From sequence record DRR723986_9652: 51,250 bases of DNA. One strand, written 5' to 3'. The notes under the pieces are model-generated. The model did no database searches and was not told where the DNA came from. It was given only the letters and a program-made list of their open reading frames with translations. The translations under genes and the position numbers were made by a program. Below are positions 1 through 51,250 of this stretch, piece by piece (the stretch's first letter is position 1; every line of letters begins with the position of its first letter).

Positions 1-232
1 TGGTTTCCCCTTCTTTGACTGTCAGCTGACCCGGCTTGAAACGCATGTCGTCGCCCATGCTGACCTCAATGGTTCGAGCCACCGCGGCTGTATCACCTGC
101 AATACCCCAATCAGTTTGCTCTTTCACCACCGGCGTATTGCCTGTTTTCTTTTCGCCATGAGCAAGTGCAATATTGTTCACTCCTCCCAATAACGCAGCA
201 CAGGCAATCAGGACTCCAGATAATTTCAACAT
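1..232 (-). CDS. Periplasmic cupredoxin/plastocyanin-like copper protein (5' part; runs off window)
   Basis: Manual translation MLKLSGVLIACAALLGG...ALAHGEKK...EQTDWGIAGD...RTIEVSMGDDMRFKPGQLTVKEGET: signal peptide plus cupredoxin-type MRFxP motif; directly downstream of the multicopper oxidase. Not in the ORF track. Confidence 0.85.
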   Translation of the reverse strand, partial: MLKLSGVLIACAALLGGVNNIALAHGEKKTGNTPVVKEQTDWGIAGDTAAVARTIEVSMGDDMRFKPGQLTVKEGET

Positions 233-256
233 TTACATTCCTTTACGTAAAAACGA

Positions 257-1669
257 TCAGTGACCTGAATGCCCGGTGGGTTTACGCACCTGTAACTCAA
301 TGTGCGGCTGGTTCTTCTGTGCCAACTTCATGCCGGGCTGCCCGGCATTGCTGCTGCGTTTGGGTTTGGCCAGTTCACCCGTAAATTCATAGGCCACAGT
401 ACCTTCTGGATGCTGATACCAACCAGGGTCTGAATAGTCACCTGGCTTCTGGTCCTTTCGTACTTTCAGCATACTGAACATACCGCCCATTTCGACCGAA
501 CCAAAGGGGCCTTCGCCCGTCATCATGGGAATGGTGTTGTCGGGCAGCGGCATTTGCATTTCTGCCATGTCGGCCATACCCCGCTCACCCATGGCCATGT
601 AGTCCGGAATCAGGTTGGTGATTTTCTTGGTCATGCCCCGGTGGTCCACGCCGATCATGGTGGGCACATCGTGGCCCATCGCATTCATGGTGTGATGGCT
701 TTTGTGACAATGAAATGCCCAGTCGCCTTCTTCGTTGGCGATGAATTCCATTTGACGCATTTGGCCCACCGCAATATCCACGGTGACTTCAGGCCAGCGT
801 GAATTTTTCGGTGTCGGACCACCATCGGTACCAGTCACCTCAAATTCATGGCCATGAATGTGAATGGGGTGATTGGTCATCGTCAGATTACCAACACGAA
901 TCCGGACTCGATCATTCTTGCGAGCGACGAGTGGTGAAATACCCGGGAACAGCCGACTGTTCCAGGTCCACAAATTGAAATCCAGCATGGTCATGATTTT
1001 CGGCGTGTACGCGCCAGGGTCAATGTCATAGGCATTCAACAAGAAACAGTAATCCCGGTCCACTTCATTAATCAGCGGGTTCTTGTTCTTTGGGTGGGTG
1101 ACCCAAAAACCCATCATACCCATGGCCATTTGCACCATTTCATCGGCATGCGGGTGGTACATGAAGGTGCCAGGTCTGCGCGCCTCAAATTCATACACAA
1201 AGGTTTTACCGGCTGGAATACCTGGCTGGTTCAAACCGGTCACACCATCCATGCCGTTGGGCAAGCGCTGGCCATGCCAGTGAATGCTGGTGTGCTCAGG
1301 CAGTTTGTTGGTGACAAATATACGCACCCGGTCGCCCTCCACCACCTCTATGGTGGGGCCAGGGCTTTGCCCGTTGTAGCCCCACAAGTGAGCCGTCATA
1401 CCCGGTGCCATTTCCCGCAACACAGGCTCGGCCACCAGGTGGAATTCCTTCACACCATTGTTCATGCGCCATGGTAAGGTCCAACCATTCAAGGTAACCA
1501 CCGGGTTGTAAGGGCGCCCAGTGTTGGGCACCAGGGGGGGCATGGTGTCAGGCGATGTTTGCAAAATGGGTTCAGGCAAAGCGCTCATGGCCACTTTGCT
1601 GACGCTGGCCGCAGCCACCGCGCCGCCAGTTAGTGCAGCGGCCTTGAAAAATTCTCGTCTCGAAGTCAT
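257..1669 (-). CDS. Multicopper oxidase (Tat-exported, CopA-like)
   Basis: SRREFFK twin-arginine motif; Cu ligand motifs HWH, HPH, HPIHIHGH, HCHKSHH; Met-rich C-terminal region. Confidence 0.95.
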   Translation of the reverse strand: MTSRREFFKAAALTGGAVAAASVSKVAMSALPEPILQTSPDTMPPLVPNTGRPYNPVVTLNGWTLPWRMNNGVKEFHLVAEPVLREMAPGMTAHLWGYNGQSPGPTIEVVEGDRVRIFVTNKLPEHTSIHWHGQRLPNGMDGVTGLNQPGIPAGKTFVYEFEARRPGTFMYHPHADEMVQMAMGMMGFWVTHPKNKNPLINEVDRDYCFLLNAYDIDPGAYTPKIMTMLDFNLWTWNSRLFPGISPLVARKNDRVRIRVGNLTMTNHPIHIHGHEFEVTGTDGGPTPKNSRWPEVTVDIAVGQMRQMEFIANEEGDWAFHCHKSHHTMNAMGHDVPTMIGVDHRGMTKKITNLIPDYMAMGERGMADMAEMQMPLPDNTIPMMTGEGPFGSVEMGGMFSMLKVRKDQKPGDYSDPGWYQHPEGTVAYEFTGELAKPKRSSNAGQPGMKLAQKNQPHIELQVRKPTGHSGH

Positions 1670-1686
1670 GTTGAATGTCCTTTCGT

Positions 1687-3111
1687 TTAGTGACCACCGC
1701 CAGCGTCGCCGCCAGCGCTTGCGGCCGCGCCACTGACTGACACCATCATGGGTTTGCCCACCATGGTGGCTTGCAACGCAGCGTCAGCACGCCAAAAATC
1801 TGCTTGGGCGTTAATGGCCTGCACCACCACGCTCACCTGGTCGCGGCTATCCGCCAATAGTTCAAACACCCCAATGAACATGCCGTTGTAACGCAACACG
1901 TTTTCATCGGCGATGGTTTGCCGCAGAGGAATGATTTCGTCGCGGTAGTGGCGTGCAATATCGTAGGTGGTGCGGTACGCGGAATAGCTTTCACGCAACG
2001 TGGATTGCGCGCCGCGCAGGGTTGCCTCAAGCCGGTTGGCAGCAGCCAGCGTGCTGGCATTGAAGGCATCGCGCTTCATTCCGCCCCAATCAAAAATTGG
2101 CAGCGCCAGTTCCAATTCCCACCCTTTTTTGTTGTTGCGCTCGCCGGTGTCGTTCTCAAAAATCGTGTCGTAACGGATACCGGCTTCAATGTCCAGAAAA
2201 CTGGCCACGTTGCCCAATCCTTGCGCTTTTGCACTGGCATCAAAGCCCAGCTTGGCCATCCTCACATCGAGTCGATTCTCGGCCCGCTTGGCCACATCAG
2301 CCGCGGGTTTGGGCGCCTCAGGCAAATCGGGCAAGCGATCGGGTAACTTCAACTGCGCCGCTTGCTCGGTGTTCAAACCCAATATGCGCACCAGTGCTTC
2401 GCGGGTGGCTGTGGCTTTGTGCCGTGTGGCTGCAAGATTAAGCGCAGCGTCGGCATAAAAACTTTGCTGGCGTGCGCGCTGCAAGCGTGTAAAGTTGCCT
2501 ACTTCTTGCATGCGGCGAGCCAATTCAGCGCTGGTTTGAGCACTTTCAAACACCTGCTGGGCATAAGTGTGAGCCTGCTGGGCGGCAACTGCATCCACCC
2601 AAGCCTGACGAACCTGGGTCACCTGGTCTACCACGCTGCTGGTTAATTGCAACTGCGCGCGGTCGATTTGCGTGCGGGCAATGCCTTGGCGCGCCGGGAA
2701 GCTGAGCAAATCCAGCAAACCGAAACTCAGCAGTCGACCCAATTCAAGTTCATCTTTAATGCGCACACGTTCGAATGCAAACACCGGGTTGTGAATGCGG
2801 CCACTTTGCGCAGCTTGCGTCGCTTGTGCCCAGTTCTCGGCCAATACGGTTTGAAACTGGGGGCTGTGGGTCAACATCAGTTCAACCGCAGCCGGCTGGC
2901 TTAGAGGCTCCTTCAAAATCTGATTGGCTTTGGCGGTCATGGCCTGGCGTTGTTCATCGGTTTGAACAAGGCTCAATTTGCCGTTGGTAAAACCATTCAA
3001 TTCCTGATTGGTTTGATCCACCGACTCACTGATGTTGACCGTGGCGCAGCCCGTCAACACGAGCACCGCAAGCGCAACCGTCGTTCTCCTCAAAATACGG
3101 TGGGCGTTCAT
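1687..3111 (-). CDS. TolC-family outer membrane lipoprotein, copper-resistance associated
   Basis: Lipobox LTGC; ELALPIFDWG and RYNGMFIGVFELL motifs; in operon with the oxidase. Confidence 0.9.
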   Translation of the reverse strand: MNAHRILRRTTVALAVLVLTGCATVNISESVDQTNQELNGFTNGKLSLVQTDEQRQAMTAKANQILKEPLSQPAAVELMLTHSPQFQTVLAENWAQATQAAQSGRIHNPVFAFERVRIKDELELGRLLSFGLLDLLSFPARQGIARTQIDRAQLQLTSSVVDQVTQVRQAWVDAVAAQQAHTYAQQVFESAQTSAELARRMQEVGNFTRLQRARQQSFYADAALNLAATRHKATATREALVRILGLNTEQAAQLKLPDRLPDLPEAPKPAADVAKRAENRLDVRMAKLGFDASAKAQGLGNVASFLDIEAGIRYDTIFENDTGERNNKKGWELELALPIFDWGGMKRDAFNASTLAAANRLEATLRGAQSTLRESYSAYRTTYDIARHYRDEIIPLRQTIADENVLRYNGMFIGVFELLADSRDQVSVVVQAINAQADFWRADAALQATMVGKPMMVSVSGAAASAGGDAGGGH

Positions 3112-3392
3112 TGCGCACCTCCGTGATTGTGTGACTGGGTTTTGGATGGGTCTTGAGCACTGGCCGGTTTGTCTTTTTCTTGGTCTTCATAAGGCTCGCG
3201 TGCATAGACACGCCAGCCACCGATTTCATCAACCAGTTGATTGGCTTTGGGCCAGTTCTGTATTTCAGAATCGGAATAGGCTTGGTAGCCTTCAAAGGCC
3301 GATCGGTATTCAAGTTCTTGCACAGCCTGTTCGGCATTCGCAGACGATGCGAAGGCGAGTAACAGGAGTGCGAATAAGAAATGGGATTTCAT
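3108..3392 (-). CDS. Small exported protein of the copper operon
   Basis: Start reassigned to MKSHFL (GAGGA RBS); signal peptide; YRSAFEGYQAY...W.KANQLVDEIGGWRVYARE; His-containing tail; 4-nt overlap with the TolC gene. Confidence 0.75.
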   Translation of the reverse strand: MKSHFLFALLLLAFASSANAEQAVQELEYRSAFEGYQAYSDSEIQNWPKANQLVDEIGGWRVYAREPYEDQEKDKPASAQDPSKTQSHNHGGAQ

Positions 3393-3419
3393 AGATCCTC
3401 GCAATCATTTAATACACAA

Positions 3420-3449
3420 GGCATGCAGGCGCATGTGGCCGTGCATGCC
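3420..3449 (-). terminator. Stem-loop (attenuator/terminator candidate) after the leader gene
   Basis: GGCATGCA-GGC...GCC-G-TGCATGCC inverted repeat 6 nt after the stop of the upstream gene; weak U tract. Confidence 0.5.
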
Positions 3450-3455
3450 CAAGAA

Positions 3456-3869
3456 TCAAATGGCGAGGGTTTTGGGCGGTCGATCAATCCGACGCGTGTC
3501 GGCGGAATGCGGAAGTTGCGGCGAAGAAGCGGGGTGCAGCATGTCCTGCTGAATGGCATTGAAGCTGGACTGTGCCACAGGCAACAGCACCACAGCACAG
3601 GTGGGCGCGCAGTTGCAACAACCGTGCAGCGACTTCATCAATTTTTTGGATGAGTCAGGATCGGCATGATCCACCATATCGTGCATGCTTTGATCCATGC
3701 CCTCATGGTTCATTTCGCTGTGGTGCATGGTGCTGTGGTCGATGGCCTGACCGGCGCTGCTTGAATTTCCATTCAAATGGCACGCAAACATGCCGGCCTG
3801 CGCCATGCCCTGAACAGGCAACGCAAGCAACATGAGCCACATGAAAAGAATTCGAACCATTTTTGTCAT
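3456..3869 (-). CDS. DUF2946/CopL-like His/Met-rich metal-binding leader protein
   Basis: Signal-like WLMLLALPVQG; HSTMHHSEMNHEGM; CCNCAPTC; C-terminal DRPPK. Confidence 0.75.
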   Translation of the reverse strand: MTKMVRILFMWLMLLALPVQGMAQAGMFACHLNGNSSSAGQAIDHSTMHHSEMNHEGMDQSMHDMVDHADPDSSKKLMKSLHGCCNCAPTCAVVLLPVAQSSFNAIQQDMLHPASSPQLPHSADTRRIDRPPKTLAI

Positions 3870-3922
3870 AAACCGGAACATACCACCTGAGCTAGGACAG
3901 GGCAAGCTGTAGAAAGTTCGGA

Positions 3923-3943
3923 AGCTTCCCCCTGTGGGAAGCC
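3923..3943 (-). promoter_or_regulatory. CueR-like operator (or terminator hairpin of the upstream gene)
   Basis: AGCTTCC-N7-GGAAGCC resembles the CueR box ACCTTCC-N7-GGAAGGT; about 55 nt upstream of the copper operon; -35/-10 poor. Confidence 0.45.
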
Positions 3944-4905
3944 TAGGCCGGAACTTTCATGTTCGCAGCAATCGCCCCAGCAGCCATGGCAGCTGGGGAC
4001 TGATTCAAGTAATCCTGTGCAAGTTGGGTTGACCCCTCCTTGGAAGGGTCGTACCAGGGGCTGAAGTAGGGTAACTGCTGCATCACCAGCCAAAGTGGAT
4101 TGGGCAACAACTGCTTGCGTGAGGCCTTGAACCATTCAACCCACATCCATGGTTTGTAAACCGCAGGTTTTTTCTTGGCAAAACGAGGATCTTGTCCGGC
4201 AATGTTGGCAGCACCATCCACCCACAAGCCAATAATCATCGGGACCACAATGGCCGCCAAGTAATAGCGGGACAAATAATCGCCCCCCAGATGCTTGTAC
4301 AAATCAAAGGCCACGCTACGGTGTTCCACCTCTTCCGCACCGTGCCAGCGAATCAGGTCCAGCAAGACCTGATCTGAATTCAGCTCGTCCCATTTTTTGT
4401 TTTCAAGCACATACATGCCCAATACGCAGGTCATGTGTTCAATGGTGGCCACCAGGCCCAATCTCGCCAATAGCCAGCGACGTTCCAGCCAGGCTGGGAC
4501 TTTCTTGCCGAAAGGCGTGTCATCCAGCACCACATCAAACAACCATTTCATCAATCGCTGATTGCGCTCGGTCTTTATGCCGCGCGCGGCGAGATATTCC
4601 TCAGTGGCTGAACTGTGCCCACGTGCATGCATCGCTTCCTGCTTGATGAATCCGCGCACATCTTCTTTCAACTTTTCATCGGTCACCAAGGGCAGAGCCT
4701 TGTTGTACAGCCGACAAAACCAGAACTCGCCAGCAGGCAAAATCAGGTTGATTTCGTTGATGAAGTAGCTTGCGTAGGGCTCATCGGGAATCCAGTCAAT
4801 CGGTGTTTCCGACCAATCAAATTTCACGTTGCGTTGCTTCAAAGGCACGTCAGTGTTGGACGCGGGACGCGCGGCTTTTTTTCGCGCAGCAGTGGTGGCG
4901 GTCAT
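3943..4905 (-). CDS. Metal-dependent hydrolase (ferritin-like diiron motifs)
   Basis: PAGEFWFC, QEAMH, IEH, WHGAEEVEHRSVAFDLY; start MTATT with GGAG RBS. Confidence 0.9.
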   Translation of the reverse strand: MTATTAARKKAARPASNTDVPLKQRNVKFDWSETPIDWIPDEPYASYFINEINLILPAGEFWFCRLYNKALPLVTDEKLKEDVRGFIKQEAMHARGHSSATEEYLAARGIKTERNQRLMKWLFDVVLDDTPFGKKVPAWLERRWLLARLGLVATIEHMTCVLGMYVLENKKWDELNSDQVLLDLIRWHGAEEVEHRSVAFDLYKHLGGDYLSRYYLAAIVVPMIIGLWVDGAANIAGQDPRFAKKKPAVYKPWMWVEWFKASRKQLLPNPLWLVMQQLPYFSPWYDPSKEGSTQLAQDYLNQSPAAMAAGAIAANMKVPA

Positions 4906-4933
4906 GGTGGGTCTCCGACGGTTTTTGCTTAAG

Positions 4934-4953
4934 ATGACATTCTTCGATGTCAT
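4934..4953. promoter_or_regulatory. Palindromic operator candidate
   Basis: ATGACAT-N6-ATGTCAT, 28 nt upstream of the hydrolase start. Confidence 0.5.
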
Positions 4954-5048
4954 GGTTTGATCATAACCGGGAAGTGACAGAACCGATAGTGGATTTGCTC
5001 TAGGGAAATGAAAGATGTGCCGTGGTGGCAAAAATGCTACCATTAATA

Positions 5049-5465
5049 ATGATTGTTGTAATTGATACCAACGTGTTTATTTCAGCTTGCCTTGGCAACG
5101 GGGACAGCACTCGCGTGATCGAGGCTGTACTTCTTGAAAAGATTCACCCTTTAATCGGCACCGCTTTGATCAATGAGTATGAGGCTGTGTTGTCCAGACC
5201 GGTTCTATTCAAATCAAGCCGCCTGAATGACAGCGAGAGAAACAAGCTTCTCAATTTGTTTTTTTCAAAATGTAATCTTCAAAAAATTTATTTCAATTGG
5301 CGCCCCAATCTTCGCGATGAAGCAGACAATCATTTAATCGAACTGGCGATTGCGGGTAATGCAGAAGTGATCGTGACCCAAAATATCAAAGACTTCAAAG
5401 GCACTGAGTTAGTCTTTGATGGCTTAAGAATTCTGAGCCCAAACCAGCTTTTAAAGGAGGTTTGA
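5049..5465 (+). CDS. PIN-domain toxin (VapC-like, PIN_3 type)
   Basis: VVIDTNV N-terminus; WRPNLRDEADNHLIELA; IVTQNIKDF. Confidence 0.9.
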   Translation: MIVVIDTNVFISACLGNGDSTRVIEAVLLEKIHPLIGTALINEYEAVLSRPVLFKSSRLNDSERNKLLNLFFSKCNLQKIYFNWRPNLRDEADNHLIELAIAGNAEVIVTQNIKDFKGTELVFDGLRILSPNQLLKEV

Positions 5466-6080
5466 ATGGCAGCTTTAACTGTGCGTCTTTCCGATGAAAA
5501 ACATGCTCGCCTGAAAGCGCTGGCCAAGGCGCGTGGCATTCCGCTCAATGCGCTAATTGATGAAATGACAACTCAAATACTGGCTGAATTTGACGCTGAA
5601 ACCCGATTTCAAGTCAGAGCCATGCGCGGCAGACAAATACCGGTTGAAGAGGGACTTGCGTTGCTGACCAAGGCACGTGGTGAACCTACTTCCACAGGAG
5701 GGTCTTCGCAAGAGGTTTTACACGAGAGATCCAAACCATATGTTCGACCTTCTGCGGGTAACTCTGAACTCGCAGGGTACTTCACTCTGACCAAAATGGC
5801 AGACAAGCGATATCAATTCATCTTACACAGCGGGACACACCAGCAAATTTTGATCAGTCAAATTTTCGACACAAGAAAAGAGGCGGAAAATGCGATTGAG
5901 ATCTTGCAGAAAGCATCAAAGGATGCGTTTCAGATTAATTTTGATTCTGGATTAATGGCTGATCTGAAACTAGGAAGGCTTACGTTTGAGTTGCCTGACA
6001 ATCAAGTAATCACCAAGAACGCTGCCAAGGCATTTGTCCGCCGTCTAGTTGAACTCTCAAAAACCAGTCTTATCCACTGA
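5466..6080 (+). CDS. RHH/HicB-like antitoxin fused to a DUF1508 (YegP-like) domain
   Basis: LTVRLSDEKHARLKALAKARGIPLN...EFDAETRF; starts immediately after the toxin stop; AGYFTL...EILQK aligns ungapped with the neighbouring YegP. Confidence 0.8.
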   Translation: MAALTVRLSDEKHARLKALAKARGIPLNALIDEMTTQILAEFDAETRFQVRAMRGRQIPVEEGLALLTKARGEPTSTGGSSQEVLHERSKPYVRPSAGNSELAGYFTLTKMADKRYQFILHSGTHQQILISQIFDTRKEAENAIEILQKASKDAFQINFDSGLMADLKLGRLTFELPDNQVITKNAAKAFVRRLVELSKTSLIH

Positions 6081-6130
6081 AACGGTTACCCACACAAAAA
6101 GCCAAGCCAATTGCGTGGGTTTAAAATAAC

Positions 6131-6466
6131 TCAAATGGTCGAATCTTTGACCGTGGTCGACTTGCCATTGGTTTTTACCGACTCAATGCCGTTGTCGCAT
6201 GCAGCCTCGCTGGCGTACATCTGGCTGGAACCAATAATTTGATGGTTGGCAGCCTTCAAGTTGAAATGGTGCTTGCCGTTGGCAGCGACCTTCTTCTCAT
6301 AACGTGATGCTTCACCGCAGTTTTTCTGAACTGACTCAATTCCGTTTTCAGCAGCGGCTTTAGTTTTGTAGAGTTCGCTGGTCAAAATAGTTTCATGGTT
6401 TCCCGCCTTCAGGGCAAATTTGAACTGACCGTCGCTGCTTTTGCTTAATTCGAAATAACCTGCCAT
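6131..6466 (-). CDS. yegP: YegP family protein (two DUF1508 repeats)
   Basis: Two repeats F.LKA.NH..I..S..Y...AA..NGIESV.KN. Confidence 0.92.
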   Translation of the reverse strand: MAGYFELSKSSDGQFKFALKAGNHETILTSELYKTKAAAENGIESVQKNCGEASRYEKKVAANGKHHFNLKAANHQIIGSSQMYASEAACDNGIESVKTNGKSTTVKDSTI

Positions 6467-6557
6467 CTCCAACTCCTTTGCTTGAATGTTTGTTGAATGC
6501 TATGGGTTAACCCATTTCGGTTATATCACAGCCTGGTGAAAGTTCAATGCATCAAGC

Positions 6558-6590
6558 AAAAACGGCGACCAGTTACCCTGTCGCCGTTTG
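6558..6590 (-). terminator. Intrinsic terminator of the RND operon
   Basis: AAACGGCGAC-N10-GTCGCCGTTT with a U run on the minus strand. Confidence 0.7.
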
Positions 6591-6612
6591 AGGTACTGCA
6601 TCGTTCAGGCGC

Positions 6613-8058
6613 TTATTCTTTCAAAGCCACCTGCTCGGCATTGAAACCACCACCCAAAGCTCGAATCATCGCCAGGCTTGCGCCTTGCTGGCTCTGCCAG
6701 GCCGATGCCCAACTGAGTTGTGCGTTCAACAAATTGCGTTGGGCATCCAGCAACTCAAGCTGGTTGGCCACGCCGTTGTCGACGCGTAACTGCGCCAGTC
6801 GAACCACTTGGGTCAGGGTTTGAACCTGCTCCTGTCGCGCCTGCAAGCGCTCACGTGCTTCACGCTGTGCCACGATGGCATCATAAATTTCCTGGAATGC
6901 AGTACGTATACTGGCTTCATACTGCAACACCGCTTGATTGCGGCGCGCCACGGCTGCGTCTCGTTCATCAAACAAACGACCCGCCTGGAAAATTGGCTGT
7001 GTAATTTGAGTCTGAAAACTCCACACTCGGGCTGGGCCGCTGAACAAATCGCTTAAATCTGCGCTTTCACGTCCACCAAATGCACTCAAACCAATTGTGG
7101 GGAAAAAGGCTTTGCGGGCCGCTTCCAGGTTGGCTTCGCCAGCCAGCAATTGTTGCTCGGCTGCAGCCAAATCGGGGCGGCGCAGCAACAATTCTGAAGG
7201 TGTGTTTTCCGGCAATATGAACAGCTTGGTCAATTCCAGGTTTTCCACTGCCAACGCCGGAAGTTCGGGCGCATTGCCACCCACAATCACTGCGAGTGCG
7301 TTTTGGGCACGCGCCAGTTGTTCGCGAGTGTCGGGCAGCTGAGCACGCACTGCCAGCAATTCAGCTTCCGTTTGGCGCAATTGAAGTTCATTGCTCAAAC
7401 CCACGTCGTAACGCTGCTTGGCCAGCTTGTATGCGGCATCGCGACTTTCAAGAGTTTGTTCAAGCACCTTGACTTGCAGGCCCAAAACACGCACTTGTGT
7501 GTACAGGGAGGCCGCCGTTGCGGTCACGCTCAAACGCACACCACGTACGTTGTAGCCTTGCTGCATGAAAGCGGCACGGGCTGCATCCTCCAAGGCACCA
7601 ATGCGACCCCACAGGTCAAGCTCCCAAGTGGCGCCAATGCCAAACTGCTGGCTTTCATACACATTCTGCCCACCAAATACAGGCACGTTGCCAGCCTGTG
7701 AGGGACGATTTCGACCCGTTGTGAACTGACCAAAAATGGAAGGCCACTGCTGGGACTTCGCAATGCCCAGTACTGCACCGGCTTCATTCAAGCGCTCATT
7801 GGCCAAACGCACATCGGTGTTGTTTTTCAAGGCCTGTTCAACCACTGCCGTCAACGCAGGGTCGCCCAACAATAGCCACCAGGCTTCGTTCTGAACCTGG
7901 CTCATTCCCACGCCTTTGGCGTTTTCAGGCACCACCACTTGGGTAGGCTGCTCGGGCTTGGCGGTGAACCTGTCCAGCAAAGGAATGCTAGAGGCACAGC
8001 CGGTCAGCGCCAAGGTCAAGCCCAAGGCGATCGCTGTTTTTGGAAGGGCTTTAAGCAT
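6613..8058 (-). CDS. RND efflux outer membrane lipoprotein (OprM/NodT family)
   Basis: LTGC lipobox; WELDLWG; PSELLLRRPDL; RALGGG; start MLKALP overlaps the permease stop. Confidence 0.95.
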   Translation of the reverse strand: MLKALPKTAIALGLTLALTGCASSIPLLDRFTAKPEQPTQVVVPENAKGVGMSQVQNEAWWLLLGDPALTAVVEQALKNNTDVRLANERLNEAGAVLGIAKSQQWPSIFGQFTTGRNRPSQAGNVPVFGGQNVYESQQFGIGATWELDLWGRIGALEDAARAAFMQQGYNVRGVRLSVTATAASLYTQVRVLGLQVKVLEQTLESRDAAYKLAKQRYDVGLSNELQLRQTEAELLAVRAQLPDTREQLARAQNALAVIVGGNAPELPALAVENLELTKLFILPENTPSELLLRRPDLAAAEQQLLAGEANLEAARKAFFPTIGLSAFGGRESADLSDLFSGPARVWSFQTQITQPIFQAGRLFDERDAAVARRNQAVLQYEASIRTAFQEIYDAIVAQREARERLQARQEQVQTLTQVVRLAQLRVDNGVANQLELLDAQRNLLNAQLSWASAWQSQQGASLAMIRALGGGFNAEQVALKE

Positions 8059-11000
8059 GGTCGCCCCCTTTGTTCGTTGTAGATTGATTGGATGAATCAT
8101 TTGCTTCCTCTTCATCACCATGGTGTCGTCCACCTTTTTCACTTCTGTCAATCAGACGGTAAAACAGGGGCACAAAGAAAATGGCCAGCAATGTGGCAGC
8201 AGTCATGCCGCCCATTACACCGGTACCCACCGCGGTTCTCGCGCCGGCACCCGCACCGCTGGAGAACGCCAACGGAACGACCCCTAGAATAAACGCAAAC
8301 GAGGTCATGAGGATGGGGCGGAACCGCAAACGGGCTGCTTCCAGAGAAGCCTCCAATGCACTCATGCCTTCCTCTCGTTTTAGCACCGCGAATTCCACAA
8401 TCAAAATCGCGTTCTTGGCAGCCAGGCCAAGTAAAGTGACCAAGCCAATCTGGAAGTACACGTCGTTGGTCATGTCACGCATCCACACTGCCAGCAAGGC
8501 ACCGAACAAACCAAACGGCATGGCCAGCAATACGGAGAATGGCAGGGTCCACTTTTCATACTGTGCCGCCAAAATCAGGAACACCATCAGTGCACCCAAA
8601 ATCAGGGCAAAACTGGACGAACCCGCAGAACGCTTTTCCTGGAAGGAGGCACCCGAGAAGTCATAGCTGAAATCATCAGGCAAGACCTCGGCAGCAATGT
8701 CTTCAATCGCCTTGATGGCTTCGCCGGAACTCACCCCAGGTGCGCCACTACCGAGCAATTTCACCGCCGGTAGATTGTTGAAACGCTCCAAAGTTTCCGG
8801 ACCTTGCGAAAACTCCACTTTTGCAAAGGCAGAAATTGGAATCATCTCGCCCTTGTTGGAACGCACGTACATATTGCCGATGTCAGTCGGGCTTTTGCGA
8901 TACTGCGCATCCGCCGACATCAACACCTGCCAGGTGCGGCCAAACTTGTTGAAGTCATTCACATAGTACGTACCCAGGCTTGCCGACAAGGTATCGAACA
9001 CCTCATTCACATTCACTCCCATGGCACGTGCACGTTCGCGGTCTACATCCACATACAACTGTGGTGTGCCTGGGCGCCACAGCGTTTGTACACCGGCAAG
9101 GCGCGGATCGGCGTTGGCTTTGGCGATAAAGTTGTTCATCACCTTGGCCAGTTCAGCCGGGCCACCCTCGCCACGATTTTGAATGTAAAACTCAAAGCCA
9201 CCTGCATTGCCCAAACCGAAGATTGGAGGTGGGGCAAAGGCCAGCACTAAACCTTCCTGAATGCCAGCCGTGCGGCCAAACAATTCACCCACCAGCTCCC
9301 CGGTTACAGCTTCGCGCTCATCCCAATGGCGTTGGGTCACAAACATGGTGGCCGCGTTGTTCTTGAAACTGCCACCCAAAAAGTCGAACCCGGTGAATGC
9401 CACGGAATACTCATTGGCCGGGTTGGCTGCCACTGCATCCACCACTTCTGCCACCACCTTGTCTGTGCGCTGCAAAGTAGCGCCGTCAGGCAAAAACACC
9501 GCAGCAATGAAGTAGCCCTGGTCTTCATCGGGTACCAATGAACCGGGTGTAGCCCTGAACAAACCGGCGGTTACCACCAGCATGACCAAAAACAAGCCGA
9601 TACCAATGGCCGGACGCATGCTGATGAACTTCACGCCACCGACGTATTTGGTCGTGACACGGCCAAACCAGTCATTGAACCAGGTGAAAAATTTACCGGG
9701 TTTTTTGTGCTCATGTTTCAACAGCATCACACACAAAGCTGGCGTCAAGGTCAGCGCCACGATGCCCGACACGATCACCGCAATCGCGATGGTGATCGCA
9801 AACTGGCGGTACAGCTCACCAGTCAAACCACCGAGGAAACCAATTGGAATAAACACGGCCGACAACACCAGCACAATCGCAATCACCGGGCCAGTTACTT
9901 CCTGCATGGCCTTGATCGCAGCCTTGCGGGCACTTAAGCCCTCCTCATGCATGATTCGCTCAACGTTTTCCAGCACCACAATGGCGTCGTCCACCACAAT
10001 ACCAATGGCCAGCACCATGCCGAACAAGGTCAGCGTGTTAATGGAATAACCCAACAGGTACAAGCCAGCAAACGCACCCAACAGGGACACTGGTACAGCC
10101 AGAATTGGAATCAGCGTGGCGCGCCAGTTTTGCAAAAACACATACACCACGATGAACACCAGAATCATCGCTTCAATCAGCGTTTTCACCACTTCGCGAA
10201 TGGACACTTCCACAAAACGTGTGGTGTCATAAGGCACCGCATAGTTAAGACCTTCCGGGAAATCTGCGGCAATTTCATCGACCGTGCCTTTCACGGTTTG
10301 AGCCACTTCAAGCGCATTGGCACCCGGCTGCAAAAACACACCCACCAGTGTCGCTGGCTTGCCATTGATACGACCGGTAAAGTCGTAATCCTTGGAACCC
10401 AATTCCACGCGGGCAACGTCTTTCAAGCGCAAGGACGAACCATCCGGATTCACCCGGATCAACACATTTTCAAACTGCTCAACATCTTGCAATCGGCCTT
10501 GCGCCGTGATGGTGTAGACCAGTTCCTGGCCGTTGTTGTTGGGCGCTTGGCCAACTTTACCCGCTGCAAACTGTGCATTTTGCTCGTTCAAGGCCGCGGC
10601 AATGTCGCCGGCGGTCAACTTCAATTGCGCCATGCGATCCGGTTTGATCCAGATTCGCATGGCATAGTCTTTCGCACCAAAAATTTGAACGTTGGTCGTA
10701 CCCGGAATCCGCTTGATGCGGTCCAGTACGTTCAAGGTCACATAGTTCGAGGTGTAAAAGTCATCAAACCGGCCGTCTTCTGAGTAAAACGCCAACACCT
10801 GCAAAAATGAGGAAGAACCCTTGTTCACGGTTACACCTTGCCTGCGCACTTCCTGCGGCAAAATGTTTTCCACTTGCTTTACACGGTTGTTCACGTTCAA
10901 AGCGGCTTGATCAGGATCAGTACCAATTTCAAACGTCACCATGATTTCAACCACGCCGCTGCTGGCCGAAGTCGAGCTCATGTACATCATGTTCTCGACA

Positions 11001-11215
11001 CCGTTGATGGCGTTTTCAATCGGCGCGGCCACGGTGCTGGCAATCACTTCTGCAGAGGCACCGGGATACACCGCACGAACCTGCACCACTGGAGGTGCAA
11101 TTTCAGGGTACTGCGCAATCGGTAAACCACGCATGGCAGCCAAACCCGCCAGCATGATGAAAATCGACAACACGGCCGCAAACACAGGCCGGTCGATAAA
11201 GAATTTCGAAAACAT
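8051..11215 (-). CDS. HAE1-family RND multidrug efflux permease (AcrB/MexB-like)
   Basis: 1054 aa; FFIDRPVFA; GIVVDDAIVVLENVER; AKNAILIVEFA; RFRPILMTS. Confidence 0.97.
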   Translation of the reverse strand: MFSKFFIDRPVFAAVLSIFIMLAGLAAMRGLPIAQYPEIAPPVVQVRAVYPGASAEVIASTVAAPIENAINGVENMMYMSSTSASSGVVEIMVTFEIGTDPDQAALNVNNRVKQVENILPQEVRRQGVTVNKGSSSFLQVLAFYSEDGRFDDFYTSNYVTLNVLDRIKRIPGTTNVQIFGAKDYAMRIWIKPDRMAQLKLTAGDIAAALNEQNAQFAAGKVGQAPNNNGQELVYTITAQGRLQDVEQFENVLIRVNPDGSSLRLKDVARVELGSKDYDFTGRINGKPATLVGVFLQPGANALEVAQTVKGTVDEIAADFPEGLNYAVPYDTTRFVEVSIREVVKTLIEAMILVFIVVYVFLQNWRATLIPILAVPVSLLGAFAGLYLLGYSINTLTLFGMVLAIGIVVDDAIVVLENVERIMHEEGLSARKAAIKAMQEVTGPVIAIVLVLSAVFIPIGFLGGLTGELYRQFAITIAIAVIVSGIVALTLTPALCVMLLKHEHKKPGKFFTWFNDWFGRVTTKYVGGVKFISMRPAIGIGLFLVMLVVTAGLFRATPGSLVPDEDQGYFIAAVFLPDGATLQRTDKVVAEVVDAVAANPANEYSVAFTGFDFLGGSFKNNAATMFVTQRHWDEREAVTGELVGELFGRTAGIQEGLVLAFAPPPIFGLGNAGGFEFYIQNRGEGGPAELAKVMNNFIAKANADPRLAGVQTLWRPGTPQLYVDVDRERARAMGVNVNEVFDTLSASLGTYYVNDFNKFGRTWQVLMSADAQYRKSPTDIGNMYVRSNKGEMIPISAFAKVEFSQGPETLERFNNLPAVKLLGSGAPGVSSGEAIKAIEDIAAEVLPDDFSYDFSGASFQEKRSAGSSSFALILGALMVFLILAAQYEKWTLPFSVLLAMPFGLFGALLAVWMRDMTNDVYFQIGLVTLLGLAAKNAILIVEFAVLKREEGMSALEASLEAARLRFRPILMTSFAFILGVVPLAFSSGAGAGARTAVGTGVMGGMTAATLLAIFFVPLFYRLIDRSEKGGRHHGDEEEANDSSNQSTTNKGGDHA

Positions 11216-11225
11216 GAATGACCCC

Positions 11226-12500
11226 TTATTGCTTCTGCTCTGTGGCTACAGGTGCGTTGTCCTGTGTGGCGCTGTCAACAACTGCGGGCTGCGCATCCGC
11301 ACCTGCAATCACGGGTTGTACGGGTGTTCCGGGTGGGGCCTTCATGAACCCGTCGGTCATCACTTTGTCGCCGGCAGCCAACCCGTCGGTCACGACCCAT
11401 TGGTCACCTTTCCACTGCGCAACCTGCACCGGGCGTGGTGCCACAGTATTTTCAGGGCTGACTGTCATCACAACCTTGCCACCCTCCGGGTTTTCAAGCA
11501 CAGCCCGTTGTGGCAACAACACAGCATCCTTTTGCACCGCGCCACTCACACGCACACGTACAAATTGTCCCGGGCTTAACACTTCCTTGTCATTGGCCAA
11601 CACGGCACGCGCATCGACCGTACCGGTGGCTGGGTTCACACGCACATCCTGAAAGCCCAGCTTGGCTTTCAATCCCATGGGTTTGCCATCGGCACCCAGC
11701 ACCTCAACCACCAAATCGCCATTACTCAAGGCAACCGCACCACTTGCAATGCCTTTGCGCAGTTGTTCGTGGTCTTTTTCAGGAATACCAAAGTTCACAT
11801 AGACCTGGTCGATCTGCGTTACTGTGGTCAACAACTCGGAAGGGCCAGACACAAAACTGCCCTCGGAGTACAACGAACGGCTTGCAAAGCCATTCACTGG
11901 CGATTCAACCCGCGCATACTCCAGGTTCAGGCGAGCCGTGCGAACCGCAGCACTGGCAACCTGCAAATCTGCCTTGGCCACTTCGAAGGCAGATTGCGCA
12001 TTGTCCAATTCAGATTGCGACACCGCTTTGCTGTCGGCCAGAGGCATGACCCGTTTGTAATCGCGTTCGGCTTGAGCAGCGCGAACCTTGGCTGCATTTT
12101 CATCGGCCAGGGCACGGGCCAAAGCAGTTTGGTAGGGAGCATTGTCCAGGCTGTACAAAGATTGGCCTTTCTTCACTCGGCCGCCCTCTTCAAACTGGCG
12201 GCGCTCGATAATACCGGCCACACGGGCGCGAATTTCAACCTCGCGCAAGCCAGCAATTTGAGCTGGGTATTCATAAGTCAATTCGAGCGGTTGAGTTTTT
12301 ACTTCAACCACGGGTACGGGTGCTGCCTGACCGGCACCGGGGCCACCGGGGGCTTGGGCATCGGCGCCCTGGCCACAGCCCAGCAACAAAGCGCTGGACA
12401 AAACAGTCACCAGCAGCGCGGGCAGAAGGGTGGCTCCTGCAAAAGCGCGGCTGTAGGGGGAAGCTTGGGTTTGCTTTGATTTCAATGAGTTGCTGTGCAT
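11226..12500 (-). CDS. RND efflux periplasmic adaptor (AcrA/MexA-like)
   Basis: LLGC lipobox; EIRARVAGII; LSPGQFVRV; start uncertain (MHSN chosen). Confidence 0.93.
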   Translation of the reverse strand: MHSNSLKSKQTQASPYSRAFAGATLLPALLVTVLSSALLLGCGQGADAQAPGGPGAGQAAPVPVVEVKTQPLELTYEYPAQIAGLREVEIRARVAGIIERRQFEEGGRVKKGQSLYSLDNAPYQTALARALADENAAKVRAAQAERDYKRVMPLADSKAVSQSELDNAQSAFEVAKADLQVASAAVRTARLNLEYARVESPVNGFASRSLYSEGSFVSGPSELLTTVTQIDQVYVNFGIPEKDHEQLRKGIASGAVALSNGDLVVEVLGADGKPMGLKAKLGFQDVRVNPATGTVDARAVLANDKEVLSPGQFVRVRVSGAVQKDAVLLPQRAVLENPEGGKVVMTVSPENTVAPRPVQVAQWKGDQWVVTDGLAAGDKVMTDGFMKAPPGTPVQPVIAGADAQPAVVDSATQDNAPVATEQKQ

Positions 12501-12567
12501 GATATTTGCCCTGTTATATCCTTGTGGGAATTTTCCGGGTTGATTTAATGACCGAGAAGTCAGATAA

Positions 12568-12591
12568 TACATACATACATGAGTGTATGTA
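12568..12591. promoter_or_regulatory. AcrR-type TetR operator
   Basis: TACATACA-N8-TGTATGTA in the divergent intergenic region; 20/24 match to the E. coli AcrR inverted repeat as recalled (TACATACATTCACAAATGTATGTA). Confidence 0.8.
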
Positions 12592-12622
12592 AATAAATTT
12601 TTCAATTTTGGCGTAGACGATT

Positions 12623-13243
12623 GTGGTAAGAAAAACGAAGGAAGAAGCGCAGGAGACTAGAAACCTGATTCTGGACACAGCCGAAGCAGTGTTCTCTGAG
12701 AAAGGGGTATCAAGGACCACGCTGAACGACATTGCCAAGGCCGCGGATTTGACGCGGGGGGCCATTTATTGGCACTTCAAGAACAAAGCCGACCTCTTTG
12801 ATGCGATGTTACAACGCGTCATATTACCGATGGATGAATTCATCGCCACGCCCGATTTACACCCCGAGCAACGACCGCTGGCCTATCTACGCACGCGCTC
12901 CATGCATGTGGTGCGTACCTTGGCCGAAGACACTCGCACACAGCGGGTTTTTGACATCGTGATGCACAAGGCAGAAATGGTTGATGACATGTTGCCCATC
13001 CGAGACAGACACCTGGAAGCCATTCAAGGCTGCATTCAAACCATTGAAGCCGATTTTCAAGCCGCGATTGCCAAAGGCGAATTGCCTGCACATACCAATG
13101 CCCGTCAGGCAGCGATTGGCTTGCATGCCCTGATTGACGGGCTTTTTGCCAACTTTGTGCTCAGCCCAAACCTGTTCAACCTGATGGAGCAGGCTGAATT
13201 CACAATCGACAATTACCTCAACGGCCTGTCCAACCGAAAGTAA
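12623..13243 (+). CDS. acrR: TetR-family repressor (AcrR/TtgR-like)
   Basis: MVRKTKEEAQETRNLILDTAE...LTRGAIYWHFKNKADLF; divergent from the pump. Confidence 0.9.
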   Translation: MVRKTKEEAQETRNLILDTAEAVFSEKGVSRTTLNDIAKAADLTRGAIYWHFKNKADLFDAMLQRVILPMDEFIATPDLHPEQRPLAYLRTRSMHVVRTLAEDTRTQRVFDIVMHKAEMVDDMLPIRDRHLEAIQGCIQTIEADFQAAIAKGELPAHTNARQAAIGLHALIDGLFANFVLSPNLFNLMEQAEFTIDNYLNGLSNRK

Positions 13244-13268
13244 CCCGGCTGACACAGGGGCCGGCTTT

Positions 13269-13955
13269 TCAAACCCGCCCAGTGACCGGAATGCCCGCCC
13301 CATTGATGTCGCGGGCAACATCGGACAACAAGAATCCAATAACCCCGGCCAAAGAGTCGGGTGCCACCCAATCGGCTGGGTCTGCATCAGGCATGGCCTC
13401 GCGATTGGCGGGGGTGTCCAAAATACTGGGTAACACGGCATTGGCACGAATACCCAAATGCTTGTTTTCCGCCGCCAGAGCTTCGGTCAAACGCAGCACA
13501 GCTGACTTGGCAGCCGAATAAGCCCCCATGCCTTCCGCTGCTTTTGATGCAGCCGCCGCCCCAATATTGACGATCACGCCACTTTGTTGATCCTGAAACT
13601 GCGGCAATATGGCTTGACACATATTCACGGTGGTTTGCACATTCATGGCGTACTGAGCATTCCAGGTATCAAGGCTGCTTTCAGCCTGACGCTCCCAAAC
13701 GAAACCACCTGCAATATTGACCACCGCATCGATTTGGCCAAAATATTCCCAGGCTTGATTCACCACCTCTTGAGCATGCTCGGGCAAGGTCAAGTCTACA
13801 TTGCCAATCGACACCGCATCGCTTTCGCCTTCCCACTCAGGCTGATGCAAATCAATCAACAGCAGTCGATAACCCAAACCTCCCAAGTGGGTGGCCACCG
13901 CCTGACCCAAATTGCCTGCTGCGCCGGTGACGATCACCACTGGACTGCTGTTCAT
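13269..13955 (-). CDS. SDR oxidoreductase
   Basis: TGAAGNLG; YSAAK; NAVLPSILDTP. Confidence 0.92.
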   Translation of the reverse strand: MNSSPVVIVTGAAGNLGQAVATHLGGLGYRLLLIDLHQPEWEGESDAVSIGNVDLTLPEHAQEVVNQAWEYFGQIDAVVNIAGGFVWERQAESSLDTWNAQYAMNVQTTVNMCQAILPQFQDQQSGVIVNIGAAAASKAAEGMGAYSAAKSAVLRLTEALAAENKHLGIRANAVLPSILDTPANREAMPDADPADWVAPDSLAGVIGFLLSDVARDINGAGIPVTGRV

Positions 13956-14128
13956 GTGAATTCACTCCCGAATTGATTGTGTGCGTGAGGACTATTTTGA
14001 CATGCCGAATCGGCTTTCACGCCCCCACCCCCTTTGAATACCCCCTTTAAGGGCAACGCATTGGTGCAATGCTGAATTCAACAAAACCTGCCGTTCACAA
14101 GACATCACCGGAATTCTTGGAGCATGTC

Positions 14129-14758
14129 ATGTGGAACGGTTTATTTTTTGGTTTGGTCAGCCTGTTCACACCCCAGGCCAGCCTGCCCGACACAGAGACC
14201 ATGAAGATGGAAATCGAGCAGTTCGCGCAGGTCTACGCAATCGACACTGATCGGATCCACGTTCGGGAAAGCACAATGAACAACCCCTCTCCATTCTTGA
14301 CCAACAGTGGGATCAAAGCCTGCGTGCTGCACGTCAACCAACATGCAGACGCCAAGCGGGTGTGGTCTCATTTTCTGGATTCCGGTCACGCGGGTGCCGA
14401 ACCCGCATTTCTGGCATTCACTTCGGCCCATGAATTGACCCACTGCCTGATGTCAGAAAAAGGAAAACGTGTGGCCGCCAAGCAGGCACTACAGGAACAC
14501 CTGGGCATTCAATTCAAGAATAATGTCCATTTTGAAGAAACACTGGCGGATCTGGTCGGCTTGGCGTATGTCCAGAAAGTAATGCCAGAACATTATGAGG
14601 TGGTGTATCAACGCGTGAAGTCGATTCGCACCGACTTTTCGAAACGAGATCCAGAGCACGACAGCTCGCGCGCCTTGAACACACACACCATCGCCTTCGC
14701 TGATCAAATGTTCAGCAAATCCAACACCATCCGTTTGGCAGACGCCGGTAGCCGGTAA
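14129..14758 (+). CDS. Exported hypothetical protein, putative zinc metallopeptidase
   Basis: Start MWNGLF with GGAG RBS, signal-like N-terminus; HELTH (HExxH) followed by EETLAD. Confidence 0.6.
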   Translation: MWNGLFFGLVSLFTPQASLPDTETMKMEIEQFAQVYAIDTDRIHVRESTMNNPSPFLTNSGIKACVLHVNQHADAKRVWSHFLDSGHAGAEPAFLAFTSAHELTHCLMSEKGKRVAAKQALQEHLGIQFKNNVHFEETLADLVGLAYVQKVMPEHYEVVYQRVKSIRTDFSKRDPEHDSSRALNTHTIAFADQMFSKSNTIRLADAGSR

Positions 14759-14815
14759 AAAAATCGGCTGTGAATCGGATCGTACGAAAGCACGATCTGC
14801 AAAAGCATGGTTAAA

Positions 14816-14833
14816 TTCAAACGATCGTTTGAA
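14816..14833. promoter_or_regulatory. PsrA-type TetR operator 1
   Basis: Perfect palindrome TTCAAACGATCGTTTGAA upstream of atuB. Confidence 0.8.
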
Positions 14834-14864
14834 AACAAACAAGCACAATTCACAGGTGACCCTT

Positions 14865-15773
14865 TTGAACAGCTTCCAATCCGTATTTCGCCCCAATCTG
14901 TTTGCAGGACAAACGGTGCTGGTCACCGGCGGAGGTTCCGGCATCGGCCGCTGTACCGCACATGAACTGGCCAGCCTGGGTGCAGACCTGGCCTTGGTCG
15001 GTCGAAAAATGGAAAAGCTTGAAACCGTGAAAGCGGAAATTGAGCAAACCTGCAAGGTCAAAATTTCCCTGCACAGCTGTGACATTCGCGAAGAGGAGCG
15101 GGTCAAGGAGACAGTGGCCGACGTGTTGGCGGCCCACGGCAAAATCAATCACCTGATCAACAATGCAGGGGGGCAATTCCCCTCACCGCTGAACATGATT
15201 AGTGGCAAAGGGTTCGAAACCGTGGTGCGTAACAACCTCACAGGTGGATTTCTGATGGCCCGAGAGGTCTTCAACCAATACATGATGTTGCATCTGGGCG
15301 AGTCCGACATGTCCATCACCAACATTATTGCGGACATGTGGAACGGCATGCCCGGCATGGGCCACTCAGGCGCAGCGCGCGCTGGCATGCTGAACTTCTC
15401 GGAAACAGCGTCCAATGAATGGGCTCCCGTGCGCGTGAATGCGGTTGCACCGGGCTTCATTGCATCGAGCGGCATGGACACTTACCCTGAGCCCATGAAA
15501 CAAACCATCATGCAACTGGACAAGACGATTCCGTTACAACGCTTGGGCCTGGAGGCAGAGGTGTCAGGCGCCTTGGTGTTCTTGTGCAGCCCCGCGGCCT
15601 CATTCATCTCGGGTTCCTGTATTCGAATCGACGGCGCAGCCCCTAACGCGCGCCGCATTTGGCAAGTGGGCACCGGCAAACCCAACCCGGCTTTCAACAG
15701 CTTTCATTTGGGTGGCGTGCCGGAGGTGATTCAGCGTCGAGACGCTGCACGCGCAGCGGCCAGCAAGAAATAA
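14865..15773 (+). CDS. atuB: SDR, citronellol/citronellal dehydrogenase AtuB-like
   Basis: SVFRPNLFAGQTVLVTGGGSGIGRCTAHELA; NNAGGQF; GMPGMGHSGAARAG; adjacent to atuC; TTG start with AGGTG RBS inferred. Confidence 0.8.
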   Translation: MNSFQSVFRPNLFAGQTVLVTGGGSGIGRCTAHELASLGADLALVGRKMEKLETVKAEIEQTCKVKISLHSCDIREEERVKETVADVLAAHGKINHLINNAGGQFPSPLNMISGKGFETVVRNNLTGGFLMAREVFNQYMMLHLGESDMSITNIIADMWNGMPGMGHSGAARAGMLNFSETASNEWAPVRVNAVAPGFIASSGMDTYPEPMKQTIMQLDKTIPLQRLGLEAEVSGALVFLCSPAASFISGSCIRIDGAAPNARRIWQVGTGKPNPAFNSFHLGGVPEVIQRRDAARAAASKK

Positions 15774-15788
15774 GCCCGTATTTAAGGC

Positions 15789-15833
15789 TTGACACACCAA
15801 AGTCTCACCCGCAAAATCAAACAAACGTTTGAT
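15789..15833 (+). promoter_or_regulatory. Sigma70 promoter overlapped by PsrA-type operator 2
   Basis: TTGACA-N17-CAAAAT; ATCAAACAAACGTTTGAT at 15816-15833. Confidence 0.7.
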
Positions 15834-15872
15834 TTTTTTGACCCTCTTGCCGCTACTTAAAGCCACAAACCA

Positions 15873-17501
15873 ATGCCTATTTTAGAGAGCCTCGTTTCCA
15901 CAAATTCCGCCGAGTTTGAACTCAACAAGGCCAATATGGAAACGGCCCTGAATGAACTTCGATCGCTGGAGAAACGTACACGCGACGCTTCGGCAAAAGC
16001 TGCGCCATCGTTTGCAAAGCGCGGGCAGTTGCTGCCGCGCGACCGGGTGGCGCTACTGCTCGACTCGGGTTCTCCTTTTCTGGAACTGAGCACCCTGGCT
16101 GGTTACATGCAAGATGGTCAAAAGGCCGACAAAAGCATTCCCGGCGGCGGCATCATTGCCGGGCTGGGCTATGTGGCCAACACCTTGTGTATGGTGGTTG
16201 CCAGCGATTCTGGCATCGAAGCCGGTGCGCTTCAGGCCATGGGCATTGAAAAAATGCAAAGGGCTCAGGACATTGCTCTGGAAAACAAACTGCCCTTCAT
16301 TAACCTCGGCGAATCCGCTGGTGCCAATTTGTTGAAGTACAAAGTCGAGCACTTCATATTGGGCGGCGGTAATTTCTACCGCCTGGCCAAGCTCAGCGCG
16401 GCTGGGCTGCCCGTCATCAACGTACTGCACGGTTCGTCCACTGCGGGTGGTGCCTACATTCCCGGTTTAAGCGATGTGGTCATTATGGTTCGTGAACGTG
16501 CACGCGCATTTCTCGCTGGCCCCCCTTTGTTGAAAGCCGCCACGGGCGAGATAGCAACGGATGAGGAACTGGGCGGCGCCGACATGCACTGCTCAGTCTC
16601 AGGCTTGGGTGACTACATCGCCGACGACGACCGCCACGCCATTGCACTGGCCCGCGACGTGATGGCAAAAATCGACTGGAACAGCAGCAATCGCAATGTG
16701 ATACCCACATTGAATGCTCACGCGCCTGCACCACGCTACCCAGCCGAAGAACTACTGGGTATCATGCCCGCCGATATCAAAACGCCGGTGGACATGCGTG
16801 AAGTCATCGCCCGCATCGTCGACGACTCCGACTTCCTCGAATTCAAGGCCAACTATGGTCCGGCCACGCTGTGCGGATACGCCAAGCTGATGGGTGTTTC
16901 CATCGGCATCATCAGCAACCTGGGGCCGATCGACACGGCTGGTGCCACCAAAGCCACGCACTTTATTCAAAGCTGCTGCCAAACCAAAACCCCAATCATC
17001 TACCTGCAAAACACGACCGGTTACATGGTGGGCAAAGAGGCTGAGCAAGGTGGCATCATCAAACATGGCTCAAAAATGATTCAAGCGGTAAGCAACGCAA
17101 CAGTTCCTCAAATCACTTTGCTGTGCGGTGCCAGTTTTGGTGCTGGTAACTATGGGATGTGCGGCAGGGCATTTGGTCCACGTTTCGTGTTTGCCTGGCC
17201 CAACAGCAAAACTGCGGTCATGGGTGCCGAGCAAGCCGCCGGCACCATGGCCACTGTAATGCAGGCCAGCGCGGCACGAAAAGGCATGGAGGTACCAGAT
17301 TTCATGCTGGAAAACATGAAAAAACAAATCATCGACACGTTTGAAGCACAAACCAGCGCATTCCACACCAGCGGATTGTTGCTCGACGACGGCGTGATCG
17401 ATCCAAGAGACACACGACAGGTGCTGGCGCTTGCGCTGATCGCCTGTCTGCAACAAGAGCGCAGTGTGCAGCCCATGCAATTTGGCGTGGCTCGGCCGTA
17501 A
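15873..17501 (+). CDS. atuC: Geranyl-CoA carboxylase beta (carboxyltransferase) subunit
   Basis: RGQLLPRDRV; GSSTAGGAY; GASFGAGNYGMCGR; DDGVIDPRDTR; C-terminal FGVARP. Confidence 0.88.
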   Translation: MPILESLVSTNSAEFELNKANMETALNELRSLEKRTRDASAKAAPSFAKRGQLLPRDRVALLLDSGSPFLELSTLAGYMQDGQKADKSIPGGGIIAGLGYVANTLCMVVASDSGIEAGALQAMGIEKMQRAQDIALENKLPFINLGESAGANLLKYKVEHFILGGGNFYRLAKLSAAGLPVINVLHGSSTAGGAYIPGLSDVVIMVRERARAFLAGPPLLKAATGEIATDEELGGADMHCSVSGLGDYIADDDRHAIALARDVMAKIDWNSSNRNVIPTLNAHAPAPRYPAEELLGIMPADIKTPVDMREVIARIVDDSDFLEFKANYGPATLCGYAKLMGVSIGIISNLGPIDTAGATKATHFIQSCCQTKTPIIYLQNTTGYMVGKEAEQGGIIKHGSKMIQAVSNATVPQITLLCGASFGAGNYGMCGRAFGPRFVFAWPNSKTAVMGAEQAAGTMATVMQASAARKGMEVPDFMLENMKKQIIDTFEAQTSAFHTSGLLLDDGVIDPRDTRQVLALALIACLQQERSVQPMQFGVARP

Positions 17502-17525
17502 AAAATTGACCCAACTCTGGAATGC

Positions 17526-17552
17526 AAAAAGGCACCCCGAAGGGTGCCTTTT
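17526..17552. terminator. Bidirectional intrinsic terminator
   Basis: AAAAA-GGCACCC-CGAA-GGGTGCC-TTTT between convergent genes. Confidence 0.9.
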
Positions 17553-17594
17553 CACTTTGCCGGGGGGTCGGAGCCCCAGGCAATACTACAAAGC

Positions 17595-19346
17595 TTAGAT
17601 GGGCAGGCTGTCTGTGGGCAGCGCGCTGGTCAATGCATCCAGTGGGCTTGCACCGGAGGAGATTGGCAAGCTTGAGGGATCCAGCAGGCTTGTCAATGAA
17701 TCCAGGGGCGTGCCTGTGGACGGGAAGCTTGGCAAGCCACCACCTGCACCGCCACCTGCTGCCAGGTCGGTCAGTACGCTAGGGTCCAGCAGTGACGTGA
17801 CCATGTCCAAGGGCGTGCCTGTTTCGGGGATGCCGGGCAAACCGCCACCCGCAGCGGCATCGGCCAATGGGCCCAAAACCGCGTCCAGGGGTGTACCTGT
17901 GGGGCCGTCGGATCCACCGCCGCCGGCGCCAGCCAGCGCATCGGTCAGAATGGCTGGATCAAGCATGGATGTCACTGAATCCAGAGGAGTACCTGTAGAG
18001 GGCAAGCTTGGCAAGCCGCCACCACCGCCACCAGCCAGTGCGTCAGTCAGAATGCTTGGATCGAGCAATGCAGTAACCTGATCCAATGGAGTGCCTGTTT
18101 CAGGGAAACTTGGCAAGCCGCCACCACCTGCGCCGCCCAAGGCGTCAGTGACTGGGCCAAGCACTGCATCCAACGGTGTACCTGTGGGGCCAGCTGCACC
18201 ACCTCCGTCACCGCCGGGCAGTGGCAAGCCACCGGACAGCGCTGCAACTAGAGGATCGGTCACAGGGGTCAGTGCGTCGAAAGCCTGGTTCAGGCCATCG
18301 GCCAAAGGCTGAGAGACCATGGGCAGTGCATCAGTTGCCGTGGTCAAGCCATCAAACAAGGGGGCCGCCGCGTCAAAACCTTGGGTCAGACCGTCGTTCA
18401 AAGGGGAAAGAACTGGATCCAGTTGACCAACTACTTGAGCTACGCCGTCCGCCAACTGTGGGGTCACCATGCTCAAGCCACCACCCAGTTGTTCTGCGAC
18501 CACGCGCAGGTTAACCGGCAAAGTATCAGCAGCGGCTGTCACCAAACCATCCTCATTGCCCGCCAATACATCGACCACGGGTGAAAGCGCTTCTTCAACA
18601 GCTTCAGTGATGGGCGTTACGTTTTGATCGAGCGAGTCGGTCACGGGGGCCAAGCCTGTCAGTGCATCGCTCAAGGTGTCGTTCACAGGGGTGAGGGCTG
18701 GCTCGAGTGCATCCGTGATGGGTGCTGTTTCTTCCAGAACTGGATCCAATGCTTCAGTCACAGGTGCCAACGCGCCTACTGGAGCATCAACGACTGTTGT
18801 GACAGGTGACAGCGCATCCAGGGTCTCTTCGAGTGCTGGGGAGGCCGGGCCAGCTGCATCGGTAACGGGCTCGAGTGCACCTGCGGCTGCTTCGCCGGAG
18901 CCACCACCGGAAGAACCACCGCCGGAGCCGCCGTCGCTGTCATCGCTTCCCAACACGAATGCAGCACCAGCTACAGCAGCCAGTGGGCCAGCCAAACCGC
19001 CCGCGGCCAAACCTGCGCCAAACAAGCCAAACATACCGCCTGCGCCTGTTACGGCTACGGTTTCGCCTTCAGTCAACAATTCGAATTCGCCTTCGGCCAC
19101 TTCAAACTCAGCGCCATTCTCACCTTCTTTCAGCGTGGCTACCGCGTTGGATTGCAGAATACCTTCTGTGGCTTTTTGACCTTCGGCGCCAGGAAATTCG
19201 ATGTAAGCAGATCCTTCTGCACTGGTGGTAACTGTGTCACCCGCAGAAATAATGTCACCTTCTTTCAGAAGGACTTGTTCACCGTCGGGACGGGTTACAG
19301 AAACCTCTCCCAACACGCTTTTGATAATTCCAGTGATGTTAGCCAC
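17595..19346 (-). CDS. Retention-module-like, acidic Gly/Pro/Leu repeat surface protein
   Basis: N-terminus GIIKSVLGEVSV..PDG....LKEGD.I.AGDTVTT resembles the LapA-type retention module; Gly/Ala hydrophobic stretch; PVTDAL repeats; six TGTPLD repeats. Confidence 0.75.
   Translation of the reverse strand: MANITGIIKSVLGEVSVTRPDGEQVLLKEGDIISAGDTVTTSAEGSAYIEFPGAEGQKATEGILQSNAVATLKEGENGAEFEVAEGEFELLTEGETVAVTGAGGMFGLFGAGLAAGGLAGPLAAVAGAAFVLGSDDSDGGSGGGSSGGGSGEAAAGALEPVTDAAGPASPALEETLDALSPVTTVVDAPVGALAPVTEALDPVLEETAPITDALEPALTPVNDTLSDALTGLAPVTDSLDQNVTPITEAVEEALSPVVDVLAGNEDGLVTAAADTLPVNLRVVAEQLGGGLSMVTPQLADGVAQVVGQLDPVLSPLNDGLTQGFDAAAPLFDGLTTATDALPMVSQPLADGLNQAFDALTPVTDPLVAALSGGLPLPGGDGGGAAGPTGTPLDAVLGPVTDALGGAGGGGLPSFPETGTPLDQVTALLDPSILTDALAGGGGGGLPSLPSTGTPLDSVTSMLDPAILTDALAGAGGGGSDGPTGTPLDAVLGPLADAAAGGGLPGIPETGTPLDMVTSLLDPSVLTDLAAGGGAGGGLPSFPSTGTPLDSLTSLLDPSSLPISSGASPLDALTSALPTDSLPI
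17640..18230 (-). repeat. Intragenic tandem repeats TGTPLD, (GPT-PET-PST)x2
   Basis: Repeated GGGLPS.P.TGTPLD.VT.LLDP units; cttggcaagcc recurs in the DNA; bounds approximate. Confidence 0.8.
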
Positions 19347-19473
19347 AGTGCATTCTCCGACAATGGTGTGTTCATTTAAAAGTTCGGCGAAAGTTCCGCC
19401 TTGTGAGAGTTTTACTGTCGGTAATCAGGAAATGGATGTGAATATTTCCTAATAATTAACAATGTTTAACATT

Positions 19474-19498
19474 ATTTGTAAGTGTTGTACTTACAAAT
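19474..19498. promoter_or_regulatory. Inverted repeat upstream of the repeat-protein gene
   Basis: ATTTGTAAGT-N5-ACTTACAAAT, perfect 10-bp arms. Confidence 0.55.
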
Positions 19499-19599
19499 CC
19501 TGATTTGCCGCCTGTAAAGCACTCTCGGGGAAACGCCGATCGAATCTAATTCTTTGTTATTCAGCCAATTAGTGTAACTCTTTCGGGGGGTAATTTACA

Positions 19600-20781
19600 T
19601 CACCAGGCCAGTTGTCGAATGGCCAGTTCTTTCATGATTTCTTCTGCGCCGCCACCAATGCACATCACTTTTACTTCGCGGTAAATACGCTCGGTGGAAC
19701 TTCCGCGCATGAAGCCCATGCCCCCGAGAATTTGTACGGCCTCATTGGCACAGTGCTGCAAGGTTTGAGTGGCTTGGTTTTTTAGCAAACAGATATCGGC
19801 CACTAGCGTTTCGTTGATATTACCCCGGTCGATTCGGTCTATGGTCTCGTCGAACCAGGCCTCAGTGGCCCGGACTTTCATTCGCATATCGGCCAGTTTG
19901 TGGGCAATCACCTGATGATCCATCAGGCGTTTGCCAAAGGTTTGACGATTTTGGGCCCAATCCAGAGCCTCATTCAAACACACCTTTGAGAAGCCCACGC
20001 AAGCACCGGCCAGCATCAAGCGTTCGGTGTTGAAGTTTTCCATGATGATGCGAAAACCTTTACCCTCTTTGCCGACCAGGTAGGCAGCAGGTACTTCCAC
20101 ATTGTCAAAGTAAATGCTGGCGGTGTCACTCATCCACCAGCCTGTCTTTTTCAGCGGGCTACGGGTCAGGCCCTTGGTGTTGCCTGGCACCATGAGCACG
20201 GAAATACCGCGTGCACCGGGCTCGCCAGTTCGTACAGCCACAGTGAGCCAATCGGCACGCACGCCGCTGGTGATGAATACCTTTTCGCCGTTGATTCGAT
20301 AGTAGGGAGTGCCGTCTCTATGAAACAGGTCAGCTTTGGTTTTCAGATTGGCCACGTCAGACCCGCCCGAGGGCTCGGTAATGGCCAGCGCGCTGATGGC
20401 TTCACCTTTCAATACAGCAGGAGCGATCAGTTGAACCAGCGCTTCACTGCCATGATTCAACAACGGAGGTAAACCGATGTTGTGGCTGAACAGGCCTGCC
20501 AACAGGCCTCCACTGCCTGCGGAACACACCAGGTTGGACAGCCTCAAGCGATCGGCCAGCGAGCATTCGAATCCTCCGACTTCTTCCGGGTAACCCAGGC
20601 CTAGCAAGCCAAGCTCGCCAGCCTGACGGTACAGCTCGCGGGGGAATTCCCCTGCCTCGTCCCAGTCATTGATGTGGGGCTTGATCTGCTCATTGACGAA
20701 TCGCTCCACCGAGCGGAAAAAGTCTTCCACGGATTGTGTCTCCTCCAGCCGGGCTGTGTGTTGTTTATAGAATCTGACCAA
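19600..20781 (-). CDS. Acyl-CoA dehydrogenase
   Basis: ALAITEPSGGSDVA; NGEKVFITSG; RQTFGK; QILGGMGF; IGGGAEEIM. Confidence 0.95.
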   Translation of the reverse strand: MVRFYKQHTARLEETQSVEDFFRSVERFVNEQIKPHINDWDEAGEFPRELYRQAGELGLLGLGYPEEVGGFECSLADRLRLSNLVCSAGSGGLLAGLFSHNIGLPPLLNHGSEALVQLIAPAVLKGEAISALAITEPSGGSDVANLKTKADLFHRDGTPYYRINGEKVFITSGVRADWLTVAVRTGEPGARGISVLMVPGNTKGLTRSPLKKTGWWMSDTASIYFDNVEVPAAYLVGKEGKGFRIIMENFNTERLMLAGACVGFSKVCLNEALDWAQNRQTFGKRLMDHQVIAHKLADMRMKVRATEAWFDETIDRIDRGNINETLVADICLLKNQATQTLQHCANEAVQILGGMGFMRGSSTERIYREVKVMCIGGGAEEIMKELAIRQLAW

Positions 20782-22753
20782 GCTGAACCATGGCTTGTTT
20801 CTGCTTCATTTGGTCACCCACCCTGATGTGCACCTGTTCCACCACTGCAGCGGATTTGGCAGTAATGCGATGTTCCATTTTCATGGCCTCCAGACACACC
20901 AACACGGTGCCAGCTTCTACCTGTTGACCCGGTTGAACCAGCACTTGTGTCACTTTGCCGTTCATCGGGCTGCTGACAAGGGGTTGAAACACACCTTCCG
21001 CCAAGGCAGAGGCACTCAGAAGAGTTTCATCATCCACATGCAATGCCTGTGGATTTAGCCATTGTTGAACCCATACTCCGCTTGAGCTAGGCGTCAGGGT
21101 GTATTGCGCGGATAGCCCTTGCACCATCGCCTTGATGGTGAAACTGCCTTTTGCCATGTCGTTACAATTCCAGTGCTCGATCACCACTGTTTCATCACCC
21201 AGTCCTTCGATCACGTAACCTTGCACGCTACGCCCAACCTTCAAATTCAAGGTGGTGCCCCGAGCCTTGATTTTCAGCGGCTGGGGCAGCGCACGTGTGC
21301 TTGAAAAGCCCGTCAAAGGTATCGGCCACGCGCAGTGCTTAAAGCGGGGTACATAAGCCAAAAAGACTGCAGCCACGGCACACTCCGGCAGGAAATGTTG
21401 AGGTTTGAGCAATTCATCAGCATGCTGGGCCAAAAAGCCCGTGCCGAAATCCCCCCCCTGAAAAACAGGGTGACTGGCAATTCGTTGCAAGTAGAGTGCA
21501 TTGTGCTCAAAGCCGATGAGCACGGTTCTTTTGAGTGAATCAGCCAGCTTTTCGCAGGCGGCAAGGCGGTGATCGCCATGCACAATGACCTTCGCCAAAA
21601 GGCTGTCGTACCAAGGACTTACCTCACCGCCTGTTTGCAGGGCGTGGTCGCAGCGGCTGTTCGCATCAGGACTCCAGGCCAACACTGGCCCGGTTTGCGG
21701 CATGAAGTCGCGCGCAGGGTCTTCAGCACACAGGCGGCCTTGAATGGCATGGCCGTTGAACACAATTTGTTCTTGTTGCAAGGTGAGGTGTTCGCCTGAC
21801 GCAATTCGCAATTGCCATTGCACCAGATCAACGCCGGTGATGGCTTCCGTAACGCCATGCTCCACTTGCAAGCGGGTGTTCATTTCAATGAAGTAAAAGT
21901 CACCGTTTGAATCCAGCAAAAATTCAACCGTGCCCGCACCCACATAGTGGGTGGCATGCACCAGTTTTAATGCGGCTTCACCCATGCGTGCACGCAGCTC
22001 CGCGTCCACCGCTGGGCTGGGTGCTTCTTCCACAATTTTCTGGTGGCGGCGTTGAACGGAGCAATCGCGCTCGCCCAAATGCACCGCGTGACCGTGGGTA
22101 TCGGCCAGCACCTGAATCTCAATGTGGCGCGGGTTGATGATGGCTTTTTCAAGCATGACCCGATCGTCGTTGAATGCATTCTTCGCCTCAAGTTGGGCCG
22201 AGTGAAGTTGCGATGCAAATTCGGATTCAGTCATCACCAAACGCATGCCACGCCCGCCACCGCCTGCCAGTGCCTTGATCATGACCGGGTAGCCAATCCG
22301 CTGCGCCGCAGCCATGAGGTCGGTTACGCTTGCGTTGGGCTCACTAAAGCCAGGAATACAAGGCAGGCCAGCCTGTTGGGCAATTTCTTTCGCACGGGCC
22401 TTGTCGGCCATGTCAGCAATCGCCTGTGGCGTGGGACCGACCAAGGTAATTCCCGCGTCCACGCAGGCTTGCGCAAAGGCAGGGCTTTCCGATACAAAAC
22501 CATAGCCGGGGTGAATGGCGTCTGCACCGGCTTTCAGGGCTGTTTCAATGAGTTTGTCAATGCGCAAGTACGATTCAAGCGAGGGTGCCGGCCCAATGCT
22601 ATAAGCTTCATCAGCCTCTTGAACATGCATGGCTTTTTCGTCGGCCTCGGAATAGACGGCGACTGTTGCAATACCCATGGGTTTGGCCGCACGCAGTATT
22701 CTGCGCGCGATTTCATTGCGATTGGCAATGAGCAGTTTTTTGATCCTAGGCAT
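20765..22753 (-). CDS. atuF: Geranyl-CoA carboxylase alpha subunit (biotin carboxylase + BCCP)
   Basis: LLIANRNEIA; GGGGRGMR; ERDCSVQRRHQK; EMNTRLQVEH; EAMKM biotin motif; start MPRIKK. Confidence 0.85.
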   Translation of the reverse strand: MPRIKKLLIANRNEIARRILRAAKPMGIATVAVYSEADEKAMHVQEADEAYSIGPAPSLESYLRIDKLIETALKAGADAIHPGYGFVSESPAFAQACVDAGITLVGPTPQAIADMADKARAKEIAQQAGLPCIPGFSEPNASVTDLMAAAQRIGYPVMIKALAGGGGRGMRLVMTESEFASQLHSAQLEAKNAFNDDRVMLEKAIINPRHIEIQVLADTHGHAVHLGERDCSVQRRHQKIVEEAPSPAVDAELRARMGEAALKLVHATHYVGAGTVEFLLDSNGDFYFIEMNTRLQVEHGVTEAITGVDLVQWQLRIASGEHLTLQQEQIVFNGHAIQGRLCAEDPARDFMPQTGPVLAWSPDANSRCDHALQTGGEVSPWYDSLLAKVIVHGDHRLAACEKLADSLKRTVLIGFEHNALYLQRIASHPVFQGGDFGTGFLAQHADELLKPQHFLPECAVAAVFLAYVPRFKHCAWPIPLTGFSSTRALPQPLKIKARGTTLNLKVGRSVQGYVIEGLGDETVVIEHWNCNDMAKGSFTIKAMVQGLSAQYTLTPSSSGVWVQQWLNPQALHVDDETLLSASALAEGVFQPLVSSPMNGKVTQVLVQPGQQVEAGTVLVCLEAMKMEHRITAKSAAVVEQVHIRVGDQMKQKQAMVQLGQIL

Positions 22754-23909
22754 TCTTTTTCTTGCCCGGCAAAATACCCATGAATTTGCAGATGATGCCC
22801 AGCATGACTTCGTCTGCACCGCCACCAATTGAGATCAGTCGGCCATCGCGATACAACTGCGACGCTGGGTTCTCCCAAGTAAAACCCATGCCGCCCCAGA
22901 ATTGCAAACACTTGTCAGCGACTTCGCGCACCAAGCGACCACTCTTCAGTTTGCACATGCTGGCCAGCTCGGTGACTTCGCCACCCGCCACGTATTCTTC
23001 AGTGGCCTGCCACACCAAGGCACGCAAGGCCTCAATTTCAGTTTTCAATTCAGCCAGTGTGAAATGCACCACTTGTTGATCGAGCACGGTGCTGCCGAAC
23101 AAGTTGCGCTGGCGGGTGTAGTTGATGGTTTCGTTCAGCACATGCATCATGCCTTCGATGCTGTTGGCGGCACCCCACAGGCGCTCCTCCTGAAACTGAA
23201 TCATTTGGTACATAAAGCCTGCGCCTTCCATACCAATCAAGTTGCGCTGGGGTACACGCACATTGTCAAAGTGAATAAGACCCGTGTCGGATGCCCACAT
23301 GCCGATTTTGTGAATCTTCTTCTCAATCGTAATGCCCGGTGTTTTCATGGGCACGATGATCAGTGATTTGTTCTGGTGGGGTTTGCCTTCGCTGGTGTTG
23401 GCCAACAGGCAAATCCAGTCGGCTTGCAAACTGTTGGTGATCCACATTTTGCTGCCGTTGATGATGTAATCACTGCCATCTTTGCGTGCGGTGGTTTTGA
23501 CACCGGCTACATCGGAGCCCGCACCGGGTTCTGAAACACCGATACAAGCCACCATGTCACCAGCAATGGCAGGTGCCAGGAATTCACGGCGCAGCTCGTC
23601 GCTGCCGAACCGCGCCAAAGCGGGTGTGGCCATGTCGGTCTGAACGCCGATTGCCATGGGCACACCGCCACAATGGATTTTGCCTAAAGCTTGCGCCGCC
23701 ACCACGGAATAGCTGTAGTCCAAACCCATGCCGCCAAACTCTTCTGGTTTGGTCAGTCCCAGCAAGCCAAGATTACCCATCTTTTTGAACAGCTCATGGG
23801 CGGGAAACATTTGTTCCTTTTCCCAGGTGGCCACGTGTGGGTTAATTTCATTCTCCACAAAGCGTTCGATGGTGCGTTGTAGTTCTTTGTGTTCCTGGCT
23901 TAGTCTCAC
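22746..23909 (-). CDS. atuD: Citronellyl-CoA dehydrogenase-like acyl-CoA dehydrogenase
   Basis: CGGVPMAIGVQTDMATPALARFGSDELRREFL; CLQFWGGMGF; SIGGGADEVML; GTG start with GGAG RBS inferred. Confidence 0.85.
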   Translation of the reverse strand: MRLSQEHKELQRTIERFVENEINPHVATWEKEQMFPAHELFKKMGNLGLLGLTKPEEFGGMGLDYSYSVVAAQALGKIHCGGVPMAIGVQTDMATPALARFGSDELRREFLAPAIAGDMVACIGVSEPGAGSDVAGVKTTARKDGSDYIINGSKMWITNSLQADWICLLANTSEGKPHQNKSLIIVPMKTPGITIEKKIHKIGMWASDTGLIHFDNVRVPQRNLIGMEGAGFMYQMIQFQEERLWGAANSIEGMMHVLNETINYTRQRNLFGSTVLDQQVVHFTLAELKTEIEALRALVWQATEEYVAGGEVTELASMCKLKSGRLVREVADKCLQFWGGMGFTWENPASQLYRDGRLISIGGGADEVMLGIICKFMGILPGKKKNA

Positions 23910-23932
23910 TCCGGTCTCCCCCGAATTCATAA

Positions 23933-23978
23933 ATCAAACGTTTGTTTGAATTATTGACCGTTTACCGAAACCTGTCAA
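23933..23978 (-). promoter_or_regulatory. Sigma70 promoter with PsrA-type operator 3
   Basis: Minus strand TTGACA-N17-AATAAT followed by TTCAAACAAACGTTTGAT (23933-23950). Confidence 0.75.
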
Positions 23979-24034
23979 ATCAACATGTAACAATCAGGAT
24001 AAAAAGCGGATTGCTGTGCTATCAAGTTACAAAA

Positions 24035-24766
24035 CTAAAGGGCACTACAGGGCAAGCGGTCAAGCTCGGAGGATAAATCAAGCCTGGAAATTAACTTTAA
24101 TCGTCCTGCCCGTGAAAAAAGAGTCTCTTTCGGAGAGGCAGAGAACCCGGAGGGCAACGCAAGCGATAGGAAATTGGGCGTCTCTGTTAATTCAATGACA
24201 TGCACTTGGCGACCCAACCCACCCTGCAATCGCATCGACACAGTTGTTGAATTCTCATGCAAGGCAATTGAATTGACTACAAGACTAGATGAAGGTTTCA
24301 GTGCGCGCTGGCAATTCTGAATAAAGTCAGAACTCAAGAGTGGTCCAACCAGTCCTTCTTGATCGAATCCATCAACAAAAATCCAATCAAAAGTGCGGTT
24401 ACAGGCTTTTATGTACTCATCTCCACAGCCACACACAACGGCCAGCCTCGGATGAGTCTTCGGAAAATAGAAATGGGACACCGCCGTGTCAATCACCTCC
24501 GGGCAAATTTCAACCACAGTGACATGCCAGCTTGGAAAGTTTCGAAGAATAAACCGGGGAACCACGCCGGCACCAAGGCCAATAAGCAATATATTGCGAG
24601 CGCCAGAGAAGCAATCATCCAGAAGCAAGGTGCTCAAGGCGGCCCTCAAATAAGGAACTGCCGGAACATGTGGCGCTTCGAGACAAATATGCCCTTGCAC
24701 CACCCCTGTGGAACGGGAGCACAAGTATCTAAGTCCCTCGTAATCGACAACTTCGAAAGCCCCCAT
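24035..24766 (-). CDS. Spermidine synthase-like class I SAM-dependent transferase
   Basis: ILLIGLGAG; TVVEICPEVI; FDWIFVDGFD; 23 nt downstream of the zorB-like stop. Confidence 0.8.
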   Translation of the reverse strand: MGAFEVVDYEGLRYLCSRSTGVVQGHICLEAPHVPAVPYLRAALSTLLLDDCFSGARNILLIGLGAGVVPRFILRNFPSWHVTVVEICPEVIDTAVSHFYFPKTHPRLAVVCGCGDEYIKACNRTFDWIFVDGFDQEGLVGPLLSSDFIQNCQRALKPSSSLVVNSIALHENSTTVSMRLQGGLGRQVHVIELTETPNFLSLALPSGFSASPKETLFSRAGRLKLISRLDLSSELDRLPCSAL

Positions 24767-24789
24767 TTAAACTCCCGAGTCAAACCGCA

Positions 24790-25551
24790 CTAAATTCTGC
24801 ATCGGTCTGCGGGATCGTCCTGAAATTTTCCCATATAGCTTGCAGCATCTTCGGGGCGCTCATCAACGCCGTAAAACACCAACTTCAACTCGACACGTCG
24901 GCTTTCATCTTTCGTGCCTTTCATATCATTGAAAGCAACACCGCCAGCGAGGAACAATCGCTTTACCTGCACCCGTTGAAAAGGTGTCAACGCCACATTG
25001 AACTCTGGTACGCCTCCCAACAAAAGGCACATCAGATATTCTGATCGTCGAAGACTCAGATTCAAGTTGTACAAATAAGAACCGTCGGTATCAGTAAATC
25101 CCTCAATGATGACTTGCTTTAACCAACGCTTTCCCATGGGCGTTTCGGCAGTATCCAGAATCAGGGGAACCAAATCAGCCAGCATTTCAGAGGTAAACTC
25201 GCTTGGGCGATACTGGTCGGTATCGTATCTCCCAGCCTCACCAAAATTGATGCGGTTCAGTCTGCAATCAACATTCAGTTCGGAACGCCCAGACTCCTTT
25301 GAGCGTTGCGCAAGGTATTCACACACATCTTCAGTCGCGGCAACCCGCTGATCTTCAAGTTCAACCCTTTCATCAACTTCAGAGCTCTTTTCAAGAATAT
25401 CCTCGGTCTTTTTGACAATCGCGCTTAAAGCAACAACCATCACAACCAGGAAAAGAATCATTAAAGCAGTCATCAAATCGGCGTAAGAAATCCAGAAAGG
25501 CCTCTCACCCTCCTCACGCAAACTGTCAGTGTCGGTTCCGCTTAATCTCAT
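24790..25551 (-). CDS. zorB: ZorB-like MotB/OmpA-family protein
   Basis: PFWISYADLMTALM transmembrane helix with conserved Asp; IEGFTDTDGSYLYNLNLSLRRS; SRRVELKL. Confidence 0.75.
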   Translation of the reverse strand: MRLSGTDTDSLREEGERPFWISYADLMTALMILFLVVMVVALSAIVKKTEDILEKSSEVDERVELEDQRVAATEDVCEYLAQRSKESGRSELNVDCRLNRINFGEAGRYDTDQYRPSEFTSEMLADLVPLILDTAETPMGKRWLKQVIIEGFTDTDGSYLYNLNLSLRRSEYLMCLLLGGVPEFNVALTPFQRVQVKRLFLAGGVAFNDMKGTKDESRRVELKLVFYGVDERPEDAASYMGKFQDDPADRCRI

Positions 25552-26576
25552 GACTGCTCCTGACGACTGACCGCAACATGATTCGCAGACCCAGATCCAT
25601 TGCTCGCTCGCACAATTTTGCTCGCAATGTCGGCATTACTCACCTTTGTAGAATTAATCCTGCTTTCAATTTTCCGGGTCATTTCCTCCACTGGCTCCCT
25701 GAGGTGTCGGATCAAGGTTTGCTCAAGATGCGCATTGGACTTTCTGGTAACGTCAGTCATGGCCTCAAACATCGCTGTACGAATCAACTCTGCAAATCTT
25801 TCTTGCGACAGCTTGGACTCATTGGCAACCAAAGCAAGAGACTCCGTAATCGCATTCCTGAATCCGTCCGCTTGATTCTCAAAACCTCTTGTCTGGTGGG
25901 CGATTGCTGCCAGGTACTCTTGCTCAACTCCGCTGTCAAACAATGAATCAACCACTGAGTTAAGTTCGTCCAGCGCACTTACGCATTTGCGATACTGGAG
26001 CTTTTCCATGTGCGTAATGACCATGGCCACTGTGATCGCAAGTGCAGATGCATAAAATGCGTCCCGCACCCCGGATAAAAGCAAATTCACACTTTGCGCC
26101 ATTGTGTCTGGCGAACTGGAATCAAAGTTGCTCAAACCAAACAACAAACCAGAGAAGGTTCCAATAATCCCCACCCCAGTCAAGATACCGGGAAGGTGTT
26201 TGAAGTAATGAGCCCTCAACGGTCCCTCAATCACTGCTGAAATACTGAAGTAAGCTCGGGCCGGCACCGTCAAACGCGCCCGCTTTTCAATTTTCCCACC
26301 CGAATCGAGATGCTGGACGTGCAGTGTTTTGGAGAACTCCGCCCATAACCTGTCCAGTCCCGACTCCCGAAACACACGACTTGCTCCAATCTTGCGAAGA
26401 TCTGCGTCACCCTCCTTCATGGACGCCAGCGTGCCTGATATTCGTCTCAATGTTCTATCCAGGCCTTGAGACGGTTTGAAGTAGTCAATGTAAAAAGTGT
26501 AAGAAAAGTAGAGCAGGAAAATGACAACCAATGCTGGCGGAACCAGTTGAAGAAAGTTGGTGTAAGTTGTTTCCAC
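25548..26576 (-). CDS. zorA: ZorA-like MotA/ExbB-family membrane protein with short tail
   Basis: GTG start with AGGGG RBS; TM1, then LWAEFSKTLH...YFS...FKHLPGILTGVGIIGTFSGL...AFYASALAITVAMVIT..EK; helical tail; ATGA overlap with the zorB-like gene. Confidence 0.72.
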   Translation of the reverse strand: METTYTNFLQLVPPALVVIFLLYFSYTFYIDYFKPSQGLDRTLRRISGTLASMKEGDADLRKIGASRVFRESGLDRLWAEFSKTLHVQHLDSGGKIEKRARLTVPARAYFSISAVIEGPLRAHYFKHLPGILTGVGIIGTFSGLLFGLSNFDSSSPDTMAQSVNLLLSGVRDAFYASALAITVAMVITHMEKLQYRKCVSALDELNSVVDSLFDSGVEQEYLAAIAHQTRGFENQADGFRNAITESLALVANESKLSQERFAELIRTAMFEAMTDVTRKSNAHLEQTLIRHLREPVEEMTRKIESRINSTKVSNADIASKIVRASNGSGSANHVAVSRQEQS

Positions 26577-26625
26577 TGGTGTACCCCTAATCCTATTGAA
26601 GAAAAATTTGATCACTTCCAGTGCT

Positions 26626-26654
26626 TGAGTACAGCCCGAGAGTCTCATAGTTCC
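26626..26654 (-). promoter_or_regulatory. Degenerate hrp-box-like promoter for the zorAB-like operon
   Basis: GGAACT-N16-GTACTCA, 49 nt upstream of the GTG. Confidence 0.55.
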
Positions 26655-26686
26655 AGAATCTTGTGGGTACAGCAGAAAAACCTGGA

Positions 26687-26715
26687 GGAACCAAAGTAAA
26701 TCCGGACTACACATA
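26687..26715 (+). promoter_or_regulatory. hrp-box-like promoter for the methyltransferase
   Basis: GGAACC-N16-ACACATA, 44 nt upstream of the ATG; same -35 and -10 as the sctV box. Confidence 0.75.
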
Positions 26716-26759
26716 CCTCCTGTTAGTGAATCATTCTTAACCAAAACAGGACTAGTCAA

Positions 26760-28274
26760 ATGAGTAACTCTTGGAGTCACGGATACTATGCAGATGAAGG
26801 CTACGAATATGGATATCACACCGAAACATCCCCGTCTTATCTCCAATGGATGTGCACCCTTCAGGGAATAGATGCGCCCAAAGACAACTTCACCTATCTG
26901 GATCTGGGTTGTGGACAGGGATTAAGTTTGATCTTTCATGCGGCACTTCATCCTGACAGTCAGTTTATCGGCGTTGACTTCATGCCAAGGCACATTGCAC
27001 ATGCCAGATCCCTCGCCAAACGTCTGGCCCTGCGCAACATCACCTTCATCGAAGCCGACTTCCTTGATCTGGCAAAATGGCCCGACAAGATTGGCGAAGT
27101 TGATTATGCAGTGGCACATGGAATCAGCACCTGGGTTTCAAAAGAAGTGCGAAAAGGAATGTGGAGCCTGGTTTCAAAAGTTCTCAAACCCGGCGGCATC
27201 GTCTACAACAGTTACAACACCTACCCGGGCTGGCATTCTGCCTCGCCGTTTCAACATCTGGTCATTCAACTGAACAACCACATGCGAGGCAAAGCAGCCA
27301 TCGACCTCGCAATCAGAAAAATGAGCGCATTAAAAGACGCCAATGCCGTGTTGTTTGAAATGCTGCCTTCCCTTGACATGAGAATAGATGGCATGTCGCG
27401 CTCGGATCCAGCCTATCTTGTTCAGGAGTACAACAACACCGCATGGCAGCCGCTGTATGTTGCGGAAATACTCCAGGAAATCAGCGAATATAAGCTGGAT
27501 TACTTTGGTACCGCCAACGTGGTTCAACTGTTCGACGCCTCTTACCCTCCCTCTCTACTTGAGGTGATCAACCAGGAATCCAGTTTGCACATGCGGGAGA
27601 CCATTCGGGACTTCGCCATCGGCCAGTCATTCAGACGCGACCTTTATGCAAAAGGGTCATTGGAATTGGGCAAGGCTTTGCAAATCAACCGATTAGGGGA
27701 GCAAGCCTTGATCAGCACCCAAACTGAACTGATTGACAATGAGAACTTGGTTGAAATGGTGTATGAAAACCTGACCGTCACATTCGATAAAGCAACGCTG
27801 CAGGGAGTGATTGATGCCTTTGGTGAAAAGGGTGCAACTGTGAATGATGTACAAAAAGTGTTGCCCCAATTCAGCGTTCGGGAAGTTGCAGAAATCGCAA
27901 CCTATTTGATTCATAATGGCAAGCTCGGTATCAGGACCGGGTATTGCGTGGACAAGTTAAAGAAAATAAATCATGAACTGGCGAACGCTCATCTGGATGG
28001 AGCTCCCTACAACTACTTGGCATTTGGGAAAACCAATCGGGTAATTCGCCTGAGAAATGCAGACATGATGTTGCTTTCACATCACTTACAAGGTGTGCAA
28101 AATCAAGATCTGTACAAAAAATTGCAAGAAACAATGACGATTCTAAACAAACGATTTTGCATAGAGGGTCGTGAAATTACAAACCCGCAAGAGTCGCTGG
28201 AGCAAGCCAAGCTGCATGCCAATCACTTTCTGGATGTTGTTCTTCCCGCACTTGTTTCGCAAGAAGTAATCTGA
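26760..28274 (+). CDS. Class I SAM methyltransferase with methyltransferase regulatory domain
   Basis: YLDLGCGQG; FIGVDF; AHGISTWV; LKPGGIVYNSYNTYPGW; YLVQEY...WQPLY; QSFRRDLY. Confidence 0.88.
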   Translation: MSNSWSHGYYADEGYEYGYHTETSPSYLQWMCTLQGIDAPKDNFTYLDLGCGQGLSLIFHAALHPDSQFIGVDFMPRHIAHARSLAKRLALRNITFIEADFLDLAKWPDKIGEVDYAVAHGISTWVSKEVRKGMWSLVSKVLKPGGIVYNSYNTYPGWHSASPFQHLVIQLNNHMRGKAAIDLAIRKMSALKDANAVLFEMLPSLDMRIDGMSRSDPAYLVQEYNNTAWQPLYVAEILQEISEYKLDYFGTANVVQLFDASYPPSLLEVINQESSLHMRETIRDFAIGQSFRRDLYAKGSLELGKALQINRLGEQALISTQTELIDNENLVEMVYENLTVTFDKATLQGVIDAFGEKGATVNDVQKVLPQFSVREVAEIATYLIHNGKLGIRTGYCVDKLKKINHELANAHLDGAPYNYLAFGKTNRVIRLRNADMMLLSHHLQGVQNQDLYKKLQETMTILNKRFCIEGREITNPQESLEQAKLHANHFLDVVLPALVSQEVI

Positions 28275-28340
28275 AAAATTCCGCACCAACCAACAGCGAT
28301 TTGTAAAAGCAAGGTTGGTGAGGTCAATGGTCTGCATAAC

Positions 28341-28374
28341 GAAAAACCCGCGTTAGGTTTAACGCGGGTTTTTC
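28341..28374. terminator. Bidirectional intrinsic terminator
   Basis: GAAAAACCCGCGTTA-GGTT-TAACGCGGGTTTTTC. Confidence 0.92.
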
Positions 28375-28401
28375 TAAAAATATGTCCTGACCATTTAGAT
28401 C

Positions 28402-29112
28402 TTACCGGTCGTACAAATTTTTCAACAAGGCGGGCATGGTGGCTTCAAAAAAGTTGGAACGCTTTTTGTTGCTTGACTCAAGCTGAGCAGAAAGCACATC
28501 TTGTTTAAACTCGCTGGGTACAATTTTGTCTTCAAGTTGTGCCATAAACTGCAACACTTTGTTTGCGTCCTGCTTGGAAATCGAGATCGATTTCTGTCCA
28601 TTGTTGTATGCATCAAGCATGCGCTGAACAATCTCGCCACCAGTCACATCACTCAAAACGAAGCCTGCTTTTTCAAGCAAAGCCTTCGTTTTCTCAAACA
28701 CTTTTACTTCGATAGGGCCGAGTTTGTAGTCACCCTTTTCAGAGCTGAAACCCTGCATGGCAGCCTTTATTGAATTTACCCCACGCTCGAAATCGCTAAA
28801 CCATTTCATGACCGCATCAGCGTAATCCACATCGTAATCAAACAGTATGCCGCCGATCTCAGCCATCAAATGTGCATATCTGGCAGAGTCGCCAGCGATG
28901 ATTGCTGCATAGGCCGAATCAATAAGACCTGGTTGAGATTCGAAAACTGGCAAACCCTCCGGCCCCTGCTCCTCAATCAACTCGGGATCAAACGGAGGCT
29001 TTGGAGGTGGATCCGAGCGAGGAGGGGGATCAGGACGCGGAGGCCTGCCTCCCCTGCCTGGACCACCATACAACCCTGACATGTAAACATATCGACGATG
29101 TAAAGCAAACAT
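28402..29112 (-). CDS. Proline-rich candidate T3SS effector
   Basis: Start reassigned to MFALH (GGAGG RBS); RPPRPDPPPRSDPPPKPPFDP; last gene of the translocon operon. Confidence 0.55.
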   Translation of the reverse strand: MFALHRRYVYMSGLYGGPGRGGRPPRPDPPPRSDPPPKPPFDPELIEEQGPEGLPVFESQPGLIDSAYAAIIAGDSARYAHLMAEIGGILFDYDVDYADAVMKWFSDFERGVNSIKAAMQGFSSEKGDYKLGPIEVKVFEKTKALLEKAGFVLSDVTGGEIVQRMLDAYNNGQKSISISKQDANKVLQFMAQLEDKIVPSEFKQDVLSAQLESSNKKRSNFFEATMPALLKNLYDR

Positions 29113-29125
29113 AATCGTCCTCCGA

Positions 29126-29719
29126 TTAAGTACGGGCGCCAGAGAGTGTGGCGCTGGCCGAATCATTGACATGACTGATTTCAGTCGTGAGTGCCTGGTA
29201 ATTCTGCTCGAAGAGATCCGCAAAGGCCTGAAACTCAGCAGCATCAACGCCCAAAGCCGCCTCTCCAACCTCACCAGCAGATTTGAACACCTGCAATATG
29301 CCACCGCCGACCACGCCTGACATGTTTTCCATGACAGGCTCAGCCTTTCCTCGACCAGCCATGGAGAAACCCGCGACAAACCCCAAACCTGCGCCGGCAG
29401 CTGTCATGGTGAGTGCCACGATGGCACCATTCAATTTTTCATTGGCAGACTTGATCTTGAATTCGAAAGCACTTGTCTGAGTGTCAATACGGTGTAACTC
29501 AAGTTTCAACCCCTTTTCTCTTGCACTTTCAAAAAGAGCAATGAACATTGCGTTTTCGGGACTGGAGAGAAAACCAATCGCCTTTGCATCCCGATAGGAA
29601 ATAACTCCAGCATCAATATACTTTTGCACCGTAGGAGGCACTGGCCCATTAGGTATGTCGTCCTCTTCATCAAGCGTAATCAGGCCAGAACCTGAGCTTT
29701 CACCAACACTGGAAACCAT
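29126..29719 (-). CDS. Candidate minor translocator (SctB-like)
   Basis: Ser/Gly-rich N-terminus; single Gly/Ala hydrophobic helix IVALTMTAAGAGLGFVAGF; directly follows the SctE-like gene. Confidence 0.55.
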   Translation of the reverse strand: MVSSVGESSGSGLITLDEEDDIPNGPVPPTVQKYIDAGVISYRDAKAIGFLSSPENAMFIALFESAREKGLKLELHRIDTQTSAFEFKIKSANEKLNGAIVALTMTAAGAGLGFVAGFSMAGRGKAEPVMENMSGVVGGGILQVFKSAGEVGEAALGVDAAEFQAFADLFEQNYQALTTEISHVNDSASATLSGART

Positions 29720-29732
29720 AATATTTCCTCCT

Positions 29733-30713
29733 TTAAACCAAGTTCATTTGTTCGATTTGCTTCACGTAATCGCTGATCAATTTCTTGAATGAGATCGCAT
29801 CTTCTCTGGAGAGATCCAGACCTTGAGTAACCAAATCAATAAATGCCATCAATTTGTCAATTGAAACTTGCGATGTTGACACCTGGTACTTGAGCACCCC
29901 GTTGGTCAACTCACCTGCATTCATACCAGCCAATGAAGTCATGTCCGCGGCAAAAACAATCTTGCGCATGTTCTCGGTGACAAAGTTTTTGAGAGCCAAC
30001 AAGAAATCATCAATGGCCTTTGCAGACACATCCACAGCTTTGACAACCGCACCCGACACGCCAGCACCTTGACCCGCAGCCACGTTTGCAGCGCTGGTTC
30101 CGCGGAGCATCTGTACAAATTTGCTACCGACATCTGCCATTACTCGACCCAATGCTGCCGCACCCATGGCAGTGAGCACCATGATTGCAACCACAACCAC
30201 CGCCATGATGATTGCCGCTGCCCACACAGGAAGGCCCATATCTTTCAGAACATTAAATATCTCTTTGAATGCCTGACCAACCAGGGACTCGTTGCCTGTC
30301 GCATTGGCAATCATGGGCTCCAGAAACATCGCAACCGCAATAACCAACATGGCCACAGCAAAGGGAGTTGGATTAATCAACACCATGATGGCAGACAGGA
30401 TGAGGGCAAAAACACCCAAAATCTTCAGAAATATTTTCAAGCCCTTCATCCGCTCTTGCTTTTTCAGCTGCTCCAGATTCTTCTCCAGAACCTCCATCAT
30501 GTAGGCGGCTTTGTTTTTGTCGCCGTCTGAAAGGACTTCAAAAAAGTTTTTCATGGCCTCCCTGTTGTTCTCCATCATCCAGAGCATGATGCGAAGAATT
30601 TTGGCTGCATACTCCTCGGAGCCAGCCTCGCCTGTTGCTCCCACTTCATCAGTGGAATCAATTGAACCATCAAACTCCAAACCTGAAGAACCAACCCCAG
30701 CAGTTGCTGTCAT
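29733..30713 (-). CDS. sctE: Candidate major hydrophobic translocator (SctE; YopB/SseC-like)
   Basis: Coiled coil EKNLEQLKKQERMK followed by long hydrophobic segments (KILGVFALILSAIMVL...; AAAIIMAVVVVAIMVL). Confidence 0.65.
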   Translation of the reverse strand: MTATAGVGSSGLEFDGSIDSTDEVGATGEAGSEEYAAKILRIMLWMMENNREAMKNFFEVLSDGDKNKAAYMMEVLEKNLEQLKKQERMKGLKIFLKILGVFALILSAIMVLINPTPFAVAMLVIAVAMFLEPMIANATGNESLVGQAFKEIFNVLKDMGLPVWAAAIIMAVVVVAIMVLTAMGAAALGRVMADVGSKFVQMLRGTSAANVAAGQGAGVSGAVVKAVDVSAKAIDDFLLALKNFVTENMRKIVFAADMTSLAGMNAGELTNGVLKYQVSTSQVSIDKLMAFIDLVTQGLDLSREDAISFKKLISDYVKQIEQMNLV

Positions 30714-30723
30714 TCGAATCTCC

Positions 30724-31833
30724 TTAGCCGCGCACGGCGTCTGTACTCACCTGAGCAAGCATTGAAATCAATGTTTGGGCAATGCGGTTGATTACGCCAA
30801 GCCGGTCGCGTGCCTCAGAGGCCATAGATTCAAAACGCGACTTGTTGGAATCGTCTTTGTTCGCTGCAGCCAGCGTGGCCATGTCGGTGTAAAACACGTC
30901 GTCAGCCTTGGCCACATCGGCAAAGTAATCGGTTCCAATTCTTACCCTGTCCATCGGACTAACATCACCGTCCAACGCAGTGGCTGCTTTGGTTGCAATT
31001 TCCGAACGGGCGTTAAAGTAACCAAGCAGCGGATCTTCAGCAATTTTTATGTCAATTTCTTCGGCACTTAACCCTTGTTCGGCATAAAGTTCCCGAAGTT
31101 CCGCCTCGCGTCGTGTAGCAAGTTCTTTGAACAAATCGGCTTCAGCTCTCAACGTTGTTGGGTCCAAAGCCTTCAAATCAGCAAAGTTGATTTTTTCCAG
31201 GTCTTCCATATTCATCGTGCCAAGGCTGCCCTCGGAATACTTCAGCTTGTCGGCAACATCCGTCAGATAGCTGACCCTATTCAAATGCATGGTCCGCTCG
31301 CTACTACCCTCCGCGTACGAATCTGCCATTTGCTGTTCATGGGCCGCAGTAAACCTCAGTCTGCTTTCCAAACTCAGATTAGGGTTTGCAGTTAAAGCTG
31401 CATGCTTCTGCGCCAGTGGGGAGCCTTCCGTAGTAACCCCAAACTCCTTGAGATCGCTTAGCAACTCGCCCAAAGCATTTGGATCTTTCTGTGAGGCACT
31501 CATGCACACATCCAAACGTGCTTGCAGATCATTGATCTGAGCACTTACTTTCTTTAATTGTGCCGGCGTGATTGCGCCAACCTGTCCCAGAAACTGAACC
31601 TTCAACTCGAGCAAGCGAAGCTGTTGGCCCGGGGAAATATTTCCGGAATTTTGAAGTGACTCCAAGCGTTCAATTTCATCAAGCGTTGCTTGCTGTGAAT
31701 CCGACCAACCTTGAGCAGGTGGGGTTTGAGTGGCGTTATCGAAAGAAGTGTCGATATCTTCTGCCAAGGGATTGTCCGAATCAGCACCCAAAGGACTGGG
31801 CTGAGAATCCGGGGGTGTATTCGGTATTGCCAT
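30724..31833 (-). CDS. Hydrophilic secreted protein, candidate tip/filament (SctA-like)
   Basis: Pro/Ser/Asp-rich N-terminus, helical acidic body, amphipathic C-terminus; position before the translocators. Confidence 0.45.
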   Translation of the reverse strand: MAIPNTPPDSQPSPLGADSDNPLAEDIDTSFDNATQTPPAQGWSDSQQATLDEIERLESLQNSGNISPGQQLRLLELKVQFLGQVGAITPAQLKKVSAQINDLQARLDVCMSASQKDPNALGELLSDLKEFGVTTEGSPLAQKHAALTANPNLSLESRLRFTAAHEQQMADSYAEGSSERTMHLNRVSYLTDVADKLKYSEGSLGTMNMEDLEKINFADLKALDPTTLRAEADLFKELATRREAELRELYAEQGLSAEEIDIKIAEDPLLGYFNARSEIATKAATALDGDVSPMDRVRIGTDYFADVAKADDVFYTDMATLAAANKDDSNKSRFESMASEARDRLGVINRIAQTLISMLAQVSTDAVRG

Positions 31834-31857
31834 GATTTATTCTCACAAAAATCGAAT

Positions 31858-31886
31858 AAAAAAACGCCCCGCAGTGATTCGGGGCG
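31858..31886 (-). terminator. Intrinsic terminator/attenuator after the pilin-like gene
   Basis: CGCCCCG-N8-CGGGGCG followed by T7 on the minus strand. Confidence 0.85.
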
Positions 31887-31898
31887 CTGCGAGTGTAA

Positions 31899-32117
31899 TT
31901 ACTTGTTGCCAGCCTGCTGCGCGCCTTGATTAAAGCTTGAGTTGGTTGCTGCAACGGAACCCACGGTGATCACAGTCTCCGTCATAATGCCTTGTGCCTT
32001 GAATGCGCCGGCCAGCGTACCTTTCTTTGCAGATTTCACGGCCGCCTTGGCCCCGCCAGCCAAAACCGCGTCTGCTGTTTTACCAAAGCCTGCACTTGAT
32101 GCAATGATGTAAGCCAT
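31899..32117 (-). CDS. Small Ala/Gly-rich protein, candidate Hrp-pilin-like subunit
   Basis: 72 aa, GGAG RBS, followed by a hairpin; assignment by composition and context only. Confidence 0.45.
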   Translation of the reverse strand: MAYIIASSAGFGKTADAVLAGGAKAAVKSAKKGTLAGAFKAQGIMTETVITVGSVAATNSSFNQGAQQAGNK

Positions 32118-32153
32118 AACTTTCTCCAGAAAATAATTAAAAATGACCTTGGA

Positions 32154-32351
32154 TCAACTACCTTGAGTGGATTGAAACGCCTGATTCACTTGCTCGTCGG
32201 TCAGCACCTTCATGCCGATAAACTGAGCCTGAAACAATCGATCTTTCGCCCAGTCGGGCAGGTCATCCCAACTCTCAATTCTTCCACCTTCCCCCCCATC
32301 GGCAGTAACTGCTGCAGGGGTTGCTCCCACGCCTTCAGCTGGCATTTTCAC
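32154..32351 (-). CDS. Small T3SS-associated hypothetical protein
   Basis: 65 aa, GGGAGG upstream, tightly spaced in the operon. Confidence 0.55.
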   Translation of the reverse strand: MKMPAEGVGATPAAVTADGGEGGRIESWDDLPDWAKDRLFQAQFIGMKVLTDEQVNQAFQSTQGS

Positions 32352-32357
32352 CTCCCT

Positions 32358-32576
32358 TCACTTGTTGACAATACTCTTCAAAGGCTCAGAAACATCCTTC
32401 ACCAAATTGGCTGCCTGGTTCCACAACACAGACATGACCGTGGTCTCCGCCTGCAACATGAAAACGTCTTGCATATTTCCACCAAAGTTAGGATCCCCGA
32501 TACGCTCGATGATCCGCTGCATTCTTCCATCAGCCAGTTTGGCCACTGCTTGCGAGGGTCCGTAGATAGTCGACAT
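32358..32576 (-). CDS. sctF: Needle subunit-like protein (SctF/EscF/YscF family)
   Basis: 72 aa; DP...LQAE...SVLWNQAANLVKDVSEPLKSIVNK resembles the needle C-terminal pattern. Confidence 0.65.
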   Translation of the reverse strand: MSTIYGPSQAVAKLADGRMQRIIERIGDPNFGGNMQDVFMLQAETTVMSVLWNQAANLVKDVSEPLKSIVNK

Positions 32577-32581
32577 AATTG

Positions 32582-32926
32582 TTATTGCTGCTTGTAAATT
32601 TGTTCAAAAGACTCGGAGAGTTTTCCACCCACCTTCCCACTCAACTGAAGTTCAACAGAATGCATGGCACTCACATGAGACGCTTCAATCAACTTAACCA
32701 GTTCATCACTCCGATCAAACTTACGCATTTCTTTTGTAACGTCCACTCGGCTTTGTTGGTGAGCGTCTTCTGCCTTTTGAACCAGGGTTGTCAGTACATT
32801 ACTTTGTGATGTACTTTCCGACTCCACCAACTTCTGAAAAATTTTTCCATTCTCAAGGCTGAAACTATTGGGGCCCTTGCCTCCAGTTCCAGATACCAGT
32901 CCTGTCATTGCGCTCAATTCTTGCAT
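32582..32926 (-). CDS. sctI: Inner rod-like protein (SctI/YscI/EscI family)
   Basis: 114 aa; C-terminal SVELQLSGKVGGKLSESFEQIYKQQ. Confidence 0.65.
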   Translation of the reverse strand: MQELSAMTGLVSGTGGKGPNSFSLENGKIFQKLVESESTSQSNVLTTLVQKAEDAHQQSRVDVTKEMRKFDRSDELVKLIEASHVSAMHSVELQLSGKVGGKLSESFEQIYKQQ

Positions 32927-33426
32927 GTGATTTGCACCTCAAAATTTTTGCCGAACTGCTGACCCAATCTACTTGCCACGAGCTTCTGGAGAATCGAGAT
33001 ATGCTGAACTGGCAGCGGTTGCTCTACAACCACATGCAACAACACAACATTTGAACTCAGTTTTACTTCGACTTTGGCAGATCCAAAATCATCGGACTTG
33101 ATGTAAAACTGCTCTTCCAACTCCACATTTTTTTTATTGCCTTCCTGTTTATTAAGTGAAGAATTGGAGTTCAAAGTTCCCTCAAAATCAGTACTTTGAG
33201 AAACTGCCTGTTCATCCAACAACATTGAGAAAAATGTATTCTCAAGATCATGTTTCTCAACCATCGATTTCTGTCCTGTGCCTGCTTTTGAGATTCCATT
33301 TTTCGAGAACTCAGGCTTAAGCATCCGCTCACTCCACTCGATTCCCTGTTCTCTTCGTGTTTGTCTGTTTCGATTGAGATCTGGTGATGCTGAAGCAGGT
33401 GAGGTTTCACTAAACACTTTAATCAT
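32914..33426 (-). CDS. Candidate length-control protein (SctP/HrpP-like)
   Basis: Disordered N-terminus plus C-terminal FGSAKVEVKL...LLHVVVE...LGQQFGKNFEVQI (T3S4-like). Confidence 0.5.
   Translation of the reverse strand: MIKVFSETSPASASPDLNRNRQTRREQGIEWSERMLKPEFSKNGISKAGTGQKSMVEKHDLENTFFSMLLDEQAVSQSTDFEGTLNSNSSLNKQEGNKKNVELEEQFYIKSDDFGSAKVEVKLSSNVVLLHVVVEQPLPVQHISILQKLVASRLGQQFGKNFEVQITCKN
33153..33180 (-). promoter_or_regulatory. Internal hrp-box-like promoter for rod/needle/pilin genes
   Basis: GGAACT-N15-TCACTTA, 226 nt upstream of the sctI-like start; same -35/-10 as the 39287 box. Confidence 0.55.
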
Positions 33427-33772
33427 CCAGATTCCCCAATTTAAGTTCTTGTAAAAACCGGCTCAGAAACTCGGTGTGCATTGACGTATTGACCAACTCC
33501 CAACCCGAGTCAACAGTCACCCGGCATCCACAGCATGGCTCTAGAAACGCCTCCAGTTGATAACCGCGGCCTAGCGGCTTCTGGCGATTAATTCTCTCGA
33601 TGCCTCGAACGAAACTGGTGCGATCCAATGTCAAAGATTCCGAGACCATGAACAGTTGTTGACCGCTTACGATTCCATTCACTCTTTCAGTACCCAACAT
33701 CCAGGAGTCGATCTGGGCAAGTTCGACAATGTCATCAGTACCAATCTCCGGATCATTTTTTTGAAGCATCAC
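33419..33772 (-). CDS. T3SS-associated small protein (possible chaperone)
   Basis: 117 aa, overlaps both neighbours; function by position only. Confidence 0.45.
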   Translation of the reverse strand: MMLQKNDPEIGTDDIVELAQIDSWMLGTERVNGIVSGQQLFMVSESLTLDRTSFVRGIERINRQKPLGRGYQLEAFLEPCCGCRVTVDSGWELVNTSMHTEFLSRFLQELKLGNLDD

Positions 33773-34968
33773 TTCACCTCTGCATCAGCTGCCTTAGTGT
33801 GATAGCTGCTTTTAAGTGCAGAATTAATTTGCAGCACCAATTGGGAAAATGTTTTCTCGTTCTGTCTACCCAGAAAAATCATTCCTCGCTGAATAAATCC
33901 TCGAAGATTCATGCAATAAATTTGGGTTCCTTTTACCACCGGACTCATCGACTCAAACAGCCTGCTCAGCTTGTTGGCCGATCCCACACCGGTAGATCCG
34001 GATAAACCAACCAGTTCCAGCAGTACCTTTGCCGATTCGGGTACTTTCTCAACACCGGCTTTGAGGCAAACGGTTTTGATCCGATCCAGGTCAGCAACGC
34101 TGGTGCTGATCAGATCAATCTGTCGAATTCGTGACTGAATGAAGTGCTGACGTTGGGCAGTTAGCTCCAGCGGATACTGCGTGCGCTCCCGATCTGACAA
34201 CAGCAACCACTGCTCCCTGAGAACCTTCAGTTTCACCAAAAGACGATTTGGATCGCTGGCAATGAGGCGCGAGAGAAACCCGTAGATCTCCAGAGAGCCC
34301 AGGTCTTCATTTTTAGTCAGCATTCTGTTTGCAGCCATCAACTGCCGATGGCCAATTTTCAATGGCCCCGATGCCATGGTGGTTACTGCCATCGTGATGA
34401 GAAAATCATCTAACGATTGATTGTGTGCGGCAAGAATCTGATCTCGTTTTGTCTTGATCTGCGAAAGGGTTTCAGGGCCAATCGCGTAGCGCTCCGCATC
34501 AAGCAAAGTGATTTGCAGCAGCAGAAATTTAAGGGCTGTTTTTTGATCGGGCGATACCGTACCCAGTTCATCAATAATACTGGTGGTGTGCTGCTCAGTA
34601 GCAGCAATCAAGGAATGGATACAAAGCTCAAGAAACTTTTCGTCACCCGTGGTCAACGACTTGAATTGATCCCTGAACTTTCTGGTTAATTTTTCATCAT
34701 CAAGTTCACGTCCTTTCAGGGAGAAAGACGCGGCCTGTTCTGCACTCGATATCTGCAATTCAGCAACCGGACGAATTGCACTGGCATGCAAGGCTGCGCC
34801 AGATGGCATCGATTCATTCAGCTTTGCCTGGTGTTTAACCGACTTGGACTGGATTGCCTGCTTTAACAGATGCCGTAGAGCCCCGCTTCGCTGCGCCTCG
34901 GCGGCATCGACCAGTGGATTGGATTGCCCCTGAGGCAAAGGCCTGATGTGACCAATGTCTACGCTCAT
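33769..34968 (-). CDS. Candidate gatekeeper (SctW/HrpJ-like)
   Basis: 399-aa helical Leu-rich protein with low-complexity N-terminus; size fits and no other SctW is seen; weak motif support. Confidence 0.4.
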   Translation of the reverse strand: MSVDIGHIRPLPQGQSNPLVDAAEAQRSGALRHLLKQAIQSKSVKHQAKLNESMPSGAALHASAIRPVAELQISSAEQAASFSLKGRELDDEKLTRKFRDQFKSLTTGDEKFLELCIHSLIAATEQHTTSIIDELGTVSPDQKTALKFLLLQITLLDAERYAIGPETLSQIKTKRDQILAAHNQSLDDFLITMAVTTMASGPLKIGHRQLMAANRMLTKNEDLGSLEIYGFLSRLIASDPNRLLVKLKVLREQWLLLSDRERTQYPLELTAQRQHFIQSRIRQIDLISTSVADLDRIKTVCLKAGVEKVPESAKVLLELVGLSGSTGVGSANKLSRLFESMSPVVKGTQIYCMNLRGFIQRGMIFLGRQNEKTFSQLVLQINSALKSSYHTKAADAEVK

Positions 34969-34969
34969 T

Positions 34970-36703
34970 TTACTGCCTCAAGGAAATGGACTGTTGTGGC
35001 AAGCGGCCTAGGTTCAGCGATGGCGTCATTTTGAGATTCTCATCATTCTCGAGTCGGAAATTTTCCTTAATCGTGTCGATGGCGCGTTTTGTTGAACTTC
35101 TCCCATCGGGTGGTAGCTCGATGACGCGAGGCGTGATCAGGAATAACCTCACCATGGTTTGCTTTTGCTTTTCGGTGTAAGAAAATGCCTTTCCAATAAA
35201 GGGCAGGTCACCAAGCAAAGGCACCTTGTAGTTGTTGGAATTTTCACTATCCCGGTTGTAGCCACCAATTAACAAGGCTTTCTCAACATTGACCACGGCC
35301 TGGGTACTCAACACTGTGTTTCTGACAGTAGGTGAACCCTCGCCTGCCTGAGTCAAACTTCCGTCTTGAATGTCTACCCGCAGGAATATTTCCTCTCCGC
35401 TGTCTTTCCTGACAAGCCTCGGGGTGACTTGCAGAAGGCTGCCTGCCGTGACCGGCACAATTTGCGCAACACGCTCGCCAGTCACTCTCAAATACTGAGT
35501 TTCCGACAGATCAATAAATGCAGGGATGTTGTCTTGAGTGACGATGTTTGGCCTTGCCAACACCTTGGCATTTTGATCTGCGATCAAAGCGCGAATTCTT
35601 GCGAGAAAACGCCCAGGGTCTACCACCGAACTCGCACCGCTGTAGAGCGATACGGTTCCAAGCTCAATGTTCTCGCCCGGAAAATCATACTGAACGCCAC
35701 CAGCGCGGAGTCCAAACTCCATACCGAGTTCATCCAGCGTCGCTTTATCAACCTCGACCAGCATGGCTTCTACTTCCACCATGGCGATAGGCGCATCGAG
35801 TTGCTCGATTAGTTTTCGATAGTACTCATATCGAGACCTGGTATCACGTATGACAATTGAGTTTGTTCTTGGATCTGCCGTCACGGAGAACGGGCTTATT
35901 TTTGAATCCTCTTTTTGCGCTTTGGAGGGAATATCAGTACGCCTGGTGGATGTCTGATTCTCAACAAAATCCTGTTGACCGATAGACCCCGCTGGCTTTA
36001 ATGGATCCAGGTGGGTTGTTCGATTGACTGGTGTAGGTACTGTGGTTCCAACCGAAGAATGATTCTTTAAGCCCAGCAGTTCCAGCAACACTGTAAGCGC
36101 GCCTTTTGATACAAAAGTTCGATCCCTCAAGTTGATCTCTCTGTCCTCAACTGAAGCATGCTTTAGCGTAAAAACCATCAGATCAGGCTCATCCTGCCCG
36201 GACTCTGGTCGCTCTCGGCCAAAGGCGGATTCAAGTAGTTTCAGATAAGCCAATGGGCCTGATGCGATCAGTTCATCGTGTTTCTCGTTGTACACCACAC
36301 TGAATTGTGGGTAATGAAGGCCTGAGTTTTTGAGAAGATCTTCCCAATCTGTCAAAGGGGGAAAATCACCGACATAGATTTTTCTGGTTTTCCAGTCCCT
36401 GGCCCGATACAGATACACCGAGGAACCATTTTGAAACCAGTTCATCTGATAGGCTGCTGTGAAATAACCCATCACATCTTCCACAGAACTCACTTTGAAT
36501 CGACCGCTAACCGGCGTGGAAGGAAGATCCGAAGTAATCAGTTCTCTCCCAAAGAACCCCAACAAATACGATATGACGCGTGACGGCCGCTCATCCTTGG
36601 CGATATAAATAACAGGTTCTGTTTTTTGGGCTGTGTTCGCATACGCTGGCAATGTGAACACAGCCATCAAGAAAGCGATCAATATTGCTCTAAGTTGAAT
36701 CAT
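34970..36703 (-). CDS. sctC: T3SS secretin
   Basis: Signal peptide; FTLKHASVEDR; ADPRTNSIVIRD; KVPLLGDLPFIG; RLFLITPRVI. Confidence 0.95.
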   Translation of the reverse strand: MIQLRAILIAFLMAVFTLPAYANTAQKTEPVIYIAKDERPSRVISYLLGFFGRELITSDLPSTPVSGRFKVSSVEDVMGYFTAAYQMNWFQNGSSVYLYRARDWKTRKIYVGDFPPLTDWEDLLKNSGLHYPQFSVVYNEKHDELIASGPLAYLKLLESAFGRERPESGQDEPDLMVFTLKHASVEDREINLRDRTFVSKGALTVLLELLGLKNHSSVGTTVPTPVNRTTHLDPLKPAGSIGQQDFVENQTSTRRTDIPSKAQKEDSKISPFSVTADPRTNSIVIRDTRSRYEYYRKLIEQLDAPIAMVEVEAMLVEVDKATLDELGMEFGLRAGGVQYDFPGENIELGTVSLYSGASSVVDPGRFLARIRALIADQNAKVLARPNIVTQDNIPAFIDLSETQYLRVTGERVAQIVPVTAGSLLQVTPRLVRKDSGEEIFLRVDIQDGSLTQAGEGSPTVRNTVLSTQAVVNVEKALLIGGYNRDSENSNNYKVPLLGDLPFIGKAFSYTEKQKQTMVRLFLITPRVIELPPDGRSSTKRAIDTIKENFRLENDENLKMTPSLNLGRLPQQSISLRQ

Positions 36704-37356
36704 GACTGACCTTGCTTTAAAGTTGCTTGGGCATCGAAATAGCCTTTAAGCGATAGAAGTTCTTGCCCCAAAATTGCAAGCCAGTTCTCGACTGAAACAT
36801 CGATATACGACTCACCGGCAGAGTCAACAACCAGCCTATCTGGTGCAACGGTGGAGTCTGGAATAACCTGCCACTTGCTCAATTTCAGTAAAGAAGAAAA
36901 CTTCTCTGCAATCAAGGTCTCTACCAGCTCAACCTGCCCGGGATGGACTCGAAGGGTAAAACTGGATCGTGACTGGATTTTCCCGAGAAGTAATTCAATC
37001 AAAGCGTTGAGCCTGGTTGTCTCGGGAGCCTCTTTGATGAATTGCGCAATGGCCATTCGACTCACCTCCATACATGCCATGGCTGAATTACTCTCAAGCT
37101 CCATGCGTCTTTTCTCGAATAGGTTTAAGAACTGTTGAAGATCATTCTGGCCACGTTTTGCGACGTCTTCTATGACCTCGGTTCTCTGGGTTTCAATCTC
37201 CAATTTCGCGCGATCCCTCATCTCCTGGATATGACGATGCGCTGTTGCGACCAGCGTTTGATAATCAGAAACCTGATCCATCAGCGAACCCTTGATCCAG
37301 TTTCCAGTGAACTGAAAATCAACAGGAACATCGATCTCGCGAAGTAAGCCAAGCAT
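36700..37356 (-). CDS. sctL: T3SS stator (HrpE/YscL-like)
   Basis: Coiled coil followed by TLRVHPGQ...VIPDSTVAPDRLVV; position. Confidence 0.75.
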   Translation of the reverse strand: MLGLLREIDVPVDFQFTGNWIKGSLMDQVSDYQTLVATAHRHIQEMRDRAKLEIETQRTEVIEDVAKRGQNDLQQFLNLFEKRRMELESNSAMACMEVSRMAIAQFIKEAPETTRLNALIELLLGKIQSRSSFTLRVHPGQVELVETLIAEKFSSLLKLSKWQVIPDSTVAPDRLVVDSAGESYIDVSVENWLAILGQELLSLKGYFDAQATLKQGQS

Positions 37357-37361
37357 GGTGT

Positions 37362-38054
37362 CTATGCCTCATTCAAATCAAGCAAGGGAATCTCAAACTG
37401 CTGAACAAAATTTCCGATAATTTTCTCAATCGCGGGATCAATCCAGGATTCAAACTCCTGAAGAAGATCATCTCTGGACAACAACGGAACTTCATGAATA
37501 TAGGCAGCGACCTGATCTGAAACACCAAGCAACCAGCGCTGATAGAAAACCGGAGAAGATTTCCGAAGATACAAACCGAGAACAATCAATATGGCCTGAT
37601 TGATTTTCACAGCCTCACTTTGTACTCGCTGCAACGAATTCACAATATTGATTCGAATGGTTTCCAGTCCAGGAGACAGCGTTCGGAAAGTAGAAATCAA
37701 GTCACGAATAACTTCGGTATTGTGCACACCATGCAACTGCTCCCAGTCACTGGGTCTTGCTGTCAAGATAGAGTCATCCAGAACTAGGCAGGCGAACTGT
37801 GAAAGCTCACTTTCCATCTCAGCGTGATCCACCAAACCCAGGATCAAACGACTGGGTGCAGCAGTCATTTGGCTATCTGGCAAGCAAGAGAGATTCATTA
37901 ATCGTCGAATCTTGATGATTACCGAAGGCTCATGCCTGTCTGCCCACGCGATACCTTGGGCCTTCAGCCATTTGATTTTGTCTGGATGCATGCCTTCACA
38001 TGGGTTGGTCCACCAACGCCACCACTGTGCAGCGATGTTTTCGTCATCTATCAT
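37362..38054 (-). CDS. sctK: HrpD/SctK-like protein
   Basis: WWRWWTNPCEGMHPD N-terminal motif; between sctJ and sctL; start MIDDE with GAGG. Confidence 0.6.
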   Translation of the reverse strand: MIDDENIAAQWWRWWTNPCEGMHPDKIKWLKAQGIAWADRHEPSVIIKIRRLMNLSCLPDSQMTAAPSRLILGLVDHAEMESELSQFACLVLDDSILTARPSDWEQLHGVHNTEVIRDLISTFRTLSPGLETIRINIVNSLQRVQSEAVKINQAILIVLGLYLRKSSPVFYQRWLLGVSDQVAAYIHEVPLLSRDDLLQEFESWIDPAIEKIIGNFVQQFEIPLLDLNEA

Positions 38055-38838
38055 CGACAGAACCTCGCTTGAAGACATGCAAAAACTTTGGCCAGTTTTT
38101 CTGATCTGCCACAGAGAGGTAAACGGCGCCCATCGACAAAAGCCACAAGCCGATGAGTGTGTAGATCACCATGAGAAAAGCCATGCGGTCCTCTGGCATC
38201 AAGGCCATCGGGCCATACCAGATCAGGGGCAATCCCTTTTCAAGGTACTCATTGGAGGGAATTGCGACAATTGAAATTCGTTCGGCATTTCCACCACCAA
38301 CACCCGGAATACTGCTGCTGACCAGCTCACGGATTTTGGAAATGTATGCCTGAAACGGCGAGTCTGTTTTGTGCTTTACAAAAACAGCCACCGACGATGG
38401 GATCAACTGCTCACCGGGCGCCGGGCGCTCTGGCAGGACCAAGTGGACTCTGGCGGAAATCACGCCATCAATGGTGAGAAGCGTTTGCTCCAACTCTTGT
38501 GAAAGGGCAAACAGGTAGCGTGCCTTCTCCTCGAGTGGGGAACTAATCATGCTGTCCTTCTTGAATATCTCACCAATGGTGCCTCGTTTGCTTTTTGGCA
38601 AACCTCGAGCTTTCAGGACCAGAAGCGCGTCACCGGACATACGCTGGGGAACACTGATTGAGATACCGTTCTTGCCTTGTTCTTTCTGGGCAGGAATACC
38701 CGAGTCAAGAAGGACCGCGTAGATTTCGTTTGCATCTGCCTCGTTGAGATCCTGGAACAGGGCAATTCGAGACCCGCATGCCTGCAAGGTAACAGCCGCC
38801 ATAATCATCACAAGGAGTTTAATCAGATTGAGCCTCAT
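38044..38838 (-). CDS. sctJ: T3SS inner membrane ring lipoprotein
   Basis: LQAC lipobox; ISSPLEEKARY; IDGVISARVH; C-terminal TM. Confidence 0.96.
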   Translation of the reverse strand: MRLNLIKLLVMIMAAVTLQACGSRIALFQDLNEADANEIYAVLLDSGIPAQKEQGKNGISISVPQRMSGDALLVLKARGLPKSKRGTIGEIFKKDSMISSPLEEKARYLFALSQELEQTLLTIDGVISARVHLVLPERPAPGEQLIPSSVAVFVKHKTDSPFQAYISKIRELVSSSIPGVGGGNAERISIVAIPSNEYLEKGLPLIWYGPMALMPEDRMAFLMVIYTLIGLWLLSMGAVYLSVADQKNWPKFLHVFKRGSVDDR

Positions 38839-39257
38839 GGGCGCCCCCTGGTCAACGATCCCAACTCTTCGCCAAATTCTGTTGCTCGCTGAGATGCGTA
38901 ATTGGTTTGCATGAAATAGGTGTCCCCATCAACTTCGAGTCTCAATATGGACTCGGTGAGATTGAACAGATGGTCACCGTTGGACTGAATTTCCTGGCTG
39001 TTTAGCTTGGCTGCAACAGCCATGCCTTCAATGATCTGATCCAGTCCGTGAACATCATTCAGAAGTGCTGCACCAATTTCCCCTCGTTCAGGTCCAGGCG
39101 TTTTTGTTGTATTCATTCCGGGTTGAGTTGGGCTTGAAGCAACGCGCATGCCTTCCAGCAATCGAGCAAAGTGGGATTGATCTGCGGTACTTGCGACCGA
39201 CGCCCTTGATGATGAAAGAACAAACGGCAGTTGCGAGGGTATGTGAAGATCATTCAT
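38835..39257 (-). CDS. HrpB/HrpB2-like protein (second rod-like gene)
   Basis: 140 aa, ADQSHFARLL motif; immediately upstream of sctJ, as hrpB is in Hrp clusters. Confidence 0.5.
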   Translation of the reverse strand: MNDLHIPSQLPFVLSSSRASVASTADQSHFARLLEGMRVASSPTQPGMNTTKTPGPERGEIGAALLNDVHGLDQIIEGMAVAAKLNSQEIQSNGDHLFNLTESILRLEVDGDTYFMQTNYASQRATEFGEELGSLTRGRP

Positions 39258-39286
39258 CTTGTTCTCAAATAGAAGTACTCGTGTTC

Positions 39287-39315
39287 TAAGTGAGAAAAAA
39301 GAGTCTGTTAGTTCC
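39287..39315 (-). promoter_or_regulatory. hrp-box-like promoter of the sctJ operon
   Basis: GGAACT-N16-TCACTTA, 29 nt upstream of the ATG. Confidence 0.8.
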
Positions 39316-40354
39316 TTGGCTTTGACAAAGAGAAAACCAGTTTGAAAACCGCTGCTGCCAGTTCCAGGTGTGGGCGCTGAATGTATTCATCTTCATCGCA
39401 GTCGGAATAGATCATTCGGGCCAACCGTACATTCTCAACGACAGGAATTTTGTGCTTGGCAGCAAGCTCCCGAATGAGTTTTGCGTCTTCATCAGCGCCA
39501 ATGGCGAGAACATAAGGTAAATCGTGCACGCCTGGCTCGTAGTCGAGCGCAACAGCAAGGTGGGTGGGGTTTGTCACCACCACCTTGGCATTTGGAACCC
39601 GCTGTAGCGAGGCGTTCAATAATCGCCGATGCCCCTGTTTGATATAGCGCTTAACCTCTGGATTACCTTGAATTTCCTTGTTCTCATCCTTAACTTCATT
39701 TTTACTCATGCGCATTTGCTTGAGATGATCAAAGTAGGTTGCAATCCAATCAATTGCAGAAAGACTGATAAACAAACCCAGAATGATTGTGACCGCCTGC
39801 TGCAACAGATCCCACATGAGAGTGAGCATGACATCCAAACCAGCCCTATAGCTGTAGACGATGTCCTGGAGATTGAATATGGCAACGTAGTAAATGACGA
39901 CTGCAAGCAATATGCTTTTAACAACTGAAATCACCAGTTGAACCAACGATTTTTTTGAAAACATATTTTTGATCGTTGGAATTGGATTCAGCTTTTTAAA
40001 TGACGGCATGGCCGCTTCAGGAGCAATTACCAAACCGGTTTGAGCCCAGGTACCAACAATCCCGATAAGAACTGCTACTGCAACGATTGGCATTACGATT
40101 TCAAGAAGAAGATTGATCGCGAGATTGGAGATTTCTGAATTGAACGTGAATTTTCGGGAGAATCCGGCAGCGATTGTAGAGTCAATTAATTCAAGAAACC
40201 CATTGAAGTAATTAACCATGACTGAAAACAACAACATGTAAATGAAAGTCAGCCGAAAAAGTGTCAAGACATCTTTACTAACCGCTACCTGACCTTTCTT
40301 TTTACTGTCTTCTTTCTTTTTTTCTGTGGGTAACTCGGTTTTTTCTCCACTCAT
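39308..40354 (-). CDS. sctU: T3SS export switch protein
   Basis: MSGEKTELPT; NPTH autocleavage motif. Confidence 0.96.
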   Translation of the reverse strand: MSGEKTELPTEKKKEDSKKKGQVAVSKDVLTLFRLTFIYMLLFSVMVNYFNGFLELIDSTIAAGFSRKFTFNSEISNLAINLLLEIVMPIVAVAVLIGIVGTWAQTGLVIAPEAAMPSFKKLNPIPTIKNMFSKKSLVQLVISVVKSILLAVVIYYVAIFNLQDIVYSYRAGLDVMLTLMWDLLQQAVTIILGLFISLSAIDWIATYFDHLKQMRMSKNEVKDENKEIQGNPEVKRYIKQGHRRLLNASLQRVPNAKVVVTNPTHLAVALDYEPGVHDLPYVLAIGADEDAKLIRELAAKHKIPVVENVRLARMIYSDCDEDEYIQRPHLELAAAVFKLVFSLSKPRN

Positions 40355-41151
40355 GGCACTAGCCCCAACAATGTGGACAGCGTTGTTGAGTAATCACCAA
40401 AGATTCTAAATATCTCCTCTTCTGCAAACTCAAGCACCAGGATCAATCCAGCAATTCCAAAGACAGACCTAAGCCCAAACTGCAAGCTGTAAACCTGCAT
40501 CTGCGGCGTGAAACTTGAAAGAATTTCCATGGCAAATTCTACGAGCATGATAATAATCAGAATCGGTCCCGATAGAAGAACGGCAAAGGCCAGATAATCA
40601 ACAACCAACTGCACCAATGCGACTACCCAGGTATCAAAATTCCCGACTTGAATGAGCCCGGGAGGAAAAGTGGCATAGCTGTACAAAAGATGTTGTGTAA
40701 TGGCATGAAGACCCGGCCCCGCAAAAATGAGTGCTGTGAAAAGCAAACCAAAGAGATTCTCAAGGGGAAGTTGTTCCCCGGAATCCTGCCCGTTTGCCTG
40801 AGCTGCAAAGGTCGCACCGCGATACACATCGATCAAGGCCCCAAAAGCCATAAAAATGTAATAAGGAAGTGCGATCGTCAGTCCCAACAAAGTGCCCAGC
40901 ATCACTTCGGTCACCAACGTAAACACCACGAAGTCTTGGGTTGCGGGATGAGGAAAACTGGATGCAAAGGCAATTTGAACCGGGAGCAAAACAATCGCGA
41001 TTCCAATTGCACTTTTAATCAAGCCACTATTGCTACCCTTTCCAAGCAAGGGCATGAAGGCAACAAACAGCAATGTTCTTGGCAAGTAGTAGGCCAACAG
41101 GGCAAGGAAAGCACGAACGGAGTCGGTGTTTGTTGCAAGCAAATCAACCAT
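40351..41151 (-). CDS. sctT: T3SS export apparatus SctT
   Basis: EVMLGTLLG...GALIDVYRG; FTPQMQVYSL. Confidence 0.93.
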   Translation of the reverse strand: MVDLLATNTDSVRAFLALLAYYLPRTLLFVAFMPLLGKGSNSGLIKSAIGIAIVLLPVQIAFASSFPHPATQDFVVFTLVTEVMLGTLLGLTIALPYYIFMAFGALIDVYRGATFAAQANGQDSGEQLPLENLFGLLFTALIFAGPGLHAITQHLLYSYATFPPGLIQVGNFDTWVVALVQLVVDYLAFAVLLSGPILIIIMLVEFAMEILSSFTPQMQVYSLQFGLRSVFGIAGLILVLEFAEEEIFRIFGDYSTTLSTLLGLVP

Positions 41152-41407
41152 AGGCGGCAGACATCGAAATGATTTCAAAGATCTGATTGGTGTATTGCAT
41201 CATCATCCCCGCGATCCAGGGACCCAACATGATTAAACACGCCACACATGCGACCAACTTGATACCAAATGGCAGTGCCTGATCCTGCAACTGAAAAATT
41301 GCCTGCAAAAACCCCAAGATGAAACCGAGTACGACCGTTATACCTACTACAGGAAGGGAAACCAGCAAAGAAATCCAGAGCGCCTGACTCACAAAATTGG
41401 TAATCAA
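41144..41407 (-). CDS. sctS: T3SS export apparatus SctS
   Basis: LQAIFQLQDQALPFGIKL. Confidence 0.95.
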   Translation of the reverse strand: MITNFVSQALWISLLVSLPVVGITVVLGFILGFLQAIFQLQDQALPFGIKLVACVACLIMLGPWIAGMMMQYTNQIFEIISMSAAYG

Positions 41408-41410
41408 TTG

Positions 41411-42067
41411 TCAGACTCCGTAGGATGAAATCAAACCCGAAAATACTTTTGCCCAGCCTTCAACGGCTACAAAAAGCAGAATTTTTGCCGGAACTGTCAG
41501 TGACATGGGCGACACCATCATCATTCCGAGCGCCATCAATGCACTGGAAACTGCAAGATCAATAATCACAAACGGGAGGTAGAGGTAAAGTCCAAGCCTG
41601 AAAGCTTCCGACAATTCGGAAGCGACAAACGCCGGCAACACCACGGTAAGGTCATTTCGATCCAACTCAGGCGCCTGATACTTCTCGGAAATTCGCAACG
41701 AGGTTTGGTAGAAACTGTCGTGATAGTCCGGATTTGTGTGCTTCAACATGAACACTTTAAAGGGTGGAATGGCTGACCCGATCGCTGAAATCATTTCCGT
41801 ACCGTTCCCTGGCAAATTGCCTTCTGGAGCAAACTTCTGACTGGCATCCTGTAGAACGGGTCCCATCACCAGCAGTGTGATCACCATCGAGATGCCATAG
41901 AGCACCATGTTCGAGGGCACCTGTTGAACACCAATTGCATTGCGTAGTATCAGCAGTACGGCGGATATCTTCAGAAAAGAGGTTGCGGTAACTGCCACCA
42001 AAGGCACCAAAGAAAGCGAAGCAACCGTAACAATTAACGATATTGGATTAATCGTCTCTGGACCCAT
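41411..42067 (-). CDS. sctR: T3SS export apparatus SctR
   Basis: TSFLKI...RNAIGVQQVPSN; YLPFVIIDL; LMALGMMMVSP. Confidence 0.97.
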   Translation of the reverse strand: MGPETINPISLIVTVASLSLVPLVAVTATSFLKISAVLLILRNAIGVQQVPSNMVLYGISMVITLLVMGPVLQDASQKFAPEGNLPGNGTEMISAIGSAIPPFKVFMLKHTNPDYHDSFYQTSLRISEKYQAPELDRNDLTVVLPAFVASELSEAFRLGLYLYLPFVIIDLAVSSALMALGMMMVSPMSLTVPAKILLFVAVEGWAKVFSGLISSYGV

Positions 42068-43289
42068 TGCTTATCCTTCGTGTGACTTGAACCATTAAGA
42101 CTTCCTTGAAGCGCACCAACTCACCTTCCAGAATTGGCACGCCACGCACTGCCAACTTGACCATGGGCAAAGTGTGGGATTGAAGTTCAATCAAACTTCC
42201 ATCCTGAATATTGCAAAGCTCGTTGAAGTCAACTTGTGTTACGCCCGCGATTACCTCAAGAACCACGTCTTCGGGGCCGCTCACGCCTTCGACGATTCGC
42301 TGGCTGGACAACAAAGAGGGGGAAGCTGCATTCGATTCATACTCAAGATCAGAGTCGCTGTGCACACTACCTGAAAGCAAGTTATCCCCATCGTCATCAA
42401 ATGATTGTTCAACCCTTTCCCAGGAAGTATTTCCAATGTGAATTTTGGCGTCTTTGTCTGTCATTGTGAAATTTACCTCTCTTGTCCATTGAACCGTGCT
42501 TGTAGAGCTGCTGATCATTTTCGCTCTCAGCTCAACCAGCCCTTCTCCCCTTCTACGCTGCTGCAAGTACAACAGGTCGCCAGCAGAGACAGAGGAGATT
42601 TCCGACAACTTCCAGGCGGTCTTGCTGAGCAGTAAATTGAGTCTTAATTCATAGAAGATTGATTGCCCTAGCCACAGGCAGTTTTTTCTGTAGTCTGTGC
42701 TGTAGGCACGAAGAACCAGTTCCGCCCGGTTTAAGGCTGAACTGCTTCCGAAAGCGATCAATTGCGTAGACTTCTCGTCATTGATATACAGCGCGTCCTC
42801 GATTGGATTTTCAATTTCCGGGCAAGGGGAACGGCTGATGCCCCGGGGAATCCAGTCAAAAAAGTCAAACAGCTCGATCAACGAGTATTCAATGAAACCA
42901 ATAATTTCAGGAGCATGGTCGACAGCCCATCTTGATAGCTCAGGCGTAATCAAATGGGCACTCGATTTCCAGACCCAGTCTGGATGTACGGCAAGAATAA
43001 ATGACTGTCGTTGAGCATCTTCGATCTCAAGCAACAGGTAATCCCTCAGGGACAAAGACAAACTCATGCCCTCGGCGCGACGGATTTCATTTGATCTGAG
43101 CTTGGGATGATCCAGTTGGTACAACTGCTGCCGGATTTTGAATGCCGGGCAGGAAATCACTTTGTTCCTGGGCAGTGACGACAAAGACATTAATTCAGAT
43201 GTTGACCAGAACTCCAGTACCTCGGCGTCATCAAATTGATCGTCCAGGAACTCGCCAGCTTCAGAAATATCACCAAGTTCATTCATCAT
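42048..43289 (-). CDS. sctQ: T3SS C-ring protein (SpoA domains)
   Basis: C-terminal IQDGSLIEL...VRGVPILEGELVRF..VLMVQV; position before sctR. Confidence 0.8.
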   Translation of the reverse strand: MMNELGDISEAGEFLDDQFDDAEVLEFWSTSELMSLSSLPRNKVISCPAFKIRQQLYQLDHPKLRSNEIRRAEGMSLSLSLRDYLLLEIEDAQRQSFILAVHPDWVWKSSAHLITPELSRWAVDHAPEIIGFIEYSLIELFDFFDWIPRGISRSPCPEIENPIEDALYINDEKSTQLIAFGSSSALNRAELVLRAYSTDYRKNCLWLGQSIFYELRLNLLLSKTAWKLSEISSVSAGDLLYLQQRRRGEGLVELRAKMISSSTSTVQWTREVNFTMTDKDAKIHIGNTSWERVEQSFDDDGDNLLSGSVHSDSDLEYESNAASPSLLSSQRIVEGVSGPEDVVLEVIAGVTQVDFNELCNIQDGSLIELQSHTLPMVKLAVRGVPILEGELVRFKEVLMVQVTRRISNGSRDD

Positions 43290-43696
43290 GTCCAATCCAG
43301 CTTGAGATATTCCTCAACCTTAATGCTTGCTTTTTCCAGTTCTTTGTATTTTGTTTTTTCAGCAATCCAATCCACTCTACTTTGTTGGATTTGATCACCA
43401 AGCACATCACCCTCACGGGTCATCTGGTTTCTTTTCCAGTCAAAGGTGTTCTCACTGTCTTTCAATTCAAGAAATTCCCGAATGTTTGTCTGCCCACCCT
43501 TGAGTTTTTCAAGCTTTGCACGACGTGTTTGAACATGGTTTTCTTGAATAGCGATCAGGTCTCGCTGTAGTTTCTGTTGGGCGGTCAATTGTTGCTTGAG
43601 CTTGTTCTCCGACTCAGCCACCATCGCCGCTTGCCTACGGACCCGAATACTGCGAATTCTCAATACGGTTTGTAGCTGAAAGTGAGTTTGTTTCAT
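43286..43696 (-). CDS. sctO: T3SS stalk (coiled coil)
   Basis: Charged coiled-coil protein directly after the ATPase. Confidence 0.7.
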   Translation of the reverse strand: MKQTHFQLQTVLRIRSIRVRRQAAMVAESENKLKQQLTAQQKLQRDLIAIQENHVQTRRAKLEKLKGGQTNIREFLELKDSENTFDWKRNQMTREGDVLGDQIQQSRVDWIAEKTKYKELEKASIKVEEYLKLDWT

Positions 43697-43700
43697 CAAA

Positions 43701-45104
43701 TCAAGCCCTCTCAGTCAAGCTTTGAAAAGACGATACGATTCTCGCAAGACCCTTGAAGGTCTCCTGCGTTGGCGAATTCTCGTTTCGACCCTGTCGCATC
43801 CAGTCCTTGAGGTTGGGTACAACCCGAAGTGCCTCATCCACGATCGGATCTGTTCCGGCCTGATATTCATTGAGCCGAACCAGTAACTCCATTTCCTGAT
43901 GAATCGACAAGATGCGCCGAACGGCCTGGGATAACTTGACATGCTCGGGGGAAACAATATGATCCATCACCCGTGAAAGGCTACGCAGGGGATCAACCGC
44001 TGGAAAATGAGCTGACTCCACATATTTCTGGCTAAGCAGAATATGCGCGTCAAGCAGGCTTTTGGCCTCGCTAGCCAGCGGATCGTCTTCAAACTTTTCA
44101 GATTCCATCAGGACCGTGAATATCGCGGTAATGGAACCTTGGTTTGTCCTTCCAGCCCGTTCTACAAGTTGGGGAAGCAAACTGTACACAGATGGAGTAA
44201 ACCCAGCTGAAGTTGCGGGTTCTCCTACCATCAATCCAATTTCACGCTGAGCCCTTGCAAGACGGGTGATTGAGTCGACCAGAAGTAACACCGATTTTCC
44301 CTGATCGCGAAAACGTTCAGCAATGGTCATGGCGGTAAATGCTGACCTGACTCGCTCTGTTGGCGATCGATCTGACGTTGCGCAAACAAAAACACTTTTG
44401 GATCGGATCTCGGTGCTTATCTCACGGTCCATGAATTCACGCAGCTCTCGGCCCCGTTCGCCCACCAGCGCAAACACAACAATATCCGCGTCTACGCCAC
44501 GAGCGATCTGTGACAGAAGCGTGGTTTTTCCGCAGCCAGGCGGTGCAAATACGCCCACCCTTTGCCCGACACCAATGCTGTTGAGCCCATCGATGACTCG
44601 TACACCAGTCTCCAGGTGACGGCAAACAGGTGGACGCTCTGCTGCCAGCGGCGCTTGTCGCATTACTGGAACCGAGTCTGAAGAAAAAGAAAGTGCCCAA
44701 GTTGAGCGATCCGCCGGATTGAGCATGTTCCTGCCCATGCCATCAAGAACCTGGCCAACTATTCCAGCATGGCTTTCTATGCAATGTCGACGCCCAAACG
44801 GTGTCACCTTGGATCCTAGGCGCACGCCATCAACAGAATCTAGGCAAGCGATTGTGGCCTCGTTGCCGCTGAAAGCGACAACTTCGCCCAGCACGGTTTT
44901 TCCGTTTTCGCAGGAGATCTCACACATTTCTCCCCGAGTGATATCTGGCAGTGTTGCGCGCAGCGTATTCATCACGATTTCATGTACGTGACCAACACGT
45001 GTGACCGGGTCCAGCGTTTGAATTCTTGCCTTAAAGCGCGCCAGAGGATCTGGTGTGCCGGGTAAGCACCTCGACAAATCAATCAACTCATTCATCGCTG
45101 TCAT
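43701..45104 (-). CDS. sctN: T3SS ATPase
   Basis: APPGCGKT Walker A; GERGRELREF; LLLVDSITRLARAQREIGL; SLSRVM. Confidence 0.97.
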   Translation of the reverse strand: MTAMNELIDLSRCLPGTPDPLARFKARIQTLDPVTRVGHVHEIVMNTLRATLPDITRGEMCEISCENGKTVLGEVVAFSGNEATIACLDSVDGVRLGSKVTPFGRRHCIESHAGIVGQVLDGMGRNMLNPADRSTWALSFSSDSVPVMRQAPLAAERPPVCRHLETGVRVIDGLNSIGVGQRVGVFAPPGCGKTTLLSQIARGVDADIVVFALVGERGRELREFMDREISTEIRSKSVFVCATSDRSPTERVRSAFTAMTIAERFRDQGKSVLLLVDSITRLARAQREIGLMVGEPATSAGFTPSVYSLLPQLVERAGRTNQGSITAIFTVLMESEKFEDDPLASEAKSLLDAHILLSQKYVESAHFPAVDPLRSLSRVMDHIVSPEHVKLSQAVRRILSIHQEMELLVRLNEYQAGTDPIVDEALRVVPNLKDWMRQGRNENSPTQETFKGLARIVSSFQSLTERA

Positions 45105-46048
45105 AGGGGCAACTCATAACGGGTGCTTCCGACAAACACAAGACCACTTTCAGACACCTGATCCAGTACAACGCCTTGATAGCTGGCTCCTACAAAAAGC
45201 CTTGTTCCATCGCGCAACATTAAAGCAGGTTGAGCTCCCAACAACACGCCGGCGACTTCAATGTCATCGACAGCTTTCTGCTCATCGGTCAGGCTTAAAG
45301 TGGCAATGATTTCTATCTGTCGGCCATGGTCGGACGATATCCGTTTGATGAGCGACTCAAAAATTTGCAACTGCATTCTGCTCATGGAGCCCCTTGCACT
45401 CACCCGAACCTTCTCGTATTCAATATTCACGTCGAAGTCGCTTAATTTCTGCTCCCCTTTGAATTGCAAGAGCTGAAGTTGAACAACCCTGAGCAACTGG
45501 TCGGCCACAGGTGGTGCAGGAGGAGGCGGTATCGCCTTTGGATTTTCTATCAAGTTGGCAGCGGGGAACGCTTGAGATTCCGAGAAGTTCGCTGAACCAA
45601 AGAAGAGAATGACGGTGGTCGCCATCAGGCCAAACAGGCAAGAGATTGCCATCACAGTCCCTGGCCCGATTGAACGAACCAACTCCAGTACACCTCCGAA
45701 GAAACGGGCTCCATTGTTCGTAAACTTCGACCACAAAAGACCTGATTCGCTGTTCGCAGTGATCGTAAACTGAACCTGGCGGCAGGTTATCGTCATCGAC
45801 TGACCTGCGTAAATTACCCGGCTTGGCGTTTTGCCGGCTTGGCCCAAGAAGCGAACATCACTTGAGATTTCCTCGAAGGTAATCCTGTTGCCATGTACAC
45901 GAAGCTTTAGGCACTGATCAGGAATTCCGTCATCACAAAGAAAAACCTCGGAGTTCGCATTTCCTCCAAGTGTCACAATGCCATGATTGAATTTCCACTT
46001 GGCACCTGCATGCAAGCCAGAGGTTACTTCAATATTCAATGCAAGCAT
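45101..46048 (-). CDS. sctD: FHA-domain inner membrane ring protein (HrpQ/YscD-like)
   Basis: IEVTSGLHAGA...LGG....VFLCDDGI; central TM; LMLRDGTRLFVG C-terminus. Confidence 0.8.
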   Translation of the reverse strand: MLALNIEVTSGLHAGAKWKFNHGIVTLGGNANSEVFLCDDGIPDQCLKLRVHGNRITFEEISSDVRFLGQAGKTPSRVIYAGQSMTITCRQVQFTITANSESGLLWSKFTNNGARFFGGVLELVRSIGPGTVMAISCLFGLMATTVILFFGSANFSESQAFPAANLIENPKAIPPPPAPPVADQLLRVVQLQLLQFKGEQKLSDFDVNIEYEKVRVSARGSMSRMQLQIFESLIKRISSDHGRQIEIIATLSLTDEQKAVDDIEVAGVLLGAQPALMLRDGTRLFVGASYQGVVLDQVSESGLVFVGSTRYELPL

Positions 46049-46050
46049 CT

Positions 46051-48186
46051 TTAGGCCTCTCTAGTGTCGTGATTGATGCTTATTAGTGAATCGTCGTACT
46101 CAATAGACTTCAGCAACTTAATTCCATAGCGATTCGAAATTTCCTGATACGAAAGAACAGGCACTGCGCTTAGCCTGTCCTGGATCAGCATCCTGACATG
46201 TGCCCTGCAATCCATTGATGTGATTAGCAGAGGCAACTTTTCGAAATGATAGAACTCGCTGTATTGCACTTCGATCATGTCGACCATCAAGTTCAGGGAC
46301 GATGCATCGGCATCAATGAATGTTCGACTGCCATCACTTCGTATGCTTTCGCGGATTGACTGCTCGAAGTCTGGCGACAAGGTACAAATGCTGAAGGTTT
46401 TGTCCACACAATGCTGAAAACTTATTTGTTCAAACAGCCCCTTGCGCACCTGCTCTGCAATCACAAGGACATCTCGCTCTCTTTGGGCCCAGTCAATAAG
46501 ACAATTTAGAACCGTTCGAATGTTTTTGACTGAAACCCGCTCAATCAGCAGTTTCTGGAAAACTTCTGTTACCTTGGACAGAGGTAGTACCCGCTCCAAT
46601 TCCTTGAGTTGCTCACCATTCTTGTCGGACAGTCTTGCGACATGTCTTTGAAAGTCATTCAGATTGAAGTAATCGACCGATCTTGAAACAAAAAGACCAA
46701 TGATCAAGTTGCTCCATCTCTTCTCAAAGCAACAGTAAGAAATATTGTTTTTATCCAGGCTATTTTTGTTGACGGGCTCGGTCAGGTAGAAATCTCTGCC
46801 CAAAATGGGATCTCTTTCTCGGACAACATCGATTCCCAAACTCTCCAGTCGAGAGGGCTCGCAAAATACTGCAATTCTTCGATCAGACGGATCAATCTCA
46901 AGCATGGGTACACCGAAGACATGGAATTCAATCTGCGGGGCGGCATGCTCGCTAAAATCAATGGTGGGATAAAGCGCGCCAGATTCTTCAATTAACTGGT
47001 TACGTGATGCCTTGCAGATCGATCGAAACATTTGTTTCAGATTGGGCTCAAGGCTTCCAGGAATCTTGACCTCCATCGGCAAGAATGTTTTTGTCAGCGT
47101 GATGTCTTCCATATCCTTGCCGATTGCTGCCGCATTTAACGCATCGTCAATGTGCTGCGCCTGAGGCTCGATGTCGTTCTTCTTATTGCCCTTGTCTACA
47201 AAAAACGACTTGCCGAGCAAAAGTGCAGATGCCACAAGAAACACCACAGCAGGCATGCCTGGAACCAAGGCGAAGCATGCACAAAAAAGGCCGCTGATTT
47301 GTAACGCACGGGCATTAGATGTGAGATCGAGGATCATGTCTTGGGCGGTGCTTGATCCATCGGCTTCGCCTTTTGTAACCCTGGTCACAATCAAACCTGC
47401 TGCGACAGAAGTTAGCAATGAGGGGATGATTCCAATGAGTCCGTCACCCACTGTCAACACTGAATAGATCGAACCAGCCTGGGACAAGGTCATGTCTTTT
47501 TGCAACATGCCTATTGCGATCCCCCCGATCAGGTTGATCGCTGTAATGATCAAGCCAGCGATCGCGTCATTTTTTACAAATTTGATTGCACCATCCATGG
47601 CCCCGAATAATTGCGACTCTTTCTCGAGCATGGCTCTCTTTTGCTTGCCTTCAGCTTGCGTGATGTTGCCCGCGCGAAGGTCGCTGTCAATCGACATTTG
47701 TTTACCCGGCATACCATCGAGTGAGAATCGGGCAGCCACCTCGGCCACTCGCTCAGATCCTTTCGTCACTACGAGAAAGTTCACGATTGCCAGAATCAAG
47801 AACATGATCAGGCCGACGGTGACATTGCCCCCAATCACAAATTCTCCAAACGTCTGGATGATGTGCCCAGCGTCCGCTTCCAACAGAATTTGTCTTGTTG
47901 TGGAAATGGTAAGAGCCAACCTGAAGAGAGTAGTCATCAGGAGAATGGCGGGAAAAGATGAAAACTTCAGTGGAGTTTCAAGTAGCATCGCGCTGACTAC
48001 GAGCACGATGGTGGCGCTGATATTAACGGCGATCAGAATATCCAGAAGTACCGGGCTAAGGGGAATAACCATCATGACGATGATTACCAGAACAAAGCAT
48101 GCACCCACCAACTCAGATCGGTTTGACGCCAGGCGGGCAAACTCATTAATTGAAGAAAGTAACTTTTTTGTTTGCACGCCTGTCAC
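46051..48186 (-). CDS. sctV: T3SS export gate
   Basis: KGSERVAEVAARFSLDGMPGKQMSIDSDLRAG; FGAMDGAIKFVK; VLSYQEI. Confidence 0.98.
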   Translation of the reverse strand: MTGVQTKKLLSSINEFARLASNRSELVGACFVLVIIVMMVIPLSPVLLDILIAVNISATIVLVVSAMLLETPLKFSSFPAILLMTTLFRLALTISTTRQILLEADAGHIIQTFGEFVIGGNVTVGLIMFLILAIVNFLVVTKGSERVAEVAARFSLDGMPGKQMSIDSDLRAGNITQAEGKQKRAMLEKESQLFGAMDGAIKFVKNDAIAGLIITAINLIGGIAIGMLQKDMTLSQAGSIYSVLTVGDGLIGIIPSLLTSVAAGLIVTRVTKGEADGSSTAQDMILDLTSNARALQISGLFCACFALVPGMPAVVFLVASALLLGKSFFVDKGNKKNDIEPQAQHIDDALNAAAIGKDMEDITLTKTFLPMEVKIPGSLEPNLKQMFRSICKASRNQLIEESGALYPTIDFSEHAAPQIEFHVFGVPMLEIDPSDRRIAVFCEPSRLESLGIDVVRERDPILGRDFYLTEPVNKNSLDKNNISYCCFEKRWSNLIIGLFVSRSVDYFNLNDFQRHVARLSDKNGEQLKELERVLPLSKVTEVFQKLLIERVSVKNIRTVLNCLIDWAQRERDVLVIAEQVRKGLFEQISFQHCVDKTFSICTLSPDFEQSIRESIRSDGSRTFIDADASSLNLMVDMIEVQYSEFYHFEKLPLLITSMDCRAHVRMLIQDRLSAVPVLSYQEISNRYGIKLLKSIEYDDSLISINHDTREA

Positions 48187-48210
48187 CGATTAGATTACTG
48201 CTGACTACTG

Positions 48211-48238
48211 TATGTGTTGCTCCCAAGAAGATGGTTCC
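48211..48238 (-). promoter_or_regulatory. hrp-box-like promoter of the sctV operon
   Basis: GGAACC-N15-ACACATA, 24 nt upstream of the start. Confidence 0.8.
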
Positions 48239-48280
48239 GAGTTTTCGCTCAATGCGATTGAAAATTGAGGCTTTACGACA

Positions 48281-49585
48281 TTAACCGTTGCTTCGTTGCA
48301 GTTGCTGAATCAAAAGGTTAATCATATTGAGGTGCGAGCCCAAACCATTGCCCACTTGAGGATGTCCGTGAAACAAACTGTCGCCAACGGGTATCACTGG
48401 AAAACCCCACTGATGCGACCAACCGGAGCCATCGCCAATGTACAAATGTGGAGCCCAGAGAAACGGTGGGTCTACCCTGCATTCGGAGTAATGCCCAACG
48501 ACGCCCGAAGCCAGCACATCCACTATGATTTTCCACCTTGGGTCGGACAGCTTTGACAAGTTATCCCATACCTGATCAAGAGAAAGCGGGCCCTTGATTT
48601 CGTTTTGAAGCAGCCACGCGTCATCCTGCCTTAAACCAAAAAAGGCGATCCATTCTCCTGAACCAAGATGTGTGGGCCATACATAAATCCAATTGTCGTG
48701 ATTAATCGTACGAATCTTTTCGAGCAAAACAGGACCCAGGTGCCGGGGAATGCCTCGAATTTTCAACATCCAGCTGGAGAGAGGTACACCGTTCAAAGTT
48801 GGTCGACAGTCCCCGTTGTCGTAAACCGAAACCGCGAGGTTGCGCGCATCTCTGGGTGCTATTGCGACGGGATTTACGCCAAAGGCGCAATAACCTTGAA
48901 CAGTTTCCAGATCTGAACTGCACAAGACCACCTCGCACTCTTTTTTCATTTGACCTTTTGCCCGCCATCGCCCACCTGTTGCATCGAATACGAGATCTGG
49001 CTGAAGCTGCAACAACAGGTTTTCAATTTGTTCATTTGAGTAGACAAACTGACAATCAAGAATTTGCGCAAGCGACAAAAGGTAGCTTTCCAGTTCGCGA
49101 AGTGTCCATGGCAGATACTCGCCCAGAGGAGCCACAGAATTGATTCCTGAAGGGTGATTAAAAAACATGAATTCGCTGACAGGAATGTTGATAGGCCAAC
49201 TTCTTGTGAAAGCAGTGCCCTGACCTTCGCTGTTGACTCTGTTTTCCAGAACATGAAGCACGATGCGGGGGCCAAATAATTTTTTCAAGGCCACAGCCAG
49301 CATAAGTCCCACTGGCCCCCCACCAACGATCACAACGCGCTCGCTGTTGCGAGGTAACTGTTGCCTCAGTTCAAGGCGCGTGTTGGTGGAAATAGCCGTG
49401 TTTTGAAGGCAGGCAGGTACTACCGGTGTTTGCCGGGAATTTGACCCGAGCACGGCCCATTCTTCGGCACTTAACAGATAGTTGCGGCCGACTGACAGGG
49501 CATACAGCCACCCCTGCATGGCAGAGTTCAGACCGACTGCTTGATGTATCGCCAACCAATCGGTAAGCACTTGATTTGCCAGCAT
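48281..49585 (-). CDS. FAD-dependent monooxygenase-like protein
   Basis: VVIVGGGPVGL Rossmann motif; FDATGG; VGDSL...HPQVGNGL (GD motif). Confidence 0.75.
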   Translation of the reverse strand: MLANQVLTDWLAIHQAVGLNSAMQGWLYALSVGRNYLLSAEEWAVLGSNSRQTPVVPACLQNTAISTNTRLELRQQLPRNSERVVIVGGGPVGLMLAVALKKLFGPRIVLHVLENRVNSEGQGTAFTRSWPINIPVSEFMFFNHPSGINSVAPLGEYLPWTLRELESYLLSLAQILDCQFVYSNEQIENLLLQLQPDLVFDATGGRWRAKGQMKKECEVVLCSSDLETVQGYCAFGVNPVAIAPRDARNLAVSVYDNGDCRPTLNGVPLSSWMLKIRGIPRHLGPVLLEKIRTINHDNWIYVWPTHLGSGEWIAFFGLRQDDAWLLQNEIKGPLSLDQVWDNLSKLSDPRWKIIVDVLASGVVGHYSECRVDPPFLWAPHLYIGDGSGWSHQWGFPVIPVGDSLFHGHPQVGNGLGSHLNMINLLIQQLQRSNG

Positions 49586-49647
49586 GTGCGGACCCAGTCA
49601 AGAAAAATGCGGACCTGAGAAGACAGTTCGCTAATCTACTGATGTCT

Positions 49648-49675
49648 TGTGTGGCAAAAACCGGCGGCAAGTTCC
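49648..49675 (-). promoter_or_regulatory. Consensus hrp box upstream of the FAD enzyme
   Basis: GGAACT-N15-CCACACA, 62 nt upstream of the ATG. Confidence 0.8.
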
Positions 49676-49712
49676 AGACAGCGGATTACCCGTAGGCAAT
49701 CCATTGTCTGGA
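49673..49712 (-). other. Stem-loop after metH
   Basis: TCCAGACAATGGATTGCC-TACG-GGTAATCCGCTGTCTGGA with a C(UACG)G tetraloop and no U tract. Confidence 0.6.
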
Positions 49713-49716
49713 GGTG

Positions 49717-51250
<1,534 letters not shown>

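Follow-up and report, generated by a model that had tools for sequence, protein, structure and literature searches.

Limnobacter, a freshwater and marine genus, encodes a conserved and selected derivative of the ZorAB motor, with a fifth of the usual tail, no nucleases, and a place inside an injectisome cluster with the promoter type of that cluster. This short ZorAB is probably a conserved, co-regulated passenger of the Limnobacter T3SS island, and its features suggest that a secretion machine has taken a defence motor into its service. The one role known for ZorAB is in anti-phage defence, where it acts as motor and sensor and where its long tail is essential (PMC11946911). An earlier note on this DNA, made from the letters alone, knew of no described association between ZorAB and a T3SS, and none was found in the literature searched.

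The pair was analysed in a stretch of 51,250 nucleotides from record DRR723986_9652 (the window), which contains the following features:

23957-49716: variable T3SS island of about 25.7 kb, including the trio of zorA, zorB and a third gene
24035-24766, minus strand: spermidine-synthase-like SAM-fold gene, 23 nt after zorB
24790-25551, minus strand: zorB-like gene, 253 aa, full length, with a 4-nt overlap with zorA
25548-26576, minus strand: zorA-like gene, 342 aa, stop at 25548 and GTG start at 26576
26626-26654, minus strand: hrp-box-like GGAACT-N16-GTACTCA, 49 nt upstream of the zorA GTG
26687-26715, plus strand: hrp-box-like GGAACC-N16-ACACATA, arranged back to back with the zorA box and 44 nt in front of the methyltransferase gene
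26760-28274, plus strand: SAM methyltransferase gene with a MethyTransf_Reg domain, divergent from zorA and with its own box
33153-33180, minus strand: hrp-box-like GGAACT-N15-TCACTTA, upstream of small needle-region genes
33769-48186, minus strand: sctC, sctL, sctJ, sctU, sctT, sctR, sctQ, sctN, sctD and sctV, assigned by Pfam, and by NCBIfam for SctV, SctN and SctC
39287-39315, minus strand: hrp-box-like element upstream of a 140-aa ORF and sctJ
48211-48238, minus strand: hrp-box-like GGAACC-N15-ACACATA, upstream of sctV
49648-49675, minus strand: canonical hrp box GGAACT-N15-CCACACA, 63 nt upstream of an ORF at 48281-49585

The zorA-like product carries the ZorA motif (YFKHLPGILTGVGIIGTFSGL...DAFYASALAITVAMVITHMEK). 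It matches the PADLOC profile ZorA1 (PDLC00598) with an E-value of 1.8e-71 over profile positions 13-298 of 663, the NCBIfam ZorA1 model with 182 bits, which is under the equivalog cut-off of 750, and the ZorA chain of PDB 8qyd with an E-value of 1.9e-43 (query residues 14-287 on chain residues 20-298). The match is limited to the first ~300 of ~660-730 ZorA positions. An AF2 model of the protein (pLDDT 77) has a single tail helix at residues 217-307, and 8qyd_A ranks first in a Foldseek search with this model (E 7.5e-17). The alignments and the model together predict a transmembrane part, a membrane-proximal domain and a tail of about 90-125 residues, compared with ~500 in canonical ZorA; such a tail would span roughly 12-17 nm, versus 70 nm in E. 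coli. The GTG at 26576 coincides with the alignment column at which 15 homologs (334-358 aa) begin, and the readings of 388, 403 and 432 aa in some public annotations are therefore unlikely.

The short form of ZorA is a coherent family, whose named members all belong to Limnobacter. These proteins are 37-81% identical to each other, yet their length is nearly constant (334-358 aa), and E285, R290, P295 and K320 of a C-terminal motif are invariant in the family alignment. Public records call the Limnobacter short ZorAB proteins ‘hypothetical protein’. Loss of the Ca2+-site Glu89 of ZorA, where all short forms have Lys or Arg, was tried as a family marker and rejected, since this position varies between E, D, Q and K in canonical relatives.

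The partner protein contains FWISYADLM and IIEGFTDTDGSYLYNLNLSL, and consists of a transmembrane helix with the conserved Asp and a peptidoglycan-binding domain. It matches PADLOC ZorB1 across its full length (E 3.5e-79), NCBIfam ZorB1 with 284 bits (under the equivalog cut-off of 400) and the ZorB of PDB 8qyd (E 1.9e-59). At the Asp, at the peptidoglycan-binding Tyr, Asn, Leu and Arg, and at the cysteines it aligns with residues of EcZorB named in the available part of PMC11946911. ZorB Asp26 and ZorA Thr147, Ser184 and Pro136 (E. coli numbering) are identical in the window and in six other members of the short family. In a ZorB tree the T3SS-linked proteins are nested inside type I Zorya, and the joint clade has an SH-aLRT support of 99. 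Homology predicts that the window pair would form a ZorA5:ZorB2 assembly. The earlier note had reported a coupled ZorA- and ZorB-type pair with these motifs, a ZorA of about 342 aa, and a box 49 nt upstream that is back to back with a second one; the genes and both boxes are present where it placed them, and PADLOC and NCBIfam agree with its naming of the pair.

Both genes are under purifying selection, as are sctJ and sctC: for zorA and zorB, pN is 0.05-0.30 and pS 0.70-0.89, with sctJ and sctC alike, the two quantities being given separately and not as a dN/dS ratio because synonymous sites are saturated in most pairs.

The island around the pair is variable. It is absent from the nearest genome compared (G001), in which synteny stops at 23956 and restarts at about 49717 and the flanking core genes are 98% identical. 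GC content is 47-50% in the island versus 53-54% in the core, and the zorAB trio has the value of the island, not of the core. Within the island the pair lies at the edge, ~7 kb from the closest structural T3SS gene and not beside sctJ. Among PDB structures, where HrcV is not represented, the window SctV is best matched by a ‘low calcium response’ protein (E 2.4e-132).

Three metatranscriptome runs from one study contain contigs ~99% identical to the window over zorAB, the third gene, the methyltransferase gene and T3SS genes. These data consist of contigs only, with flat depth and possible DNA carry-over, from which neither co-regulation nor a transcription start can be deduced.

Two genes flank the pair. 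The third gene was described in the earlier note as spermidine-synthase-like, and this stands, as it matches Pfam Spermine_synth PF01564 (E 1.9e-10) and NCBIfam PRK04457 (E 1.8e-35; 122 bits, below the cut-off of 304). It does not belong to the conserved module, however, and is strain-specific cargo: tblastn gave no match at any of 20 congener loci. The divergent methyltransferase gene (Pfam PF13847, E 1.4e-16; PF10119, E 2.3e-16) is cargo of the T3SS island, with a 46%-identical homolog that is likewise divergent and adjoins zorA in G014. The sole PADLOC match among these two neighbours of zorAB is of a methyltransferase type (mad2).

Short ZorA is encoded in 19 of 26 Limnobacter genomes. In 14 of the 19 carriers sctJ is directly preceded, on the same strand, by zorA-zorB, and three of these also have sctU directly before the pair. 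Truncated zorA copies beside broken T3SS clusters or remnants account for four further carriers, and one resembles the window. The zorAB-sctJ synteny is kept across island types whose SctV is only 55-60% identical to that of the window. None of the seven genus genomes without short ZorA has this type of SctV, and three genus genomes with another SctV type lack short ZorA. On one contig of a metagenome-assembled genome (G011, L039), zorAB is intact beside a T3SS cluster that misses most of its genes, either by a real deletion or by a mis-join. Because the Limnobacter genomes are related to one another and the genes lie together in one island, these co-occurrence counts do not represent independent events.

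Zorya effectors are missing from the same setting. Congener ZorC and ZorD detect no counterpart in the 51-kb window by tblastn (best E 0.65), and both proteins are absent from 18 of the 19 carrier genomes. ZorC and full-length ZorD each occur in one of the 26 genus genomes, in both cases beside the long ZorA of G026, which carries a complete type I Zorya in addition to the T3SS-linked short pair. These searches were directed at ZorC and ZorD and covered the 26 genus genomes and, for the genome to which the window belongs, the 51 kb of the window itself.

A wider survey took the best 80 ZorA loci in genome_contigs, which holds 185,579 species. Fourteen of these 80 are short and all of Limnobacter type; 13 of the 14 lie near T3SS genes and none is accompanied by ZorC or ZorD. 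L. parvus YS8-69, L. olei P1, Limnobacter sp. 130 and MED105 are among the named strains with the short form. The 66 long ones present the opposite picture, with ZorC at 53 and T3SS genes nearby at none; their frames are 520-993 aa, save for five shorter ones at contig ends or broken. In a family sample of 401 genomes and among these best 80 loci, the short T3SS-linked form is found only in Limnobacter. Confined to one genus in the data searched, short ZorAB is thus not a general part of T3SSs.

The pair also shares a promoter motif with the T3SS operons. A relaxed version of the motif occurs seven times in the window, six of them inside the T3SS island, compared with ~1.4 expected from 200 mononucleotide shuffles. 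In 80-kb stretches of three congeners, 5 of 6, 4 of 4 and 6 of 6 matches fall inside T3SS islands. Upstream of zorA the relaxed motif is present at 16 of 17 short-form loci (0.05 expected by shuffles), the exception being locus L046 of G009, and at none of 64 canonical Zorya I loci. Taken by itself the window zorA box is weak, as GTAC stands for the consensus CCAC; its weight comes from conservation across genomes. The back-to-back pair of boxes can also be read at locus L031 of G014. In most congeners zorA-zorB lies immediately upstream of the counterpart of the box at 39287-39315, and in G007, G026 and G006 this counterpart is found just 3' of zorB. The earlier note named homologs without T3SS linkage and without the box as grounds for refutation, but in the genus both features are present; its suggestion that the motor may have lost its defence effectors is supported there for ZorC and ZorD, and the lack of an effector next to the pair that it reported holds for ZorC and ZorD throughout the window.

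The motif alone does not define a regulon: genome-wide in two congeners, the stricter pattern GGAACY-N15/16-YCACNNA is no commoner than its reversed control (19 versus 26 and 22 versus 39). No sigma factor was detected with Pfam Sigma70_r2 in the T3SS islands of five congener genomes, and the island has no hrpL-like gene. A conserved congener locus combines two ECF sigma genes with a sigma-54 activator and with two motifs of the hrp-box type; 25 of the 26 genus genomes have this candidate sigma locus, among them genomes without the T3SS. One ECF sigma gene, followed by an anti-sigma-like gene, lies ~25-35 kb away in core DNA. From the motif, transcription of zorAB would depend on an ECF sigma factor.

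The evidence leans towards a ZorAB-derived, ion-driven and peptidoglycan-binding inner-membrane motor of the 5:2 type acting as a dedicated accessory of the Limnobacter injectisome. The pair would be transcribed as its own bicistron from the ECF-type (hrp-box-like) class of promoter used by the T3SS operons, and would thereby be co-produced with the T3SS. Its motor core is complete, comprising the transmembrane and membrane-proximal domain of ZorA and the Asp and peptidoglycan-binding domain of ZorB. Placed beside the basal body and anchored to peptidoglycan, it may answer the flow of protons, or a deformation of the envelope, with a signal of mechanical or conformational kind, which could support injectisome assembly or activate secretion. 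The output would in that case be directed to the secretion machine instead of nucleases. Several observations run counter to this accessory role: the window pair does not adjoin sctJ, the nearest structural gene being ~7 kb off; its zorA box departs from the hrp-box consensus, the stricter pattern is not enriched genome-wide, and L046 has no motif; the G011 contig has intact zorAB next to a depleted T3SS cluster; the form was seen in a single genus; and the island has no sigma gene of its own, while the candidate ECF sigma locus also occurs in genomes that have no T3SS.

It is assumed that the stator of the flagellum was lost from non-flagellar T3SSs. A bolder and rather doubtful extension is that the Limnobacter injectisome has re-acquired one, with short-tailed ZorAB docked round the basal body and held to peptidoglycan through ZorB, where it would draw on proton flow to rotate or actuate some part of the machine, or would trigger secretion once host contact deforms the envelope. 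If this were true, a non-flagellar T3SS would naturally be served by a rotary 5:2 motor, and a phage-defence sensor would have been re-used for secretion. It would also make PMF-dependent rotation of the type III apparatus, of which there is a disputed report (Ohgita et al. 2013, as described in excerpts of PMC3877841), accessible to genetics.

Another possibility, which we consider unlikely, is a sensor of envelope or peptidoglycan state that acts on gene expression, its short tail signalling to a regulator such as an ECF sigma pathway and tuning T3SS transcription, not the machine. The motor would be activated when the envelope is perturbed, be it by contact with a host or while needles are assembled. 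Zorya ZorAB has been proposed to sense envelope perturbation and to signal via its tail (PMC11946911 and PMC12422006, in the passages available). The promoter of zorAB is its own, its displaced position in the window marks it as separable from the structural operons, and the congener locus with its ECF sigma genes and hrp-box-type motifs is compatible with such a pathway. Nevertheless, at no locus examined is a regulator gene linked to zorAB, the tail is connected to no sigma or anti-sigma factor by any evidence, and the usual place between two structural operons better fits a structural or accessory role.

It is quite improbable that the pair is still an anti-phage module, either effectorless or with an unrecognised effector, that is induced with the T3SS, for example against needle-adsorbing phages. 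Defence is the only function demonstrated for the ZorAB family according to the excerpts of PMC11946911, and the T3SS-linked ZorB proteins are, as described, nested in type I Zorya. [quoted passage not shown] The carriers, with one exception, have no ZorC or ZorD, no third gene is conserved with the pair, and truncated zorA copies are found only beside broken T3SS clusters. As G026 keeps both forms, different roles can be argued for the short pair and full Zorya.

That the pair is a Zorya in decay or a neutral passenger, stripped of its tail and its effectors once inside the island, is very hard to credit: both are indeed missing and four genomes hold truncated copies, but the length of ZorA is constant despite divergence, pN is as low as in sctJ and sctC, and the catalytic and peptidoglycan-binding residues, the C-terminal motif and the promoter are all conserved. 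The chance of an ordinary flagellar stator (MotAB) or Tol/Exb energiser that is nearby by coincidence is negligible and both sequence and fold refute this identity, since, even though Pfam MotB_plug matches ZorB (E 9.6e-07) and the fold class is common, Pfam MotA_ExbB gives no match to window ZorA, NCBIfam MotB models reach 17-20 bits versus 284 for ZorB1, Foldseek places ExbB, TolQ and PomA at E 1e-2 or worse (PomA 0.13), and PADLOC, NCBIfam, PDB and Foldseek all group the pair with type I ZorAB, not MotAB or ExbBD, as the earlier note had expected.

Whichever way an accessory motor would act, short ZorAB provides a natural experiment in which the ZorAB motor core exists without its defence output. 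It also illustrates how defence and secretion machineries exchange components, and is a concrete candidate for coupling an injectisome to the PMF or the envelope.

Several known systems resemble parts of this arrangement. The promoter motif recalls the hrp box of HrpL-type regulons, with the same -35 element GGAACY, a spacing of 15-16 and a -10 element like nnACnnA, and it likewise precedes T3SS operons and candidate effectors. Relative to the consensus GGAACC-N15/16-CCACNNA, the Limnobacter -10 element is degenerate (GTAC, ACAC, TCAC or CAAC). HrpL-type regulons moreover have an HrpL-like ECF sigma factor, whereas the Limnobacter island has no hrpL-like gene and its candidate sigma locus is not T3SS-specific.

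Ion-driven inner-membrane motors are encoded with, and serve, other envelope-spanning transport machines, namely GldLM/PorLM (T9SS), ExbBD-TonB, TolQR and SiiAB (Salmonella SPI-4 T1SS). We know of none among these that is linked to a T3SS. Such secretion-linked 5:2 motors belong to other subfamilies, as is reflected in the Foldseek values of ExbB and TolQ against window ZorA.

The flagellar stators MotAB and PomAB are members of the same 5:2 superfamily, with an Asp in the B subunit and an OmpA-like peptidoglycan-binding domain, and they work with a type III export machine, a likeness to the Limnobacter pair by analogy. They are farther from the pair in sequence and fold than ZorAB is, and an injectisome offers no FliG as partner. 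Abby and Rocha, in the part of PMC3459982 available, treated MotA and MotB as flagellum-specific, with no counterpart in non-flagellar T3SSs.

The closest relative is type I Zorya of E. coli (PDB 8QYD; PMC11946911, in excerpt). The transmembrane and membrane-proximal domain of ZorA and the whole of ZorB are common to both, the order zorA-zorB is the same, and the ZorB Asp, the Thr/Ser ion filter and the Pro of ZorA, the peptidoglycan-binding residues and the cysteines are kept. According to PMC11946911, a long ZorA tail is common to all subtypes of Zorya, and type I has ~500 residues where the Limnobacter pair has an estimated 90-125. The pair scores below the NCBIfam equivalog cut-offs for type I ZorA1 and ZorB1 and is without the ZorC and ZorD of that system. 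Finally, type I Zorya is found in a defence context, while the genes of the Limnobacter pair follow an hrp-box-like promoter inside a T3SS island.

The T3SS island carries, on its minus strand, a trio of zorA-like, zorB-like and spermidine-synthase-like genes. The coupling of the first two genes and the roughly 342-aa length of ZorA, both proposed in the earlier note, are borne out by a 4-nt overlap and a frame of 342 aa from the GTG at 26576; this start is supported by an alignment in which the N-termini of 15 homologs (334-358 aa) coincide with it. The third gene, which that note called spermidine-synthase-like, indeed matches Pfam Spermine_synth; when the window's proteins were mapped onto 20 congener loci, a match to it appeared in none. 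Two hrp-box-like elements claimed to lie back to back upstream of zorA are also in place.

24035-24766, minus strand: spermidine-synthase-like gene, 243 aa, 23 nt 3' of zorB
24790-25551, minus strand: zorB-like gene, 253 aa, overlapping zorA by 4 nt
25548-26576, minus strand: zorA-like gene, GTG start, 342 aa
26654-26626, minus strand: GGAACT-N16-GTACTCA, 49 nt 5' of the zorA start
26687-26715, plus strand: GGAACC-N16-ACACATA, facing the divergent methyltransferase gene
26760-28274, plus strand: methyltransferase gene, divergent from zorA
33769-48186: genes encoding SctC, SctL, SctJ, SctU, SctT, SctR, SctQ, SctN, SctD and SctV

Public records of the zorA-like protein cluster give lengths of 342, 388, 398, 403 or 423 aa, every one labelled 'hypothetical protein'. 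The longer annotations (window 25548-26846) take in the two promoter elements and reach into the beginning of the divergent gene.

The pair groups with ZorAB rather than with MotAB or ExbBD, as had been suggested. The PADLOC ZorA1 match of the zorA-like protein (E 1.8e-71) is limited to positions 13-298 of the 663-position profile, and the zorB-like protein matches ZorB1 over its full length (E 3.5e-79); both fall below the NCBIfam equivalog cut-offs (182 bits against 750 for ZorA1, 284 against 400 for ZorB1). A Pfam search of the zorA-like protein returned no match, and the zorB-like protein gave MotB_plug and a weak OmpA match. Among solved structures, E. coli ZorA (8qyd, E 1.9e-43, query 14-287 aligned with chain residues 20-298) and E. 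coli ZorB (E 1.9e-59) come closest. An AlphaFold2 model built with 16 family members (mean pLDDT 77) has the ZorA transmembrane and membrane-proximal fold, a single tail helix at 217-307 and then a low-confidence C-terminus. Foldseek ranks ZorA chains first for this model (E 7.5e-17), and gives ExbB, TolQ and PomA only E 1e-2 or worse.

Residues required for the motor according to Hu et al. (PMC11946911) are aligned and retained: ZorB Asp26 and ZorA Thr147, Ser184 and Pro136 (E. coli numbering). The same holds for the peptidoglycan-binding Tyr151, Asn152, Leu155 and Arg159 of ZorB and its cysteines. That paper describes the E. coli ZorA tail as about 500 residues long and extending about 70 nm, and ascribes long tails to all Zorya subtypes (PMC11946911). 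Scaled from the E. coli tail, that of the zorA-like protein is predicted to reach about 12-17 nm; E285, R290, P295 and K320 in it are invariant in 16 sequences.

The short ZorA forms a coherent family whose every named member is from Limnobacter, with a match in 19 of 26 genus genomes, from which the 20 loci were taken. The T3SS linkage expected of homologs was recovered: in 14 of these 19, zorA-zorB immediately precedes sctJ in the same orientation. Three of the 14 (G006, G013, G009) have an unbroken sctV-D-N-..-Q-R-..-U-zorA-zorB-..-sctJ-..-L-C order. In G007 and G026, the sctV-U and zorA-zorB-sctJ-sctC blocks are convergent within one island, and a single genome, G014, resembles the window in having the methyltransferase gene divergent from zorAB. 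A metagenome-assembled contig of G011 (L039, 4473-10757) holds an intact zorAB beside sctJ, with sctV-sctD' abutting sctJ-zorB-zorA, either a deletion or a mis-join. In G025 (L045, 9453-11177), a deletion derivative, the 5' third of sctN is fused directly onto the 3' half of zorA. SctV of the window type (at least 55% identity) was recovered whole from 15 genomes and in part from two, all 17 of them zorA carriers; the seven that lack zorA contain only FlhA, or an SctV of 39-48% identity located elsewhere. Because the genomes are related and the genes lie in a common island, these co-occurrence counts do not represent independent events. ZorC occurs in one of the 26 genomes and full-length ZorD in one, with a partial helicase match on another contig of G009. 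The twentieth locus (L050, G026 C1:3451000-3470999), far from the T3SS, encodes a complete Zorya system of type I (ZorA of 833 aa, ZorB, ZorC and ZorD); G026 thus carries both this system and the short T3SS-linked pair (L038).

Beyond the genus, a family sample of 401 genomes contained 28 with a match, the short frames being confined to Limnobacter; of nine matching genomes outside it, eight have frames of 673-764 aa and one a weak 423-aa match. A scan of one genome per species (185,579 species) yielded 295 relatives. Among the best 80 of these, 14 are short and Limnobacter-type, with T3SS genes nearby in 13 and ZorC or ZorD in none. The other 66 of the 80 are long or broken-long, with ZorB in 61, ZorC downstream in 53 and T3SS genes nearby in none. 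A quick IQ-TREE of 76 ZorB rows (midpoint-rooted for drawing only) unites 17 T3SS-linked ZorBs with 11 canonical ones from betaproteobacteria in a single clade (SH-aLRT 99) within type I diversity. The T3SS-linked rows split into groups of 15 and 2, and may have a single origin.

The box is also kept in homologs, as the earlier note anticipated. In its relaxed form, GGAACY-N15/16-nnACnnA, it stands 33-76 nt 5' of the zorA start codon at 16 of 17 loci (shuffle expectation 0.05), leaving aside two loci with 5'-truncated zorA (L045, L049), one whose start is past the contig end (L048) and the canonical L050. These upstream regions fall into at least eight groups mutually without detectable similarity. 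In a control, the motif precedes none of 64 canonical Zorya I loci for which enough upstream sequence exists, against 13 of 14 short loci. Six of the window's seven matches lie inside the T3SS island, preceding zorA, the methyltransferase gene, needle-region genes, the pre-sctJ ORF, sctV and ORF 48281-49585. The 80-kb stretches scanned in G007, G026 and G006 have 5/6, 4/4 and 6/6 of their matches in or at the edge of the island. Since one always sits directly after zorB and before sctJ, zorAB appears to be its own unit between two T3SS operons. The methyltransferase has a MethyTransf_Reg domain, and its box stands back to back with that of zorA in the window and G014 (L031, 589-2354); between these two genomes, the orientation of the methyltransferase-zorAB cassette relative to the 28402-29130 homolog is inverted.

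Three observations count against over-reading this motif: the T3SS island contains no sigma gene, a tighter version of the pattern shows no genome-wide excess over its reversed control, and the best candidate locus in congeners, a possible HrpS/HrpL-like cascade, occurs in 25 of 26 genus genomes, among them genomes without a T3SS. That locus (L060, G007:C1:1452500-1459500), far from the T3SS island, encodes an ECF sigma of 223 aa, a sigma-54 activator of 465 aa, a 143-aa chaperone-like ORF and a second ECF sigma of 203 aa; it contains GGAACC-N15-CCACTCA and GGAACC-N16-GCACTCA, the latter 187 nt 5' of the 203-aa sigma gene. An ECF sigma and anti-sigma-like pair in core DNA (L054 of G026, 7486-8744), about 6 kb past the window's left end by synteny, is found close to the island in five congeners and probably has no connection with the T3SS.

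The nearest genome compared, G001, is 98% identical to the window over 15500-23956, and this identity resumes at about 49717; the intervening part of G001 amounts to only about 6 kb, in which there are divergent sctU/T/S/N-like pieces. As synteny with G001 breaks there and G001 has no ZorA relative, the trio is assigned to a variable T3SS island (23957-49716). The trio's GC content (47-49%) agrees with the island (48%) and differs from the core (53-54%). The sctU/T/S/N-like genes of G001 (L001/L009, C27) are 32-55% identical to the window's and the flanking core genes 90-99%, so very different T3SS islands occupy the same chromosomal site in close relatives. ORF 48281-49585 (minus strand, 434 aa), a candidate secreted protein, has no family match except a weak Pyr_redox_2, starts 63 nt 3' of the window's most canonical hrp box (GGAACT-N15-CCACACA) and is absent at the equivalent spot in congeners. 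A minus-strand run of ORFs without Pfam matches (28402-33772), among whose products are one of 326 aa that has hydrophobic segments and two of 72 aa, probably comprises genes for translocators, needle and chaperones; the islands of congeners also contain homologs of 32358-32576 and 32582-32926.

Our reading is that the pair is a ZorAB-derived motor, minus most of the tail and the nucleases, that became an accessory of this injectisome lineage. We favour the inference that it acts on the T3SS machine itself, where it would be a peptidoglycan-anchored, ion-driven aid to assembly or activation. A purely regulatory sensor is ranked below this role. Continued phage defence ranks lower still: all four tail truncations of E. 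coli ZorA abolished defence without preventing motor assembly (PMC11946911), and, in line with the nuclease and helicase absence claimed earlier, ZorC and ZorD were not found in the 51-kb window. Decay is placed well below the favoured role; zorA is truncated beside broken T3SS clusters in G004, G012, G022 and G025, and over six to eight genome pairs pN is 0.05-0.23 for zorA and 0.08-0.30 for zorB (the same range as sctJ and sctC), with pS saturated at 0.70-0.89. Three metatranscriptome runs, all from one study, yield contigs about 99% identical over the trio and T3SS genes; given their flat depth and possible DNA carry-over, these are only compatible with transcription.

No description of a link between ZorAB and a T3SS was found in the literature searched. 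Set against E. coli type I Zorya, the window is without ZorC and ZorD and the tail of its zorA-like protein is far shorter, whereas the transmembrane and membrane-proximal part is shared.
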